Source of the DNA: Kiritimatiellia bacterium
Lineage (GTDB): Bacteria > Verrucomicrobiota > Kiritimatiellia > RFP12 > UBA1067
DNA: 64,000 nt
Reading direction: 5' to 3'
Assembly (NCBI GenBank): GCA_017628025.1
Contig: JAGBZX010000018.1
Location: 4,786 to 68,785 of the forward strand
The translations under genes and the position numbers were made by a program. This document shows, piece by piece, positions 1 to 64,000 of the stretch (position 1 is the first letter of the stretch; each line of letters opens with the position of its first letter). The notes below the pieces were generated by a model. That model saw only the letters and a list, made by a program, of their open reading frames with translations, made no database searches and was not told the DNA's origin.

Positions 1-190
1 TTGGGGCAACACTTATTTCACGACCTGTAATTTTATAGATATACGAACTAAATTCTTTAGCAGCATATTGCTGAGAAGCACTAGCATCATCTTCCAAAAT
101 GATTGTACATCTCGACAAATCAAGCTCTTTAGAGTGCAGAATTGCCGATTGAAGCAACAACCCAAAAAGAATTGATGTCTTAATTTTCAC
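1..190 (-). CDS. 5' part of a secreted protein that runs off the left edge of the window
   Basis: Minus-strand reading from GTG at 188-190 gives MKIKTSILFGLLLQSAILHSKELDLSRCTIILEDDASASQQYAAKEFSSYIYKITGREISVAP with no stop before position 1. The hydrophobic N-terminus looks like a Sec signal peptide. It is truncated by the window edge and so absent from the ORF track. Confidence 0.35.
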   Translation of the reverse strand, partial: MKIKTSILFGLLLQSAILHSKELDLSRCTIILEDDASASQQYAAKEFSSYIYKITGREISVAP

Positions 191-1237
191 TTATAGTGAT
201 TCCCCGGGAATGAACTCAGGAGGCAAAACGAGATTTATCTCATGCTTTTCATCGCGCAAAAACATAAGTATTTCATCTGCCGCGTCGCGCCCATTTTTAA
301 AAGGATTCATCTGCATTGTCGCTAACTCAATTGACGCACAATGCTCGTTACCCTTATGGGAAAGAACTAAGAGTTTAACATTTGATGGCACATCTATTCT
401 TAAATGCTCAATGGCGGCAACAACACCAGTTGCTAACACATCGTCAGATACAACAATTAGCTCAGGCAACACACCAGCATTGTCGTTGTAATACTTGACA
501 AAGCCATTATAACCTACTCTGCGAACTTGGCCAATAGTAACGGTGTCATGGCTTGAGGGGAAAAGAACTGTCTTTACTGAGATACTAGAATCTTCAAAAC
601 CATGAAGAAGAGGCTTTTCCTCTGTCGCTGGAACCCAAATAAACTGAACAATATCTTTAATTTGCTTTTCCTTGCAATAACTCAAAAGCTTCTCATTGGC
701 CCCATATCGCTCACGCTTAATATAGCCGACACAATAAGGTAGCACACATTGACCATCTCCTACAACCACAAACCTAGCTGCTAAACTATTAAGCCGCTCG
801 GTAACATCTGAAGAAGGCATAAGCGCTACGACTAAACTTACATGTTTATTTAGTGCTTTATCTATACGATCAAGTTTAGCCGCACCATTGTTATCACTAT
901 CAAGAAATAGCGTTGAAACAGAGTAGCCCTTCTCGCTCATCCCTTCTGAAAACGCATTAGCAAACGCACTACCATAATAAGAGCTAATCATACCTGGAAC
1001 AACAATAAGAATATGTCCAAGATATGACCGCTCACTTTGCGAAAGGACTATAGTGCCTAAACGAGGACGAGGCCTAACGTAACCGTCTGCTACTAGATAC
1101 TCAACAACATCAAGGGCGATGCTCATGCTAACACCGAAAATTTCGCGCATATCGCGCAGTGTAGGCAAAACATCGCCAGGCTTATAATACCCCGATTCGA
1201 TGGCGCTAGCAAACCCCATACGAAGCTGCTGCGTCAT
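191..1237 (-). CDS. Transcriptional regulator: GntR-type winged-helix HTH fused to a LacI/periplasmic-binding-protein-type sugar-binding domain
   Basis: The N-terminus MTQQLRMGFASAIESGYYKPGDVLPTLRDMREIFGVSMSIALDVVEYLVADGYVRPRPRLGTIV is a GntR-like HTH. The remainder resembles a PBP type I fold. The track ORF extends to 1423 (TTG) but would overlap the upstream gene by 61 nt. I prefer the ATG at 1237, though no clear SD is present, so the start is uncertain. Confidence 0.65.
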   Translation of the reverse strand: MTQQLRMGFASAIESGYYKPGDVLPTLRDMREIFGVSMSIALDVVEYLVADGYVRPRPRLGTIVLSQSERSYLGHILIVVPGMISSYYGSAFANAFSEGMSEKGYSVSTLFLDSDNNGAAKLDRIDKALNKHVSLVVALMPSSDVTERLNSLAARFVVVGDGQCVLPYCVGYIKRERYGANEKLLSYCKEKQIKDIVQFIWVPATEEKPLLHGFEDSSISVKTVLFPSSHDTVTIGQVRRVGYNGFVKYYNDNAGVLPELIVVSDDVLATGVVAAIEHLRIDVPSNVKLLVLSHKGNEHCASIELATMQMNPFKNGRDAADEILMFLRDEKHEINLVLPPEFIPGESL

Positions 1238-1362
1238 CGAAACGGATGAATCGCGTTCAAGTTTAAAGGGTGGCAACTTCCACGCCAACTTACGTTTGCC
1301 TGGATGCAACTTACCCTCGCCCCTTGCACGCTTTGGTAGCTTGATGTCTTGAATATCTACTT

Positions 1363-2697
1363 TCAAACTAGCTCCCAACCCTTCGCGTATTCTCTGCCCC
1401 ATGCATTCATCGCACGGGAACAATTAATAGGACGGCCTGTCTTGTCATCTATCTCAATATCAGAGCGAATGTCTGCGGCGATATTTGCTAAAAGCGGCAT
1501 TTGTGAACTCATATAGCCTTCATCAGCAGGGTTGAATGTGCCTTGCTTTTGGGCTCTAAGTTTTTCAACAAAATCTGCCATATTAGCAACGTCAAGCTTA
1601 GCCGTTGGATTAGTAAGAGAGCCAACCTTCATATCAGCAGGCGGATAATTACGAATTTCCTTGCCGGCCGCGTCGTAAATTACAACATCATCCTGAAGAC
1701 CAAAGAAGATTGAACCCTTTTCACCATAAACGATGCAACCTGCTTTCATATCATAGTCATTGCGTTTTGGTGTACGGCTCGAAATATCAAACACAATCTG
1801 TTTGCCGCCTGCGTATTCAAACGACATATTGTTTGTGTCAAACCATTCAAAATCATCGTTCTTAGGGAATAGCGTCATCGCGGAGCAAGTAACTCTCCTG
1901 GGGAAGCCAACTCCAAGCGCCCAACGCGAAATATCACTAAAGTGAACGGCGTTATTGCCTGTCTCACCTGTGCCCCAATGACGGAACCAGTGCCAATTAT
2001 AGTGAACAATATTATCCTTAAATTCTTTACGAGGAGCCGGTCCTTGCCAAAGCTCCCAGTCAAGCCACTCTGGAACATTCGCCACTTTTCCGCGACCAAT
2101 AGAGGCGCGCGAGCAAGAACAAAGGCATTTTGCAAATGTAAGTTCGCCAAGAGGCTTTGCCGCACTCTGCGCCCACTCAATCGCTTCACGATAAGTTTTT
2201 GACGCACGTCTCTGAGTACCAATCTGAAGCGTCTTACCAGTCTGCTTCCAAGTTTTGACAAGAATCTCACCTTCTTCTGGACAGAAGCAGCAAGGCTTTT
2301 CAAGATAGACAGACTTACCTGCTCGCATCGCAAGAACTGCTGAATATGCATGCCAATGGTCTGGCGTAACAGAAATAATACCATCGAGTTCCTTGTCTTC
2401 AAGAACTTTACGCAGATCCTTCTCTTTCTTGGGAGCAACGCCAGAAATCTTCTTAACCTGTTCAGCAGCATAATCACGAGCGCGGGCATCAACGTCGCAC
2501 ACATAAGCGATTTCAACGCCTGGCACCTCAAGAGCCGCAAGCATCATACGATTGCCGCGACCCTTGGCGTGACAACCGACAATAGCTAGCCTTACACGAT
2601 TTGAAGGAGCACCAGCTCCAAAAACTCTGTTCGGGCTAGCGATGAAAAACGCACCGCTAGCTGCAGCTGCCTGTAAAAACTGTCTTCTTGTGTTCAT
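1363..2697 (-). CDS. Gfo/Idh/MocA-family NAD(P)-dependent oxidoreductase with a twin-arginine (Tat) signal
   Basis: MNTRRQFLQAAAASGAFFIASP is a Tat-type leader. The Rossmann segment is LAIVGCHAKGRGNRMM..EKPC. An SD (GAGGAAA) lies 8 nt upstream of the ATG. Confidence 0.85.
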   Translation of the reverse strand: MNTRRQFLQAAAASGAFFIASPNRVFGAGAPSNRVRLAIVGCHAKGRGNRMMLAALEVPGVEIAYVCDVDARARDYAAEQVKKISGVAPKKEKDLRKVLEDKELDGIISVTPDHWHAYSAVLAMRAGKSVYLEKPCCFCPEEGEILVKTWKQTGKTLQIGTQRRASKTYREAIEWAQSAAKPLGELTFAKCLCSCSRASIGRGKVANVPEWLDWELWQGPAPRKEFKDNIVHYNWHWFRHWGTGETGNNAVHFSDISRWALGVGFPRRVTCSAMTLFPKNDDFEWFDTNNMSFEYAGGKQIVFDISSRTPKRNDYDMKAGCIVYGEKGSIFFGLQDDVVIYDAAGKEIRNYPPADMKVGSLTNPTAKLDVANMADFVEKLRAQKQGTFNPADEGYMSSQMPLLANIAADIRSDIEIDDKTGRPINCSRAMNAWGREYAKGWELV

Positions 2698-2718
2698 GAT
2701 TTTTCCTCAATACTTAAA

Positions 2719-2856
2719 TTAGCACTCTTCGAATTGATCCTTGCCTACTCCACAGAAAGGGCAGGTCCAATCGCTAGGAAGATCTTCAAAAGCGACATTG
2801 TTATTATTGGCTGGGTCATATACATAACCACAAACCTTGCACACGTATTTCTTCAT
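2719..2856 (-). CDS. Rubredoxin (45 aa)
   Basis: My own translation of the minus strand gives [45 protein letters not shown]. It has the two CxxCG knuckles (CKVCG, CPFCG) and the conserved W. An AAGGAG SD lies 11 nt upstream. It falls below the 60-aa cutoff of the ORF track and sits directly downstream of the flavodiiron gene. Confidence 0.85.
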
Positions 2857-2876
2857 ATTTTTGGACTCCTTTCGAT

Positions 2877-4031
2877 TTATTTAAGTATTTCATTAGCAAG
2901 ACGCTCAAGCGCTTGAAATTCTGTTTCTTTAGCCTCGCCTTTAATTGTGACGACTTCAGGCACAAACTCAAGTTCCTGAGCCCCTTCAAACATTGCACGC
3001 ATACATTTAGCAGCTAATGGCGCCCACGACCCATTTTCAATAAGCGCGATTTTGCGACGCTTATATGCTCGTGAAGTAAGGTGATTAATAAATTCACGCA
3101 TAAATGGGAATACACCCATATTATAAGTCGTAGTAGCAAGAATAAGCTTGCCGTATCTAAATGCGTCTTCTATAGCTTCATGCATATCTACACGCGCTAA
3201 ATCATTGACAACAACCTTTGGGCAACCCTTCTCTTTAAGAATATTAGCCAACTTCTCAACTGCTTTAGCTGTATGTCCATACACGGAAGTATAAGCAATC
3301 ATTACGCCAGGCGACTCTACTGCATAAGACGACCATATACTATATTTAGAAATGACATGATTTACCATCTCTAATGTATCATGCACCGGTCCGTGAAGCG
3401 GAAGAATACGAGCAATTTCAAGACTCGACGCCTTCTTTAAAAGCGCTTGAACATGGTCACCAAACTTGCCAACAATCCCGAAATAATAACGCCTTGCTTC
3501 GCAGTCCCATTCATCATCTGGTTTAAATGGTCCGAATCTACCAAAACCATCAGCCGAGAAAAGTGTTTTAGTGCTAGAGTCATAAGTAACTATAACTTCA
3601 GGCCAATGCACCATGGGGGCAGCAACAAAGTTAAGCACATGACCACCTAAATCAAGAGCATCACCTTCTTTAACGACTACTCTGCGCGAGGCATAATCAT
3701 TATCGAAGAAGTTCTTCATCATAGCAAAAGATGGAGCGCTAGAAACTATTTTAGCGTCAGGATAGGCACGAGCAAAAAGATCTATGCATGCAGAGTGATC
3801 GCTCTCCATATGTTGAACGACGAGATAATCGACTCTATCAGTGTTAGCAGATATTTTCTCGAGCCATTCATCAGCCTTTCGCGCATCAACCGTATCCATC
3901 ACTGCAATCTTATCGCCCTTTATAAGATACGAATTGTATGCCATGCCCTGTGGCACTTTAAACTGACCTTCAAAGAGGTCAATATCTAAATCATCAACTC
4001 CAATATAAAATATGTCATCAGTTATCTTCAT
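2877..4031 (-). CDS. Flavodiiron protein (class A; metallo-beta-lactamase-like diiron domain plus flavodoxin domain), O2/NO reductase type
   Basis: Contains the H-x-E-x-D-H diiron motif (HMESDHSA). The C-terminal flavodoxin-like segment is [20 protein letters not shown]. The adjacent rubredoxin is the classical electron donor. Confidence 0.85.
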
Positions 4032-4040
4032 AGCAGTTGT

Positions 4041-4069
4041 ATTATAGCAAAAATACGGTATTAACGAAA
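4041..4069 (-). promoter_or_regulatory. Candidate extended -10 promoter of the flavodiiron/rubredoxin operon, giving a nearly leaderless mRNA
   Basis: The minus strand reads TGCTATAAT (TGn + TATAAT, 4041-4049). Only 9 nt (ACAACTGCT, no SD) separate the -10 box from the ATG at 4031. The -35 position reads TTTCGT, which is weak. Confidence 0.3.
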
Positions 4070-4122
4070 CTACTCTTTTTATAAAACTTTTAGTATACTA
4101 CAACCTCCAGTATACGCATAAG

Positions 4123-4421
4123 GGCAAAAACCACTCGTTCGCAATCCCTACGGACAAGGTCTCAGACTTCAAGGCCGCCGTTGCCTCCGGAAAGAAGCTG
4201 CGGGAACTCGTGCTCGAACTCTCGCTCACGAACGCCCGCGAGATTGCCTCAACCGAAACCCCTCTAACATAGGGCAACGCTTCAAGCAATCTGGCATGAT
4301 ATGGTCTCTCAAAGGCGCGAAGGCACTAATCCCGCTACGCACGCTTTATAAGTCGAACCGCCTGGAGCAATTTTTCGCATACCTCATAAAGGATCTGAAG
4401 CAGGTCGACTGCGCAGCATAA
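4123..4421 (+). pseudogene. C-terminal remnant of an IS transposase (ISKra4-like tail), frame-disrupted
   Basis: Plus-strand 4275-4421 translates to QRFKQSGMIWSLKGAKALIPLRTLYKSNRLEQFFAYLIKDLKQVDCAA*. The segment SGM-W-S--GA-A----R resembles the conserved C-terminal tail of ISKra4-type transposases as I recall them. 4123-4272 is open in another frame (GKNHSFAIPTDKVSDFKAAVASGKKLRELVLELSLTNAREIAS..) and ends in TAG. No N-terminal part is present. The GC content is locally elevated. Confidence 0.45.
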
Positions 4422-4506
4422 ACTACTCTGTCACAAAGTCAAAATGTCATTGGTTCTGCATAAAAATCTCGTTGCACCCTGGCAATATCTATTTCTGGTG
4501 GAACAC

Positions 4507-7500
4507 TTATCTGATCATTACTTGGAAACCTTCCGGCCAGACAATTTTTCCACCGTCGCCAGTTACGATTGTATTCGCCGCGATACGCTCCTCGTAATTC
4601 CCGCCTGTCCAACCTTTACCACCTTTATGGTCACGCGAAAGAAGTTTTATTTTACTCGAATTCAAATAAACCTTTGCGTTTGATGCCTTTAAAACCATAT
4701 CCTTCAACACAAGGGTAGATCCAATCTTCCATGTATCATTCTTGACCGTTATAGAATTACCACCAGAAATAATTACACGAACCTTTCTGTATTCCGAAAG
4801 ATTATCATTGGACATAGGAATATAAACCGTTCCTGAAGTATTATACGCTTGGTCGATAAATAGCTCCCCAACGCCTGAACCATCCTCTCGGTAGTATGTT
4901 CCGCCTGTATATCCACCTGCACTAATGGATACCCCATAATCACTCCATCCAATGCGCTCAGTTTGGTAAATCGCAATTCTTCCAGCAGAAGAATGCTGCG
5001 CCCAACCATCACCAGCCGTCGATCGAACTGAAATTGAACCAGCACCTTTTACACTAGCTCCAGAAACCCATACACTTCCGCCAGTACCAGGAGCATAACT
5101 AACAACCGACGAGCCAGCTTTTATTTCGCAATCCAACACGACATGCCCATCTGCAATTAGCCTAAATGCGCCGCCGCCGTGTGCACCAGCCGCATAACCA
5201 TGAGATCCCAAAGAAAATGGATGCAATATTGATCCGTATGGTTTATTACCTGCTTGAGACCCCAATCCTGCAAAAGCAGAGCCGCCCGTACCGCCTGCAG
5301 TCCTCCCTGGACCAATCGCGCCACTACCAAAGCCTTTATTCTCAATATTTACCGAAGAACCAGCCTCTAAAGTCGCATCACCTGCAACTTCAAAGTTGAG
5401 CTTATACACCTCCTTATTACCAGAAGTAGTCGCACCGTGCGTCAATGTTACCCCTCTTTCAAGAAGAAAATCTCCATCGATTTCGTTAGGGCTCGCCCAA
5501 TAACCGAAAGAGCACGTCGCTCCAGAGAGCATATAAAGCCCTCCTGCGATATCATGCTTATAATTCGACGTGAAATTAACCGTTCCACCGTCGCCGCCAA
5601 TGACGATTTCTCCTGTTGCTAAGTTACTAGACGTATTGACGGTCCAAGTTACGCCTGATGCAGGACATATACAAATCTGTGTTTCTGCTTGCGGAACTAT
5701 CCCGTTCGCCCAACAAGACTCAGTCGAAAACCCTGTCCCGCCGCCAATCCATTCTGCGGCAGCCGCAGGAGAAAAGTCGCAATTAAGGCTATTCCCGTTG
5801 CCATCGGTAGAAAGCGCCCCGAGTTTGATATCCGCGCCCAAAGACGCGTCGCAATTCGATAGAACTACGCCTCTCAGATGCTGCGGACCTGTAACTTTCA
5901 AATTCCATGGACCAGTCGAGCCAACTGAAAGCACATGGTCATACGCGCCGCTCTCTCCGACAAGACCGAAAAGCGAAAGATGATATACCTCTACAGTCTG
6001 TCCCGCGGCAAACGCGAGCGATAGGGGATTGGTCACGCGAGAAAGGAAGTGCCGCGCCTTAAAGCCGTTTTCAAACTCAATCGACCCGCCAGATTTAGCC
6101 ACAGTTATCCGCGAATACGAATTATTCCCCAAATCCACTTTCTGATAGCCGTCACCTTCAAACTTCAGAACATCATCCACCCCGAATGTCATCGTACCCA
6201 AAGACGAAAAGGCGTTTGTGACGATAAGATCTCCTCCTGAAAGCGTAATTGCCGCGCCCGCTTCATTCGTGAGCGAGTTCACGACTGTGTTGTTCGCTAT
6301 CAATGGATAACGATCGCGACCGCTAGGAATTAAAATACAATTCTCTTCATTCGGAACCATCATAGGATTCCAATTGCCAGCGTCAGTCCACGATGTACTT
6401 ATGTTACCAGTCCACTCAACAAGATCGCCAGGCTTTGAAGATGCCATAATTGACCAACCGATATTGTTGCCCAAGTCAACTCCGTCTTCATCAAGCGGCA
6501 TCATACCGGACGAAGCGTCAGAATCTTTTACATCACAATAAGAGATTGATACCGTCGCATCTGGCTCAATGGAAAGTTGCCACTGCGAATCGTCCGTCTT
6601 TGAGAGAAGATTAATTGCATTGCCCTCTTCACCCGCGAGTGATAAACTTCCTTTAGAAAGAATGGTTGTTTTGTTTCCTGATCCTTCCCCGAAGCGGATC
6701 GTCTTTCCGGGGGTTGTACAAGACAACGAAAAGAATTTGTTCGCGCCTTCAATTACAGCATCTTCGGGCCCCTCGAAAGTAACCTTCGACCCCTCCTCGC
6801 AACTAAACTTCCCCTTCAGAGTGCAAAGGCGCTTCGTTATCCTAAGATTTGCACCACTTGGAAGTTTTAAATGTGCACCATTAGTAACGATAACTGTCCC
6901 GAACACCTCGTTGCGGTCAATAACAAGTGAATCCATAGAAGTAGCACAATAATAGCTAGTTGGAGTAATATTACCGCTATCAATTAAAAGCGTACCCTCC
7001 CCATACACGTCACCGGCATGTTCAAGATATATCGTTCCACATCCAGCTTTCGTCGTGGCGCAACCATACGCCTTTACGGAGCCTTTGAATGCGTCGAACG
7101 AGTCTGCCACGGATTGGCGTATTGAAATACGACCGCCACCAGCGCCCGAAGAGCTCGTAACGCGTCCAGCCGATGCATCTATTGTTCCTTTACCAGAGAT
7201 AGAGCCGACTTTTAAGTATATACTCCCGCCAGTGCCGTTGTAGTAGTTCAAGCCCGCCTTACTAAGGACAGAAATCGTCCCATCAACTACTAGTTCACCA
7301 GCCACCTCAAGATACACTGCTCCGCCAGCCTTATATGACTCATTATTCCCACTATTTCCAGCGCCTCCCAAATCCTTCGGTTCACGTATAGACCCCCAAC
7401 AGCGCCTACTGGTAAGTTGATTACTATGACCTCCTACACCACCATAAGCAGGTTGATTAACGAGGTTACCTGTACCTATAGAACCGAAAGTTGCTCCATC

Positions 7501-9243
7501 AAAAGGCCCCTTCAAATCACCATTGACGCTGGCTCCAGAAGCTATATTCATCGTAGAGCACTTAAGACAAAGTTTGTACTGATTAGACTTGTTATTGTTA
7601 ATGCGGTGCGTCAATGTAGCGCCGCGAGCAACAGTTACCTTGCCAGCGACCTTGTTTAACTCAACTCCGTTACAGAAATTAACCGTTGGGTAAGCTTTTC
7701 CTTCGCCGCCGCCCACAATAAATTCGCCAATGTCCAAAGGTGAATTCACCGTAACGGTATAAGCCGAAGCCTTATTAGGCAGTATTACAATGGAATTTGC
7801 GCCAGGAACAACACCAAGACTCCAATTGGCGGCATCTTCGAAATTACCCGAGCCGCCCGTCCATATATTAAGTTCATCCGATGCAATGCTTGAGCAGGTA
7901 ATGGAGCACTGCGATTCAACAACAGGAATATCAAAAGATATTGAGGAATTATCCATTTCATTCATTACCGCGCCTGCTGGCAAGTTACCCCAAGTGAAGT
8001 ATGCATGATCTCCCTCTGATACATTGCGCGCGTATACCGTCACATTAGACGTTGCAAAGACATTAGGAAGTTGAATTGAAGAACCCCAATTCTCGCCATC
8101 AAAAGAAAATTCCGTATTTTCATCGCTAGATGACACAGCAAGATTAAACCTCGCCGCTTTACAAGTAATTTCAAGATCTTCTGGCGGGTTTTTAAATTGA
8201 ACTTGAGAATTGTTCTTATCAAGGAATTCAGCATCTGAGGGAAGCCCAGACCAGATAAAATGCGCTCCTTCAAAAACTGAATTTTGAGCTTTGATGGTAA
8301 CGGTAGAGGCATTTTCTACATCGTCTGCAACAATACTCGAGTGCCATGTTTCGCCATCGAAAGAAAGTTCCGTCTCGCTGTCAGCCGCCGAACAAGCAAC
8401 CGTTGTCTTAACACCAATTCCGAGAAAACGCTCTCTGTCAATTGCAAGGTTTGTGGCAATTTCCTCTGCGGTCAACTCCCTATTATAAAACCTTATGGCA
8501 TAAAGTCGCATTTTAGCACTAGTATTATTTGCCGCGCAACCAAGCCACACCGTATTCTTTGTGGGATCTGTCGATCCACCTTTGTTAGTGAGAATTACAT
8601 CTCCATCATCAATACTAAGGCTGGCACCTGTAGTAGAATTGATTCTTATGTTAAGTAAAATATCCTTATTTATGTATGATGATGTACTAATGCTAGGACA
8701 TGCCGACGCTTTGCCTGGGAAACTGGTACCATTTCTATACTGAAGGCCTCCTATTGCCCCATTCTTACAAATTGTATTATCTTCTCTTTGGTCGAGAATA
8801 AGTTGGCGGTAATTATTGCCGCCACCGACGGAAAGATAACCGCTAAACTTTAAATATGCTTCTGGCCGCACAAAAATCTGCACTGTCATCGCCTTATCTT
8901 TTAAAGCAGTTAAGATCGGGGCACTTGCTATCGAATAATACGCTTTAGCTCCTGCACCAGCAAAAGAAAGATATGTATCTTTTATAGATATGGTACCCGA
9001 CTTCGATGCTCCTGATCCAGAAACGATATCTTTCCATGTAGTGGCGGAAGCATTATGGATATCTCCTTGTTCGGCACTCCAGCCTGCATTCGCAATTGCA
9101 TCAAACTGAGCGATAAGTCCGTCTTGCACATAGTTCTTAACCGTCTTATCACCGTATGCAAGCACATTATTAGCCGTAAAGATAAGTATAATCCCTATAG
9201 CAAACCTACTCACAGAACAAAAGGATTTTATGATATTATTCAT
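4507..9243 (-). CDS. Giant secreted surface protein (1578 aa): signal peptide, LamG/concanavalin-like domain, two Ig-like repeats, and duplicated beta-helix-type modules
   Basis: The signal peptide ends ..NNVLA/YGD. The LamG-like region spans aa 35-275 (YVQDGLIAQFDAIANAG..RLYAIRFYNRELTAEEI). Two ~85-aa tandem repeats cover aa 277-450. Modules begin W-x-G-G-x-G-x-F...NW..G-x-VP at aa 460, 944 and 1165. The C-terminus is ..EGFQVMIR. An SD (AAAGGAAGAG) precedes the ATG. Confidence 0.9.
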   Translation of the reverse strand: MNNIIKSFCSVSRFAIGIILIFTANNVLAYGDKTVKNYVQDGLIAQFDAIANAGWSAEQGDIHNASATTWKDIVSGSGASKSGTISIKDTYLSFAGAGAKAYYSIASAPILTALKDKAMTVQIFVRPEAYLKFSGYLSVGGGNNYRQLILDQREDNTICKNGAIGGLQYRNGTSFPGKASACPSISTSSYINKDILLNIRINSTTGASLSIDDGDVILTNKGGSTDPTKNTVWLGCAANNTSAKMRLYAIRFYNRELTAEEIATNLAIDRERFLGIGVKTTVACSAADSETELSFDGETWHSSIVADDVENASTVTIKAQNSVFEGAHFIWSGLPSDAEFLDKNNSQVQFKNPPEDLEITCKAARFNLAVSSSDENTEFSFDGENWGSSIQLPNVFATSNVTVYARNVSEGDHAYFTWGNLPAGAVMNEMDNSSISFDIPVVESQCSITCSSIASDELNIWTGGSGNFEDAANWSLGVVPGANSIVILPNKASAYTVTVNSPLDIGEFIVGGGEGKAYPTVNFCNGVELNKVAGKVTVARGATLTHRINNNKSNQYKLCLKCSTMNIASGASVNGDLKGPFDGATFGSIGTGNLVNQPAYGGVGGHSNQLTSRRCWGSIREPKDLGGAGNSGNNESYKAGGAVYLEVAGELVVDGTISVLSKAGLNYYNGTGGSIYLKVGSISGKGTIDASAGRVTSSSGAGGGRISIRQSVADSFDAFKGSVKAYGCATTKAGCGTIYLEHAGDVYGEGTLLIDSGNITPTSYYCATSMDSLVIDRNEVFGTVIVTNGAHLKLPSGANLRITKRLCTLKGKFSCEEGSKVTFEGPEDAVIEGANKFFSLSCTTPGKTIRFGEGSGNKTTILSKGSLSLAGEEGNAINLLSKTDDSQWQLSIEPDATVSISYCDVKDSDASSGMMPLDEDGVDLGNNIGWSIMASSKPGDLVEWTGNISTSWTDAGNWNPMMVPNEENCILIPSGRDRYPLIANNTVVNSLTNEAGAAITLSGGDLIVTNAFSSLGTMTFGVDDVLKFEGDGYQKVDLGNNSYSRITVAKSGGSIEFENGFKARHFLSRVTNPLSLAFAAGQTVEVYHLSLFGLVGESGAYDHVLSVGSTGPWNLKVTGPQHLRGVVLSNCDASLGADIKLGALSTDGNGNSLNCDFSPAAAAEWIGGGTGFSTESCWANGIVPQAETQICICPASGVTWTVNTSSNLATGEIVIGGDGGTVNFTSNYKHDIAGGLYMLSGATCSFGYWASPNEIDGDFLLERGVTLTHGATTSGNKEVYKLNFEVAGDATLEAGSSVNIENKGFGSGAIGPGRTAGGTGGSAFAGLGSQAGNKPYGSILHPFSLGSHGYAAGAHGGGAFRLIADGHVVLDCEIKAGSSVVSYAPGTGGSVWVSGASVKGAGSISVRSTAGDGWAQHSSAGRIAIYQTERIGWSDYGVSISAGGYTGGTYYREDGSGVGELFIDQAYNTSGTVYIPMSNDNLSEYRKVRVIISGGNSITVKNDTWKIGSTLVLKDMVLKASNAKVYLNSSKIKLLSRDHKGGKGWTGGNYEERIAANTIVTGDGGKIVWPEGFQVMIR

Positions 9244-9276
9244 TATCTCTTCCTTTATAATATATTATTTTGTTAA

Positions 9277-9306
9277 ATTATAGCATTTACCCCCCCCCCC
9301 TGTCAA
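9277..9306 (-). promoter_or_regulatory. Sigma70-type promoter with a G11 homopolymer in the spacer (candidate phase-variable promoter of the giant protein gene)
   Basis: The minus strand reads TTGACA (9301-9306), G x11 (9290-9300), TAAATGC, then TATAAT (9277-9282). The spacer is 18 nt and TGC-TATAAT forms an extended -10. The promoter lies 34 nt upstream of the ATG. Confidence 0.7.
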
Positions 9307-9413
9307 ACGCTTTCTTCAAAAGTAGCTTTTTCTTGCTGCTTTTCTTACCGTTGTGCGCATCTCGCGCTTACAACATGATAGGAGATGATGAGCTTCTTGA
9401 TCCTCAAAAACTA

Positions 9414-10073
9414 TTATTCGGGTGCAACAATTTTTATCTTGCGACCATCTGGCAAAATAAAGCTTAATTCCACAGAGCGTAGCGCTAACGGGACGCGTTT
9501 TTTCGAACCATACTTTACATCACCTGAAACAGGATGTCCTGCCTCCGAAAAATGAACTCTTATTTGGTTCTTTCGCCCCGTCTCTAACTTAACTTCGACA
9601 TTTGTTGCATTTTTTAATCGAGACAACACCTTCCATCTGGTAATAGCTTTTTTGCCACCGTTAAGAACAGAACGCACCCTATAACCATCTGCGTCCTCAA
9701 GCATATAAGTCTCAAAAACACCTTCATCTTCTTCTATTACACCGTCTACTGTGGCGTGATAAGTCTTTTCTGTTAAATTAGCCCAGTCTGATCTAAAATA
9801 ATTAGCAACCTCTTCACTCTTGGCAAAAATCATCACTCCACTAGTATCCTTGTCTAGCCGATGAACCAACCATGCCCTAAGCCTGCTTTTTTGTTGACCC
9901 TTACGAAGATAATCGCTTAAGATATTTTCTGCTGTAATTTGCGATTGCTGCTCTCGCCTAGTTCCATAAAGCGTGTGCGTACTTAGCAATCCCGCCGGTT
10001 TATCTATAACGATGACATTTTTGTCCTCGTAAAGAATTTTAAATGGTAGCCTTTTGCCAGAACGACGCTTCAA
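9414..10073 (-). CDS. RluA-family pseudouridine synthase
   Basis: Contains the catalytic motif HRLDKDTSGVMIFAKS and the conserved C-terminal NQIRVH. Confidence 0.85.
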   Translation of the reverse strand: MKRRSGKRLPFKILYEDKNVIVIDKPAGLLSTHTLYGTRREQQSQITAENILSDYLRKGQQKSRLRAWLVHRLDKDTSGVMIFAKSEEVANYFRSDWANLTEKTYHATVDGVIEEDEGVFETYMLEDADGYRVRSVLNGGKKAITRWKVLSRLKNATNVEVKLETGRKNQIRVHFSEAGHPVSGDVKYGSKKRVPLALRSVELSFILPDGRKIKIVAPE

Positions 10074-10082
10074 TTTACCACC

Positions 10083-12041
10083 TCAACCAAACCTTGCTAA
10101 AAACTCGTCCTCTGTTATTATAGGTATTGAAAGAGCTGCTGCCTTCTTATTTTTAGATGATGAAGATGTTGCATCATTATTAACTAAGAAAGACGTCTTA
10201 GATGAAACAGCAGAGGCAACCTTGCCGCCTTGAGATACAACATAAGCTTTAAACTCGTCTCGATTAGCATAATGAGTAACATCGCCTGTTATGACAAATA
10301 TAAAGCCAGAACACTTGCCCCCAGCAGGCTCCTTAAATTCTTCAAGCGTAACTTCTGAAAGCACATCTCTTACTAATGCGATATTCTCTTCATCATGACA
10401 CCAACGCACAAACTCTGCTGATTTCGCAGGCCCTATCCCGTCAATATCAGAAAAGACTTCTTCTTCCGCTTTTGATGCAACTTCAAAAAGCTCTACCACC
10501 GAATAAGCAGATAAAAACTTTCGCGCAACATCTGGGCCGCACAATGGAATAGAAAGCGCATTAATAAACTTTACCGCATCTATCGTTCTGGCAGATTCGA
10601 TGGAATCTACAATTTTTTCTGCACTCTTTTCTCCAAATCCTTCCAATCTGGCTATATCGTTTTTATGACTGCCGAGCCTGTAGATGTCACCAAAATTCTT
10701 TATCCAGCCACAATCTATGAATCTTGCCAATGTCTTACCTGCTAAACCATCGATATTAGCACCTGCTTTTGAAACAAAACGCATAAACTTGCGCAATTCC
10801 CGTGCTGGGCACTTCGCGCTCGTGCAACGCAATGTCTTCGTGCCGGACTCTGATATATTTATCTCAGTAGGCGCACCACAAACTGGGCAAAAAGAAGGAA
10901 CCTCAAATTCTCCACACGGAGCTTTTACAGAGACAATTTTAGGAATAATTTTGTTGGCTTTTATTACCTCTATCTCTGTACCACTACCAGCTATACCAAG
11001 CCTCTCGCATTCTGAAATATTACAAAGAGAAGCGCGCTTAACTATAGTGCCTTCAAGTTCTACACTCTTAAACACCGCAACAGGAGAAATCGAAGCTACC
11101 GCTGTACTCCACTCGATTCTCTCTAGCGTCGTAAAAGCAGACTCATCCTTCCATTTAAAAGCGATACCCGAACGAATCGCGTGATGACCAGTTACAGAAC
11201 CAGAAGCGGCATACTCCAAATCATCATACGAGACGACAAGTCCATCTACTGGATAAGGATTAATACGACTTGTTACTTTATATGTCCACCCATCAATAAC
11301 TTCTGCTAGCGTCTGTTGGGTAGGCTCGACTACTAACTCCGATTCAACATGCTCAAAGCCTAAAGAAGTAATAAACGATACGGTCTTGTCTTTCGTCGTA
11401 AATTTTTCGTCTGAGTCGACTATAGAAAAGACAACCCATCTTATTTTGCGTAACTTTAATTCATTAATATCCTTTAAAGAAAGAGAGCCTGATGCTAGGT
11501 TACGGGGGTTAGAATAAACTTCTTGAGAAGTTGCTAAAAACTCTTCGAAGTCAGCATACGAAATCACAGCTTCTCCACGAAGCACAAGATGGCCCTTGTA
11601 ATCAATTTCATCTAATATGCCAGTTATCCCAGCAGACAAATGCGTTATATTAGTCCCAACATGACCATCGCCTCTAGTCACTACACTTTTTAACTTACCA
11701 CCACCGTAAGTTACAACTAAAGTTAAGCCATCAAGTTTCCAAGAAAGCCACACCCGCTTTAGCGAAGCCCATGATGCCAACTCCGCAACGCTCTTAGTTT
11801 TGGCTAAAGAAAGTGCTGGGTGTTCGTGCGCCTCCTTGCGCCCTGCAAGATTATCTGAAGAAACTCTCTGAGTAGGAGAATCATCAAGTATGACACCTGT
11901 TTTTTTCTCAAGTTCCTTTACTCTATCAAAAAGAGCATCCCACTCAAAATCCGTCATCAATTCGCCGCGACCGGAGTAGTACGCATCTGCGGCCTCATTA
12001 AGACGACGCACAGCCTGCTTCATTTCTTCAATCATACTCAT
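10083..12041 (-). CDS. ligA: NAD-dependent DNA ligase
   Basis: Contains the adenylation motif WKLDGLTLVV, an OB fold, a Zn finger (CPVCGAP..C..C), HhH repeats and a C-terminal BRCT domain. I prefer the start at 12041 (MSMIEEMKQAV..), which forms an ATGA overlap with the upstream stop. The track ORF extends to 12131. Confidence 0.9.
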   Translation of the reverse strand: MSMIEEMKQAVRRLNEAADAYYSGRGELMTDFEWDALFDRVKELEKKTGVILDDSPTQRVSSDNLAGRKEAHEHPALSLAKTKSVAELASWASLKRVWLSWKLDGLTLVVTYGGGKLKSVVTRGDGHVGTNITHLSAGITGILDEIDYKGHLVLRGEAVISYADFEEFLATSQEVYSNPRNLASGSLSLKDINELKLRKIRWVVFSIVDSDEKFTTKDKTVSFITSLGFEHVESELVVEPTQQTLAEVIDGWTYKVTSRINPYPVDGLVVSYDDLEYAASGSVTGHHAIRSGIAFKWKDESAFTTLERIEWSTAVASISPVAVFKSVELEGTIVKRASLCNISECERLGIAGSGTEIEVIKANKIIPKIVSVKAPCGEFEVPSFCPVCGAPTEINISESGTKTLRCTSAKCPARELRKFMRFVSKAGANIDGLAGKTLARFIDCGWIKNFGDIYRLGSHKNDIARLEGFGEKSAEKIVDSIESARTIDAVKFINALSIPLCGPDVARKFLSAYSVVELFEVASKAEEEVFSDIDGIGPAKSAEFVRWCHDEENIALVRDVLSEVTLEEFKEPAGGKCSGFIFVITGDVTHYANRDEFKAYVVSQGGKVASAVSSKTSFLVNNDATSSSSKNKKAAALSIPIITEDEFLARFG

Positions 12042-13099
12042 TTCCTGCGCTTGAAAACCCATTTCTTCTGGATTGAATATGAACCGAAAAACAGCCCCGT
12101 CTCTACCAGGATTTTTACTAGCGTAATCCAAAAACCGCGCACATCACCGATACGCGACAATAACCCAGTAAATACCGCAGACAGCAGTGCTATACCAATC
12201 GCCAATAACCAATACTGGAAATAACTACGCTTGCGAACTTTCTGTTTAAAAACTACAAACCTATTGTATAAATACTGAAAATTACCTGAAATAAAACGCG
12301 CAACAGCAAATGCAATTAAGATATGCATCTCTCTACCTGTCGCGCCTTTATTGAGGAGTGCTATCAAAACGCTAAACACGATGTTATCTAGAAGAAATGC
12401 CGCTACTGAAGAAATACAAAATTGCAAGAGCGAACGATAAATGCGGATAGCATCTTTAATCGGATGAAAATGACTAGAGGCATTATCCTGTATATAAATT
12501 GTATCTATCGGCACTTCAACAGGCAGCGCATCGTGGCGCTTTGCGTCTGCCAGCATCGTCATCTCATACTCGTAGCGCTTGCCGGGCAACTTTGACGCGC
12601 GTCGGATAAGCTTATGTGGAATGCCTCTTAACCCAGTCTGGGTATCTGAGACTTTCATTCCTGTCAAAAGGAAGAAAACAAAAATCGTAAACTTATTGCC
12701 GAATATCGAGCGAAGCGGCACCTTGCCAGTAAACCGGCGAACACCAAGTGTTAGCCCATTAGGGTTTTCAATCATCCGCTCGGCTACACGAACAATATCT
12801 CTAACTATGTGCTGACCATCGGCGTCAGCAGTAATAACTCCTGCGGCATCTGGATACGCCTCAAGAATATACACTAAGCCAGTTTTTATCGCCGCACCCT
12901 TGCCGCGATTGACTTCATGCTTTAATATCGCATCTGAAAAATCTTTAGCCTTCGCAAAAATCGCATCCGACTTTGTCGAGCCATCATCCACTAAAACGAT
13001 ACGCTTAAAAACTGGCCTAAGTTCAATAAGCAAGTTTATAAGCTTATCATCCGGCTGATATGCCGGAATTAAAACTACGCATTGATCAAGTGTGTTCAC
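12038..13099 (-). CDS. Family-2 glycosyltransferase fused to a GtrA-like membrane domain
   Basis: The N-terminal GT2 signature is VLIPAYQPDDKL..VDDGS..DADGQH. The C-terminal ~120 aa contain 4 hydrophobic helices typical of the GtrA family. Confidence 0.8.
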   Translation of the reverse strand: MNTLDQCVVLIPAYQPDDKLINLLIELRPVFKRIVLVDDGSTKSDAIFAKAKDFSDAILKHEVNRGKGAAIKTGLVYILEAYPDAAGVITADADGQHIVRDIVRVAERMIENPNGLTLGVRRFTGKVPLRSIFGNKFTIFVFFLLTGMKVSDTQTGLRGIPHKLIRRASKLPGKRYEYEMTMLADAKRHDALPVEVPIDTIYIQDNASSHFHPIKDAIRIYRSLLQFCISSVAAFLLDNIVFSVLIALLNKGATGREMHILIAFAVARFISGNFQYLYNRFVVFKQKVRKRSYFQYWLLAIGIALLSAVFTGLLSRIGDVRGFWITLVKILVETGLFFGSYSIQKKWVFKRRK

Positions 13100-14166
13100 A
13101 ACGAAACAACCTCCTTCACGATACGATTAATCGCACAGCCATCGCTATGAAGTAAAGACATTGCATTATCCAAACGCTCTACACTTTGGCGACGCTCAAC
13201 ATCATCTGTTAGCCACTTTGAAAGATATTCACAAACATTCTCTGGCGTAAAATCTGCTTGCAAAAGCTCCGGCATAGGCTGTTGGCCTTTACCAGCACAC
13301 TTATCCCAAATAACATTAGCTAAGCCTGCGTACTTCGTACCTTTTATCATCCTTCTTAAAATAAATTCCGTTATGGGCCCGACCTTATAAACTAAAACTG
13401 TCGGGCATCGCGCAAGCGCCGCCTCTAACGTTGCAGTGCCGCTAGCTACAACAGCACATCTAGCACGGCACAAAAGCTCTCTAGCACCGCCGTCAATAAT
13501 CTCGACTTTTGGCATTAACTTCGCAAATTTCTCTAATGCCTTGCGTGCCCTAGCATTTGCCGCGGGAATAACAATCTTCAAGTTTTTATTCTGCAAAAGC
13601 TCTATCGCCTTCACGAGTATAGGCATGTGTCGCTCTATCTCATACACGCGGGAGCCTGGCAGCACCGCCAAAAGCGACTCATCGCGTTCTAAAGATGAAA
13701 TATTTCTAAAATCATCAAAGAGCGGATGACCAACAAAAACAGCAAAATCTCTCTTGTAATAAGGTGGCTCAAATGGAAAAAAGCAACAAAGCCTATCAAA
13801 CGCTTTTTGTATCCGTGGTATTTTACCTTTCTTCCAGGCCCAGACTTGAGGAGAGACAACATGAAGAGTGCGGATGCCTAGTTTTTTGGAATATTCGGCT
13901 ATTGGAATATTCATGCCTGGATAATCTACTGTAACAACTATATCGGGCCGCCACGAACGCACTGCATTAAGCATCACTCGCCTTACACGCATAAAGAAAA
14001 ACAACTTCTTTATAACTGGCCAAAAGCCCATCACCGCAAGATCTGCAATAGAGAAACCATAATCACTATAACCACGAATCTCATATTCACGCCCCAAGCC
14101 TTCAGCTATCTGGCGAGCATACGCTAAACCAGACTCTTCACCGCTAAGAAGGAGAATTTTTTTCAT
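13096..14166 (-). CDS. lpxB: Lipid-A-disaccharide synthase
   Basis: The N-terminus LLLSGEESGLAYARQI and the overall GT19 pattern fit LpxB. The gene is adjacent to lpxI. Confidence 0.85.
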   Translation of the reverse strand: MKKILLLSGEESGLAYARQIAEGLGREYEIRGYSDYGFSIADLAVMGFWPVIKKLFFFMRVRRVMLNAVRSWRPDIVVTVDYPGMNIPIAEYSKKLGIRTLHVVSPQVWAWKKGKIPRIQKAFDRLCCFFPFEPPYYKRDFAVFVGHPLFDDFRNISSLERDESLLAVLPGSRVYEIERHMPILVKAIELLQNKNLKIVIPAANARARKALEKFAKLMPKVEIIDGGARELLCRARCAVVASGTATLEAALARCPTVLVYKVGPITEFILRRMIKGTKYAGLANVIWDKCAGKGQQPMPELLQADFTPENVCEYLSKWLTDDVERRQSVERLDNAMSLLHSDGCAINRIVKEVVSL

Positions 14167-14996
14167 GGCTCTGTTGGCGCTGCAGGTAAATCTGTTTTTA
14201 TACCTACTATCGCTATTGAATGACGATTAGCAAACTCCATCACTTTTTCTTTATCAAGCATTACTAGGCGATTTGCATGAAAAGCTAACGCTGTAATCCC
14301 CGCACGCTTCATAACCTTAAGCGTTTTTAAACCCACTACTGGTATATCAAAACGCATATCATGCCCTACGCGAGCAGCCTTAAAAACAACTCCACCTCGA
14401 CCATCAAGTTTACCTGCTCTCTTAATCGCCGCGTTTGTGCCTTCAAAAGCCTCTACCGCAAGAACCATGCCATCTTTAACTACAACTGTCTGCCCTACAT
14501 CATGACGCCCCATATCCTCAACCACCTTGGAGGCATGGATGACATCCTTAAGCTCTTGCTCCGAGAAATCTCGCTTTGCAATACACCCCTCTCCAGGAAG
14601 GGAGTCTTGCATGTAAAGAGAAGCGGGCAAAATCTTTAACCCTGCTTCTTCAAACTTTTCAACTAATTTACCGAATAAAGAGTGAGCGTTTTTAGCATTA
14701 AGTTCCGATAACCATTTAATGGTTTCCTTATCGAACCGAGTTCTAAAAAGCGAAAGAGGAGAAATTTGACCAGCTAGAATTGCACCTTCGTAGCCAGCTT
14801 TAGAGGCCCACGATACTGCCGTAGCAATCTCTCCTAAACCAAACTCTATAACGGCATCTGCTAAAGAACGGACGCGGCGTGACGTAGAGCCTTTTACGGC
14901 AAGAACGTCAACTTTCGCCACGCCCGCTTTTTTGGCATTTGTCACCAACAGCTCCGGATAAACTCCGGAGCCTGCTATGACAAGTAACTTTTTCAC
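14163..14996 (-). CDS. lpxI: UDP-2,3-diacylglucosamine diphosphatase LpxI (DUF1009 family)
   Basis: Contains GQTVVVKDGMVLAVEAFEGTNAAIKRAG and DMRFDIPVVGLKTL, which are characteristic of LpxI. It overlaps lpxB by 4 nt. Confidence 0.8.
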   Translation of the reverse strand: MKKLLVIAGSGVYPELLVTNAKKAGVAKVDVLAVKGSTSRRVRSLADAVIEFGLGEIATAVSWASKAGYEGAILAGQISPLSLFRTRFDKETIKWLSELNAKNAHSLFGKLVEKFEEAGLKILPASLYMQDSLPGEGCIAKRDFSEQELKDVIHASKVVEDMGRHDVGQTVVVKDGMVLAVEAFEGTNAAIKRAGKLDGRGGVVFKAARVGHDMRFDIPVVGLKTLKVMKRAGITALAFHANRLVMLDKEKVMEFANRHSIAIVGIKTDLPAAPTEP

Positions 14997-15922
14997 AGCC
15001 CCTTCGTCTTGAGGAACTTATACGACTCAGTAACGGCGTAGAGCGAGTCAAAATGCTTTTCGCATTCAACAACCATCCACTTGGAGCCGTTTGAGCTTGC
15101 TGTTGCTATAACCTTATCCCAATCAACACCGATTGCACCGGGCTGACCAGGCTGACCGAGAATCGCGTCAAACTTCTTAACGCCCTTGCCCATACCATTT
15201 TCCTTAGCGTGGACATTAATGGATCTATTGGGATACTTGAGGAATTCCTTGCAGGGATCGACACCTGCGCAAACGCTCCAGCCAACATCCTGCTCCATCT
15301 GAACGCGCTTATCGGTATTGGTGAAGAAATAATCCCAATAAGACGTACCATCTTCAAGCTTAAGCTGATGCTCCCACATATGATTGTGAAGCGCAATATA
15401 GCAGCCTTTCTTTTCAGCGGTCTCTGCAGCCTTGTTATAGTATTCGCAAAGCTTCTTCATATCATCAAGCTTAGGTGTGCCCTTGCCGTTCCAACCGCAA
15501 CCGGCAGGAACATTACCGCCACCAGGGCAGCAAATATAATTACAACCATAAGAAAGCTGCATATCGAGATATTTCTCAATTACATCTGGACCAAACTCTT
15601 TACGCTGGCAGTGGATACCGCAGTTGACTAAGCCGTTGTCTTTAAGAACTTTCGTAAGCTCCGCGGCAGAAACACCATAATAATCACCTGCGAAAAACTC
15701 CACGCCCTTGTAACCAATTTTAGCTACATCTTCAAGAGTCTTTATAATACCATTGGTCTTGATGTAATTCTTGATTGAATACAACTGTAATGCCAACTGA
15801 GGCTTGCAAGACTTGCATGCACCAGCAACTAATTTGCATGCCGCATTGCAATCAGAAAACATAGCCATACCACCTAGTGCTGCCGCGCCGCCTAGGAACC
15901 CTCTTCTTGATATATTGTTCAT
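14993..15922 (-). CDS. Sugar phosphate isomerase/epimerase (xylose-isomerase-like TIM barrel) with a Tat signal
   Basis: I prefer the start at 15922 (MNNISRRGFLGGAAALGGMAMFS, a twin-arginine leader) with an AAGGA SD. The track ORF extends to 16012 and would overlap the upstream gene. Confidence 0.75.
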   Translation of the reverse strand: MNNISRRGFLGGAAALGGMAMFSDCNAACKLVAGACKSCKPQLALQLYSIKNYIKTNGIIKTLEDVAKIGYKGVEFFAGDYYGVSAAELTKVLKDNGLVNCGIHCQRKEFGPDVIEKYLDMQLSYGCNYICCPGGGNVPAGCGWNGKGTPKLDDMKKLCEYYNKAAETAEKKGCYIALHNHMWEHQLKLEDGTSYWDYFFTNTDKRVQMEQDVGWSVCAGVDPCKEFLKYPNRSINVHAKENGMGKGVKKFDAILGQPGQPGAIGVDWDKVIATASSNGSKWMVVECEKHFDSLYAVTESYKFLKTKGL

Positions 15923-15962
15923 ATTGTAATCCTTGATTTTATTGTTGGATATTTGAATTATA

Positions 15963-16985
15963 TCACATTTTTGGGCTTTTGGACAAAACTTTATTTCCGT
16001 CCTCTGTGACAAGGACTAAATCCTCGATTCGCACGCCAAGATTACCTTCCAAGTAAATTCCTGGCTCAATTGTCACAATCATCCCTGGTTCAAAAACGCA
16101 TTTGGATTTTTTGGAGGCGATTGGCGCTTCATGCACCTCATAGCCAACACCATGGCCTAACGCGTGACCGAACGCGTCTCCAAAACCGCCCTGCGTGATT
16201 ATATTCCGCGCAACCGCGTCTAGCTCTACTCCCGTCATCCCGGGCTTAAGAGCGTCGACTGCCGCTTGCTGCGCGCGTTTCACAAGTTCATAGACGCGCC
16301 TATAAAGAGCGGATGTGCGCTTTGGCGGTATCGTACGTGTCATATCGCTGCAAAAGCCGTTCACCTTGACGCCCATATCAACCAAAAGCGCCTCTCTGCC
16401 ATTCCACAGAGTATCATCGGGCATGTGATGACATTCCGCGGCGTTTGCGCCTACGCACACGATAGTTTCAAACGCTTCTCCGTCGCCATACTTAATCATT
16501 GCCGACTTTATGACGCGCGCCATATCGCGCTCCGTCATGCCAGGCTTGAAACGCGGAAACGAATACGCCCAAACCTTGTCATTGATCTTCGCGGCATTAG
16601 CGACGCCTTCTATCTCGACATCGGTTTTCTTGGCCCTCAGGCTGTTGAGGATTTCATCTGCCTCGCAAAACTTCGCCTGATAAAAACGCAGCTTGAAATC
16701 AAGATATTTCCTATGACTGACTTTTGACTCGTAGGCTACTTTGCCCGCTTTGTGGGCTGTAAAATCCGACATTTCTTTGACATCCAGAAACGGGCACAAC
16801 CTTCTGGCGGCGGGAATATAACGGAAATCCGTATACAAAACAGGCTTTTTGGGAGCTCTTTCAACAATTAAAACAGCAGCGTCAAACTCTACGCCAGTAA
16901 GAGCTTTTATATTGAATTTATCGCAAAGCGCGACTGCATCAAGCCGCCTTTTCGACATCATCTTTTGTAGTTCGTTAATTCTCAT
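15963..16985 (-). CDS. M24-family Xaa-Pro aminopeptidase
   Basis: The metal-ligand segments are DMGVKVNGFCSDMTRT, HALGHGVGYEVHE and TIEPGIY..GVRIED. Confidence 0.8.
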   Translation of the reverse strand: MRINELQKMMSKRRLDAVALCDKFNIKALTGVEFDAAVLIVERAPKKPVLYTDFRYIPAARRLCPFLDVKEMSDFTAHKAGKVAYESKVSHRKYLDFKLRFYQAKFCEADEILNSLRAKKTDVEIEGVANAAKINDKVWAYSFPRFKPGMTERDMARVIKSAMIKYGDGEAFETIVCVGANAAECHHMPDDTLWNGREALLVDMGVKVNGFCSDMTRTIPPKRTSALYRRVYELVKRAQQAAVDALKPGMTGVELDAVARNIITQGGFGDAFGHALGHGVGYEVHEAPIASKKSKCVFEPGMIVTIEPGIYLEGNLGVRIEDLVLVTEDGNKVLSKSPKM

Positions 16986-18933
16986 TCTGTGATGACGCGG
17001 TCAATTTTTCCAATTCTTCCGATGCTTCTTCCCACTCGACAGAATACCTGTCGATCTCAAATTGCAACGTTCTGACGAGGCGATTGACCTCTGCAAAATC
17101 AGTATCGGGGCGAGGATTAAACAGTTCTTGACTAGCCTCGTCCAGCGACTTCTGCAACTCATCGAGTTTTTGCTCAGCCCTTTCTATGCGCTTTTTAAGC
17201 TCTTTAACTACAGGCGCAATTTTCGCCCGTTCTGCCGCGCGCTCGCGACGCATTTGTTTCTGCGAGACCGTGACGCGCTGAGCCTGAGACTCTTTGACTT
17301 CGACCTGAGGCTTTTTCTGCGTGAGAGCATCCTCCTCGCGCTTCTGGCAGTAATAGTCGTAACCGCCAGGATACCGCGATATGCCCTCTCGGGTGATTTC
17401 GAGAACGGATGTCGCTACATTTCTCACAAACTCAATATCGTGCGACACCAGAACCACGGTGCCGGAGTAATTTTTTAAAGCTTCCTGCAGCAAGCGCCTG
17501 CCGTCAAGGTCAAGGTGTGTAGTCGGTTCGTCGAGCAGCAGCAAATTAGGCTTCGAAAGGAAAAGACACAGAAAAGCCAATCTGATTTTTTCGCCGCCTG
17601 AAAGAACTCCTGACGGTTTTTCCACATCGTTTTCGTCAAATCCAAACGCGCCGAGCTGATTGCGAAACACTTTCTCTGGCCCGCCGCCATGATTATCCCA
17701 AGTGTTTTTGGCTATTCTGTATACCGTCAAATCCGGAGGGATTGTTTCTGCAAGTTCTTGACTTAAGTATCCCGGCACCACGTTATGACCGATGACGGCC
17801 TTGCCCAATGTTGGCGTGCGAACGCCGGCCATTATCCTCATGAGCGTCGTTTTGCCGAGACCGTTATAGCCAATCACAGCAACCTTATCGCCTCTTATAA
17901 CGTTGAAATCGAGATCTTTAAAGACATATTTCTGCCCGTCATAAGAAAAGCCCGCGGATTCGCACCTGAACATTTCAACTCCGGAGGGCGGAGGCTCAGC
18001 GAGGCGCAAACGCCCGGAATTCATGCCTCTGCGCGGCAAAACTATCCTGTCTTCGTCAAGTTTATCAAGAAGCTTCTGTTTGCTCTGCGCTTGCGATGCG
18101 GTTGAGGCCTTTGCCCTGAAACGGTCAACGAATCGCTGGAGCTGCTCCCTCTGGCGGTCTTGATTCGCTTTGGCCGCCTTGAGATGCTCCAAGCGCACCT
18201 CTCGCTCGTTCAGATACCAATCAAGATTGCCTTCATACCTGACCGCGGTGCAGGCATCGACCTCAACTGTAATGGAAGTGAGAGAGCGCAGAAGATATCT
18301 GTCGTGCGAGATAAGCATCAGCGTGCCGTCGTAAGCCTTCAAAAACTTTTGCAACCACTCGACGGCAGGCAAATCCAGATAGTTTGAAGGCTCGTCCAAG
18401 AGCAGCAAATCAGGCTTCGACGCCAACACCCGCGATAATTCCGCACGCATGCGCCAACCGCCTGAAAACTCAGAAAAAGGCTTGGAGAACTCTTCGACGG
18501 AAAACCCAAGACCACCAAGCGCGACCTTAACGCGAGTATCTATATCATAGCCGCCTAAATGTTCAAACTTCGTCTGAAGTTCACCGTATCGGTTCATTTT
18601 TCTCGGATCGGAAAGATCTTGCTCGAGCTCCATCATTTCAGCTTCAATCTCAGAAAGCCCCGGAACGCCGCGCAGAGAATATTCAAGCAGCGTTTCTTCC
18701 GGCGAATCAGGCTTAGGATTCTGCCGCGTCCAGCCGATTGTCGGCGAAGACTCTATGACGAGCTCTCCCTTGTCTGCCGAAATTTCTCCAAGAATCAATT
18801 TGAACAGAGTCGACTTGCCGGAGCCGTTAGGCCCGACAACGCCGACTCTTTCTCCCTTATTGACGCGAAAGGAGACGTCCGTGAGCACATCCTGGTGCCC
18901 ATAGTGCAGACTTACGCCTTGAAAATCAAGCAC
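16975..18933 (-). CDS. ABC-F family ATPase (two ABC cassettes and a C-terminal coiled coil; no membrane domain)
   Basis: Two Walker A motifs (GPNGSGKST, GYNGLGKTT), two LSGG signatures and a charged helical tail. Confidence 0.85.
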   Translation of the reverse strand: MLDFQGVSLHYGHQDVLTDVSFRVNKGERVGVVGPNGSGKSTLFKLILGEISADKGELVIESSPTIGWTRQNPKPDSPEETLLEYSLRGVPGLSEIEAEMMELEQDLSDPRKMNRYGELQTKFEHLGGYDIDTRVKVALGGLGFSVEEFSKPFSEFSGGWRMRAELSRVLASKPDLLLLDEPSNYLDLPAVEWLQKFLKAYDGTLMLISHDRYLLRSLTSITVEVDACTAVRYEGNLDWYLNEREVRLEHLKAAKANQDRQREQLQRFVDRFRAKASTASQAQSKQKLLDKLDEDRIVLPRRGMNSGRLRLAEPPPSGVEMFRCESAGFSYDGQKYVFKDLDFNVIRGDKVAVIGYNGLGKTTLMRIMAGVRTPTLGKAVIGHNVVPGYLSQELAETIPPDLTVYRIAKNTWDNHGGGPEKVFRNQLGAFGFDENDVEKPSGVLSGGEKIRLAFLCLFLSKPNLLLLDEPTTHLDLDGRRLLQEALKNYSGTVVLVSHDIEFVRNVATSVLEITREGISRYPGGYDYYCQKREEDALTQKKPQVEVKESQAQRVTVSQKQMRRERAAERAKIAPVVKELKKRIERAEQKLDELQKSLDEASQELFNPRPDTDFAEVNRLVRTLQFEIDRYSVEWEEASEELEKLTASSQNEN

Positions 18934-18947
18934 CTTTGCCTCCGAAT

Positions 18948-21410
18948 TTATCTTATAGGCTCAACATGCCAGATATTCTTAGCATACTCTAGAACTGCAC
19001 GATCAGAGGAGAAATAACCAGACCTAGCAATATTAATAAGCGACATCTTATTCCAAAGATCTTGATTATGATATGTCTTATCGATTCTCTCCTGCGCTGC
19101 AACATATGCCTCAAAATCTGCTAAGAGCATATAGTGATCATTGTAATCCAAGAGATTACGAATTATTGGATCAAATAGCCCCCTATCTGCATACGAGAAT
19201 GCATTAGCTGAAATAAGATCTATCGCTGACTTAAGCGCAGGATTCTTTTCGTAATATTCACGCGACACATAACTTGGCCTAAGCTTTTGAACCTCATCAG
19301 CACGAAGCCCAAAGAGGAACATATTTTCGTCGCCAACTTCACGATGAATCTCAACATTAGCGCCGTCATAGGTACCAAGCGTTAATGCGCCATTCATCAT
19401 AAACTTCATATTGCCGGTCCCTGACGCCTCCATGCCCGCCAAGGATATCTGCTCTGAGACTTCAGAGGCTGGCATAATTTTCTCAGCCAAAGAGACTCTA
19501 TAGTCTGGCAGGAAGACAACTGAGAGTTTGCCGCGTGTGCGCTTGTCGGAATTGACGACGTCCGCAATGCCGTGAATCAGGCGTATTATAAGCTTTGCCA
19601 TGTGATATCCAGGCGCTGCCTTTGCCGCGAAAATAAATTGACGCGGAACAGGGTCAAACGAGCTGTCTTCACGCAGGCGGTTGTAGAAGTAAATAATATA
19701 AAGAGCAAGCAAAAGCTGCCGTTTATATTCATGAAGTCTCTTTACTTGAACGTCAAATATCGCATCAGGATTTAGTTTAATACCTAAATCTACTTTGGCA
19801 TGATCTACTAGCAGTTGCTTATTTTCATATTTAATCTCTGCTAGTCGCGAAATAACCGACGAATCTGAAGTATACTTCTCCAAGCCCTTAAGCATATCAA
19901 GGTTTGTAACCCAATCTTCGCCAAGTAATTCTGTAACGAGCGAAGCGAGCTTTGGATTTGCTTTAAGAAGCCAACGACGAGGAGTTATACCATTTGTTAC
20001 GTTAAGGAAGCGCTCTGGCGCATACTCGTAGAAATCTTTAAACAAAGACTCCTTAAGGATGTTTGAATGAAGCTCGGCAACGCCATTTACAGAGCTACTT
20101 GCTACTATGCACATATTAGCCATACGCACATAGCGCTCTCCTGATTCATCAATAAGGCTCATCCTCTGTAAGCGATCCATATCACCAGGATACATCGTAT
20201 TGATGCTACGCAGAAAACGCCCATTGATTTCGTAGATAATCTGCAAATGACGCGGAAGCAGCCTCTCCATCATTGCAACAGGCCATTTCTCGAGAGCCTC
20301 GGGAAGAATCGTGTGGTTCGTATACCCAATAGAGCGGCGCGTGATATCCCAGGCGCGTTCCCACTCGACACCATGAATATCAATAAGAACACGCATAAGC
20401 TCTGGTATTACAAGAGCTGGATGAGTTTCGTTAAGATGAATAAACACCTTCTCTGGAAGCAGCGACCAATCATTATTAAGCTCACGGAAACGGCGTAGAA
20501 TATCGTTAAGCGAGCAAGCAACAAAGAAGTACTGCTGTCTTAGACGAAGCTCCTTACCTGCCATCGTATTATCGTTGGGGTAAAGCACCTTTGTGAGATT
20601 TTCTGCATGAACCTTGTTTTCAACGGCATCTACATATGAACCTTTGTTGAAATCCGAAAGATCAAATTCGTCAACTGCTTTAGCAGACCAAAGTCTTAAA
20701 GAGTTTACCGTTTTAGTATAGCCGACGATTGGCAAGTCGTATGGCACACCTTCAACAACTTCAGATGGTACCCAGCGCCACTTCATACCTCCTTCATGAG
20801 AGAGGCAATCAACATGGCCGCCAAAGCCTACTTGGAGCGAATACTCTGAGCGCTCCATCTCCCACGGATAGCCGTGCTTTAACCACTGATCTGGCTCTTC
20901 GACTTGGCGCCCCTCTACTATCTTTTGCCTAAAGATACCATAGTCATACCTTATGCCATAACCCATGCCTGCTAAATCAAGAGTAGACATTGAATCAAGA
21001 TAGCACGCAGCTAATCGCCCTAAGCCACCGTTACCTAAACCAGCATCAGTTTCAAAATCTCTAAGCTCGTGCCAATCGATGCCATACTCGCCAAGCGCAT
21101 CGCTACACATCTTATCAGCCTTTAGATTTATAACATTGTTACCCAAAAGGCGACCCATAAGAAATTCAAGTGAAAGATAATAAACTCTTTTAGTGTTAAG
21201 CTTATGATATTTCTCTTGAGTATTTATCCAACGCTCTACAATTCTATCGCGAACAGCATTTGCAAACGCGGTGTAACGGTCTCTAGGCGTTGCCCGCAAT
21301 ACACCTTTACCAAGAGTATATCTTAAATGCCATTCATAATCATACTTTAGCCCTTCAACCGTCATTTCGGCCCGGCTATGTCTTAAGCTTTTCTTGTTTT
21401 TATCGCTCAT
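18948..21410 (-). CDS. glgP: Glycogen/maltodextrin phosphorylase
   Basis: Contains the PLP-site motif EASGTGNMKFMMNGALTLGTYDGANVE. At 820 aa it has the full GT35 architecture. Confidence 0.9.
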   Translation of the reverse strand: MSDKNKKSLRHSRAEMTVEGLKYDYEWHLRYTLGKGVLRATPRDRYTAFANAVRDRIVERWINTQEKYHKLNTKRVYYLSLEFLMGRLLGNNVINLKADKMCSDALGEYGIDWHELRDFETDAGLGNGGLGRLAACYLDSMSTLDLAGMGYGIRYDYGIFRQKIVEGRQVEEPDQWLKHGYPWEMERSEYSLQVGFGGHVDCLSHEGGMKWRWVPSEVVEGVPYDLPIVGYTKTVNSLRLWSAKAVDEFDLSDFNKGSYVDAVENKVHAENLTKVLYPNDNTMAGKELRLRQQYFFVACSLNDILRRFRELNNDWSLLPEKVFIHLNETHPALVIPELMRVLIDIHGVEWERAWDITRRSIGYTNHTILPEALEKWPVAMMERLLPRHLQIIYEINGRFLRSINTMYPGDMDRLQRMSLIDESGERYVRMANMCIVASSSVNGVAELHSNILKESLFKDFYEYAPERFLNVTNGITPRRWLLKANPKLASLVTELLGEDWVTNLDMLKGLEKYTSDSSVISRLAEIKYENKQLLVDHAKVDLGIKLNPDAIFDVQVKRLHEYKRQLLLALYIIYFYNRLREDSSFDPVPRQFIFAAKAAPGYHMAKLIIRLIHGIADVVNSDKRTRGKLSVVFLPDYRVSLAEKIMPASEVSEQISLAGMEASGTGNMKFMMNGALTLGTYDGANVEIHREVGDENMFLFGLRADEVQKLRPSYVSREYYEKNPALKSAIDLISANAFSYADRGLFDPIIRNLLDYNDHYMLLADFEAYVAAQERIDKTYHNQDLWNKMSLINIARSGYFSSDRAVLEYAKNIWHVEPIR

Positions 21411-21436
21411 AAAACTTAATTAATCTCTTAAATTTA

Positions 21437-22237
21437 TTACTTAAAAATCCCCTTGAAAAGTTTGCCAGCGTCCTTAACTGCCTCGCCGACACCTTTTACA
21501 GCTTCTTTAGTCTCTTTCACGGCCGAACTTGAAACGCCCGCTGCGCTCTTAAGCGCGTCAATACTTACGTTTGACAAACCCTCGCCCAATGAAATTACAC
21601 CATCGGCAACAGCCCCGCACGATTTAATTAGCGCATCAAGGATAGTTACTAAAACTTCACTAAAAACAACACCGTTTGACTCTTTGCCAATATCCTTAAG
21701 CTCCATATTTGGAACAGGCAAAGGCATTAAACCTAATTTAATCTTAGCGCCTTCAAGCTTAACTAAATCAATAACAACCTTCTTTTCTTCCTCTTGCGCT
21801 TGTGGCTCTTCCTTTTCTACTTCACTTGTTGCTATTGTCTCTTCATCTTTAGACGCATAAGATGAAATATATTCAAAATTATTTGTACCATTTGAGGATA
21901 CATATGAAACAAAAAGATCTTTTATTAACACGCTTTCAATGACAATTACATTTGTCTTTAGCGATTGCATTGAAAGTTTTATGTCAACATGACCTACTCT
22001 AACAGCATCGGCGTCTCTAAAGCCTTTAGGATTTTTAAGTAGTATACCCTCTGCTCTAACTTGTCCATTATATGGGTTTATTGAAAGATCATCAATCTCA
22101 AAATCTGTCCCTGTTATATCAGGAACAACACTCTCTGCAACAATCTTAGACACCGATCCAAGCCACAAAGGAGAAGCAACCAAAAGAACTATAATGCTCG
22201 CTAAAACAATTAAAGTTATTTTTACGGCTTTTTTCAT
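21437..22237 (-). CDS. Membrane-anchored protein of unknown function (AsmA/DUF748-like N-terminal region)
   Basis: A single N-terminal TM helix (ITLIVLASIIVLLVASPLWL) is followed by a beta-rich region, then an acidic linker and a low-complexity tail. It overlaps the upstream gene by 4 nt. Confidence 0.45.
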   Translation of the reverse strand: MKKAVKITLIVLASIIVLLVASPLWLGSVSKIVAESVVPDITGTDFEIDDLSINPYNGQVRAEGILLKNPKGFRDADAVRVGHVDIKLSMQSLKTNVIVIESVLIKDLFVSYVSSNGTNNFEYISSYASKDEETIATSEVEKEEPQAQEEEKKVVIDLVKLEGAKIKLGLMPLPVPNMELKDIGKESNGVVFSEVLVTILDALIKSCGAVADGVISLGEGLSNVSIDALKSAAGVSSSAVKETKEAVKGVGEAVKDAGKLFKGIFK

Positions 22238-22842
22238 TTCAACTCCTCAATAGTTATCTTAGTCCTTAAACCAGAGCCTACTATTTCAACTTCCATCACG
22301 CTCGGCGCCCAACGCTCGCCAAATTTCTTTAGCCTCGTCCCCCAAAGCCTTCTGACGCGCTTATCGTCTCCAGAAAGAGTTTCTTCTGCTTGCAACAATG
22401 CAGATGTTTTCTTATCAAGCCACACACGCATTACTCTATCGGCATTTCTCAAAATAATTACTCTACACTTCTGTCCATGCACCGACTCGCCAACTAACTT
22501 TGGATCATACAAGACATCGTCCCAATTAAGATAATCTAACGATAAATCGCTCCATGTCACGGCAGACCCTTCGAGAAGTGGCTTAAACGGATCCTTAGTT
22601 GAGCGTTCTATTAACGCGCCATCTATCTTAAGTTCCAATAACTCTGACTTAGCGCGCTTGTAAGTATATGTATGCTCTGATTTTACGATGCCACGGCGAT
22701 TACGAACAATTATCCTACCATTTAACTCAACCTCTGCTGGTAGCATTTGGCGACAGCGCTCTAGAAGCTCTTTAGCAGGAATATCAGCTACTGGGGTAGT
22801 TAATTGGGCTACTGCAAGAAATAAAGATGCCAAGAAACTCAT
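22234..22842 (-). CDS. LolA-like (outer-membrane lipoprotein-sorting-like) fold protein
   Basis: It has a signal-like N-terminus. The pattern WSDLSLDYLNWDDVLYDPKLVGESVHGQKCRVIILR...ERWAPSVMEVE resembles the LolA_like family. The assignment rests on motif memory only. Confidence 0.45.
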   Translation of the reverse strand: MSFLASLFLAVAQLTTPVADIPAKELLERCRQMLPAEVELNGRIIVRNRRGIVKSEHTYTYKRAKSELLELKIDGALIERSTKDPFKPLLEGSAVTWSDLSLDYLNWDDVLYDPKLVGESVHGQKCRVIILRNADRVMRVWLDKKTSALLQAEETLSGDDKRVRRLWGTRLKKFGERWAPSVMEVEIVGSGLRTKITIEELK

Positions 22843-23651
22843 TCGAACTCCTTTTCAAGAATCTTGTGCTGTGGTCCGCCATAATTACGACCTGTTTCGT
22901 AATATCTGCGCGCAGCATCACGCGACTCAGGGCGAAATTTTAAAATAAGAGCCGCCATATTATAGTACGCGTGATACGAGCGAGGATTTGTCATTATCGC
23001 CCTATAAAGAGTCTCCTCGGCAGCTTTAAAATCGCCCGCCTTAGCCTCCATCATAGCTCTCATATTAAGAGCTTTTGCATCATCTGGACGCAAATTAAGA
23101 CGCTCTTCAATTTCTGCCTTTGAAAATGTTGGCACCGATGTTGGTCTAGGAGATTGATCCTTCTCTACCTTTGCTACTTTTTCCTCCGTCTTAACAGTCT
23201 CTTTTTTTACCGCTGGCAACGGAGCTTTACCACCTTTACGCGCCAAACGCCTAGCCTCAAACTTTTTCTCCAATTCAGTAGTATTCGTTACTTGAACTGC
23301 TTTTGCATTATCTTTGCTCTGCTCGAGTAAAATCGAGTCAATCGCTGCATTTACATAAGCTCGCTTATTTCTCAAAGACGAATACTCTGGCAATGGCGCG
23401 ATCGCAGGATTTTCGCGTTCAACCCTGTCTAATTCTTGAAGTGCCTTGCGATAATGCTCCAGGGCCTTATCCAAATCACCTTGGGCGGCGGCCTCTACAG
23501 CATCGTCAATCTCAATCGAAGCTTGCTCAACAAGTTCAGAGAGTTTTGGCTTTTCTGGCTTGTCATCATCAGAGCCAAACGGCCAATACCACGCTGCATT
23601 AAGAGCGTTACATAATAGAATAACTATAATAAGAGAAGTTGTTTTTTTCAT
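22839..23651 (-). CDS. Secreted TPR-like repeat protein
   Basis: It has a signal peptide (LIIVILLCNALNA). Helical-repeat segments with TPR-like spacing occur at both ends (GDLDKALEHYRKAL.., GDFKAAEETLYRAIMTNPRSYHAYYNMA). The middle is a lysine/glutamate-rich linker. Confidence 0.55.
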   Translation of the reverse strand: MKKTTSLIIVILLCNALNAAWYWPFGSDDDKPEKPKLSELVEQASIEIDDAVEAAAQGDLDKALEHYRKALQELDRVERENPAIAPLPEYSSLRNKRAYVNAAIDSILLEQSKDNAKAVQVTNTTELEKKFEARRLARKGGKAPLPAVKKETVKTEEKVAKVEKDQSPRPTSVPTFSKAEIEERLNLRPDDAKALNMRAMMEAKAGDFKAAEETLYRAIMTNPRSYHAYYNMAALILKFRPESRDAARRYYETGRNYGGPQHKILEKEFE

Positions 23652-23699
23652 TGGTGATATTATATCAAATTTTCAGAATATTATCACCAATTAGCGCCC

Positions 23700-25859
23700 T
23701 TATCTGACTATAACCGAAAGACCGTAAACTTTATCTAAGCAAAACTTTATATTATCCAATGCGGAATGAGCAAAATTTCCTGGATTCTTGCCATCTGTTG
23801 AATCATTATCACTAATTGAACTTATTAGCAATACGAATCGCAACTTGTAAACACCAGGCTTTTTGACTCTGCAATATGACTCATATTGCTTATCCCAGAC
23901 TCGATTCTTGTCATATTGATGCACCATTTGGCCAAGAGAAATTTCTTTACCATCTTCATCAACAAGAAGAACATTAATCACCCACTTTGAATTAACAACT
24001 CGAGTATTATGGTATCCGGCAGAACCGATACAAGAAAACTTATATTCTCCTTTATCTGTTACTCTAACATCTGTCTCTATAACAGCATCTGTTCTCCCAT
24101 TAATATAATTATTTCCAGCCATAATAGCAGAAAGACCTTTTGCGTTATAAGTCTTTATCCCTGTATTAGTACACCCTTCCTTTTGGGCGGCCAAAATTCC
24201 TGTAAAACATATTGTTTTTGTCCCTTCTTTAACAATCGTCCAAGATCCAGCTGTCAATCGGTCAAAATTCCGAATTATATCTTTGCTGTGCGAAGAATTG
24301 TTATTTATTTCGAAATCACCATTTAAAATTAAATTATCCTTTTTATGAGCTGAAAAATACGCGTTAATCGTCATTGGTGCAGCAACGGCGGTAATTAATT
24401 TACTTTGCTCTATCAAACGCTGAGTTCCGTCTCCCCAACCGCCCCAGCCGACAAAGTTATCCATAGATGCAATTGCTACATTAATAGTATCTCCTTCTCT
24501 ATACCAGCCGGATTTATCTTCAACAAGGCTGCCTCTTTCGCATGAAGTTACTGTTGAAACATAATATTCTTTTATGAATTTCCATTTAAGAACAACGCCT
24601 TTATTTTCGCCTATCGCATACTGAACGGTGTCTGCAGTGCTTTGGTTATCTCTGTAATCATCTGCATATTCATCTATCAACACTGTTTCATCTTTATTCC
24701 AAAGTTCACAGCCTACACACACAGCTCGAACGCCTTCACTAACATCAGAAAACCTAGGAAAAGTATACTCGCCGCTACTTGGAAGTATTGGATATAACCC
24801 ATAAGTAATATCAGGCGAACCAAACTTTTCTGTAGTACTATCTATTACAATTCCTTGGAAATCATCATCGTTAAGCGCATATCTCAACACAACGATGCCA
24901 CTACCGCCGGAGCCGCCTCTGTTTGCCCCGCGTCCGCCGCCGCCACCGCCACCTGTAGAAGCTTCACCAGAATAAGCAGCTGAGTTGTATGTATCATTAT
25001 AACCACCGCCCTTGCCACCTCCTCCTTTTCCTCCATTTCCGCGATATGCGTTATAATAATTATAAGAACCGCCGCCACCGCCGCCAGCATACCAAGTTTC
25101 CACACCAACAATATACGAGGATCGTCCGTTACCACCATGACCTATACCGCTAGAACTTCCAACAGAAGTCCCGCCGCCGCCTGCGCCGCCGCCGCCTGCG
25201 CCAGGTGAATTACCTGATGTAGAAAAAGTTCTATTTCCACCATTGTTTCCTTGATCAGGTATTCCTGCTCCTCCTTGAGACGCATCATATGCCAGGCTAC
25301 CACTCGTACCAGCTCCACCTCCGCCGCTACCTCCATCAGAACCATTTGCGGCTTCTTTAGAAATTGCAGATCCACCAGCTCCGCCGCCGTAAGCAATTAT
25401 AGCATCTTGTCCGACCGCTGTAATTGAGGAATCTGCTCCATTTTTTGCCAGAGTTGAGCCTCCACCGGTAGCACCTGAACCACCTGCACCAACAACTATA
25501 TTTAAATCGGTATTTGCAGAAATACCGGTAAGAATACCTGTAAGCATGCCACCAGCGCCGCCACCGCCACCACCACCAGATGAAGCGCCGCCGCCGCCAC
25601 CACCGCCGGCAACGACTAGATAATTAATTATGCCTTCTTTAATGCCGGCGGGAACTTGCCAAGTGTGAGGATTTGTCTCATCGGCAACAGCTGTAAACGC
25701 TACAACATACTCAAGCGTTCCGTTTGGCAATAACAACGCCTGTGTGTAGCCGTTATCAGTAGTAACTTTCTGAGCAAAATATTTTGCCGCTATAGGTTCT
25801 TCAGCAACTACGGTAGAAGCGATAATAACCGCTGGAAGGAAAGAACGCAGATATTTCAT
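23700..25859 (-). CDS. Glycine-rich secreted surface protein, paralog B (719 aa)
   Basis: The signal peptide is MKYLRSFLPAVIIASTVVA/EEP with an AAAGGAG SD 8 nt upstream. The track start at 25886 is a GTG extension. Architecture: conserved N-terminal beta segment (..HTWQVPAG..YLVVAGGGGGGG), ~260-aa Gly-run domain ending GSGIVVLRY, an InlB-B-repeat-like segment (WYREGDTINV..FVGWGG..INAYF), a divergent jelly-roll-like C-terminal domain starting DNLILNGDFE, and the tail GLSVIVR. Confidence 0.85.
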   Translation of the reverse strand: MKYLRSFLPAVIIASTVVAEEPIAAKYFAQKVTTDNGYTQALLLPNGTLEYVVAFTAVADETNPHTWQVPAGIKEGIINYLVVAGGGGGGGASSGGGGGGGAGGMLTGILTGISANTDLNIVVGAGGSGATGGGSTLAKNGADSSITAVGQDAIIAYGGGAGGSAISKEAANGSDGGSGGGGAGTSGSLAYDASQGGAGIPDQGNNGGNRTFSTSGNSPGAGGGGAGGGGTSVGSSSGIGHGGNGRSSYIVGVETWYAGGGGGGSYNYYNAYRGNGGKGGGGKGGGYNDTYNSAAYSGEASTGGGGGGGRGANRGGSGGSGIVVLRYALNDDDFQGIVIDSTTEKFGSPDITYGLYPILPSSGEYTFPRFSDVSEGVRAVCVGCELWNKDETVLIDEYADDYRDNQSTADTVQYAIGENKGVVLKWKFIKEYYVSTVTSCERGSLVEDKSGWYREGDTINVAIASMDNFVGWGGWGDGTQRLIEQSKLITAVAAPMTINAYFSAHKKDNLILNGDFEINNNSSHSKDIIRNFDRLTAGSWTIVKEGTKTICFTGILAAQKEGCTNTGIKTYNAKGLSAIMAGNNYINGRTDAVIETDVRVTDKGEYKFSCIGSAGYHNTRVVNSKWVINVLLVDEDGKEISLGQMVHQYDKNRVWDKQYESYCRVKKPGVYKLRFVLLISSISDNDSTDGKNPGNFAHSALDNIKFCLDKVYGLSVIVR

Positions 25860-25889
25860 AGCTAATACTCCTTTTATAAATTTCACATC

Positions 25890-25918
25890 ATTTTATCATT
25901 TACCCCCCCCCCTGTCAA
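25890..25918 (-). promoter_or_regulatory. Sigma70-type promoter with a G10 homopolymer spacer (paralog B)
   Basis: The minus strand reads TTGACA (25913-25918), G x10 (25903-25912), TAAATGA, then TAAAAT (25890-25895). The spacer is 17 nt and TGA-TAAAAT forms an extended -10. Confidence 0.7.
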
Positions 25919-25944
25919 GAACTTCAAAACCGAAACAAAAATAG

Positions 25945-25968
25945 AAAAGTAGGTCTGACCTACTTTTT
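25945..25968. terminator. Bidirectional hairpin flanked by an A-run and a T-run (second terminator after paralog C)
   Basis: AAAAGTAGGTCTGACCTACTTTTT is palindromic around the centre. It is conserved at 28806-28832. Confidence 0.5.
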
Positions 25969-26009
25969 GATTTTTGAAAACTCATTTTAGAAAAAACTCA
26001 TAACGAAAC

Positions 26010-26042
26010 AAAACTCCCGCCCAAAATCAGGACGAGAGTTTT
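26010..26042 (-). terminator. Rho-independent terminator of paralog C
   Basis: The minus-strand RNA is CUCUCGUCC-UGAUUUU-GGGCGGGAG, a 9-bp stem including 2 G-U pairs. It is followed by UUUUGUUUCGUU and starts 25 nt after the stop codon. Confidence 0.7.
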
Positions 26043-26066
26043 ATTTAGCTTAGTCTCTTACCTTAC

Positions 26067-28637
26067 TTATCTGACCATGAGCGCGAAGCCACAACGCTTG
26101 TCAAGGCAAAGCGAGATGTTATCAAGCCCCATTGAAAGAGTATTATAAGTACCAATTCGAGACTCTTTTGGTATGGTAAATTTCAATTTATAAGCGCCTC
26201 CCTTTGGGATATTAAACTGCTGCACTTGTGATTTCCAGTTACTTTGACCAATATCTTTAACATCAAACTCTCCAATAGAAATTATCCTATCAGAATTATT
26301 TTTATCAACAAGCTCTACTTTTACTTTCCACTCATTATTTGCTATATTACTAGTATTCGCGCCTCTTACTAACATACAAGAGAATGTATAAAGCCCCCCA
26401 CAATGAGGATTTACATCACATGAAACACACCCTTCATCTCCATCATATAAGGTAGTCAGCTGCAGAGAAAGCCCTGTAAGTCCATACGATCTAATATTGG
26501 TACCATATGATAAATTATTGTGTGAAGAGATTATTCCACACACAAAATAACTACTTCCTGCATTCTGCTCTATATTCCAAGATCCGGCATTTAATAGTCT
26601 GAGGCTTCCTATAACATCCAGCTGACTAATATATTCTACATGTTGTTCAAAATCACCATTTAAAACAAGATTATCTTTAATATTTTGAGTAAAATATGCC
26701 GTTGCAACAATAGGTTTATTTTTAACTACTACTTCAGCCTGCGCCTCGCTTGGGCATCCGCCAGAAAAGAACCCACCCCAACCTTTAAAGCCTACGGTAG
26801 AAGCAACTTCAAGAGTTATCTCATCTCCAGTCTTATACCAACCAGACTTATTCTCTTTTAATGCACCATTACCTTCAACAACAGTCGAAACATAATACTC
26901 TTCACGCCATTTCCATGTTAAAAGAACCGGTTCTTCAAATTGAACAGAGGCTGAGACATTCCCGTTTTGTGCCTCGCTTACCGGGAAAACTTCAGATGTA
27001 ACACCTGTTGAAAATGAAGTAAGCGTATAACCTACACAATGTTGACGGATTGTTTCTGTTACCTCTGTAAATTCCGGAGCATAAAGTGTATAAGTGCTTC
27101 CAACGCTTGAATACGAAGCAAAATGATCTTCCAAAGAACCATTTATTGCAAATCCGTCATAACTAACCGTAATCCCACTAGGAATGAAAAATGCCTTGAT
27201 AGTTGTAGGTTTCGATTCAACCGTAAATGCATACTCATTTGAGGTATTCTCTAAATCCACACCATCTTTTTGCCATTTGCCCAAACTATAGTTAAATCCA
27301 GGAGTTGCTACGATAGTCATCAATGTACCTGAACTATAATAGCCAGTTGACACATTAAACGTGCCTTCTCTATCTTTTTCGATAGTAACTAAATAGCGAA
27401 GCTCCCACTGCCATTCAAGTGTAGATCCAGCACAAGAAGAATCAAGTATTGCCTTTAAATTAGTCTCACCTTCCGCAAGAGTCCCAGAAGAGCGAATAAG
27501 TTCTCCTGATGAACCATAAAGTTTCCACCCTGTGCAATACGCCCTTACACCATCTTCTACTTGTACATACTCTTGACAAGAATACTCATTTGCAGGAATT
27601 TCTTCATAAGCGCCATAAGCAGGAACAGGTGTGCCATAAGAGCCGCCAAAAGAAGAAATAATAATACCAGACGAAACATCTACTTTTGCGTAACGCAATA
27701 TAACAATACCACTACCACCAGCTCCGCCATCCTTTGATGCATGACCGCCCCCGCCTCCACCACCGAGACCATTCGTTCCGGGGTTGCCAACAGTAGCGTA
27801 GCCTATTTTCTTATCAGAGGTTCCTCCACCTCCATCGCCACCTCCACCAAGTCCTCCAGAACCAGAAGAATTATAAGTACTCGAATAACCAGCACCACCG
27901 CCGCCGCCACCATAATAAATTTCAGTACCAGTAATAGAAGATTTCCGGCCGTTCCCACCAGAGAACCCTGTAGCAGGCGCTCCTGCACCGCCACCGCCAT
28001 AACCTCTTGAATTGCCACCCATTGCGACCCTACCATATCCATTATTACCCTGTCCTTCAAATCCATTTCCTCCAGGAGCTGGATAACTCCTTGATGCACC
28101 TGCAGCCGTTCCCGCACCACCGCCGCCACTGCCGCCATCAGCACCACCAAACAAATCTTTCAAGTTCGCATCATTATAAATACCGCCGCCACCACCGCCT
28201 CCATAACTAGTCACCTTTCTTAATCCAAAAGCAATGTATGAATCCCCTCCATTTGAACCACGAATAGAACCGAGACCATGTTTCACTCCTCCTGCACCAC
28301 CGTCTCCTACTTTAATCTCAATTTCTTGATTGGGACTAACCGAGGAAGTCTCTTCTATCATACCGCCGCCACCACCACCGCCACCATGGTAGTATCCACC
28401 ACCGCCACCTCCGGCAACAACAAGATATTCCATAGAATACACACCAGACGGCACTGTAAATGAATGAGGCGTCGATGTATCAGTAAAAGCAACGACATAC
28501 TCTGTCTTCCCCTCTGCCGTTACAACTTCATTCGACCAGCCGCCTTCGATTTCAAACGGACCAGAAACAGATACATCTTGTGCATTAATAAAAGAAAATA
28601 CCGATATTCCAAGCGAAAAAACTATGCTCTTTTTCAT
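26067..28637 (-). CDS. Glycine-rich secreted surface protein, paralog C (856 aa)
   Basis: The signal peptide is MKKSIVFSLGISVFSFINA/QDV with a GGAGG SD. It has the same architecture as B and D, plus additional InlB-B-repeat-like modules (..GKWQKDGVDL..IKAFF, ..FKGWGG..ATAYF). The Gly-run domain spans aa 57-316 and ends GSGIVILRY. The C-terminal domain starts DNLVLNGDFE and the tail is GFALMVR. Confidence 0.9.
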   Translation of the reverse strand: MKKSIVFSLGISVFSFINAQDVSVSGPFEIEGGWSNEVVTAEGKTEYVVAFTDTSTPHSFTVPSGVYSMEYLVVAGGGGGGYYHGGGGGGGGMIEETSSVSPNQEIEIKVGDGGAGGVKHGLGSIRGSNGGDSYIAFGLRKVTSYGGGGGGGIYNDANLKDLFGGADGGSGGGGAGTAAGASRSYPAPGGNGFEGQGNNGYGRVAMGGNSRGYGGGGAGAPATGFSGGNGRKSSITGTEIYYGGGGGGAGYSSTYNSSGSGGLGGGGDGGGGTSDKKIGYATVGNPGTNGLGGGGGGGHASKDGGAGGSGIVILRYAKVDVSSGIIISSFGGSYGTPVPAYGAYEEIPANEYSCQEYVQVEDGVRAYCTGWKLYGSSGELIRSSGTLAEGETNLKAILDSSCAGSTLEWQWELRYLVTIEKDREGTFNVSTGYYSSGTLMTIVATPGFNYSLGKWQKDGVDLENTSNEYAFTVESKPTTIKAFFIPSGITVSYDGFAINGSLEDHFASYSSVGSTYTLYAPEFTEVTETIRQHCVGYTLTSFSTGVTSEVFPVSEAQNGNVSASVQFEEPVLLTWKWREEYYVSTVVEGNGALKENKSGWYKTGDEITLEVASTVGFKGWGGFFSGGCPSEAQAEVVVKNKPIVATAYFTQNIKDNLVLNGDFEQHVEYISQLDVIGSLRLLNAGSWNIEQNAGSSYFVCGIISSHNNLSYGTNIRSYGLTGLSLQLTTLYDGDEGCVSCDVNPHCGGLYTFSCMLVRGANTSNIANNEWKVKVELVDKNNSDRIISIGEFDVKDIGQSNWKSQVQQFNIPKGGAYKLKFTIPKESRIGTYNTLSMGLDNISLCLDKRCGFALMVR

Positions 28638-28667
28638 AAAACCCTCCTACAACAATTATTCTTAGGT

Positions 28668-28696
28668 ATAATATCATTTACCCCCCCCCCTGTCAA
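28668..28696 (-). promoter_or_regulatory. Sigma70-type promoter with a G10 homopolymer spacer (paralog C)
   Basis: The minus strand reads TTGACA (28691-28696), G x10 (28681-28690), TAAATGA, then TATTAT (28668-28673). The spacer is 17 nt. Confidence 0.7.
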
Positions 28697-28805
28697 TGCC
28701 AAAGTTTTGTACCATTATTTCAATTTGCAGGTCTATCACCAAAAGGGCCTACGTGGGCGAATATACGGCTCGAATCAGCTCTTACGGCGATGCCGTTGAC
28801 AAAAT

Positions 28806-28832
28806 AAAAAAGTAGGTCTGACCTACTTTTTT
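28806..28832. terminator. Bidirectional hairpin flanked by an A-run and a T-run (second terminator after paralog D)
   Basis: AAAAAAGTAGGTCTGACCTACTTTTTT is a near-identical copy of 25945-25968. Confidence 0.5.
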
Positions 28833-28871
28833 ATTTTTGAAAACTCATTTTAGAAAAACTCCTAACGAAAC

Positions 28872-28904
28872 AAAACTCCCGCCCAAATTTAGGACGAGAG
28901 TTTT
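28872..28904 (-). terminator. Rho-independent terminator of paralog D
   Basis: It has the same 9-bp stem as 26010-42 (CUCUCGUCC/GGGCGGGAG). The only differences between the two copies fall in the loop (CUAAAUUU vs CUGAUUUU). A U-tract follows. Confidence 0.7.
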
Positions 28905-28928
28905 ATTTAGCTTAGTCTCTTACCTTAC

Positions 28929-31085
28929 TTATCTAACCATGAGCGCGAAGCCAAAACGCTTTTTAAGTTTAAGCATGAGGTTGTCTATCGCTGAATGAGC
29001 ATTAACATTATCGTTAACATCATTTTTGTATACCTTAGATCTTTCTATTTTAAATATCAATTTATAAATTCCGCCTTTTCGAATTTGAATTTCAAAAGGA
29101 TAATTTGCCTTAGAAGCATTATCTTTTTGAAGGATATTACAAACATTTACCTCTTCACCACTTCCATTTTTTTGTAAATAAACACTTATCTCCCATGTTG
29201 TTGCATTTACATCACCTGGATCTGCATCAAATGATAAATCATAAAGACCTGAACACGGTATATTGACATAACAACTTATTGATGCAGTTCCTGAGTAGTT
29301 AGTGTTTTTTCCTTTTGTCCCTATAATTCCTGAATGATTACCACTTATGACCTTTGAGCCAGAGTTTGCTACACCTGTCGATCTAGCACTTAATAATCCT
29401 GTTGGATAGGATGTATAAGAATTTTGTGTAGATTCCCATATTCCTCCTATTAAACGAGAAAATGTCGTATCTATCGTCGTAGAATCGCTAGTATTTCCAC
29501 TCATTTCAAAATCGCCATTAAGTACCAAATTATCTTTATTATGCGCTGTAAAGTAAGCGGTAATTGTCATTGGTGCAGCAACAACTTCAATTGTTTTACT
29601 TGGCTCAATTGAACGATCTGCGTTAATTCCCCAGCCGCCCCAGCCGATAAAGTTGTCCATAGAGGTAATTGCTACTTGAATAGTATCGCCTGCTCTATAC
29701 CAACCGGATTTGTCTGCAACAAGGCTGCCTCTCTCGCAAGAAGCTACAGTTGAAACATAATATTCTTTTTCAAATTTCCATTTAAGGATAACGCCTTTTT
29801 CAGAATCGTTCCTTGTGAAAGTAATCGTTTTTGATAAATCAGTTTCTTCGTATGGAGGATTTTCCGAATCAAAAGTATCAGACCTGATTAGATACTCTTC
29901 ACCTTCTTCATTCCTACCATAAAGTTCCCAACCAATACAAGTAGCCCTTGCACCTTCGCTAAGTACCGTATATTTCGGACAAGTAAATGCGCTATTACTC
30001 GGTAGTTCCTTGTAAATATCATAAGCAGGACTTGGTGTACCAAACTTCTCAGTAGTAGAATCAACTGCAATACCTTGGAAATTATCGTTATTAAGCGCAT
30101 ATCTCAACACAACAATGCCGCTATCGCCTGAGCCGCCCGATCGGTAACCTCTCGCGCCACCGCCACCACCGCCTGTAGAAGCAGTTCCCGACCCTCCATT
30201 ACCTACTGGTTCATTGCTTATATTACCGCCAGCGCCACCTCCGCCAGCGCCACCAAGACCATTATTATCAATCGAGTTACCATAGGTACCGCCGCCACCA
30301 CCACCAGCATACCGAACCTGTGCACCAGTGATATAAGAATATCTACCATCCCCACCATGCCCTCGATTATTGGTATTAGCAGTTGTAATCGTAATTCCTG
30401 CCATCCCTGCTCCGCCACCTCCTGCTCCTGGTCTATTTTGGGTAGTATCCGAGGTTCTGTTACCACCTGCAAAACCTTGTCCTTCCACGCAAGTTCCACC
30501 AGTTGTTGGTAATTTAGCTGAACTGCCACTTGTTCCAGCAGCACCGCCACCACTGCCACCAGCTGAACCATTAGCAACATCTTGAGAATATGCAGAGCCT
30601 CCAGCACCACCACCAATGGCAATTATATCAGTCGCCCCTTTAATAAAGGAATCTTCACCATTATTTGCTACTTTATTTGCACTAGAACCGCCGCCACCAC
30701 CAGCGCCAACAACAATAGTTAAATCAGTACTTTCAGAAATACTATTAAGCGTGCCTGTAAGCATACCGCCACCGCCGCCGCCACCGCCGCCACCACCAGA
30801 GGATGCATTATTACCAGTACCGCCACCGCCACCACCGGCGACGACTAGATAATCAATTTTGCTGTCTTTAACATTGGCGGGAACTTGCCAAGTGTGAGGA
30901 TTTGATTCATCATTAACAGTTGTAAATGCAACGACATATTCAAGTGTTCCATCGGGCAACAACAATGTCTGCGTGTACCCGCTATCAGTCGTTTCTTTTT
31001 GAGCAAAATATTGTGCCGCCGTAGGCTCTGCAAGAACAGAAGAAGCAACAAAAAATACCGAGACAAACGAAAGCAACAATTTCAT
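28929..31085 (-). CDS. Glycine-rich secreted surface protein, paralog D (718 aa)
   Basis: I prefer the start at 31085 (MKLLLSFVSVFFVASSVLA/EPT) with a GGAGG SD 8 nt upstream. The track ORF runs on to 31412 through non-coding-looking sequence. D is close to B in the N-terminal, Gly-run and B-repeat parts. Its C-terminal domain (from DNLVLNGDFE) is strongly divergent, and the tail is GFALMVR. Confidence 0.85.
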   Translation of the reverse strand: MKLLLSFVSVFFVASSVLAEPTAAQYFAQKETTDSGYTQTLLLPDGTLEYVVAFTTVNDESNPHTWQVPANVKDSKIDYLVVAGGGGGGTGNNASSGGGGGGGGGGGMLTGTLNSISESTDLTIVVGAGGGGGSSANKVANNGEDSFIKGATDIIAIGGGAGGSAYSQDVANGSAGGSGGGAAGTSGSSAKLPTTGGTCVEGQGFAGGNRTSDTTQNRPGAGGGGAGMAGITITTANTNNRGHGGDGRYSYITGAQVRYAGGGGGGTYGNSIDNNGLGGAGGGGAGGNISNEPVGNGGSGTASTGGGGGGARGYRSGGSGDSGIVVLRYALNNDNFQGIAVDSTTEKFGTPSPAYDIYKELPSNSAFTCPKYTVLSEGARATCIGWELYGRNEEGEEYLIRSDTFDSENPPYEETDLSKTITFTRNDSEKGVILKWKFEKEYYVSTVASCERGSLVADKSGWYRAGDTIQVAITSMDNFIGWGGWGINADRSIEPSKTIEVVAAPMTITAYFTAHNKDNLVLNGDFEMSGNTSDSTTIDTTFSRLIGGIWESTQNSYTSYPTGLLSARSTGVANSGSKVISGNHSGIIGTKGKNTNYSGTASISCYVNIPCSGLYDLSFDADPGDVNATTWEISVYLQKNGSGEEVNVCNILQKDNASKANYPFEIQIRKGGIYKLIFKIERSKVYKNDVNDNVNAHSAIDNLMLKLKKRFGFALMVR

Positions 31086-31110
31086 AACAAATCCTCCCTT
31101 GTTTTTAAGT

Positions 31111-31141
31111 ATTTTATCATTTACCCCCCCCCTGGTGTCAA
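31111..31141 (-). promoter_or_regulatory. Sigma70-type promoter with a CCA+G9 spacer (paralog D), 19-nt spacing
   Basis: The minus strand reads TTGACA (31136-31141), CCA, G x9 (31124-31132), TAAATGA, then TAAAAT (31111-31116). The spacer is 19 nt. Confidence 0.6.
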
Positions 31142-31254
31142 CAAAAAAAAGACAAAAAAGCCTAATCAACACAATTATTGGTAGCGGCGGGATTCGCCTG
31201 CCGCGTGATGCACCTATCGCGAAGCGATCAGGTCCCCCGACGAGCAAAGCGAGG

Positions 31255-31291
31255 AGCTTTCGCATAGCGAGTCTCAAGAGTCCGAGCCGCA
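31255..31291. repeat. 37-bp perfect direct repeat, copy 1
   Basis: AGCTTTCGCATAGCGAGTCTCAAGAGTCCGAGCCGCA is identical to 31773-31809. Confidence 0.9.
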
Positions 31292-31680
31292 GAACTGACT
31301 TTTCCGATTGCGCATAGGCTTCGCTACATTGATATTGATAATTGGTACTGGCAACACTGGAGTAATCGGTTACTCGATTATCCATTGTACATTGCGCCTG
31401 CGGCGCGACCACTAAAACCGTTGGGCGGCTTTATAGCGAACTAACACGAAAAAGACCAGAGTTTGGGAACACTTTCCCTTGTACTTCAGACCTTCTAATC
31501 TCGTATCTCTATTTTAGTGAACATTCGTGTCGCCGAACCGCGGCGTTTCGTGTCTGTGGCGTGTGACGAAACCCGTAAGGGTGAATCAGAGATGGACGCA
31601 CCACCAAGGGGAAGCCTTATCGAAGCGAACTGCGAAGAATATCTACCGACCGAAGGTCGCTGCCGAAGGCAGTCGCTAGA

Positions 31681-31767
31681 GTGGTGCCTCAAGGCCCCGC
31701 GCGAGGAGCTTTCTAGAGAGAGTGTTACGCGCGAGGATTTTGATTCGTGGTGCCTCAAGGCCCCGCG
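31681..31767. repeat. Pair of 21-bp direct repeats (31681-31701 and 31747-31767)
   Basis: GTGGTGCCTCAAGGCCCCGCG occurs twice, 66 bp apart. Each copy is followed by a GAGGAGCTTTC / GAAAAGCTTTC variant that also precedes the 37-bp repeat. Confidence 0.85.
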
Positions 31768-31772
31768 AGAAA

Positions 31773-31809
31773 AGCTTTCGCATAGCGAGTCTCAAGAGTC
31801 CGAGCCGCA
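31773..31809. repeat. 37-bp perfect direct repeat, copy 2
   Basis: It is identical to 31255-31291 and lies 518 bp away in the same orientation. Confidence 0.9.
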
Positions 31810-31842
31810 CAGGGGATTGCTCTTGAAGATACACTACACTTC

Positions 31843-32745
31843 TTAAGGTCTTGGATGGAACCTGCGATGCATCTCGCCAAATTTGCGCTCGTCAATATGA
31901 GTATATATCTGAGTTGTGCCAATATCTGCATGACCAAGCATCTCTTGTATCGCTCTTATATCAGCGCCATGTTGCAACATATGCGACGCAAATGAATGCC
32001 TCAAAACGTGTGGCGAAATTCTATTAGCCGAGATTCCTGCAATAGCAGCTCTTTCTCTAAGCAACTTAAAAATACCCTGCCGCGTAAATGGTCGACCTAA
32101 ACGAGTTACAAAAAGGATACTCTCAAACTCCGGTAACTTTGGAAACGTAGGTCTAGACTTATCTAAATAATTACAAAGCGCATTTCCAGCAGCATTGCCT
32201 AACGGTATTAATCTCTCTTTTGAACCCTTACCCATTACACGCAAAAGCTCTCCATCGGCTACTATATCATCTAGTCTTATTGCACAAAGCTCTGACACTC
32301 TAAGCCCACAGCCATACAAAAACTCTATTATCGCCCTATCCCTTAGAGATCTAGGGTCTTCTGCCGTAATTAATTCTATAAGATTTTGCGTTTCATCCTC
32401 TGAAAGAACTCGTGGCAATACACGAGCTCTCCTTGATGACTCAATAAGCTCAGAAGGTGCTGTTTTCAAAACGCCTTGAGAGACTAGAAAACTAAAAAAA
32501 CCTCTTAATGCTGCTACTCTTCTCGTGCGTGTCGCAGAAGACTTACCTTCATCTCGCTCTACTTCAAGAAATTGAGTTATATCAGAACGAACAACTTCTG
32601 AAGATTCTGTCTTTGCGCGCTTTGAAAGAAAATCTCTAAAAAACGACAAATCACTTGAATACGCCAACGACGTATTCGAAGACAAGCCTTTTTCCAAAAG
32701 CAACGAGGCAACAAAATCTGCAATATCGTCTTTTAATAAACCCAT
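31843..32745 (-). CDS. xerD: Tyrosine site-specific recombinase, XerD/XerC type
   Basis: The catalytic region is HVLRHSFASHMLQHGADIRAIQEMLGHADIGTTQIYTHI, with GLRVSELCAIRLDDI and GKGSKERLIPLG. The 300-aa length is typical of Xer and lacks an integron-integrase insertion. Confidence 0.75.
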   Translation of the reverse strand: MGLLKDDIADFVASLLLEKGLSSNTSLAYSSDLSFFRDFLSKRAKTESSEVVRSDITQFLEVERDEGKSSATRTRRVAALRGFFSFLVSQGVLKTAPSELIESSRRARVLPRVLSEDETQNLIELITAEDPRSLRDRAIIEFLYGCGLRVSELCAIRLDDIVADGELLRVMGKGSKERLIPLGNAAGNALCNYLDKSRPTFPKLPEFESILFVTRLGRPFTRQGIFKLLRERAAIAGISANRISPHVLRHSFASHMLQHGADIRAIQEMLGHADIGTTQIYTHIDERKFGEMHRRFHPRP

Positions 32746-32780
32746 AAAAAAATTCCGCTAGGGCATATTACTCCTAGCGG
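32746..32780 (-). terminator. Rho-independent terminator after the RND operon, abutting the xerD start codon
   Basis: The minus-strand RNA is CCGCUAGG-AGUAAUAUGC-CCUAGCGG (8-bp stem), then AAUUUUUUU, then AUG of xerD directly. Confidence 0.65.
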
Positions 32781-32804
32781 ATTATTTTTTACGCAACTAA
32801 ATAC

Positions 32805-34286
32805 TTACTGCGCAATACCACCACCGAGTGCCTTAAAGAGCGAGATAGCATTAAGTGTAATTTCGCCGCGCGAAACCACAAGCTCCTCTTCAAGATTCAA
32901 TAACGAACGCTGAGCGTCAATTACAGCCGTAAAGTCGCGAAGACCATTCTTATAGAGGTCCTTAGATATCGACACTGCATCTTGTGCTGCCTTAACAGCA
33001 CCCTTAAGCGCTTTGTGACGGTGATATTCCTGAGTATACGCTGCATAAACATCGCGCACTTCAGCATAAGCATTTTGAAGTGTTAACTCATAGGATAAAC
33101 ATTTCTCATGCATAAGAGCTTCTTGCGCCTTAATGTTCGCGTAAATACTACCACCGCGGAAAATTGGCCAACTGACGCTGGGACCAATTGCCGCGAAAAA
33201 TGACTCACGCTCAAAGAGATGATTCGCCTTGAGATTTTCAAGACCAAACGAACCATTAATAAAGAGTTTAGGGTACCAAAGCGATTTGGCAACACCAATT
33301 CTAGCTACCTCGGCGGCGAACTGGCGCTCGCTCTTACGAACATCAGGGCGAGAACGAAGCATATCAAGCGGGATCTGCGAAAGGCGCATAGGTCTTACCA
33401 TCCAATCGCGCACAGGGCAAGAAGACAACTCTTCATGTAATGAGCCAGGCATCTCACCTGCCAAAACAGCAATTGCGTTTTTAAGCTTTTCTTCTTGAGC
33501 TAAAAGCTGAGGAATTCTAGCGCGCGTCTGATCAACAACATACTTTGACTGATTAACAGCAAGCTCATCACCGATACCAGAATCTAAACGCGATTTCAAA
33601 ATATCATATGTCTCGCTTTGTAAAACGAGGTTTGTGCGAGCTACTTCAATACGCTGTTGGGTAGTACGAAGTTCTATATAACGACGAGCAACTTCTGCCG
33701 TAAGAGTGACCCATGCATCAGAAAGCCCCCAACCTGCAGCCATTGCATCAGCCCATGCAGCCTCAGCCGCCCTTCTGCTACCGCCGAAAATATCAATTTC
33801 CCAGCTAGCATCAAAGCCAACAGTGAAAGATTCTCCAAAGCGCTTATCGCCCGCACCAGATGGAGTATTAGCACCTTTTTCTGTCCACGTCGCATTGCCC
33901 GAGCCGTCGACTTTTGGCATAAAAGCAGCATAAGCACCAAAAAGCTGCCACCTGGCCTGAGTCAAACGCTCCTGCGCTACTAAGTACGACCTATTATCAG
34001 CAACTGCTCTAGTTACCAAATTATCAAGAAGTGGATCATTAAACTTGCTCCACCACGAAACAATCTCGTTGGTCGTTATCTCAACGCGCAAATCATCGTT
34101 TTTTTCTGCAGACTTGTATTCGCCTATCTTATTGAGATCATCAATCGGCATACCCGCATCTGGCATAGATGTTTTAGGCAACTCAAAAGTAACCTCTTTA
34201 TAGTCAGGCCCAACCGAGGGCAAAGACATGCAACCAGCAACTAACGCAACTAACGCAATTAGTCCATATTCATTTTTATTCTTCAT
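32805..34286 (-). CDS. RND efflux outer-membrane factor lipoprotein (NodT/TolC family)
   Basis: It has the lipobox LVALVAGC and two TolC-like repeat halves. It overlaps the RND pump gene by 4 nt. Confidence 0.85.
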   Translation of the reverse strand: MKNKNEYGLIALVALVAGCMSLPSVGPDYKEVTFELPKTSMPDAGMPIDDLNKIGEYKSAEKNDDLRVEITTNEIVSWWSKFNDPLLDNLVTRAVADNRSYLVAQERLTQARWQLFGAYAAFMPKVDGSGNATWTEKGANTPSGAGDKRFGESFTVGFDASWEIDIFGGSRRAAEAAWADAMAAGWGLSDAWVTLTAEVARRYIELRTTQQRIEVARTNLVLQSETYDILKSRLDSGIGDELAVNQSKYVVDQTRARIPQLLAQEEKLKNAIAVLAGEMPGSLHEELSSCPVRDWMVRPMRLSQIPLDMLRSRPDVRKSERQFAAEVARIGVAKSLWYPKLFINGSFGLENLKANHLFERESFFAAIGPSVSWPIFRGGSIYANIKAQEALMHEKCLSYELTLQNAYAEVRDVYAAYTQEYHRHKALKGAVKAAQDAVSISKDLYKNGLRDFTAVIDAQRSLLNLEEELVVSRGEITLNAISLFKALGGGIAQ

Positions 34287-37200
34287 ATTAATTTCCTATC
34301 CTTTAACTGACGACGACGTGCCGCGATTGTTGAAACGTATGAAAACGCGCGCTTAACCCTTTCACGCCACGTCTGGAAGAGTGCGTAAAGACCAGGCACG
34401 AGTAGTATACCAAAAACAACTGAGAATAACATTCCAAAGAATTCAGTAGTACCTAAATGGTTGCGGCTAGCAGCACCAGCACCAGTGGCAATCATCATAG
34501 GCAAGGTACCTAATAGAGTGGTAAGAGCAGTCATCAAAAGCGCTCGGAGTCGTTCGCCAGCTGCGGTTCCCGCCGCATCAACAATATCCATACCATCTTC
34601 CTCGCGCTTATCCTTAGCAAATTCGACAATTAAGATTGCATTCTTCGAAGCTAAGCCTACAAGTAAGACTAGACCTAGCTGAGCATAAATTGAAAGCGCA
34701 AAACCATAAATATGTAGCCCTACAAGAGCGCCAAACACAGCAACAAATATCGAAAGCATTACTGGCATTGGAATCGTCCACGACTCGTATTGAGCCACCA
34801 AGAAGAGATATCCAAATATAATGGCAAGTGCAACCAAAGGTGCCGCGGAGCCAGCATTCTTCTCTTCTTGATATGTAATACCACTCCATTCATAGCCAAA
34901 GTCTGGAGGAAGATTATCTGCCAGCAAACGCTTAACCTCTGCCATAACCTCGCCAGTCGCCACTCCAGGAGCTGGTAAAATAGTAATACCGCAAGCTGGA
35001 TACATGTTATAGCGACTCATTGCACGAGGACCAAGCTCGCGCTTAATCTCACCTAAGGAGCCTACTGGCACCATATTGCCTGTTGATGAACGCACATAAA
35101 GCTGCGCAACCGCCTCTGGAGTAGCGCGCCCTGCCCAGTCTGCCTGTACTGTCACACGGTTAACCTGCGTTCCTAGGTTAATATCATTAACGTATCTAGA
35201 ACCAAGATAGTTCTGAAGTGTTGCATATGCGCTTGCAACTGGCACATGGAACATTTCTGCTTTAGTACGATCAATTTCAAGCCTAAGGTGCGGAGTTTTT
35301 GCAGTATAGCCTGAGAACGCCGCCATAATTAGAGGAGAAGCATTAAATTTACCGAGCATTAAATTCTTGATATTATCAAGCCTAATAGCATCTGTACCAC
35401 CTCGCGACTGTAAACGCAAGTCAATGCCATTTGAATTGCCTAAGCCTGGAATAGCAGGCGGAACGAAGACCTGAAACTTTGGCTCAGGAATCTCCGAAAG
35501 CAACGTTTGTATGCGCCCAATCATAGCTGAAGCATGCTGCTCAGGCAATGGCCTAGAGCCCCATTCATCAAGGTCAATAATAAGCATCGACTGGTTTTCG
35601 CCGCGCCCACCTACCATCGACATACCATTAATTGCTAGAACAGACTTCACCTCTGGGAACGTCTTGATAAGTAATTCTGTAGCTCGCATAGTGACAGCCT
35701 GGCTTCTTGCACGCGTCGTTCCTTCAGGCATTTCACACATACAAAAGACAACGCTTTGGTCTTCTTCCGGCAAGAATGAAGTTTGTGTTTTCGAGAAAAG
35801 ATACGCCGTCAAAACCATCGTCAGCAAAAGTAACACAGCCGTAAGGAAAAGACGGGAGGCTAGCCACTTTGCCATTTGCACAAAGAAGCCTTTGAATTTA
35901 TTGATTGCCCAGTTGAACCACGCAAGCGGTCCATGCTTAAATGGTCTAGCTTCATGAAGCAAAAGCGAACATAATGCTGGCGCAAGCGTTAACGCGCACA
36001 CAGTTGAGAAGCAAACTGCCGCAGAAAGCGTAACTGAGAATTGCTGATAAATGCGACCTGTGATACCTGTCATAAAGCCTACAGGCACGAAGATACCTAG
36101 CAAAACAAGTGTAGTTGCTATAACAGCACCTGTAACATCACTCATCGCCTGTATCGTCGCTTCCTTCGCATTAAGACCACGAGTTTCAATTAAATACTGA
36201 ACGCGTTCAACAACAACTATACAGTCATCAACTACAACGCCGATAGCTAAAACTAGGCCAAACAATGTCAGAATATTAATCGAATATCCTAGCACTGCCA
36301 TCAAGATAAACGTTGAGCATAACGAAACTGGAATTGTAATACACGGTATTAATGTGGCGCGCCAATCTTGAAGGAAGAGATAGCACACAAACACAACAAG
36401 GAAAAACGTAATTGCTAAAGTTACTACGATTTCTTCAATACAACTTCTAACATAGATTGTCGCGTCATATGGCGTAACAAATTCCATATCTGCTGGAAAC
36501 GACTCAGAAAGTCGGCGCATTTCAGCCTGTACTGCATCCATCGAGGCAATTGCATTTGCGCCTGGCTTTTGTTGCAAACCAATCGCCACTGCATTACCAT
36601 TATTGAGCATACCAGAGAACATATAGTTTTGTTCACCTATCTCTGTACGCGCAACATCTTTTAATTTTACAATACCACCATTTTCATCGCGGCGAATAAC
36701 AATCTCTTCAAATTCCGCAGGCGTCATCAAACGCCCTTTAGCAATAAGAGTATAGGTAAAAGCACCATACTTTTCAGTTGGAGAAGCGCCAACAGCGCCT
36801 AGTGAAGCTTGAATGTTTTGTTTAGAAATAGCTGTTATAACCTCCTCAGAGTTCATCTTCTGAGCAGCCATTCTATCTGGATCAAGCCAAATTCGCATTG
36901 AGAGCTTTGGACCATAGACAGTAGCCTCACCGACACCAGGAACACGAAGAAGAGCTGGCTGAATATTCTGATAAATGTAGTCAGAAATAGCAAGGCGCGA
37001 ATGCGTCCCCTTAGGCGATGTTATAGCCATAAAGCCCAGGAAGTCTGTCGCCTGCGCACGCACACGGCCGCCTAATTCTTTAGCTTCTGCTGGAAGTTTT
37101 GCTTCAGCCTGCGAAAGACGGTTTTGAACTTTCACTAAGTCCATATCTCTATTTGATTCAACATCAAACGAGACATTAAGCTGATATGTGCCATCGTCTG

Positions 37201-37489
37201 TGGAGTCGCTTGTCATGTAAATCATGTCATCGACGCCATTAATCTCATCCTCGATTGGTGTAGCAATCGTATTCATCACTTCCTTGGCATTCGCACCAGG
37301 GTAAGTGTATGTAACTTGTATCTGCGGAGGAGTAAGCTGTGGATACTGCGATATTGGCAATTTCGTAATAGCCATTACACCAGCTATCGTCAAAACAATC
37401 GAAATGACCATCGCAAAGCGCGGGCGTTCAATAAACGTTCTTGAAAACGTTTTAATCTGGTCAATCGACGCTCTAATTGAAATTTTCAT
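34283..37489 (-). CDS. RND multidrug efflux permease (HAE1, AcrB-like)
   Basis: At 1068 aa it has the 12-TM AcrB architecture. Conserved segments include GLVLAIGVVVDDCIVVVE and LVGLASKNAILIVEFA. Confidence 0.9.
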   Translation of the reverse strand: MKISIRASIDQIKTFSRTFIERPRFAMVISIVLTIAGVMAITKLPISQYPQLTPPQIQVTYTYPGANAKEVMNTIATPIEDEINGVDDMIYMTSDSTDDGTYQLNVSFDVESNRDMDLVKVQNRLSQAEAKLPAEAKELGGRVRAQATDFLGFMAITSPKGTHSRLAISDYIYQNIQPALLRVPGVGEATVYGPKLSMRIWLDPDRMAAQKMNSEEVITAISKQNIQASLGAVGASPTEKYGAFTYTLIAKGRLMTPAEFEEIVIRRDENGGIVKLKDVARTEIGEQNYMFSGMLNNGNAVAIGLQQKPGANAIASMDAVQAEMRRLSESFPADMEFVTPYDATIYVRSCIEEIVVTLAITFFLVVFVCYLFLQDWRATLIPCITIPVSLCSTFILMAVLGYSINILTLFGLVLAIGVVVDDCIVVVERVQYLIETRGLNAKEATIQAMSDVTGAVIATTLVLLGIFVPVGFMTGITGRIYQQFSVTLSAAVCFSTVCALTLAPALCSLLLHEARPFKHGPLAWFNWAINKFKGFFVQMAKWLASRLFLTAVLLLLTMVLTAYLFSKTQTSFLPEEDQSVVFCMCEMPEGTTRARSQAVTMRATELLIKTFPEVKSVLAINGMSMVGGRGENQSMLIIDLDEWGSRPLPEQHASAMIGRIQTLLSEIPEPKFQVFVPPAIPGLGNSNGIDLRLQSRGGTDAIRLDNIKNLMLGKFNASPLIMAAFSGYTAKTPHLRLEIDRTKAEMFHVPVASAYATLQNYLGSRYVNDINLGTQVNRVTVQADWAGRATPEAVAQLYVRSSTGNMVPVGSLGEIKRELGPRAMSRYNMYPACGITILPAPGVATGEVMAEVKRLLADNLPPDFGYEWSGITYQEEKNAGSAAPLVALAIIFGYLFLVAQYESWTIPMPVMLSIFVAVFGALVGLHIYGFALSIYAQLGLVLLVGLASKNAILIVEFAKDKREEDGMDIVDAAGTAAGERLRALLMTALTTLLGTLPMMIATGAGAASRNHLGTTEFFGMLFSVVFGILLVPGLYALFQTWRERVKRAFSYVSTIAARRRQLKDRKLI

Positions 37490-37499
37490 TTTTTAGTTC

Positions 37500-38702
37500 T
37501 CATTTAGTTTTGGCTTTTACACCGTCGGGGTTCTCATCATTAGCCGTAGGCGTGGCAAGGACAACCTTCATGCCATTGCCTAACTTACCTACACCAGAAC
37601 AGACAACCTTCTCTCCTACTTCAAGACCTTCTATCACAGGCACAAAACCATTCGCCGCAGGAAGAACCTTAACATTGCGAGCCGTTACTGTTGAATCAGA
37701 ACCAAGAACATAAACGCCCACATTACCTCCAGGCATATCAGTTACTGCCGACTGTGGCACCGAGGGATATTCTGGCGGAACCTTGTCATCACTTAGAAGC
37801 GTTACATAGCTATTAGGCACAAGAAGTCGCTCTGGATTGGGGAACGAAAGACGCATCTGAATCGTAGCAGTCTCAAGGCTCATCGCATTGTCATCGAATG
37901 CCCACGTGCCTTCTTGGTTATAAATTGAGCCATCTGCAAGAACTAGCCTTAAACGATAATCGGCTGCCTTGCCTTCTTCTTTTGCGCGGCGCCAAGCGAT
38001 ATAACTACGGTCAGTAAGAGGGAATGAAACACGCATCGGATCGATTTGTACAATCCTAGCTAAAGCACCCTTTGAAGGGGCGACATAGTCACCTACATAC
38101 ATATTGGACTTACCAATTTGCCCAGAAATTGGAGCATAAACCTTTGTCTTTTTAAGGTCGTATTCTGCAACTACTAAATTAGCCTTTGCCTGAAGAACAC
38201 CGGCCTTTGCTGATTCAAAAGCAGCCTCTGCATTATCACGCTCTAACTGTGTGATACCACGCGAGTCTGCCTCTTGCATACGCTTAAAATATCTTTCAGC
38301 GCGGCGCTCTTCTGCTACTGCCGCTGCAAGATCTGCCTTGCGTTGATTTGCTACAGCCTGATAGCGTTCATCATCAAGAATATAAAGAAGTTGCCCTGCT
38401 TTTACAGTATCACCTTCTTTAAAAAGCATCTCCTTAATATAGCCATCTACTTGAGGTAAAAGATCGACCTCTTGCATTGCCTCTGCGTGAGCAACAAACT
38501 TCTGAGCGCTAGCATAAGGCATCTTTTTAACTTCACTAACAGCAACACTTTGAGCAGCCTGTTGAGGCATCGCAACAGCAGAGGCTGATTTTTTTGGCAT
38601 AAGTTCTCGGGCTATCCAGCCACCAGTTACACAAGCAGCAGACAAAACAACCGTCGCCAAAACTGAACCAACGGCTGATTTTGTATTATTTTCAGTACTC
38701 AT
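37500..38702 (-). CDS. RND efflux periplasmic adaptor (membrane fusion protein)
   Basis: It has the lipoyl/hairpin pattern (VDGYIKEMLFKEGDTVKAGQLLYILDD..YAPISGQIG). I prefer the start at 38702 (MSTENNTKS..) with an AAAGGAA SD. The track start at 38747 overlaps tetR. Confidence 0.85.
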   Translation of the reverse strand: MSTENNTKSAVGSVLATVVLSAACVTGGWIARELMPKKSASAVAMPQQAAQSVAVSEVKKMPYASAQKFVAHAEAMQEVDLLPQVDGYIKEMLFKEGDTVKAGQLLYILDDERYQAVANQRKADLAAAVAEERRAERYFKRMQEADSRGITQLERDNAEAAFESAKAGVLQAKANLVVAEYDLKKTKVYAPISGQIGKSNMYVGDYVAPSKGALARIVQIDPMRVSFPLTDRSYIAWRRAKEEGKAADYRLRLVLADGSIYNQEGTWAFDDNAMSLETATIQMRLSFPNPERLLVPNSYVTLLSDDKVPPEYPSVPQSAVTDMPGGNVGVYVLGSDSTVTARNVKVLPAANGFVPVIEGLEVGEKVVCSGVGKLGNGMKVVLATPTANDENPDGVKAKTK

Positions 38703-38725
38703 TAGATAATTCCTTTCAATTGCTT

Positions 38726-39343
38726 TTAAACTTTTATACCGTTCCATAACGAATCATACGCATGCTTAAGCGTAAGAGACATATCGGAAACAAGAAAACC
38801 TTCTATTTTACGCTTTATAATGCCATCCCAGATAGCCATTACAGAACTAGCTATTTCATCAGGATTAACACCCACCTTTACGCGGCGCGCTTCTACATCT
38901 GCATTTAACGCATTTAAGACTGCCATATACGGGCCATCAGAACGCTCTTCTATAAAACTTTTAGCTAACTGTGCCAATTCGGCATCTGTCCATTTAAGCC
39001 CTACATTCATCAACATAAAAAATTCACTGCGCCGTCTATCTGTAGTAATGCGCTCAGCCATTTGAACTAGCATCTCCGCGACAGCAGGAAACGTTATTTC
39101 GCGACCTTGCATTTTCTCTGCCAATGCTGCGGAGAAGCGATCTAAAGCCTCACTAAGAAGAGCTTTAAGAAGATCTTTTTTAGATGGGAAATGCCAATAG
39201 ATAGCACCTTTTGTCATTTTGAGTTTTGCAGCAATATCATTAAATGTAGTATGCTCATAACCCCTTTTAACAAAAAGCGCAAGAGCGTTCGAAAGTATTC
39301 TCGAACGCGTTTTTTCTGCTTCTTCTTTAGTCTTTCTTGACAT
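38726..39343 (-). CDS. TetR/AcrR-family transcriptional repressor
   Basis: The N-terminal HTH is ILSNALALFVKRGYEHTTFNDIAAKLKMTKGAIYWHFPSKKDL. It is the first gene of the efflux operon. Confidence 0.85.
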   Translation of the reverse strand: MSRKTKEEAEKTRSRILSNALALFVKRGYEHTTFNDIAAKLKMTKGAIYWHFPSKKDLLKALLSEALDRFSAALAEKMQGREITFPAVAEMLVQMAERITTDRRRSEFFMLMNVGLKWTDAELAQLAKSFIEERSDGPYMAVLNALNADVEARRVKVGVNPDEIASSVMAIWDGIIKRKIEGFLVSDMSLTLKHAYDSLWNGIKV

Positions 39344-39354
39344 AATTGTCGCGT

Positions 39355-39384
39355 ATTATACATACTTTCAGGTAGGTATGTCAA
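39355..39384 (-). promoter_or_regulatory. Candidate promoter of the tetR-RND operon with an embedded palindromic operator
   Basis: The minus strand reads TTGACA (39379-39384), an 18-nt spacer, then TATAAT (39355-39360). The inverted repeat ACATAC-N10-GTATGT (39360-39381) spans the spacer. Only 11 nt without an SD lie between the -10 box and the ATG. Confidence 0.4.
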
Positions 39385-39493
39385 GCACTTTCTTTTTATA
39401 TACGTAAATCCCCTACGTGGAACAGAAAAACGCCCGCTACCGCGGACTTCCCTAAAACCTCAACAATTACGTTGCGCTTGGTCTTGAACACAT

Positions 39494-42400
39494 CTATCGC
39501 GAAAATCTCCGCGGCGCTTGAATTGACAACTTAACCGGCCCTATTAACCCAGAAGGCAAAAGCGCATCATCTGCTCGCCAATATCGCCATGAAGCAAATG
39601 TTACTCGCCCTTCCCTTTTAGGATTTTCAAATATCGGCAGCTCTGAAGCAACTTCTCCATACTTTGTTTTTACCCACTTCTTTTCTGGTGCAACCTTCTC
39701 ATCACCAATTATCCTATTAGGCCAAAGATTCGCAACTTTTATTATAACTGAAGCTTCCCCATCAGGCGAAAGAGAATCTGTTATGTCAAGTTTATATGGT
39801 CTTCTCCATAACGCATCATAAGTGCGACCATTTACAGTTACTTCTGCCACATTTTTCACATCTCCTAAACTAAGAATTGCACGCTCACCTCTTTGCACAT
39901 CACACTTAATAGTAGTCTTATATGTAGCACTACCTGAAAAATACTTAATGTTGGGATCAGCAAATTTCGACCAATCAAACAATGAATTCATCCGGATTTT
40001 CTCTTTACGCTCTCCTCCTGTATACCAATCAATCGGAAACTCGATTATCCATGGCCCTTTAATTTCTTCACCATTACGCTCTTCAAAAACTTCATTACTT
40101 TGAGCTGACTCCGTTGGCAAAGGCCTAAACATCACAAAGAACGAACCCTTTGGCGGAAAGCTAATTTTCACAAACGTGCGCCCATCTTTCTCTCGCACAT
40201 TTACCGCGTCAAAGACTCTGCCACTTTCCATATCCCACAGCTCGACATTACGCCCAGTAATTCTAAACGAACACTCTTCTTCAACTTCTTCCTCTCCTGG
40301 CCACGCGACAAAATACCCGTCTGTCCCATCTGTATATTTACGATGAATATATCTTATCTCTTTTGAAGAAGTAAAATCAGGTTTTAAACCATATGATTCT
40401 AACACTTCAAGCGTAGGAGTTTCTTGAACTACAACCAGTCCTTCATCTCGCCATTTCGAAATCAAATCAAAATCCTTTTTAGAACAATACTGCGCTGGAT
40501 TAACAATAAGATGCGAATACTTAACTCCTGATGGAGCAACAAGCAAGCCATTTACCATTTTAAAAGAACCCAGTATTGAGCCACATGCTGAATCAATACC
40601 GTAATTTTTACTAAGCTCGATTACTGGATCTTCGTTAACAGTGCATGCGTTCGTCCATCCGCCATAATTTGGTGTAGTTGAGCCAGTAAAAAGTAAAATA
40701 TCTCTACATATACGACCTTCTTGAAGAAGATACTGTGCACGCGTCTGATACTTTATCCAAGGTCGAACATACCGCCACCATGTCTGGGTACGTTCAAACC
40801 AAGTGCCCCACGGCCCCATCGTCATACCAGGTAAACAATCGTTCTTCACCCACGGCTGATGCGCCCAACGATGATAAACAACTTTATTCACACCAGCGGC
40901 ATAAGCTTCATCGCCACGACCCTTGTAACTAAAAATATCATGAGACCAGCCCTTGACCTCAGTAGATGTCGTAAATGACTCGGCGGCAATTTTCCTCTGC
41001 CCAAAAATATGTCCTATCGAAGCTACTGGATAAACATTTTGAGCATGAGTATACATTGGTTTAGGCGTATCTGAACTCCAAAATTCCCACATCGGCTCAT
41101 CTGCTACGCTCCCATATAATTGATCGTCTGCTGGATGCGAGCCATACGGTTCTATTACTAACTTTAGAGAATGCTCTTTTAATCGACGTTTCATTTCTCC
41201 AGCATAGTTTTCTACGAAAAGTTCGCTTACAGTGTTTCGGAAATCTTGAAGAAACTGCTTCGTTTCATCTATAGAGTTTATTATTTTGCCAGCAAACAAT
41301 AACATGTAAGGAGTAATCTCGTAGCCAGATTTTCGTAGAAACTCTTTTTCAAAACCATCTGTCCAGTTTTGACAACCCACCTCGTAACTATCAATAAGAA
41401 CGGCATTTATACCTTTACCAGTTTTAGCGCGCGGCCCTATGCGTTTTAAAACCTTGCCTAGATACCCATCGAAAAAGCGAGATATTGCAGCCGCCGAAAG
41501 TTTATCACTCTCAAGCCCACTACCGAATTTTGTTGCTGGGTGATTTTTAACTCCAGTTGATGTATACCCAAACCTAAAAATCTGCCAATCGCCATCAGGC
41601 AAACAACAAGAAAGGACGCCGTCTTTTGAGTATCTTGTTAAATCCATGACTTTATACTTTTCTATTACGCAATCTTCTGCACTAATATCGCTAGTAATAC
41701 CTCTTCCTGTTCGTGAATAAACCAGGTGTTCGCTAAGTGTCGGAAAATCCACTCTACGGACTAATCCGATATCAGAAGATACAACCCTAAAACTATTTTT
41801 TTCCAACCCCTTGAAATCTACTATTATACGAAAATACTTAGCCTCTACTTCTTGATCAAAATCTATATACCTAGTTTGCAACTCTGCTTGTTTGCCTACT
41901 CGTAACTTATAATGCGGCTGTTCAAGAACAGTTTTATAAACTTCACCATCATTTGATGCTTTTATTGTAAGGCTACAAGTTTCGTTCCATGATTTGTTAA
42001 GAGGGCCATCAAAACGAATTTGAAGTTGAGAAGCGGCTGACTTTTTAGGAAACTCAAACGATTTAACATAGAGACTATCAAGGATGCGTTCTTGAATTTT
42101 CACCTCAGGCTCTAGCGTTGGAAATTGCTCTCCATTCACTGCTGGTATAGCAAGTGTACAGATATCGCGATAAAAATTCTCTTTAATCATTGGCAACGGT
42201 AAATCAACTTCAATCTTACCACCGCCTCTAATAAATTTTTCACTGTAAGTAACAACCTTCATTGAATCTTCAGGCTCTACCCACGGGCCGCCAGAACTAG
42301 AAAATCCGCTACAATTTGCTAGCGTTAATTCTAACCCTAGTCGTTGGGCTTGGAGATTTGCGTGTTCTAGCATCTCATACCAACTTTCCGAACCGAACTT

Positions 42401-42646
42401 AACAGGGCCTTCAGGGATATCACAATGGACATCAAAAATATGAGCGCCCGAAAGTCCTGCCCATGCCATTGCTTCTAAATCTGCCGTTATCCCTTCTTTA
42501 GTTACATTACCATTCATCCAGTGCCACCAAGTTTGAGGGGCGTATTCGCGACGCGGCGAAACGAACCGATCATATAGTTCATCGGCAAAAATAACAAGAG
42601 AAAAAGAAAGAGTAAAAAATGCCGTTATAGATAATTTACAGATCAT
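39494..42646 (-). CDS. Secreted glycoside hydrolase, GH106-like (alpha-L-rhamnosidase type) with a C-terminal galactose-binding-like jelly roll
   Basis: The N-terminal motif is PRREYAPQTWWHWMNGNVTKEGITADLEAMAWAGLSGAHIFD. The C-terminal motif is LSLGDVKNVAEVTVNGRTYDALWRRPYKLDITD..KVANLWPNRIIGDE. The family assignment rests on motif memory and was not searched. Confidence 0.65.
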   Translation of the reverse strand: MICKLSITAFFTLSFSLVIFADELYDRFVSPRREYAPQTWWHWMNGNVTKEGITADLEAMAWAGLSGAHIFDVHCDIPEGPVKFGSESWYEMLEHANLQAQRLGLELTLANCSGFSSSGGPWVEPEDSMKVVTYSEKFIRGGGKIEVDLPLPMIKENFYRDICTLAIPAVNGEQFPTLEPEVKIQERILDSLYVKSFEFPKKSAASQLQIRFDGPLNKSWNETCSLTIKASNDGEVYKTVLEQPHYKLRVGKQAELQTRYIDFDQEVEAKYFRIIVDFKGLEKNSFRVVSSDIGLVRRVDFPTLSEHLVYSRTGRGITSDISAEDCVIEKYKVMDLTRYSKDGVLSCCLPDGDWQIFRFGYTSTGVKNHPATKFGSGLESDKLSAAAISRFFDGYLGKVLKRIGPRAKTGKGINAVLIDSYEVGCQNWTDGFEKEFLRKSGYEITPYMLLFAGKIINSIDETKQFLQDFRNTVSELFVENYAGEMKRRLKEHSLKLVIEPYGSHPADDQLYGSVADEPMWEFWSSDTPKPMYTHAQNVYPVASIGHIFGQRKIAAESFTTSTEVKGWSHDIFSYKGRGDEAYAAGVNKVVYHRWAHQPWVKNDCLPGMTMGPWGTWFERTQTWWRYVRPWIKYQTRAQYLLQEGRICRDILLFTGSTTPNYGGWTNACTVNEDPVIELSKNYGIDSACGSILGSFKMVNGLLVAPSGVKYSHLIVNPAQYCSKKDFDLISKWRDEGLVVVQETPTLEVLESYGLKPDFTSSKEIRYIHRKYTDGTDGYFVAWPGEEEVEEECSFRITGRNVELWDMESGRVFDAVNVREKDGRTFVKISFPPKGSFFVMFRPLPTESAQSNEVFEERNGEEIKGPWIIEFPIDWYTGGERKEKIRMNSLFDWSKFADPNIKYFSGSATYKTTIKCDVQRGERAILSLGDVKNVAEVTVNGRTYDALWRRPYKLDITDSLSPDGEASVIIKVANLWPNRIIGDEKVAPEKKWVKTKYGEVASELPIFENPKREGRVTFASWRYWRADDALLPSGLIGPVKLSIQAPRRFSR

Positions 42647-42681
42647 TCTTTATTATCGCTTTCTTAAATTCTTATAGAACA

Positions 42682-43563
42682 TTAATCAAATGTTATTCCG
42701 AAATTTAGCGCAACACTTCTAATGCTACCTTTACGGTGACGATTTAACATTCGCGGTGTTTTACTAGGCCCATCAAGCACAACTAGCGCAGTCGACCCGC
42801 CTCCGTCCATATTCAAAATATCTGATGCCCCTGCAGGCAACAAAATATCATTCAAATCTGCTAAATTCGCACCAAGGCTATAGCCAGGTTGTCGTCCATC
42901 AACCACAAGAAGATATAAGTATCGGCGATCTTTCGAAATACCAAACGCTGTGCGAGGATGCAAATCCTTAAGTTTACGTGGCGCTATTGCGACAGAGTTT
43001 GTTGCAATTATTTCAAAACCTGGATGCGAATGTAAAACTCTACCAAGTAACTCTGGTGCAACCTCTGAAGTAATCTCCGCTCGCCCATCTTTATATACTA
43101 CAAAAAGCGCGCCCTTGCCTGGCGTTTTGCCTGCACAAACCTCAACTCCATCTGAAACTACCCAACGCTCAGGATCTGCCCACGTATGCGTCCAAGGCGA
43201 GCACCAAGGCACCCATGGGGCAGTATTAATCGCAATCTCGACATTACGCCCCTCTCCACGCTTTCGCGACATAAAATCAAGCGTGCTTTCTCGTTTCGTG
43301 CGAATAAGCTTTACATCATTAGTGTAATCGGACATTATCTCTCCCCACTCTTTAGCACGCTCCGTCGTTACAAAGCCAATGCCGGGAGTCTTTAAATCAA
43401 TACTCATCACCCACGCCTTCATAAGGCGAGGTTTCTTAAAAGATAACGCCTTAAGTTTTACTCCTTCACGCACTTTTTTCGCGTCACGCCAATACGCACC
43501 ATCATTTGCGCAGCAAACCCATGATAAAAATGTCAGTAGAACTGCTATGATACTATTTTTCAT
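42682..43563 (-). CDS. Phosphodiester glycosidase family protein (DUF2233/NAGPA-like), secreted
   Basis: It has a signal peptide and the motif ILNMDGGGSTALVV typical of the family. Confidence 0.7.
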   Translation of the reverse strand: MKNSIIAVLLTFLSWVCCANDGAYWRDAKKVREGVKLKALSFKKPRLMKAWVMSIDLKTPGIGFVTTERAKEWGEIMSDYTNDVKLIRTKRESTLDFMSRKRGEGRNVEIAINTAPWVPWCSPWTHTWADPERWVVSDGVEVCAGKTPGKGALFVVYKDGRAEITSEVAPELLGRVLHSHPGFEIIATNSVAIAPRKLKDLHPRTAFGISKDRRYLYLLVVDGRQPGYSLGANLADLNDILLPAGASDILNMDGGGSTALVVLDGPSKTPRMLNRHRKGSIRSVALNFGITFD

Positions 43564-43565
43564 AG

Positions 43566-44534
43566 TTATGTAAAAATTATTTCTTGTCCATGAAAATGAA
43601 AATTACCACCAACGACATATTCTATTGCTGACGGAGAAAATCGGTCTTGAATAGTTATATGCGCATGGCCTGCCAATATCCCCCTGAGAAGTTTCTCATT
43701 TTTTAAATAGGCAATAAAATCGCTAGTGACTTTATCTTTTAATTGTATATCGCCGCTGCATTCCCATGGCCTATCTTTGAGCGTCGAATACTTCTTTCCA
43801 ACTGCACTCCAAAACTTGCGACTTGCGTTCCAGATTTTTTGCGTATAAAAAGGAACATGCATGCAAAGAATTATTGGTAGGCCCTTCTTTACCTCTGCAT
43901 GAAAACGCTCTACTTGATTTTCTGTAACATAACCAAAAACATCGTCTAATGAAACGAAATTAACGCCATTAACAACTTTTGAGTCAAATGCTATATCAAA
44001 GGGGAAAGCTGCTGCAACCTTATCCCTCATGCCATTCTTATAATCTTCATTATACTTAACACCTGTTGGCGATATTGACCTAGAGTATTCGTGATTACCA
44101 ACAGCACCAAAAGTTTCACTACCAAAATATTTTTTTACAAGATCAAAATTAGCCTCTGATTGCCAATCTATCAAGTCGCCTGTGTGCAAGAGAAAATCTA
44201 CATTTTCTTTTGCCCATTTTATTGAATCTCTAAGCGCCTCTTCTTGGCGCCCACCAAATGTTTTCGTGCGAAGTTCTTTTAATTTTAAACTTTGTGTATT
44301 CTCATGTGGATATGCTTGTGTAAGATGCGTATCCGAGATATGAAGAATCGAAAACGGCTTCGTCGCTCCAATTTCAATCTGATTATATGCTAATACTAGG
44401 CGTTCCCATTTACCTCTACTTGGGAAAAACGCTGCTCCGTCATCTGCCAATGCTGGCAATTTAGAAACCGCTACTAGTCCACCAACAGAAGCAATACCCT
44501 TGACAAAATCGCGTCTTGAGAATATTTTTTTCAT
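43566..44534 (-). CDS. Calcineurin-like metallophosphoesterase with a Tat signal
   Basis: The leader is SRRDFVKGIASVGGLVAVS. The metal-binding motifs are HISDTHL, GDLIDW, GNHE and GHAH. Confidence 0.8.
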   Translation of the reverse strand: MKKIFSRRDFVKGIASVGGLVAVSKLPALADDGAAFFPSRGKWERLVLAYNQIEIGATKPFSILHISDTHLTQAYPHENTQSLKLKELRTKTFGGRQEEALRDSIKWAKENVDFLLHTGDLIDWQSEANFDLVKKYFGSETFGAVGNHEYSRSISPTGVKYNEDYKNGMRDKVAAAFPFDIAFDSKVVNGVNFVSLDDVFGYVTENQVERFHAEVKKGLPIILCMHVPFYTQKIWNASRKFWSAVGKKYSTLKDRPWECSGDIQLKDKVTSDFIAYLKNEKLLRGILAGHAHITIQDRFSPSAIEYVVGGNFHFHGQEIIFT

Positions 44535-44592
44535 ATAAGAATTATATCGAAATATTTTACGCTACCCAAACCTTAGTTTATTGCCAACAAAG

Positions 44593-45921
44593 TTAACGGC
44601 TCATCCACCGACGAAGTTCTTGACGAACCTTCGGGTCAACATCGTGTGTGCAATGAGGCATTATAACAGCTGCCTTGTCTTTAACTTTAATCTCATTATA
44701 TGCAGAATATGCCGACGTCGGAGAAACTACTAAATCACCAAAACTAATAATTACTCTAACTGGACATTTTATACGAGAGGCAAAATTTGCCGCATCATAA
44801 TATGGAATATTTTTTAGTGCCGCAGCAAACTCATCAGGGCGCTTTTTATAAACCTCTAGAAAGTATGGCCAGCCACTGCGACGCCCCTCTAGACACCCCA
44901 TTAAATCGCAAAGTCCAGGAACGAAAATCAAAGATCTCGTAAACGAATGATTTAAACCGCACAAATAAAACCCAAAACCGCCCCCTTGGCTTGTGCCTTG
45001 ATACCACACCTTGGTACGATCAACATCGTCTCTTGAAACAAGATAATTAATCGCCCTATCAATACCAAGTATATGGGGATAATAGTAATAATCTTCTGGT
45101 GATTTTTCGATTATTCCTGCATTAGAATAACCTGGGACGCGGTATTTTTGCATCAGCTGCTTTTCAAACTCATTGTATTTATCCTCTAGCCCCGTTTCAC
45201 GCCATTTCCAATCTGGCTCAAATGGAAACATTGTAAAAAACACACTTATGCGGTCTCGTCTACCGTTCATATCATTGGAATGGTCGCCAAACCCAGCTGA
45301 TGAAACTGAAATTTCTAGCGGATAAGGCTTTTTTGCCTTTTTAGGCACACTCATATATGCATGAATACGCTGCTTATATGTAGCAAACGAGATTCTATAA
45401 TATGTAAAATATTCAGTTGAACGCTCTGGGACTTCACGCATTTGCACGTCAATTGGAACATCCCTTTCAAGTTTAGCCTTAGCTTGACTCCAAAACTTAT
45501 CAAAATCAGGATTATCTGGAACTACTTTTTTAATTTTTTCCACATCAAATCCAAGTGAATACATGCGACGCGAGAACTCTTTCACCGAGCCATCATAATC
45601 CTTAGCATAGCAATTCCTCACCATGCACCTTACAAAACCTGGCTTGTCAAGTGTTACTTCGTATTTCGCTGGATTAGCTTTAGAAAAATCCACTTTTCCA
45701 ACATAAAGCATATTTGTACCGCAATCATCCATAACAAATCTTACTGAGCCAGAAGTAACCTTTTGTCCGTTAGTTGTAAGTCCAGTTACGAAGAGAGAAG
45801 CCTTTTCTCCAACTTTATAAAGGCAATCTTTGCGATCTGCTGAAAACTCAACAAGAATAGGTTCTGCAGCAAATGCCATAGAAGCGACAGCGACAACTAA
45901 AAACATCAACATATTTTTCAT
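44593..45921 (-). CDS. Acetylxylan esterase / cephalosporin-C deacetylase-like (CE7-type) serine hydrolase, secreted
   Basis: It has the nucleophile elbow GTSQGGG. I prefer the start at 45921 (MKNMLMFLVVAVASMAFA signal peptide). The track ORF extends to 45972. Confidence 0.7.
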   Translation of the reverse strand: MKNMLMFLVVAVASMAFAAEPILVEFSADRKDCLYKVGEKASLFVTGLTTNGQKVTSGSVRFVMDDCGTNMLYVGKVDFSKANPAKYEVTLDKPGFVRCMVRNCYAKDYDGSVKEFSRRMYSLGFDVEKIKKVVPDNPDFDKFWSQAKAKLERDVPIDVQMREVPERSTEYFTYYRISFATYKQRIHAYMSVPKKAKKPYPLEISVSSAGFGDHSNDMNGRRDRISVFFTMFPFEPDWKWRETGLEDKYNEFEKQLMQKYRVPGYSNAGIIEKSPEDYYYYPHILGIDRAINYLVSRDDVDRTKVWYQGTSQGGGFGFYLCGLNHSFTRSLIFVPGLCDLMGCLEGRRSGWPYFLEVYKKRPDEFAAALKNIPYYDAANFASRIKCPVRVIISFGDLVVSPTSAYSAYNEIKVKDKAAVIMPHCTHDVDPKVRQELRRWMSR

Positions 45922-46064
45922 TGTTCTTACCTTATGAAAACGAAAGACGTATAAATACTTCACTAAGTACAATTAGGCTTATTTAATATTCGCCTATTAT
46001 ATCATTTGCCCCCAGTATTAGCAAGAAATCAAAAAATTATTCTAGCTTTGATATTAGTGGGGAA

Positions 46065-46138
46065 TGGAGCGGGCGAAGGGAATCGAACCCTCGTAAGAAG
46101 CATGGGAAGCTCCTATTCTGCCATTGAATTACGCCCGC
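46065..46138 (-). tRNA. tRNA-Gly (anticodon CCC)
   Basis: The reverse complement is GCGGGCGTAATTCAATGGCAGAATAGGAGCTTCCCATGCTTCTTACGAGGGTTCGATTCCCTTCGCCCGCTCCA. It folds as a cloverleaf with acceptor GCGGGCG/CGCCCGC, anticodon loop UUCCCAU and T-loop TTCGATT. The CCA end is encoded. Confidence 0.9.
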
Positions 46139-46143
46139 AAAAT

Positions 46144-46235
46144 TGGCGGAGAGAGAGGGATTCGGACCCCCGATACCCTTGCGGGTATGCATGATTTCGA
46201 GTCATGTGCATTCAACCAGGCTCTGCCATCTCTCC
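46144..46235 (-). tRNA. tRNA-Ser (anticodon CGA), long variable arm
   Basis: The reverse complement is GGAGAGATGGCAGAGCCTGGTTGAATGCACATGACTCGAAATCATGCATACCCGCAAGGGTATCGGGGGTCCGAATCCCTCTCTCTCCGCCA. The anticodon stem-loop is CATGA-CUCGAAA-TCATG and the variable arm is ACCCGCAAGGGT. The CCA end is encoded. Confidence 0.9.
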
Positions 46236-46297
46236 GTTAAGGAATATGATATCAAATAAACAGTTAGATTGTCAATAATGTTAATTAATTGCCCGCA

Positions 46298-47182
46298 TTA
46301 AGGCAAGGAACTTGAGCCAAAATCAAGCATATTCAACGCATCACGCATAACTCGTTGCGCCGTCGCATTGCGGTCTTTGCCAGTCTTACATCCCATAATA
46401 GCCAGAACCACTCTACGACCAACTTTGTTTTTCGCTGTTAACACTAGTGAACACCCACCTGCATTATGAAAACCTGTTTTCAAACCATCAGCTTCCTCTA
46501 AATAAAATTCCGAATCTTTGCGAAGAAGATTGTTGTGCGTCCTATAATAATACACCTTGCCGTCTCCGTCCGAAACCTTCAAGTTGGTTATATTTGTATA
46601 CTTAAAAACATCTGTTTTTTTTACTAGCTCAACCCCTAATATTGCCATATCTTGTGCTGTTGAACGATCAAAACCCCTTTTAGAACCTTTGGGCGGCGGA
46701 TACCCATTTGGCGTAACAAAATGCGTGTCTTTCATCCCGAGTTCACGAGCCCTAGTATTCATATCATTAATAAAACAACTAAGACGCTGCTGCGAGTTTG
46801 TTGCAGTCTTGTACCTTGCTGCCGCCACATGCTCAGCTATCATCACTGCACCATCATTCGCACTTTTTACCATCAGAACTTTAAGTAACTCGTCTAATCT
46901 TATCGAGCCGGGATAAGGAATACCACTTATAGAAGGCAACTCTCTAGAAGAAAGTTTTGTAGTCTTCACCATATCTGAAAGCGACACTTCGCCCCTCTTT
47001 ACACTCTCTAGCGTAAGAAGCAACGTCATCAATTTAGTGCATGAAGCAGGATAACATTCAACATCATGTTTATCCGACATAAGCACTCGCCCATTATCAG
47101 CATCAACCACATGTAGCCCAAGATAGGGTGAAGCTATCTTGGGCGTAATAACAGCAAGCAATAACGCAGCTAAAAACGTCAT
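46298..47182 (-). CDS. Serine-type D-Ala-D-Ala carboxypeptidase (S11, PBP5/6-like)
   Basis: Contains SxxK (ASCTKLMT), SxN (SAND) and KTG (LKTGF) motifs. Confidence 0.8.
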   Translation of the reverse strand: MTFLAALLLAVITPKIASPYLGLHVVDADNGRVLMSDKHDVECYPASCTKLMTLLLTLESVKRGEVSLSDMVKTTKLSSRELPSISGIPYPGSIRLDELLKVLMVKSANDGAVMIAEHVAAARYKTATNSQQRLSCFINDMNTRARELGMKDTHFVTPNGYPPPKGSKRGFDRSTAQDMAILGVELVKKTDVFKYTNITNLKVSDGDGKVYYYRTHNNLLRKDSEFYLEEADGLKTGFHNAGGCSLVLTAKNKVGRRVVLAIMGCKTGKDRNATAQRVMRDALNMLDFGSSSLP

Positions 47183-48018
47183 TTAATCTCGCGCTTTGTC
47201 GTCTTAACAATAAGCTTCCAAAGCGCTTCAGGAGACGCAGATTCGATAATGGAATCTCTAACATCTTTCTTTGAAAAGCACTTGGCAAGCCCTGCCATAA
47301 GTCTAAGATAGAAAGCAGAAACCGCTACAGGGATTGCAGAAAGGACAACGATATGAACCTTCTCTCCATCCCAATCAATACCCTCTTTGGAAGTACCAAT
47401 AGCAAGCGTAAGCCCACCACCTTCAACTCCGCGGACATGAGGAAACGCAACTCCCTCACCAATGGCAGTCGAAAGAACTCCTTCTCTTTGCATCGCTGCA
47501 GCAACTAGCGAATCTGCATTTTCAATAAACTTGTTCTGCTCCATAAGTTTCGCCAACACTTGAATTGACTCTTCGCACGAAACTTTGCCCAAATCAACAG
47601 CCATAAGTTCAGGAGCAGAAAAACGCGATATGCCATTCTTCGTTTCTTCTCTAGTTACACTCTTATCTGGTATATGTCTAGGTTCATCTACATCGCCCTC
47701 AAACAAAATACGCCCGCAGCTAGTGCATGAAACAAGATGCTGCGCAAGCTTTACCTGCTGTATTTGAGCGATAGGCACTTGCATCCCGCAAACTGAACAG
47801 CATCCTCCTGTAGTAGCAGCTGTTACAATATGGCTCTTAGCATAAAGCCTTTCATAAACAGCAGAAACCTGTGGCAACAGTTTCTTTTGAATGGAGCTAA
47901 TCGATGTATTAAGCTGGTCAAGATGACTACCATCACCAGACTGAAAATGTTCATCACGAGTAAGAACGAGCTCTTGAAGCTGCCTAAGAATGTTAATTTG
48001 AGATTTCATTTTATTCAC
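47179..48018 (-). CDS. Fusion protein: coiled-coil/C4 zinc-ribbon N-terminal domain plus PTS EIIA(Ntr)-type (EIIA-2) C-terminal domain
   Basis: The N-terminal part has a zinc-ribbon pattern (CSVCGMQV...CTSCGRIL). The C-terminal part has VAFPHVRGVEGGGLTLAIGTSKEGIDWDGEKVHIVVLSAIP, an EIIA-2 pattern with a His site. The start is either GTG 48018 (GTGA overlap) or ATG 48009. Confidence 0.7.
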   Translation of the reverse strand: MNKMKSQINILRQLQELVLTRDEHFQSGDGSHLDQLNTSISSIQKKLLPQVSAVYERLYAKSHIVTAATTGGCCSVCGMQVPIAQIQQVKLAQHLVSCTSCGRILFEGDVDEPRHIPDKSVTREETKNGISRFSAPELMAVDLGKVSCEESIQVLAKLMEQNKFIENADSLVAAAMQREGVLSTAIGEGVAFPHVRGVEGGGLTLAIGTSKEGIDWDGEKVHIVVLSAIPVAVSAFYLRLMAGLAKCFSKKDVRDSIIESASPEALWKLIVKTTKREIK

Positions 48019-49088
48019 CTCCCGAATTGACTTGATTTATAAACTAAATTCATAAATTTTACCGCTTCTATCGATTCATCAAGCGTATATGGCAACGGCT
48101 GCGCAAGTCGCACAACAGAATACACTGACTGCCAAAAAGCTTGCAACCCACTTACTGTGTCAGAGGGTAACGAAATCCTCTCAGACACTGTAGGCACTAC
48201 ATCTTGAACTTCATCCACCGGAGGCGTACGCACAGAGGTACGAACCTTCGGCAACTTATATGAAGGATCAATACAAGTTAACAAACCGGAACTTTCGCCT
48301 GGCATAACGCTAAATACACCTGATGAGCCTATAATTGAGTACGATGGCGATCTGTTTTCTGGAAGCATTGCGCCATTATAATCAATATCTGCCGTAATAC
48401 CTGAACGCGAGACAATATTTAAATGAACATAATCCTCTACGTCGCCAGTTGCAACTATACGTTTAACATCACTCCATAATTGAACTGGCTGACCCTGTAT
48501 TAACTTAAGAGCGGCTGTTATCAAATCTGGCATTTGGCAATTGACTGCTCCGCCGCCCATTCTGCGAACTGCTTGCCAGTCATTGCGACGAACAAATTCT
48601 TCCCTCCTAACCGCGATTTTATGGACTTTCCCAATGCGTTTGTCGGAAATCATTTTTTCAGCAAGCAAATAATCTGGCTGGAAGAAACTACGCTCTACTA
48701 CTGCTAAACGGTTTTTCGCCTTAATCGCAGCGCCTCTTAATATCTTAGCTTCATCAAGAGTTAACGCAAGCGGTGACTCTACAAGCGTCCAAAAACCACT
48801 CTCTAACGATTTAAGAATATATTTAAGCCTATCTGCCGCGGGTAATGCGATAAAAACTAAATCAATGTCTCGCTCATCAAGCATATCATCGAACATGCGA
48901 AACATTTTACAATCAGGGAAACGCTCTGCTACTATATCTCGACGTGACTTTATGAGCTCACAAGCAGCTACTACATTAAACAAAGAAGGATTAGCGGATA
49001 AAACAGGGAAATGAACATTAAGCATCGCTCTGCCCAACCCCATCAACGCCACCTTTAGAGGCGGCCTATTAAACGCCGACTCTTTCAT
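48015..49088 (-). CDS. Gfo/Idh/MocA-family oxidoreductase (cytoplasmic)
   Basis: The N-terminal Rossmann segment is LKVALMGLGRAMLNVHF and ..ESPLALT is EKP-like. It has ATGA overlaps on both sides. Confidence 0.75.
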   Translation of the reverse strand: MKESAFNRPPLKVALMGLGRAMLNVHFPVLSANPSLFNVVAACELIKSRRDIVAERFPDCKMFRMFDDMLDERDIDLVFIALPAADRLKYILKSLESGFWTLVESPLALTLDEAKILRGAAIKAKNRLAVVERSFFQPDYLLAEKMISDKRIGKVHKIAVRREEFVRRNDWQAVRRMGGGAVNCQMPDLITAALKLIQGQPVQLWSDVKRIVATGDVEDYVHLNIVSRSGITADIDYNGAMLPENRSPSYSIIGSSGVFSVMPGESSGLLTCIDPSYKLPKVRTSVRTPPVDEVQDVVPTVSERISLPSDTVSGLQAFWQSVYSVVRLAQPLPYTLDESIEAVKFMNLVYKSSQFGR

Positions 49089-49528
49089 TTTTGAACTATC
49101 TCCGTTATAGCCGAAAGAAATTGGACAACGTCAGTAAATTTGCGATATACACTAGCAAATCTAATGTAAGCCACTTCATCAACCTTATGTAACTGTGTCA
49201 TCACTAACTCAGCAATACTTGCTGAAGTAATTTCGTCGCCTTCGATTTTTGAAACAACATTATCAATCATCGAACGAATTTGCTCGTCTGAAATCTTTCT
49301 TTTGCCGCAAGCCTGACGTATAGCTTTATCAAGTTTAGCCCTCTCAAAAGTCTGTCTGCGGCCATCGTTTTTTACTACCACAACTTCATCGCGATCAATT
49401 TCCTCATATGTGGTAAAACGATGATGGCACTCTAAACACTCTCGTCTACGGCGAATCGCAGCCCCCTCACGTAAAGTACGAGAATCGAGGACTTTATCGT
49501 TATCAGTACTGCATCTAGGGCACTTCAT
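49085..49528 (-). CDS. nrdR: Transcriptional repressor NrdR
   Basis: MKCPRCSTDNDKVLDSR...RRRECLECHHRFTTYE is a zinc ribbon and is followed by an ATP-cone. Confidence 0.9.
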   Translation of the reverse strand: MKCPRCSTDNDKVLDSRTLREGAAIRRRRECLECHHRFTTYEEIDRDEVVVVKNDGRRQTFERAKLDKAIRQACGKRKISDEQIRSMIDNVVSKIEGDEITSASIAELVMTQLHKVDEVAYIRFASVYRKFTDVVQFLSAITEIVQK

Positions 49529-50202
49529 TTCGATTTAGAACACATTGTACAGTGACGGCAGTCGAGATTCACCGGCAAAGGAGCCGGTGCACCGTGCTTA
49601 CGGGCATTCCATTCCGAAAATCTATTAATTGCAGCTAAAATCATACCAAGGGCAATAAAGCCACCAGCTGGGAGTATCGCAAGTGTCACGGGGCCGGGAT
49701 TTATATCTTTAATCGCTAATGATCCCCAAATTGTTAGCGTGCCTTGACCGATTATTTCACGTACAGAAGCTACGAGCGCAAGCGCAAGCGTAAAACCTAT
49801 CCCGCTACCAAGTCCATCTGCAAAAGAATAAAGAACTTTATTACGCGACGCATAAGCCTCTGCACGGCCAAGAATAATGCAGTTGACTACGATTAGTGGG
49901 ATAAATATACCCAAGCTCTTAGATAGTTGCGGCAAATACGCTTGCATAAGCAAATCAATTGCCGTCACAAAAGTCGCGATAATAACGATATAACACGGTA
50001 TGTGCACAGCTGCTGGTATTAACTTGCGTAATAGCGAGACTAACGTATTTGAACAAATAAGAACAAACGTAGCCGCCATGCCCATACCGAGGGCATTTTC
50101 TAAGGAGGTGGTCACAGCTAATGTTGGACAAAGCCCAAGCACTAACTTAAAAATAGGATTCTCCCGAAAAATGCCATTTATAGCCTGAGAGAATAATTTC
50201 AT
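49525..50202 (-). CDS. rnfE: RnfE/RsxE (NqrD-related) membrane subunit homolog, isolated from other rnf genes
   Basis: Contains LVLGLCPTLAVTTSLENALGMGMAATFVL and LGIFIPLIVVNCIILGRAEAYA, which align well with E. coli RsxE as I recall it. It has a C-terminal tail with CRHCTMC. Confidence 0.8.
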   Translation of the reverse strand: MKLFSQAINGIFRENPIFKLVLGLCPTLAVTTSLENALGMGMAATFVLICSNTLVSLLRKLIPAAVHIPCYIVIIATFVTAIDLLMQAYLPQLSKSLGIFIPLIVVNCIILGRAEAYASRNKVLYSFADGLGSGIGFTLALALVASVREIIGQGTLTIWGSLAIKDINPGPVTLAILPAGGFIALGMILAAINRFSEWNARKHGAPAPLPVNLDCRHCTMCSKSK

Positions 50203-50229
50203 TTGAAGACCACCCCCTAAGAGTGTTAA

Positions 50230-50994
50230 TTAACCTTCGGCCTCAAGTGCCGCGTCAACCTCGTCAGTCGTCTCCATATTGGTATAAACGTCCTGAACGT
50301 CTTCAAGGTCTTCAAGCATATCAATGAACTTATTGACTGCCTTAGCCGCTGCCACATCAGAAACTGGGTTCATCATATTTGGCACGAGACCTACGGAGCT
50401 GTTCTCTTCATCTACACTAATCCCTGCTGCCTTGATAGCTTCAAGAACGGTCGTGAAATCATTTGGCTGGCACTTTACAGTGAAACCGCCATCTTCAGAA
50501 ACGACATCTTCCGCACCGCACTCAAGAGCAACTTCAGTAACCTGATCTTCAGTAACGCTCTCAGAAGCTGGGATCATAATCTGACCCATGCGATCAAAGA
50601 GACGAGTAGCACTACCCTGCTTAGCAAACTCAATGCCGTTTTTCTTAAATACATTACCCACTTCTGCAGCTGCACGGTTCTTGTTATCGGTAAGAACGTT
50701 AACAACAAACGCAACACCGCCCTTAATGCCTTCGTACTGAGCATCTACGAGAGCAGCAGACTCAAGTTCGCCTGTACCCTTCTTGATGGCGCGTTCAATG
50801 TTGTCGTTAGGCATCTGCGCTGCTTTAGCCTTAGCAATAAGTGTACGCAGCGAGGGGTTGTTGTCTGGATTGCCACCCTTGGCTTTGACAACGATTGTGA
50901 TTTCTTTGCCGAGCTTTGAAAAGATCTTACCCTTACGTGCGTCGGCTGCGCCTTTAGCGCGCTTAATTGTAGCCCAGTGACTGTGTCCTGACAT
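50230..50994 (-). CDS. YebC/PmpR-family DNA-binding regulator
   Basis: MSGHSHWATIKRAKGAADARKGKIFSKLGKEI is the canonical family N-terminus. Confidence 0.9.
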   Translation of the reverse strand: MSGHSHWATIKRAKGAADARKGKIFSKLGKEITIVVKAKGGNPDNNPSLRTLIAKAKAAQMPNDNIERAIKKGTGELESAALVDAQYEGIKGGVAFVVNVLTDNKNRAAAEVGNVFKKNGIEFAKQGSATRLFDRMGQIMIPASESVTEDQVTEVALECGAEDVVSEDGGFTVKCQPNDFTTVLEAIKAAGISVDEENSSVGLVPNMMNPVSDVAAAKAVNKFIDMLEDLEDVQDVYTNMETTDEVDAALEAEG

Positions 50995-51017
50995 GTTATT
51001 TCTCCTTGGATTTTATC

Positions 51018-51245
51018 TTAAGCTTTGTGTCTGTACGTAATGCGGCCCTTGCCGAGATCGTATGGTGATATCTCAACAGTTACCTTATCGCCAATAGCGA
51101 TCTTAATAAAGAATTTGCGCATCTTACCTGAAATGTGAGCAAGAACCTCATGCCCATTTTCAAGTTGAACTTTGTACATTGTTGCAGGCAGAACTTTCGT
51201 GACCGTACCAGTCACTTCAATCGCCTGATCTTCTTCTTTTGCCAT
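51018..51245 (-). CDS. infA: Translation initiation factor IF-1
   Basis: The 75-aa product has an S1-like fold, with [60 protein letters not shown]. Confidence 0.95.
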
Positions 51246-51277
51246 TCGTGCAGACCTTTATTTATTTCCTTGAAAGT

Positions 51278-51306
51278 ATTTTATCAAATGCCGTTATTAA
51301 ATTCAA
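51278..51306 (-). promoter_or_regulatory. Candidate infA promoter (TTGAAT-17-TAAAAT with TGA extended -10)
   Basis: The minus strand reads TTGAAT (51301-51306), a 17-nt spacer ending TGA, then TAAAAT (51278-51283). It shows the same TGA-TAAAAT -10 grammar as the poly-G promoters, but with an ordinary spacer. Confidence 0.45.
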
Positions 51307-53201
51307 GCATTACCGAGCATTAATTCAGTCACTAATTTAGCAAATCTTGCTGGATCAGAAACTAAGGAACCCTCCGCTATCAATGCAGTATCATAAAGTA
51401 AAGTAGCCGATTTCTCAAGTTCTTCACCTGTAAGCTTACCAAGTTTCTCTACCAACCTATGAGATGCATTAAGTTCAAGAACTCTTTTTTGCTCTGGAAC
51501 ATCTTGTTGCATTGCACGCATCATTCGAACCATTGAAGGGCTCATCGCCCCCTCTGCCGCTACAAGACAGCAAGGCGAATCTTTAAGACGCGTGGAGATA
51601 CGAACATCTGCTACTCTTTCCTTGAGTGTATTTTTAAGAGAATCAATTAAAGGCTTTAATAGTTCTGCTTGTTTCTCGCCGGCCTCTTTCTCCGCCTTCA
51701 CTTCTTCTTCTGTTCCAAAAGATACATTGCCAGAGCCAACATCTACGAACTTGTGACCTTCAAACTCACCGAGCGAATCAGCAATGTATTCATCTATTGG
51801 ATCACAGAAAAGAAGTACATCAATACCGCGACTTAACGCTGCTTCTAGCTGAGGCAACTTGCGTGCGTCGTTTTCGTTGCGACCAACTGCATAATAAATA
51901 TCCTTTTGACTTGCTGGCATCGCTGCAACATAATCGGCAAATGAAACCTTGCGAGAATCTTCGCCGCGTGCAGTTGCAAAAAGGAGAAGTTTCTTAATAC
52001 GCTCGCTATTAGCGTAGTCAGAATACACTCCTTCTTTCATCACCATACCAAATTTCGCATAAAACTCGGCGTAACGCGCAGGGTCTTTTTTACGAATATC
52101 TTCAAATACATTTAAAAGTTTTGAAGTGACAGCTGATTTGATTTTTCTGATTATCGCGTCATCTTGAAGCATTTCGCGCGAAACGTTAAGCGGTAAATCG
52201 CTCGAATCAACAACGCCCTTAACAAACCTTAGCCATGATGGTAAAAGCATATCTACATCATCGCTAATAAAGACATTGCGAACATAAAGCGAAAGACCGT
52301 GCTTTTGACCAGGCATATAAAGATTCATGTCTGCGCGCTTTGGCAAGAACAGTAGCGCCTTAAATTCTACCTGCCCTTCTCCTGAAAAAGGAATTGTCTC
52401 AAATGGCCCTTCCCAATCATGTGCAAGATGGCGATAAAATTCTTCATACTCAGAATCTTTAACCTCGCTCTTTGGGCGCTTCCACAAAGCAACCATCGTA
52501 TTAACAGCCTTTGCCTCGTCTTCAAGGCGTTTTTCGCGATCTTCGCTCTTCTCGTCTTTTGGAGGATTCTGATTGTGGATAGTAACAGGATACGTTATAA
52601 AATCAGAATATTTCGATATCAAATCTTTCAGACGATAGACATCAAGATATTCTAACTGATCGTCATTTAAATATAATGTTATTGAAGTACCTGGAAAATC
52701 ACGCGAGCCATCGCTTAAGACATATACGCCAGACAAATCGCTTTCCCATGCAAAAGCTTGATCTGTTCCGCGTTTCATAGTTTCCACTCTGACTTTGTTT
52801 GCAACCATAAAAGCCGAATAGAAACCAACACCAAACTGACCAATTAATTCTGGCAAATCTGCGCCGCCCTTTTCTTTGAGCATTTCGCGGAATTTCTTTG
52901 TCCCTGAACGAGCGATAGTTCCTAAGTTATTTTCCAACTCCTCAAGGTTCATACCAATGCCGTTATCAGAAATAGTAAGCGTTTTATTCTCTTTATCAAA
53001 CGCAATTTTAACTGCCCATTCTGGATTTTCTGCAGCAATTGAAGAATCCGTTAATGCAAGAAACTTTGCTCTATCTATAGCGTCAGATGCATTTGAAACG
53101 AGTTCGCGCAAGAAGATTTCTTTTTTAGAATAAAGCGAATTAACAACGAGATTTAGCATCTCCGCAATTTCAGCTTTAAATGTTTCTGTCTTTTTCTCCA
53201 T
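51303..53201 (-). CDS. htpG: Molecular chaperone HtpG (Hsp90)
   Basis: Contains LVVNSLYSKKEIFLRELVSNASDAIDR and GQFGVGFYSAFMVA motifs, with the full-length 632-aa architecture. Confidence 0.95.
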   Translation of the reverse strand: MEKKTETFKAEIAEMLNLVVNSLYSKKEIFLRELVSNASDAIDRAKFLALTDSSIAAENPEWAVKIAFDKENKTLTISDNGIGMNLEELENNLGTIARSGTKKFREMLKEKGGADLPELIGQFGVGFYSAFMVANKVRVETMKRGTDQAFAWESDLSGVYVLSDGSRDFPGTSITLYLNDDQLEYLDVYRLKDLISKYSDFITYPVTIHNQNPPKDEKSEDREKRLEDEAKAVNTMVALWKRPKSEVKDSEYEEFYRHLAHDWEGPFETIPFSGEGQVEFKALLFLPKRADMNLYMPGQKHGLSLYVRNVFISDDVDMLLPSWLRFVKGVVDSSDLPLNVSREMLQDDAIIRKIKSAVTSKLLNVFEDIRKKDPARYAEFYAKFGMVMKEGVYSDYANSERIKKLLLFATARGEDSRKVSFADYVAAMPASQKDIYYAVGRNENDARKLPQLEAALSRGIDVLLFCDPIDEYIADSLGEFEGHKFVDVGSGNVSFGTEEEVKAEKEAGEKQAELLKPLIDSLKNTLKERVADVRISTRLKDSPCCLVAAEGAMSPSMVRMMRAMQQDVPEQKRVLELNASHRLVEKLGKLTGEELEKSATLLYDTALIAEGSLVSDPARFAKLVTELMLGNA

Positions 53202-53212
53202 AATTAACTCCT

Positions 53213-53782
53213 TTACGAAATTGATACTCCATTAAATTCATTCATCGCCTTTTGTGCGCCTTGGGTAATTAGACACTCAACAGCATTAGAAGCTACTTCA
53301 ACTATTTTTGTCGCTATCTCTCTAGCGCGCGGAGGAAATTTACCTAGCACATGGCCTATTACATTAGAGGCGTCCTTGCCCACACCAATCTTAACACGAA
53401 TAAAATCCTGCGTGCCAATTCGCTCTATGATATTTTTTATGCCATTATGCCCTCCCGCACTACCGCCTACACGGACACGTAAGCGCCCTAATGACATATC
53501 AATATCATCTTGAATAACAATTAAATCTCCAACAGAAGAATTAGAATACCTAAAAAGCGCAGCTACGCTTTCTCCTGATAGATTCATAAAAGTCTGAGGC
53601 TTAACTAAAGTAACTTTCTCTGATGCAATTGTTACCTCTGCTGCATAACACTGCGCTGCGCGCTTATGCACCCATTCGGCACCATAGCGCGCAGCAATGT
53701 AATCTACTGCCTCAAACCCAATCGAATGCGGTGTGCTTTCATATTTCACACCGGGATTGCCCAAGCCTACAACAATCTTCAC
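53213..53782 (-). CDS. pth: Peptidyl-tRNA hydrolase
   Basis: Contains VGLGNPGVKYESTPHSIGF and GGHNGIKNI motifs. Confidence 0.9.
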   Translation of the reverse strand: MKIVVGLGNPGVKYESTPHSIGFEAVDYIAARYGAEWVHKRAAQCYAAEVTIASEKVTLVKPQTFMNLSGESVAALFRYSNSSVGDLIVIQDDIDMSLGRLRVRVGGSAGGHNGIKNIIERIGTQDFIRVKIGVGKDASNVIGHVLGKFPPRAREIATKIVEVASNAVECLITQGAQKAMNEFNGVSIS

Positions 53783-54744
53783 TCGTGATTAAACAAATCG
53801 TTAATTGACTCATTAGCGTGAGTGCGACGAATCGCTTCGCCAATGAGAGGAGCTACTGAAAGACGAGTAAGCTTAAACGGCAAATTCGCAATATCAAAAC
53901 CTTCTCTCAAAGGAATCGTATCAGTCACTACAAGCTCATCAAGCTGCGTTTCGTGCATTAATCTATCGACACCCTTTGCTGTAAGTGGGAAGTGCGAAAC
54001 GAACGCGTGAACTGTGCGCGCACCATATTCGCGGCACATTTTTGCAGCGGCAGAAAGAGTGCCACCAGTAGCTGTCATATCGTCAATCATAATGACATCG
54101 CAATCTTTGACATCACCAACGACAGAAAACGCATCTACAGTAGAGTCACCAGTGCGCTGCTTAGCTACAATCGCTAAACCACAACCGAGCTTTCTGCTAT
54201 ACCCGTAAGCAGTTTTAGCCCCGCCCGTATCAGGCGAAACTACTACAGGCTTTGCCCAGTGTTGATCGCGAATGTAATCAAGAATAATTGGCTCGGCCTT
54301 AAGGTGATCTAAAGGAATATCAAAGAAGCCCTGAATTTGGTTCGCGTGAAGATCCATTGTCAAAACTCTGTCAGCACCTGCTGTCTCAAGGAGATTGGCG
54401 ATAAGACGAGCCGTAATGGGCACTCTAGGCTGATCCTTTCGATCCTGACGGGCATAGCCGTAGTAAGGAATAACAGCTGTAATACGCTTTGCACTGCCAC
54501 GCTTAAGAGCATCCATAATAATGAAAAGCTCCATGTATGACTGATTTGGCTCTGGGCTACCCGACTGTATTACAAATACATCCTTGCCACGAACACCTTC
54601 TGTAACTTGACAGAAAGTCTCTCCGTCTGGGAAGTGCTTAATATCAATTTTGTTAAGCGGATGACCAAGATACTCTGCTACCTTTTCTGCTAAAGGCAAA
54701 TTCGCCGTGCCAGAAAACACCATTATTTCATCATTGCAACTCAT
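53779..54744 (-). CDS. prs: Ribose-phosphate pyrophosphokinase
   Basis: Contains the PRPP-binding loop VIMIDDMTATGGTL and YYGYARQDRK. I prefer the start at 54744 (MSCNDEIMVFSG..), which forms an ATGA overlap with the upstream stop. The track ORF extends to 54810. Confidence 0.9.
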   Translation of the reverse strand: MSCNDEIMVFSGTANLPLAEKVAEYLGHPLNKIDIKHFPDGETFCQVTEGVRGKDVFVIQSGSPEPNQSYMELFIIMDALKRGSAKRITAVIPYYGYARQDRKDQPRVPITARLIANLLETAGADRVLTMDLHANQIQGFFDIPLDHLKAEPIILDYIRDQHWAKPVVVSPDTGGAKTAYGYSRKLGCGLAIVAKQRTGDSTVDAFSVVGDVKDCDVIMIDDMTATGGTLSAAAKMCREYGARTVHAFVSHFPLTAKGVDRLMHETQLDELVVTDTIPLREGFDIANLPFKLTRLSVAPLIGEAIRRTHANESINDLFNHE

Positions 54745-56228
54745 TTTGACCCTTTCTCTGCGTTTGACGCGCAGCAGGCATGTGGACAACCAGAACACGG
54801 CATTGAACACCCGCCGGCTAGCGAGATATCTCGGCCGTCAAAGCAATACGTACAAAGCGACTGACGCGGCAAACCAATAGATTCGACAAGATCATCAAGT
54901 CGCTGAAATTCAAGAGAAGTCAAGTTAAGCTTACCGCGGATATACTCAACCATTTCGCGATATTCTACACTATCTGGATTAACATATTTTGTTATATCCG
55001 CACCTACTCCCTCTTTGCCGCGTATATAGCGACGCGTAATAAGATCATACTCACTTTTTGAGCGAGAGAAATTAATGAATTTACATGGGAATAAAATAGG
55101 TGGGCATGCTATACGTACATGGGTCTCTAAGCAACCTTCTGCATAAAGCCTCGTAGCTTGCTTGCCAAGTTGCGTGCCGCGGACAACTGAATCATCACAA
55201 AACACTAATCGCTTATCACGAATTAATCCTGGTATCGGGATTAATTTCATTGAAGCTACTCTTTCGCGTTGCCTTTGATCACTGGGCATAAATGAACGCG
55301 CCCAAGTTGGCGTGTATTTAACGAACGGCCTAGCGTATTTCACTCCTGCTTCATGAGCATACCCTAACGCATGGGAAATACCACTATCTGGAATACCACA
55401 AGCTGCATCTGCCTTAACAGGATAACGCCTAGCAAGATATGCGCCACTACGATATCTAGCCATTTCTACATTACGCCCCTCATAGGTAGATGCTGGGTAG
55501 CCGTAATAAACCCAAAGAAAAGCACAAATAGCCTTCTTTTGTCCTGGAGGAATCACCACCTGTTCAGAATCAGGAGACAAAACAACCATCTCTCCTGGAC
55601 CTAAATCTCTAACGTGTGTATATCCAAGATTTGGCAACGCACAACTTTCCATGACAGCAATCATAGACTTGTCGCTTCGACCAATGACAACTGGTGTACG
55701 CGCAAATTTATCGCGGGCGGCATATATCTCGCCCTTCTCTGTCATAATAAGTATAGAACAAGACCCTTGAATCTTAGATTGAACGTATTTTACGCCTTCT
55801 ACAATCGAGTCTTGAGTAGCAATAAGAGCCGAAACAACCTCTGTTGGCCCAACCATGCCACTAGTCGTCGAAAATTGCAATTGCGAGGAGTTACTCGAAA
55901 ACAATTCATTTTTCAACTCCTCAATATTCGTTATTAGCCCTACGGTAACTATCGCAAATGTGCCTAACTTTGAGCACATTACCAACGGCTGAGGATCAGT
56001 GTCTGAAATTACACCAATTCCAGAGTTGCCACTAAAACGAGCAAAGTCGTTTTCGAACTTTGATCTAAAAGGTGAATTCTGAATATTATGAATAGACCTT
56101 TGAAACCCATCCTTACTTAAAACTGCCATTCCCCCGCGGTGAGTACCGAGGTGGGAATGGTAATCAGTTGCGAAGAACAAATCGCTTACGCAATCTTCCT
56201 TCGAGACAACTCCACAAAAACCGCCCAT
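54741..56228 (-). CDS. Amidophosphoribosyltransferase-like class-II (Ntn) glutamine amidotransferase with a PRT domain
   Basis: The N-terminus MGGFCGV carries the Cys nucleophile. The PRT loop is LVFCDDSVVRGTQL. It has an unusual Cys-rich C-terminal tail (CTYCFDG..GGCSMPCSGCPHACC). Confidence 0.7.
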   Translation of the reverse strand: MGGFCGVVSKEDCVSDLFFATDYHSHLGTHRGGMAVLSKDGFQRSIHNIQNSPFRSKFENDFARFSGNSGIGVISDTDPQPLVMCSKLGTFAIVTVGLITNIEELKNELFSSNSSQLQFSTTSGMVGPTEVVSALIATQDSIVEGVKYVQSKIQGSCSILIMTEKGEIYAARDKFARTPVVIGRSDKSMIAVMESCALPNLGYTHVRDLGPGEMVVLSPDSEQVVIPPGQKKAICAFLWVYYGYPASTYEGRNVEMARYRSGAYLARRYPVKADAACGIPDSGISHALGYAHEAGVKYARPFVKYTPTWARSFMPSDQRQRERVASMKLIPIPGLIRDKRLVFCDDSVVRGTQLGKQATRLYAEGCLETHVRIACPPILFPCKFINFSRSKSEYDLITRRYIRGKEGVGADITKYVNPDSVEYREMVEYIRGKLNLTSLEFQRLDDLVESIGLPRQSLCTYCFDGRDISLAGGCSMPCSGCPHACCASNAEKGSK

Positions 56229-56242
56229 GGCTAGTATCGAAA

Positions 56243-58795
56243 TTATCGTTCTTCTGCTTCAAACTCAGGGCGATTACCCTTGTACCACCAATACATAATT
56301 GGCGTAGCAATGAAGACAGACGAATAAGTACCAGCGATAACGCCAATAAGCATCACAAGAGCAAAGTCAAAGATTGAGCCGTCACCAAACGCGAAGAGCG
56401 CGAGAACTGCAAAGAACGTCGTAAGAGACGTAATTACTGTACGCGAAAGCGACGCATTAAGAGCAGTATTGCAAAGGTCATAGAATTTGAGGCTCTTATC
56501 ACGACGAAGCATCTCGCGAATACGGTCAAAAATAACTACTGTATCATTTACAGAGTAACCGATAATCGTAAGGATTGCCATAATAACAATCAAAGAAATC
56601 TGTCTACCGCAAAGAGAGAATAGGCCAATAGAAATAAGCGCGTCGTGAGCAAGAGCCACTAGAGCACCTAAACCAAAGCCGAATCTAAAGCGGAAGCCAA
56701 CATATACAAGGATTGCAATCAAAGAGAAAACAACTGCATATGTTCCACTTTCTTTAAGATCCTTGCCGACGATCGAACCGACTTCATCTACAGAGGAAGC
56801 TACAAACATCGCCTCTGGGAACTTAGCGTTCAGAAGCTTTGTGATATAAGCGGCAACGTCCTTACCTTCGAGAGCTGCACCCTTCTTTGTTTCTGCCGTT
56901 TCACCAGTTTTCAAAAGGAGCGTAGTATCGCCAACGCCATATTGGAACTGAATGACCGCAGCATTATCAAAATCATTGATGGCCTTACGGATTTCAGACT
57001 CAGCAGGTCTTGCTTCCTGTTTGAAGTCATAAACAATTGATGTACCACCAGTAAGATCAACAGAAAGAACAGCTGCTTTATTTGTCAACAATCTTGTTGC
57101 AAAAATCGCTAAGGAAACAGCAACAATCACAAATGAAATACCGACAGTATACTTTGTTACCTTAAGGAAATCAAAGTCTGAATTCTTAAATAAGGCAAGC
57201 ATCTTGAACGGTTTCGCACGCGATGGATCAACGGTATGATCGAAAATAAGGCGCGTAACTACAACAGCAGTAAACATCGAAATAACAACACCGGCTGTGA
57301 GTGTAATTGCAAAGCCACGAACAGGACCGGTGCCAACTGCAAAGAGAATAATACCAGTTATGATGGTTGTTAAGTTTGAGTCAAAAATAGCAGTAAACGC
57401 ACGACCATAGCCGTTTTTAATTGCTTCACCAGCATTCCTACCCATAAGGAATTCTTCTCTAATTCTTTCAAAAATAAGAACGTTAGCATCTACAGCCATA
57501 CCAAGCGAAAGAACGAGACCAGCGATACCAGGCATCGTCAACACAGGCAATTGCATCGATCCGCCACCACCCATTGAAGGATCGTGCGCAAAGACACCGA
57601 GAATGTTAGCGCAGATAACTAAAGCCGTTGGGAGCAACGCAATATCAAGGAAAAGCGCCACATTAGCAACTAGACCAGAGAACCAATAATAGATAAACAT
57701 GAAAATCGCGACGAGGATAAAGCCAAAACCTGCCGCAACAATGCCTGCCTGAATAGCGTCTTGGCCAACGGTTGGAGCAACGCTAGACTCAGCAAGAATG
57801 CAAAGAGGAGCAGGAAGAGCACCAGCATTAAGCTCGTTTGCGAGTTTCTGAGCACTTGCACCATCAAAACGACCAGAAATCTGGCCATTGGCACCGATTT
57901 CGTCATTGATAACTGGAGCAGAGATAAGCTGGTTGTCAAGCACAATCGCAAGCTGACGACCGACCGGGGATGGATTCTTTACACCATTTGGCTTAAAGTT
58001 TCTAGTAAGAGTTGAGAATTTCTGCGCGCCTTCAGCGTTAAGTCTAAAGGAAATTACAATCTCTCCGGAAGTAGGATTGCGGTCAACAACAGCAGAAACG
58101 AGGTGCTCGCCAGTTACACGAGGCTCTGTGCGACGAGCGACAAAATTAGGAGCGTATGTACCATCACCATTATCTTCAAGCATGAACTGATAACGAGAGT
58201 CTGGAGTTTGCCATGCTGCAAGTCTAGCAGCATAACCAGGGGTGCGGCTAACTTCTGCCCAGTTGGCGGCACGCGCATAACCATTGCCCTTGCGCTCGTA
58301 ACCTTCTGGGGCGATATCCTTAGAAAGGAGTTTTGCAACAAGCTGAGAATTCTTAGAGTGTGTTAAGCGAAATTCAAGAAACGCCGCGCTCTGAAGGTTT
58401 GCCTTAGCTGCTTTACGAACTTCTTCATCGACACCAGGAAGCTGAACGAGAAGACGGTGGTCTTTAAGACCTTGAATAACAGGCTCATTCGTACCCATCG
58501 CATCTACGCGGCGGCGGATAACTTGAATAATACGATCATCACAACCCTGAAGCGTTTCTTCGACCTTTTTGTCAAGAGCGGCAGGGTTATTTGTTATGCT
58601 AGGATTATCTGCAATGATAGACTCTTTTAGGCTGTCGATGTCAACACCGAGCGTGAAAGATGTTCCGCCTTTAAGATCGAGTCCAAACCTAAATTTCTCT
58701 TTAGGTGGATTGCAAATATAAAACGACGTCGCCGCAATAAGGCCCAACGCGAGCCATTTCCAAATATTATTACGCATTACCGATTCTTTAGCCAT
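56243..58795 (-). CDS. secDF: Protein translocase subunit SecDF (fused SecD-SecF)
   Basis: It has two 6-TM bundles and a large periplasmic P1 domain, with motifs LDLKGGTSF and DANVLIFERIRE. I prefer the start at 58795 (MAKESVMRNNIWKW..) with an AAGAGG SD. The track start is 58843. Confidence 0.9.
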   Translation of the reverse strand: MAKESVMRNNIWKWLALGLIAATSFYICNPPKEKFRFGLDLKGGTSFTLGVDIDSLKESIIADNPSITNNPAALDKKVEETLQGCDDRIIQVIRRRVDAMGTNEPVIQGLKDHRLLVQLPGVDEEVRKAAKANLQSAAFLEFRLTHSKNSQLVAKLLSKDIAPEGYERKGNGYARAANWAEVSRTPGYAARLAAWQTPDSRYQFMLEDNGDGTYAPNFVARRTEPRVTGEHLVSAVVDRNPTSGEIVISFRLNAEGAQKFSTLTRNFKPNGVKNPSPVGRQLAIVLDNQLISAPVINDEIGANGQISGRFDGASAQKLANELNAGALPAPLCILAESSVAPTVGQDAIQAGIVAAGFGFILVAIFMFIYYWFSGLVANVALFLDIALLPTALVICANILGVFAHDPSMGGGGSMQLPVLTMPGIAGLVLSLGMAVDANVLIFERIREEFLMGRNAGEAIKNGYGRAFTAIFDSNLTTIITGIILFAVGTGPVRGFAITLTAGVVISMFTAVVVTRLIFDHTVDPSRAKPFKMLALFKNSDFDFLKVTKYTVGISFVIVAVSLAIFATRLLTNKAAVLSVDLTGGTSIVYDFKQEARPAESEIRKAINDFDNAAVIQFQYGVGDTTLLLKTGETAETKKGAALEGKDVAAYITKLLNAKFPEAMFVASSVDEVGSIVGKDLKESGTYAVVFSLIAILVYVGFRFRFGFGLGALVALAHDALISIGLFSLCGRQISLIVIMAILTIIGYSVNDTVVIFDRIREMLRRDKSLKFYDLCNTALNASLSRTVITSLTTFFAVLALFAFGDGSIFDFALVMLIGVIAGTYSSVFIATPIMYWWYKGNRPEFEAEER

Positions 58796-58937
58796 TATTG
58801 ATACCTCTTTATCTTTTGTGAAAAGTATCTCATAGTATATCAAATTTTACCTATAAAAACAAAGGCGAAATTACTTTCAGAAAATTGACTCACTTGACTT
58901 GCAATTTACCGGCGAAATTACAAGTGTTGGGAATATC

Positions 58938-60305
58938 TCAAAGATTGCCTAACAAATAGATAAATAAAGCGATAACTATAAGAGGAAGAACCCATCTACA
59001 ATAAACTCGCATAAGCCTAGGCATTTTTATTCCTTGCCCAGAATTGGCCTCCTTTAAAAAGCCTTCCCAGCCCCAGCCGCATTTGAGAGTACAAAATAAC
59101 ACAAATGCAAGAGCCCCAAAAGGAAGAATAAATGTACTAAGTACAAAATCTTCTAAATCTAAAATCGTGGTACCCTTACCCATAGGCGAAATATCTTTCC
59201 AAAGATTGAATCCAAATATACAAGGAAGTGCTAATGCAGTTAGTGAAATAGCCACAATAACACATATCTTTCGCCTACTTATAGAAAGATAATCGCACAA
59301 ACTAGCAACTATCGCTTCAAAAACAGCTAATACCGTCGAAAATGCTGCAAAAGACATTAACAAAAAGAACATCGCCGCACACACTTGGCCATATGGCATA
59401 TGTATAAAGACATTTGGCAAAGTTACAAAAACTAAACCTGGACCTTGAGAAGGCGACACCCCACAGGCAAAACACGCTGGTATCACTACTAGGCCAGCTA
59501 TTATAGCAACAAATGTATCAAGACAAGCGACAGAAATCGATTCGCCTAATAAAGAGCGTTTCTTGTCAATATACGAGCCGAATATAGCCATAGATCCAAC
59601 ACCAAGCGACAAAGTAAAAAACGCCTGATTCATGGCCGCACCTAAAAGCTTTGCTAAACCTATCTGCCTAACTCGTTCTATATTTGGGAGTAAATAAAAC
59701 TGAACTCCTTTAATAGCTCCATCTAAAGTGCATGATCTAATAGCTAAAAGGGTTATTAGTATAAACAAGGAAGACATCATCCATTTTGAAACTCTCTCAA
59801 CACCCTTCTCTACACCTATGACACATACGATTGCAGCTACTACTACCATAACAGTTGAGGATGCAAATTGCAAAGGCCAGTTCTGTAAAAGACCACTAAA
59901 CTCTGTCGCAGCACTTTGCGCAGTTATACCTTCAAAGCCAGAACAAAGGCTTTTCACAAAATAAATAGCCATCCATCCAGAAACTGTAGTATAAAACATC
60001 ATAAGAAGCGTATTACCTGTCAAGCCCCAAAGACCGTGGATGCGCCATAGCGGTTTATCTGGGCGTAATCTTTTATGTAGTAATGCTAATGATGACGACG
60101 CTGCTCGACCCGCGGCAAATTCCATAGTTAAAATTGGAACACCAAGCAAAAGCAAACAAAGCAAATATGTTAAAACAAAAATCCCACCGCCATACTCTCC
60201 AGCAACATAAGGAAAGCGCCAAACATTACCAATACCTACTGCACAACCAACACTAATAAGAATAAAACCTAGACGTGTTGATATCTTCTGGCTACCTGAA
60301 CTCAT
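58938..60305 (-). CDS. Sodium-dependent transporter, SNF (neurotransmitter:sodium symporter) family
   Basis: It has the GNVWRFPY motif in TM1 and a predicted 11-12 TM topology. Confidence 0.85.
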   Translation of the reverse strand: MSSGSQKISTRLGFILISVGCAVGIGNVWRFPYVAGEYGGGIFVLTYLLCLLLLGVPILTMEFAAGRAASSSLALLHKRLRPDKPLWRIHGLWGLTGNTLLMMFYTTVSGWMAIYFVKSLCSGFEGITAQSAATEFSGLLQNWPLQFASSTVMVVVAAIVCVIGVEKGVERVSKWMMSSLFILITLLAIRSCTLDGAIKGVQFYLLPNIERVRQIGLAKLLGAAMNQAFFTLSLGVGSMAIFGSYIDKKRSLLGESISVACLDTFVAIIAGLVVIPACFACGVSPSQGPGLVFVTLPNVFIHMPYGQVCAAMFFLLMSFAAFSTVLAVFEAIVASLCDYLSISRRKICVIVAISLTALALPCIFGFNLWKDISPMGKGTTILDLEDFVLSTFILPFGALAFVLFCTLKCGWGWEGFLKEANSGQGIKMPRLMRVYCRWVLPLIVIALFIYLLGNL

Positions 60306-61102
60306 CTTCTAAAATGTCCTAAATACGTTTCTTGATCTTCAAATTGATTAAATGCATACCCTATTGCTTGAGGGCAATGCGCATCTGATGAAAGAATAAA
60401 GCTTACTCCTCTAGCACGAAGAAGTGAGCGAAAGAAAGCTGACGGATAAGCATCTTGCAAATACCCGCGATATATTGCCCCAGTATTAACCTCTACTATT
60501 TTGTTAGAGGTTGCTATAGCATCGGCAGTTGCTTCAAGTTCGCCCTTGTACCACGCATCGGACTCATCAAAAAATATAGAATTAGAATTAAACTTGCGAA
60601 CCAAATCTGCGTGTCCTATAATATCAAAATCACAAGTCTCCACCATTAAACGCTCTTGACGAAAGTAATCTTTTACGAATAAAGAAAAATCTCCATCGTA
60701 ATTTTGTTCTACACCTTCCTTTAAATTTTCTGGCGACATATCAACTATAACATTTGCGCCAGTTGGAGAAGCAACAAAATGCACCGAACCTATAATGTAG
60801 TCGGGCGAGATGTCACTATATACCTTGCGGTCGCAAGTTGCCACACCTGGCAAAAAATCAGCCTCTACACCAAGTGATATTTCTATTTTGTTTTTATAAC
60901 TCTCAGCAACTTCTCTAACATCAGCAGCATATCGCGGCGCTTTCGCTACCGTCAAAGCCCAGTCAAGCATATCTGAAGGCAACATTGAATGAGAAGAGAA
61001 GCCTAATTTGCAAAACCCTTTCTCAATCGCCGCCAAAGCCATCTCTTCAACTCCAGCGCGTCCGTCGCACCATTTCGTGTGACAGTGAAAATCTGATTTC
61101 AT
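60302..61102 (-). CDS. PHP-family histidinol-phosphatase-like phosphoesterase (HisJ type)
   Basis: Contains SDFHCHTKWCDG, SSHS, GSVH, IIGHADL and SSDAH metal-ligand segments. Confidence 0.7.
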   Translation of the reverse strand: MKSDFHCHTKWCDGRAGVEEMALAAIEKGFCKLGFSSHSMLPSDMLDWALTVAKAPRYAADVREVAESYKNKIEISLGVEADFLPGVATCDRKVYSDISPDYIIGSVHFVASPTGANVIVDMSPENLKEGVEQNYDGDFSLFVKDYFRQERLMVETCDFDIIGHADLVRKFNSNSIFFDESDAWYKGELEATADAIATSNKIVEVNTGAIYRGYLQDAYPSAFFRSLLRARGVSFILSSDAHCPQAIGYAFNQFEDQETYLGHFRR

Positions 61103-61902
61103 TTTGTTGTCTTAAGATGCCTATGCGGGCGATGATTTGCGACAATGCGAGAGACACCAACTAATAGGCAAGTAAGAACTAGCATTATCGTCGAAAGAGA
61201 ATTTATTACTGGCATTTGCCTAGAATGCTTAATCATTGAATAGATCTTAAGCGGCAAAGTATCAGCACCAGGACCAGTAACAAAAAACGTTATTACAAAA
61301 TCATCAATTGAAAGCGTAAATGCCAAAAGTCCGCCAGCCACTATTCCTGGCATAAGAATAGGGAGGGTAACATGAAAGAAGGTATAAAGCCCACCTGCTC
61401 CTAAATCGTAAGCAGCCTCGGTGATTCGATCATCAAAATCCTGTAATCGAGCCAATACTGTCATCGTAACATAAGAGATACAAAATGTTATATGAGCAAT
61501 AATAATCGTCAGTAGTCCACATGGTATCTTAAGCGAGGCAAACATCATTAGAAGCGATATACCCATCAATATTTCAGGCACAACAAGCGGAGTATAAATT
61601 AACCCAAAATGCACCGTCTGCAGTCTACCCTTCCATTTATTTAACGCCATTGCAGCCGTAGTCCCTAGCACACAACTAACTACTGTAGCAATAGCTGCTA
61701 CAAGTAAAGAACGCTTGAAGGACATCCAAATCTCTCTATTACGCGGCGAAAAAAGCGCCGCATACCAGTCAAAGGTAAATCCTGCCCATTCGCCTCCGAA
61801 TTTTGCTGCATTAAACGAATTGCCAACTAAAACAAAAATAGGCAAATACAAGAAAACTAGAACTAACGCAAGTATAACTATGCAAAAAGCCGATTTCTTC
61901 AT
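61099..61902 (-). CDS. potC: ABC transporter permease, spermidine/putrescine type (PotC-like)
   Basis: It has 6 TM helices and the EAA-loop ITEAAYDLGAGGLYTFFHVTLP. Confidence 0.75.
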   Translation of the reverse strand: MKKSAFCIVILALVLVFLYLPIFVLVGNSFNAAKFGGEWAGFTFDWYAALFSPRNREIWMSFKRSLLVAAIATVVSCVLGTTAAMALNKWKGRLQTVHFGLIYTPLVVPEILMGISLLMMFASLKIPCGLLTIIIAHITFCISYVTMTVLARLQDFDDRITEAAYDLGAGGLYTFFHVTLPILMPGIVAGGLLAFTLSIDDFVITFFVTGPGADTLPLKIYSMIKHSRQMPVINSLSTIMLVLTCLLVGVSRIVANHRPHRHLKTTK

Positions 61903-62804
61903 GCTGCACCTCCTGAAATTCTACGAGATGTAGCCTCTGCCAAACGCTTTGCCTCACGCTCGTCTTGGCGCTTCATCCACCAAGCAACACAACCTAACGG
62001 CAACAATACTGCTACTGCAGTTAGACCAGCAAGCGCCGAGGCGTGGGGCAAATTACGATCTGGGAATGTGCGCTGATATATCTTATTACCAATAAGTTCA
62101 GAATCTGTTCCACCAACTAAATCAGGAATAACATAAGAACCAATAGCGGGAATAAATACCATCAATACCGCGCTTATAACTCCACGTCTTACGCCTGGTA
62201 AGAATATTTTGCGAAACGCAAAAAAGCTCCTCGCACCAAGATCTCTGGCAGCCTCAAGAAGCGAAAAATCAAACTTCTCCGCAGCAGCATATATCGGCAT
62301 TATCGCAAATGGAAGAAAGGAATAAACTGATACCACAAGAATCGCACCAGAATTGTAATTAAGAGAAACTGATTGATCAATAATACCTATTGATGAAAGC
62401 AACCCCTGTAAAAAGCCTTCTGGATTTAATAGCGTGCGCCAAGCGAAAACGCGAACAATAAAACTCGTCCAAAAAGGTAGCATAATAAGCCCTGCGACCG
62501 CCGCTCGCCATTTCGTCGTCATTCGCGCAATAGCATACGCACATGGCAACGATAGGATTACGCAAAAAAACGTAGTAAGCGCAGATATCCAAATCGTACG
62601 CCAAACAATAGCTGGATAGTTAGGATTGGAAATGCTGCGCCATGTAGCAAGCGTAAACCCAGGGGCAATGCCGCCGTCGGGACTTGCGGCATGAAAAGCT
62701 ATCGATAAAACGATAACAGTTGGCACTACAAAGAAAAACGAAAGCCAGAGGAAACTTGGCATCGTTAGACCAACTTCGCGAAGCTTATTGCGAACACCGA
62801 CCAT
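61899..62804 (-). CDS. potB: ABC transporter permease, spermidine/putrescine type (PotB-like)
   Basis: It has the EAA-loop LLEAARDLGARSFFAFRKIFLP and overlaps potC by 4 nt. Confidence 0.75.
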   Translation of the reverse strand: MVGVRNKLREVGLTMPSFLWLSFFFVVPTVIVLSIAFHAASPDGGIAPGFTLATWRSISNPNYPAIVWRTIWISALTTFFCVILSLPCAYAIARMTTKWRAAVAGLIMLPFWTSFIVRVFAWRTLLNPEGFLQGLLSSIGIIDQSVSLNYNSGAILVVSVYSFLPFAIMPIYAAAEKFDFSLLEAARDLGARSFFAFRKIFLPGVRRGVISAVLMVFIPAIGSYVIPDLVGGTDSELIGNKIYQRTFPDRNLPHASALAGLTAVAVLLPLGCVAWWMKRQDEREAKRLAEATSRRISGGAA

Positions 62805-63913
62805 CAGACGTCATCCTCCTCAACCATGTACCCATCGTCTGGGTGCCACCATACAAAGACTTTATCGTTCCATGTTATAGCTTCTTGGTCAAGCAAGAAT
62901 CTTGAATGCGGCTTAAGCGCAGAAATACGAACACCATTTGCATCAAGCCAATACTTAGTATAGACACCTTGATATACGATATCCTTTACCGTTGATGGGA
63001 AAACATTTATCGCGGCACCCTTTTCTGGAGGAGGAGGAGAAAGCGTAACACGAATCTTCTCGGGTCTAACAGAAAGACCAACCCTTTGCCCTGTGGCTAG
63101 ATTCTTATCGTTGAACGCTTTTATTTGGGCAAAACCATCTGTTTTTATAAAACAGTAATCTCCTTCAACGGAAACTATTTCGCCTGAAATAAAATTCGTG
63201 TCCCCAATAAATGACGCGACAAAACGAGAGGCTGGAGCTTCGTAAATCTTAGCAGGCCCATCTAGTTGCTCAATTTTCCCACGATTTATAACGGCAATTC
63301 TATCAGAAAGGCTCATCGCTTCGCCCTGATCATGCGTTACATACAGAAATGTAATGCCAACTTGATCGTGAATAGTATCAAGTTCAAGAAGCATATGCTG
63401 CCTAAGTTTTAAGTCAAGTGCAGCAAGTGGCTCATCTAAAAGTAAAACTTGAGGTCTATCAACGAGCGCTCGCGCAATTGCCACACGCTGCTTCTGCCCA
63501 CCAGAGAGCTGGCTTGGGTATTTCCAAGCCTGGTCGCTCATCTGAATCATTTCAAGAATCTCTTCTACTTTCTCCTCTATCTCCTTGCCATCCATATGGG
63601 CAAGTTTCAGTGAAAACGCGATATTATCCCATATCGTCATCGTAGGAAAAAGCGCGTAATTCTGGAACACAGTATGAACGCGGCGACGATTAGGAGGCAA
63701 GTCTGTAATATCTTTACCCTCGAGATATATGCGCCCTGAATCGGGGCGTTCGAACCCACCAAGCATACGCAATAACGTTGTTTTGCCGCATCCTGAAGGA
63801 CCTAACAACGAAAAGAATTCGCCGCGATTAACGGTCAGTGAAACGTCATTTACCGCAGTAAGCGCTCCGAAGCGCTTGGTAACATGGTCGAATACGAGAA
63901 AGTCGTCTTTCAA
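62804..63913 (-). CDS. potA: ABC transporter ATP-binding protein, spermidine/putrescine type (PotA-like)
   Basis: Contains Walker A GPSGCGKTT, LSGGQKQRVAIARAL, Walker B LLLDEP and a C-terminal TOBE-like domain. The start is TTG at 63913, preceded by an AAGGAG SD. Confidence 0.85.
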   Translation of the reverse strand: MKDDFLVFDHVTKRFGALTAVNDVSLTVNRGEFFSLLGPSGCGKTTLLRMLGGFERPDSGRIYLEGKDITDLPPNRRRVHTVFQNYALFPTMTIWDNIAFSLKLAHMDGKEIEEKVEEILEMIQMSDQAWKYPSQLSGGQKQRVAIARALVDRPQVLLLDEPLAALDLKLRQHMLLELDTIHDQVGITFLYVTHDQGEAMSLSDRIAVINRGKIEQLDGPAKIYEAPASRFVASFIGDTNFISGEIVSVEGDYCFIKTDGFAQIKAFNDKNLATGQRVGLSVRPEKIRVTLSPPPPEKGAAINVFPSTVKDIVYQGVYTKYWLDANGVRISALKPHSRFLLDQEAITWNDKVFVWWHPDDGYMVEEDDV

Positions 63914-64000
63914 CTTTACGCTCCTTTCCCGCGGCCTTTTGAAAATTCTAGCCGCGTTTTGGCTTTCGACAAACCAACCTTTACACTCTTTCCGAGTTTT

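What the first reader, a model, noticed from the sequence alone, without database searches (positions are those of the whole stretch)
26067..26090. Shared extreme C-terminal motif G-[FL]-x-[LV]-[MI]-[VI]-R-COOH on all four poly-G-promoter proteins: candidate novel sorting or anchoring tag
The four protein ends are as follows. A ends ..IVWPEGFQVMIR* (nt 4507-4530). B ends ..CLDKVYGLSVIVR* (23700-23723). C ends ..CLDKRCGFALMVR* (26067-26090). D ends ..KLKKRFGFALMVR* (28929-28952). Protein A is otherwise unrelated to B-D, yet it ends in the same Gly-aromatic, 4-hydrophobic, terminal-Arg heptapeptide. The motif is too short to be a TM-helix tag such as PEP-CTERM, LPXTG, GlyGly-CTERM or MYXO-CTERM. 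It is not a T9SS C-terminal domain, and it does not end in the aromatic residue typical of OMP beta-signals. It could be a terminal beta-strand used for strand complementation with an outer-membrane partner, or a recognition site for a processing enzyme. The co-occurrence of promoter cassette and C-terminal tag is the strongest hint that these four genes form one system.
Basis: seen in the sequence. Interest (0 to 1): 0.7.

Follow-up and report, generated by a model that had tools for sequence, protein, structure and literature searches.

The report
Seven-residue C-terminal tag on giant surface proteins
Four large exported proteins in this window, and dozens of distant relatives in uncultured gut Verrucomicrobiota/Kiritimatiellota, all end in the same seven-residue tail (Gly, five mostly hydrophobic residues, then Arg or Lys), which looks like an undescribed sorting or anchoring tag resembling the signal that outer-membrane barrel proteins use to dock onto their assembly machine.

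Summary
Four minus-strand genes (A 4507-9243, B 23700-25859, C 26067-28637, D 28929-31085) end in GFQVMIR, GLSVIVR, GFALMVR and GFALMVR. No other ORF in the window does (4 observed, 0.03 expected, P about 3e-8).

The tail is conserved at the protein level in relatives down to about 25% identity. It ends about 60 of the 149 best mutually divergent representatives of the A-type family. It caps three C-terminal regions that BLAST cannot relate, and both AlphaFold models leave it unstructured. It matches no curated C-terminal sorting model.

The consensus is G-[FTLM]-x-[LIV]-x-[VLI]-[RK]-COOH. This fits the Omp85/BAM beta-signal register G-x-x-Phi-x-Phi, plus exactly one extra residue that is basic in 86% of cases.

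The carriers are Sec-exported, adhesin-like proteins with no membrane barrel. In this species each of the four genes sits behind a TTGACA-poly(G)-TAnnAT promoter, and the G-run upstream of gene C differs (9, 10, 10, 11) between assemblies.

My best reading (about 40%) is a free terminal beta-strand that docks by beta-augmentation onto an outer-membrane barrel to target or anchor phase-variable surface proteins. Function is inferred, not shown. I rate it a new variant of a known kind.

The parts
26070..26090 (-). Tail of protein C: GFALMVR (stop codon at 26067-26069)
   Evidence: AF2 model of C's last 330 aa gives residues 324-330 pLDDT below 50 and no secondary structure.
4510..4530 (-). Tail of protein A: GFQVMIR (stop at 4507-4509)
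   Evidence: In the AF2 model of the last 430 aa the tail is coil and the last 43 residues have pLDDT below 50.
23703..23723 (-). Tail of protein B: GLSVIVR (stop at 23700-23702)
28932..28952 (-). Tail of protein D: GFALMVR (stop at 28929-28931). The tail codons plus about 110 nt of 3' flank are nearly identical to those of C.
4507..9243 (-). Gene A, 1578 aa: Sec signal peptide, LamG-like N-terminal domain (PF13385 in homologs), Ig-like repeats, three beta-helix modules, a conserved C-terminal module (...H-K-x-G-x-G-W...I-x-W) and the tail
23700..25859 (-). Gene B, about 719 aa from the MKYLRSF start: signal peptide, Gly_rich_2 domain, Ig-like domain, CBM-like beta-sandwich, tail
26067..28637 (-). 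Gene C, 856 aa: signal peptide, Gly_rich_2, Flg_new_2 (InlB B-repeat-like) domains, CBM-like beta-sandwich, tail
28929..31085 (-). Gene D, 718 aa from the MKLLLSF start (50% identical to B): signal peptide, Gly_rich_2, Ig-like domain, CBM-like sandwich, tail
9277..9306 (-). Promoter cassette of A: TTGACA-G11-TAAATGC-TATAAT (18-nt spacer)
25890..25918 (-). Promoter cassette of B: TTGACA-G10-TAAATGA-TAAAAT (17-nt spacer). The run is G9 in another assembly (L006).
28668..28696 (-). Promoter cassette of C: TTGACA-G10-TAAATGA-TATTAT (17-nt spacer). The run is G9, G10, G10 and G11 in four assemblies that are otherwise identical over 130 nt.
31111..31141 (-). Promoter cassette of D: TTGACA-CCA-G9-TAAATGA-TAAAAT (19-nt spacer)

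Best explanation
The heptapeptide G-Phi-x-Phi-x-Phi-[R/K]-COOH is a modular C-terminal tag. It is a short peptide with beta-strand-type composition that hangs free after the last folded domain of Sec-exported, giant, adhesin-like proteins. These proteins are beta-helix proteins, or glycine-rich proteins with a CBM-like tip, from uncultured gut/rumen Verrucomicrobiota (probably Kiritimatiellota).

I infer that once the protein is in the periplasm, the tail pairs by beta-augmentation with an exposed edge strand of an outer-membrane beta-barrel. The candidates are BamA strand beta-1, another Omp85-family member, or a dedicated partner barrel. Seven residues is the span that the BamA lateral gate contacts and is about the thickness of the outer-membrane core (my own estimate). 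With the strand running outside-to-inside, Gly would lie at the outer face and the Arg/Lys plus free carboxylate at the periplasmic face, leaving the rest of the protein outside the cell. The tag would thus target and/or hold these proteins at the outer membrane or cell surface.

In this species the four tagged genes are additionally switched on and off independently by slipped-strand changes in a poly-G tract that sets the -35/-10 spacing.

Shown: the tag exists, is strongly conserved, is strictly terminal, sits on unrelated folds, is not modelled as part of those folds, and fits the beta-signal register. The G-run upstream of C varies in length between assemblies.

Inferred: beta-augmentation, the identity of the receptor, surface localisation and anchoring.
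For: 1. Selection. The tail is kept in homologs at 25-33% identity and with different codons in genomes of 43% and 60-63% GC. Information content peaks at -7 (G), -4, -2 and -1 and collapses at -8.
2. Breadth. 62 of the 149 best representatives (50%-identity cluster representatives) of the A-type module end this way, and 15 more fragments do.
3. Strict position. Of 270 unique proteins, 90 end G..Phi.Phi plus exactly one residue, and only 1 ends with none. The last residue is R in 66 and K in 11, against 7.4% R+K after the same pattern at internal sites. The regex is about 8000-fold enriched at the terminus over internal positions.
4. Modularity. Three C-terminal regions with no BLAST similarity carry it. 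A further context...NVNWxFPxxG-T-Phi4-R, also carries it.
5. Not part of the fold. AF2 leaves it unstructured with pLDDT below 50 after a CBM-like sandwich and after a beta-helix.
6. Export. All four window proteins, and 51 of 62 representatives by a crude test, have N-terminal signal peptides. The organism has LPS genes LpxB and LpxI, so it is a diderm.
7. Beta-signal register. The published consensus is zeta-x-G-x-x-[arom/hyd]-x-[arom/hyd], and the BamA gate contacts a seven-residue span (PMC10945584). A few equivalents end in F, Y or W like canonical signals.
8. Precedent. Non-barrel lectin-type proteins are known to dock a short C-terminal peptide on BamA beta-1 (bioRxiv 10.64898/2026.09.25.754295).
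9. Position equivalence. At least one homolog carries a known anchoring module, a type I dockerin, at the same position.
10. No dedicated neighbour gene recurs, which is compatible with a housekeeping receptor.
11. Phase-variable promoters, typical of surface antigens, precede all four genes.
Against: - The beta-signal consensus is loose. Any Gly followed by a hydrophobic beta-strand fits it, so the match is weak evidence.
- The defining terminal aromatic of bacterial beta-signals (LGLGYRF, PMC10629564) is replaced by Arg/Lys one position further on, and the dyad is aliphatic.
- The proteins contain no membrane barrel, and a non-barrel protein parked on BamA might be expected to block it.
- No receptor, partner or protease gene was found.
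- I could not obtain any bona fide OMP of this clade to compare its own C-terminus.
- The AF2 models rest on 7-sequence alignments (mean pLDDT about 64), so 'unstructured' is not strong.
- In the A-type family the tail always comes with a conserved module of about 60 aa, so some of its conservation there could be structural.
- Localisation is wholly inferred.
Confidence: 0.4

Rival explanations
1. The tail is a recognition or cleavage signal for a dedicated processing enzyme. A sortase-like or PorU-like transpeptidase, or a C-terminal protease, would remove it and attach the protein to LPS, peptidoglycan or a lipid, or would mature the protein.
For: The free C-terminus is obligatory: there is exactly one residue after the motif in 90 of 91 cases. 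The invariant small residue (Gly) at the start of the tag resembles cleavage-site residues of other sorting tags (established knowledge of LPXTG and GlyGly-CTERM). The tag is unstructured and accessible in the models. The same clade uses exosortase-type sorting, as shown by the PEP-CTERM protein in L009, so C-terminal sorting enzymes are part of its biology.
Against: All known transpeptidase-type tags need a TM helix or a folded domain of about 80 aa to present the site, and seven residues provide neither. No candidate enzyme gene recurs next to tagged genes. No curated model matches.
Confidence: 0.2
2. The tail is purely structural. It would be an edge strand or half of a terminal beta-hairpin that caps the last domain, or that zips subunits together (oligomerisation or fibre formation), with no sorting role.
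For: The composition is of a beta-strand type (beta-branched and hydrophobic residues). In the A-type family a conserved strand ...I-x-W lies 2-8 residues upstream, so a hairpin is plausible. Gly_rich_2 domains and CBM-like tips are shared with trimeric phage fibres.
Against: The same heptapeptide, with the same strict one-residue offset and basic end, follows three unrelated C-terminal regions. Two of these were modelled as different folds, a beta-helix and a beta-sandwich. A structural cap should co-vary with its fold. AF2 does not dock the tail onto either domain. Position -8 and the linker are unconserved and of variable length.
Confidence: 0.15
3. The tail is an export or quality-control signal read in the periplasm by something other than a barrel. 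Candidates are a PDZ-domain protein (a T2SS GspC-like protein or a DegS/DegP/Prc-type protease), a LolA-like or AsmA-like carrier, or an unknown translocon.
For: PDZ domains bind free C-terminal peptides by beta-addition (established knowledge), and the strict requirement for a free C-terminus fits this. A TPR protein, a LolA-like protein and an AsmA-N-like protein lie directly downstream of gene B with no terminator detected between B and the first of them.
Against: Classical PDZ ligands end in a hydrophobic residue, not Arg/Lys. The TPR/LolA-like/AsmA-like trio was not seen next to tagged genes in any other locus.
Confidence: 0.12
4. The proteins are trans-acting antibacterial weapons. Like lectin-like bacteriocins (Llps, L-type pyocins), a glycan-binding domain would dock on a competitor and the C-terminal peptide would block that cell's BamA beta-1.
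For: B-D end in a CBM-like lectin fold followed by a short free C-terminal peptide with a hydrophobic dyad. That is the architecture described for Llps.
Against: Llp peptides are hypervariable, aromatic, lack the Gly and carry two or more residues after the dyad. Here the tail is highly conserved, aliphatic, keeps the Gly and has exactly one residue after the dyad. The carriers are 700-2800 aa multi-paralog families with Sec signal peptides and phase-variable promoters, which is more typical of surface adhesins. The lectin fold is CBM-like rather than the beta-lectin domains described for Llps.
Confidence: 0.06
5. The shared ending is chance, or a DNA-level repeat such as a terminator or mobile-element end that happens to be translated.
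For: C and D share identical tail codons and about 110 nt of 3' flank. All terminal Arg codons are AGA or AGG.
Against: P about 3e-8 in the window. A and B encode the tail with different codons and different 3' flanks. GC-rich relatives use yet other codons. The tail is conserved across about 90 unique proteins.
Confidence: 0.01

Closest known systems
C-terminal beta-signal of outer-membrane beta-barrel proteins (BAM/SAM/Omp85 substrates; consensus zeta-x-G-x-x-[arom/hyd]-x-[arom/hyd], prototypical bacterial form LGLGYRF)
   Same: An extreme C-terminal peptide with beta-strand-type composition. Gly is three residues before a hydrophobic-x-hydrophobic dyad, and a polar residue or Pro is often two residues before the Gly. 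The length equals the roughly seven-residue span held by the BamA lateral gate.
   Different: The dyad is aliphatic rather than aromatic. The dyad is never the C-terminus: exactly one more residue follows, and it is Arg/Lys in 86% of cases. The carrier has no membrane barrel, being a beta-helix or a glycine-rich/CBM protein. Recognition by BAM is untested.
C-terminal beta-signal-mimic peptides of lectin-like bacteriocins (LlpA/B, L-type pyocins) that bind BamA strand beta-1
   Same: A soluble lectin-type protein followed by a short free C-terminal peptide containing a hydrophobic-x-hydrophobic dyad. This is the documented precedent that such a peptide on a non-barrel protein can pair with BamA beta-1.
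   Different: Llp peptides are hypervariable, aromatic/His-capped, lack the Gly, and act in trans from outside on competitor cells. Here the tail is conserved, aliphatic, Gly-initiated and Arg-terminated, and it sits on Sec-exported giant paralog families. The lectin fold also differs (CBM-like rather than the beta-lectin domains of Llps).
Curated C-terminal protein-sorting tags (PEP-CTERM/exosortase, LPXTG/sortase, GlyGly-CTERM/rhombosortase, MYXO-CTERM, T9SS C-terminal domains)
   Same: A short signature at the extreme C-terminus of many otherwise unrelated exported, often giant, surface proteins of one lineage. It begins with a small residue and ends with basic residue(s).
   Different: There is no transmembrane helix (only five hydrophobic residues) and no folded C-terminal domain. 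No NCBIfam model matches. The same clade separately has a classical PEP-CTERM protein.
Donor-strand complementation (chaperone-usher pili, type V pili)
   Same: A terminal strand with hydrophobic residues and a conserved Gly that could complete another protein's beta-sheet, with the free carboxylate possibly important (established knowledge).
   Different: No pilin fold, chaperone or usher genes were seen. The carriers are giant multidomain proteins, not pilins.
Phase-variable promoters with a homopolymeric tract in the -35/-10 spacer (from established knowledge, for example Bordetella fim poly-C and Neisseria porA/opc tracts)
   Same: TTGACA-Gn-...-TAnnAT with n = 9-11 gives spacers of 16-19 nt. 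The tract length upstream of C differs among assemblies of the same organism while flanks are identical.
   Different: The phylum is different and the cassette, including TAAATG(A/C), is shared by four genes. Expression switching was not measured.

Membership tests
OMP beta-signal (BAM substrate signal) | Motif zeta-x-G-x-x-[arom/hyd]-x-[arom/hyd] in the last strand | tested here: met
   G at -7 in 49 of 62, hydrophobic residue at -4 and -2 in about 100%, and P/K/S/D/R common at -9. The consensus is taken from PMC10945584. The pattern is loose, so meeting it is weak evidence.
OMP beta-signal (BAM substrate signal) | The last dyad residue is the C-terminal residue and is usually aromatic (F/Y/W; LGLGYRF) | tested here: not met
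   90 of 91 motif-bearing ends have exactly one further residue. It is R in 66, K in 11 and aromatic in only 7. The prototypical consensus is from PMC10629564.
OMP beta-signal (BAM substrate signal) | The signal is the final strand of a transmembrane beta-barrel | tested here: not met
   Pfam and AF2 show Gly_rich_2, Flg_new_2, a CBM-like sandwich and a beta-helix. No barrel domain was found.
OMP beta-signal (BAM substrate signal) | Bound by BamA beta-1 / BamD | not testable with these tools
   This needs AF-multimer with the organism's BamA, or biochemical assays.
Llp / L-type pyocin beta-signal mimics | [arom/hyd]-x-[arom/hyd]-x-[arom/His] peptide, hypervariable, Gly absent, two or more residues after the dyad | tested here: not met
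   The tail is conserved, aliphatic, Gly-initiated and has one residue after the dyad (compared).
Llp / L-type pyocin beta-signal mimics | [quoted passage not shown] | tested here: not met
   The last domain of B-D resembles CBM4/16/22-type sandwiches, and Pfam finds no lectin domain.
PEP-CTERM / LPXTG / GlyGly-CTERM / MYXO-CTERM | Signature motif followed by a TM helix and a basic cluster | tested here: not met
   Only five hydrophobic residues follow the Gly. There are no NCBIfam hits at E up to 10.
T9SS C-terminal domain (types A and B) | Folded C-terminal beta-sandwich domain of about 80-100 aa matching the curated T9SS C-terminal-domain models in NCBIfam | tested here: not met
   There are no NCBIfam hits. 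The last folded domain is CBM-like and is followed by the tail.
Promoter phase variation by homopolymeric spacer tract | A homopolymer lies between the -35 and -10 hexamers | tested here: met
   TTGACA-G9-11-TAAATG(A/C)-TAnnAT occurs at all four genes.
Promoter phase variation by homopolymeric spacer tract | Tract length is polymorphic within the population while flanks are constant | tested here: met
   Gene C has G9, G10, G10 and G11 in four assemblies that are otherwise identical over 130 nt. Gene B has G10 in the window and G9 in L006.
Promoter phase variation by homopolymeric spacer tract | Expression switches with tract length | not testable with these tools
   This needs transcriptomics or reporter assays.
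Gly_rich_2 (PF21722) proteins (B, C, D only) | Pfam match above the gathering score | tested here: met
   77-88 bits against a cutoff of 24.3.

The most novel reading that the evidence does not exclude
The tail is the address label of a previously unrecognised outer-membrane display route. In this route a single C-terminal beta-strand, a 'minimal beta-signal' with an obligatory basic stop-residue, is enough. Giant passenger-like proteins that have no barrel of their own would be handed to an Omp85-family protein (BamA, TamA or a dedicated paralog). They would stay held in its open seam as a one-strand hybrid, in effect autotransporters that have outsourced their barrel. The route would serve hundreds to thousands of giant surface proteins in uncultured gut Kiritimatiellota and related Verrucomicrobiota.
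Probability: 0.22. Interest if true: 0.85.

Novelty: new variant of a known kind. Interest (0 to 1): 0.62.

Why it matters
C-terminal sorting tags (LPXTG, PEP-CTERM, T9SS C-terminal domains) have each revealed a dedicated surface-display machine and made whole surface proteomes predictable from sequence. This tail marks a large, unannotated set of giant exported proteins in gut and rumen Verrucomicrobiota/Kiritimatiellota, a group that is still poorly studied experimentally.

If it is a sorting or anchoring signal, a one-line regex would predict the surface-exposed, phase-variable antigens and adhesins of these organisms. It would also point to their receptor.

If it docks on an Omp85 protein, a seven-residue strand would be shown to suffice for stable engagement of the lateral gate by a native non-barrel client. 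That bears on how BAM selects and releases substrates, and on the design of beta-signal-mimic inhibitors.

The poly-G promoters add a clear case of promoter-spacer phase variation in this phylum.

Tried and rejected
1. The genome-collection scan with the 7-sequence A alignment failed because it had no conserved stretch. A closer alignment found only one GTDB locus, and the metagenome scan found only two. No large genomic sample of the clade could be assembled, so a proteome-wide enrichment test was not possible.
2. I tried to reach bona fide OMP genes of the same genome by walking off both window edges. Only housekeeping and glycoside-hydrolase genes turned up, so the clade's own beta-signal remains unknown.
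3. Looking for a conserved partner gene beside tagged genes in L001, L004, L009, L015 and L016 found nothing recurrent.
4. The cluster look-up of ten tail-bearing representatives returned no names.
5. The PDB sequence search with the B-D C-terminal profile found nothing meaningful. Foldseek on the A model gave no significant hit.
6. The third homology search returned mostly contig-truncated fragments, so the tag on small proteins could not be assessed.
7. Literature searches for a described tag in Kiritimatiellota/Verrucomicrobia found nothing relevant.
8. Prophage or tail-fibre origin is rejected. PHROG hits cover only the glycine-rich domain, the proteins have signal peptides, and the neighbours are housekeeping genes.
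9. T9SS, PEP-CTERM and LPXTG membership is rejected.


Full report
**Observation.**
- Protein A (4507-9243, 1578 aa) ends GFQVMIR.
- Protein B (23700-25859) ends GLSVIVR.
- Protein C (26067-28637, 856 aa) and protein D (28929-31085) both end GFALMVR.
- B and D start at internal ATGs preceded by AGGAG-like sites. The longer mechanical ORFs run upstream through the promoter.
- All four begin with ordinary Sec/SPase I signal peptides (read directly).

**More than chance.** None of the other 288 ORFs of at least 60 aa in the window ends in the motif, or even in 'three hydrophobic residues then R'. The regex G[FLTM].[LIVF].[VLI][RK] occurs at 1e-4 per internal ORF position. That gives 0.029 terminal matches expected against four observed (P = 3e-8). 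A has no detectable similarity to B-D (best E = 0.48). B and D are 50% identical, and C is 31-38% identical to both. C and D share identical tail codons and about 110 nt of 3' flank, which indicates a recent duplication. A and B encode the tail with different codons and have unrelated flanks.

**Conservation elsewhere.**
- Homologs of A at 25-33% identity end GFAVTVR, GFSVSIR, GTIFSIR, GTIIVIR and GLRVFVR. Homologs of C at about 40% identity end PFVIFVR and GLTILMR.
- In contigs of 60-63% GC, two or three adjacent giant genes each carry the tail: L001 has GFSVRVR, GMIITVK and GFAVTVR, and L004 has GFLVTVR and GLAVTLR. Their codons differ from the window's.
- An exhaustive profile search with the last 430 aa of the A family found 9,669 representative clusters. 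Of the best 149 (cluster representatives at 50% identity), 62 end in the tail. A further search added 15.
- Across 270 unique proteins, 90 end G-x-x-Phi-x-Phi plus exactly one residue, and only one ends with no extra residue. The last residue is R (66), K (11), Q/N (5), F/W/Y (7) or P (1). After the same pattern at internal sites, R+K make up 7.4%.
- Information content is high at -7 (G), -6, -4, -2 and -1 and nearly nil at -8.
- The consensus is G-[FTLM]-x-[LIV]-x-[VLI]-[RK]-COOH.

**Modularity and structure.** With the last 12 residues removed, the C-terminal 300 aa of tail-bearing proteins fall into three groups with no BLAST similarity between them: A-type, B-D-type, and a LamG/Flg_new_2 type (L001_5160, P0016). 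A fourth context...NVNWxFPxxG-T-Phi4-R, appears among fragments.

AlphaFold2 on the last 330 aa of C gives an Ig-like domain and a jelly-roll. The jelly-roll's last strand ends at ...NISLCLDK, and the seven tail residues have pLDDT below 50 and no secondary structure. That jelly-roll resembles CBM4/16/22-type carbohydrate-binding modules.

AlphaFold2 on the last 430 aa of A gives a beta-helix (pTM 0.75) with an unstructured tail. Foldseek finds only weak, non-significant resemblance to TPS and autotransporter adhesin helices. Both alignments had only seven sequences, so 'unstructured' is suggestive rather than proven.

In the A-type family the tail always follows a conserved module (...H-K-x-G-x-G-W ... 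I-x-W, then a 2-8 residue linker).

**What the proteins are.** B-D combine a signal peptide, a Gly_rich_2 domain (PF21722), InlB-B-repeat-like domains (Flg_new_2 detected in C) and the CBM-like tip. A combines a LamG-like domain (PF13385 in homologs), Ig-like repeats and three beta-helix modules. None has a membrane-barrel domain. PHROG matches cover only the glycine-rich domain.

The neighbours are housekeeping genes: LigA, LpxB, LpxI, GlgP, SecDF, HtpG, Prs, Pth and an RND efflux system. The locus is therefore chromosomal, in a diderm with LPS, and is not a prophage.

The only named relatives are a rumen MAG labelled 'Verrucomicrobia bacterium Tb.RUG.121' (same assembly as L002) and a partial protein labelled 'Kiritimatiellota bacterium'. 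Assigning the window to Kiritimatiellota is an inference. The same locus occurs in NCBI MAG GCA_045646825.1.

**Promoters.** The window has exactly four G-runs of 8 or more (0.69 expected). Each lies in a cassette TTGACA-Gn-TAAATG(A/C)-TAnnAT upstream of A (G11, spacer 18), B (G10, 17), C (G10, 17) or D (CCA+G9, 19).

Four independent assemblies of the C promoter are identical over 130 nt except for the G-run: 9, 10, 10 and 11. B has G10 in the window and G9 in L006. This is the signature of slipped-strand phase variation of promoter spacing.

GC-rich relatives with the tail lack such runs (L001, L009). L004 has an interrupted version, TTGACAGGGTGGGGGGTGG...TATAAT. So the tag is far more widespread than the promoter cassette.

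**Comparison with known systems.** No NCBIfam model (the library that holds the curated C-terminal sorting-signal models, including PEP-CTERM and T9SS types) matches at E up to 10, either on the full proteins or on the isolated C-terminus. Pfam has nothing for the tail. Four literature searches found no description of it. The clade does have a classical PEP-CTERM protein (L009 2472-3119).

The conserved positions fit the eight-residue beta-signal consensus zeta-x-G-x-x-[arom/hyd]-x-[arom/hyd]. The BamA lateral gate contacts a seven-residue span (PMC10945584). The tail departs from the prototypical bacterial form LGLGYRF (PMC10629564) in three ways: an aliphatic dyad, an obligatory extra residue that is basic, and a carrier without a barrel.

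There is a recent precedent for a short C-terminal peptide on a non-barrel lectin-type protein pairing with BamA beta-1, namely the lectin-like bacteriocins. Those peptides are hypervariable, aromatic and Gly-less, and they act in trans.

At the equivalent position, other homologs carry a type I dockerin (P0034), a weak GC-type dockerin match (P0089), TM-like hydrophobic ends, or an unannotated ...FFR[VL]xAxN/Y end (21 of 149).

**Mechanism.** My best-supported reading (about 0.4) is that the tail is a free C-terminal strand that docks by beta-augmentation on an outer-membrane barrel. The candidates are BamA, another Omp85 member or a dedicated partner. The tail would thereby target or anchor these Sec-exported adhesin-like proteins at the cell surface. 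Independent poly-G switches would then give combinatorial phase variation of four surface proteins in this species.

The rivals are as follows:
- a cleavage or attachment signal for an unknown processing enzyme (0.2);
- a purely structural or oligomerisation strand (0.15);
- a periplasmic PDZ or carrier-recognised export signal (0.12);
- a trans-acting BAM-blocking toxin peptide (0.06);
- chance or a DNA repeat (0.01).

The match to the beta-signal is to a loose pattern and should not be over-weighted. No step of localisation or binding has been shown.

**Limits.**
- I could not assemble a proteome-scale sample of the clade.
- I could not inspect its own OMP C-termini.
- I could not model complexes.
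- I found no partner gene.

These gaps define the next steps listed separately.

**Verdict.** The finding is real and statistically robust, and it extends well beyond the window. As far as the curated libraries and the searchable literature show, it is undescribed. It is best classed as a new variant of a known kind: a C-terminal sorting-type tag with beta-signal-like chemistry. Interest 0.62.

Noticed in passing
window 28668-28696 (C promoter); L006 9947-9957; L007 70-79; L008 70-78; also window 25903-25912 compared with L006 12726-12734: The poly-G tract in the -35/-10 spacer differs in length between independent assemblies of the same organism (C: 9, 10, 10, 11; B: 10 against 9), while 130 nt of flank are identical. 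This is direct evidence of slipped-strand promoter phase variation.
   Followed up: yes
window 4510-4512, 23703-23705, 26070-26072, 28932-28934; tail genes in L001, L002, L004, L009: The terminal Arg is always encoded by AGA or AGG (10 of 10), followed by TAA or TAG. The one tail gene held as DNA that ends in Lys uses AAG then TGA. AGR is only 36-62% of internal Arg codons in the same genes (joint p about 3e-4, not corrected for relatedness). This may reflect Lys/Arg interconversion by single transitions, or a constraint on the stop-codon context.
   Followed up: partly
window 25955-26066 and 28817-28928 (minus strand, 3' of C and D): About 110 nt downstream of the C and D stop codons are nearly identical, including two hairpin/T-run elements. 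The tail, the 3' UTR and the terminators were duplicated or converted as a unit.
   Followed up: partly
window 21437-23651: Genes for a TPR protein, a LolA-like protein and an AsmA-N/DUF748-like protein follow gene B on the same strand. The gap to the first is only 48 nt and no terminator was detected. This envelope-biogenesis trio was not seen beside tagged genes in other loci.
   Followed up: partly
P0037, P0055, P0062, P0070, P0095, P0108, P0110, P0130, P0143 and others; also P0019-P0022: 21 of 149 homologous giant proteins end instead in a conserved ...G[ST]N(G/S)....(V/L)P....P..FFR[VL].A.[NY] C-terminus. The preceding roughly 100 aa match no Pfam or NCBIfam family. This may be a second undescribed C-terminal module, probably from another Verrucomicrobiota lineage.
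   Followed up: partly
L009 2472-3119: A small protein ends in a classical PEP-CTERM signal (...VPEPGSGTLVLVGMALLALRRRRRQHG) and is followed by a large TPR protein. The clade therefore also uses exosortase-type sorting.
   Followed up: no
window 1-64000: Every credible gene in the 64 kb (about 50, plus two tRNAs at 46068-46235) is on the minus strand, an unusually complete strand bias.
   Followed up: no
L006 (contig ends inside gene B); L011 (contig ends just short of gene A); L007 and L008 (2.7-kb contigs holding only gene C): Metagenome assemblies repeatedly break at these genes, presumably because of the paralogous repeats and poly-G tracts. These proteins are therefore likely under-represented or truncated in public catalogues.
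   Followed up: no
window 31843-32745: A XerC/XerD-type tyrosine recombinase gene lies immediately upstream of gene D. No inverted repeats or invertible segment were looked for.
   Followed up: no
L004 1412-1421 and 1507-1537: A 60%-GC relative has the same promoter architecture upstream of its A homolog, but with an interrupted G tract (TTGACAGGGTGGGGGGTGGATATGGTATAAT). It also has a separate uninterrupted G10 about 100 nt further upstream.
   Followed up: partly
P0064, P0114, P0122, P0156, P0191, P0258, P0262; P0063, P0072, P0074, P0186, P0194: A minority of otherwise typical tails end in F, Y or W (GSVLRFF, GTVFLFY, GSVFMIW, AGTFLLLF) or in Q (GLMITVQ, GIIFSIQ) instead of R/K. These may be lineage-specific variants of the last position.
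   Followed up: partly
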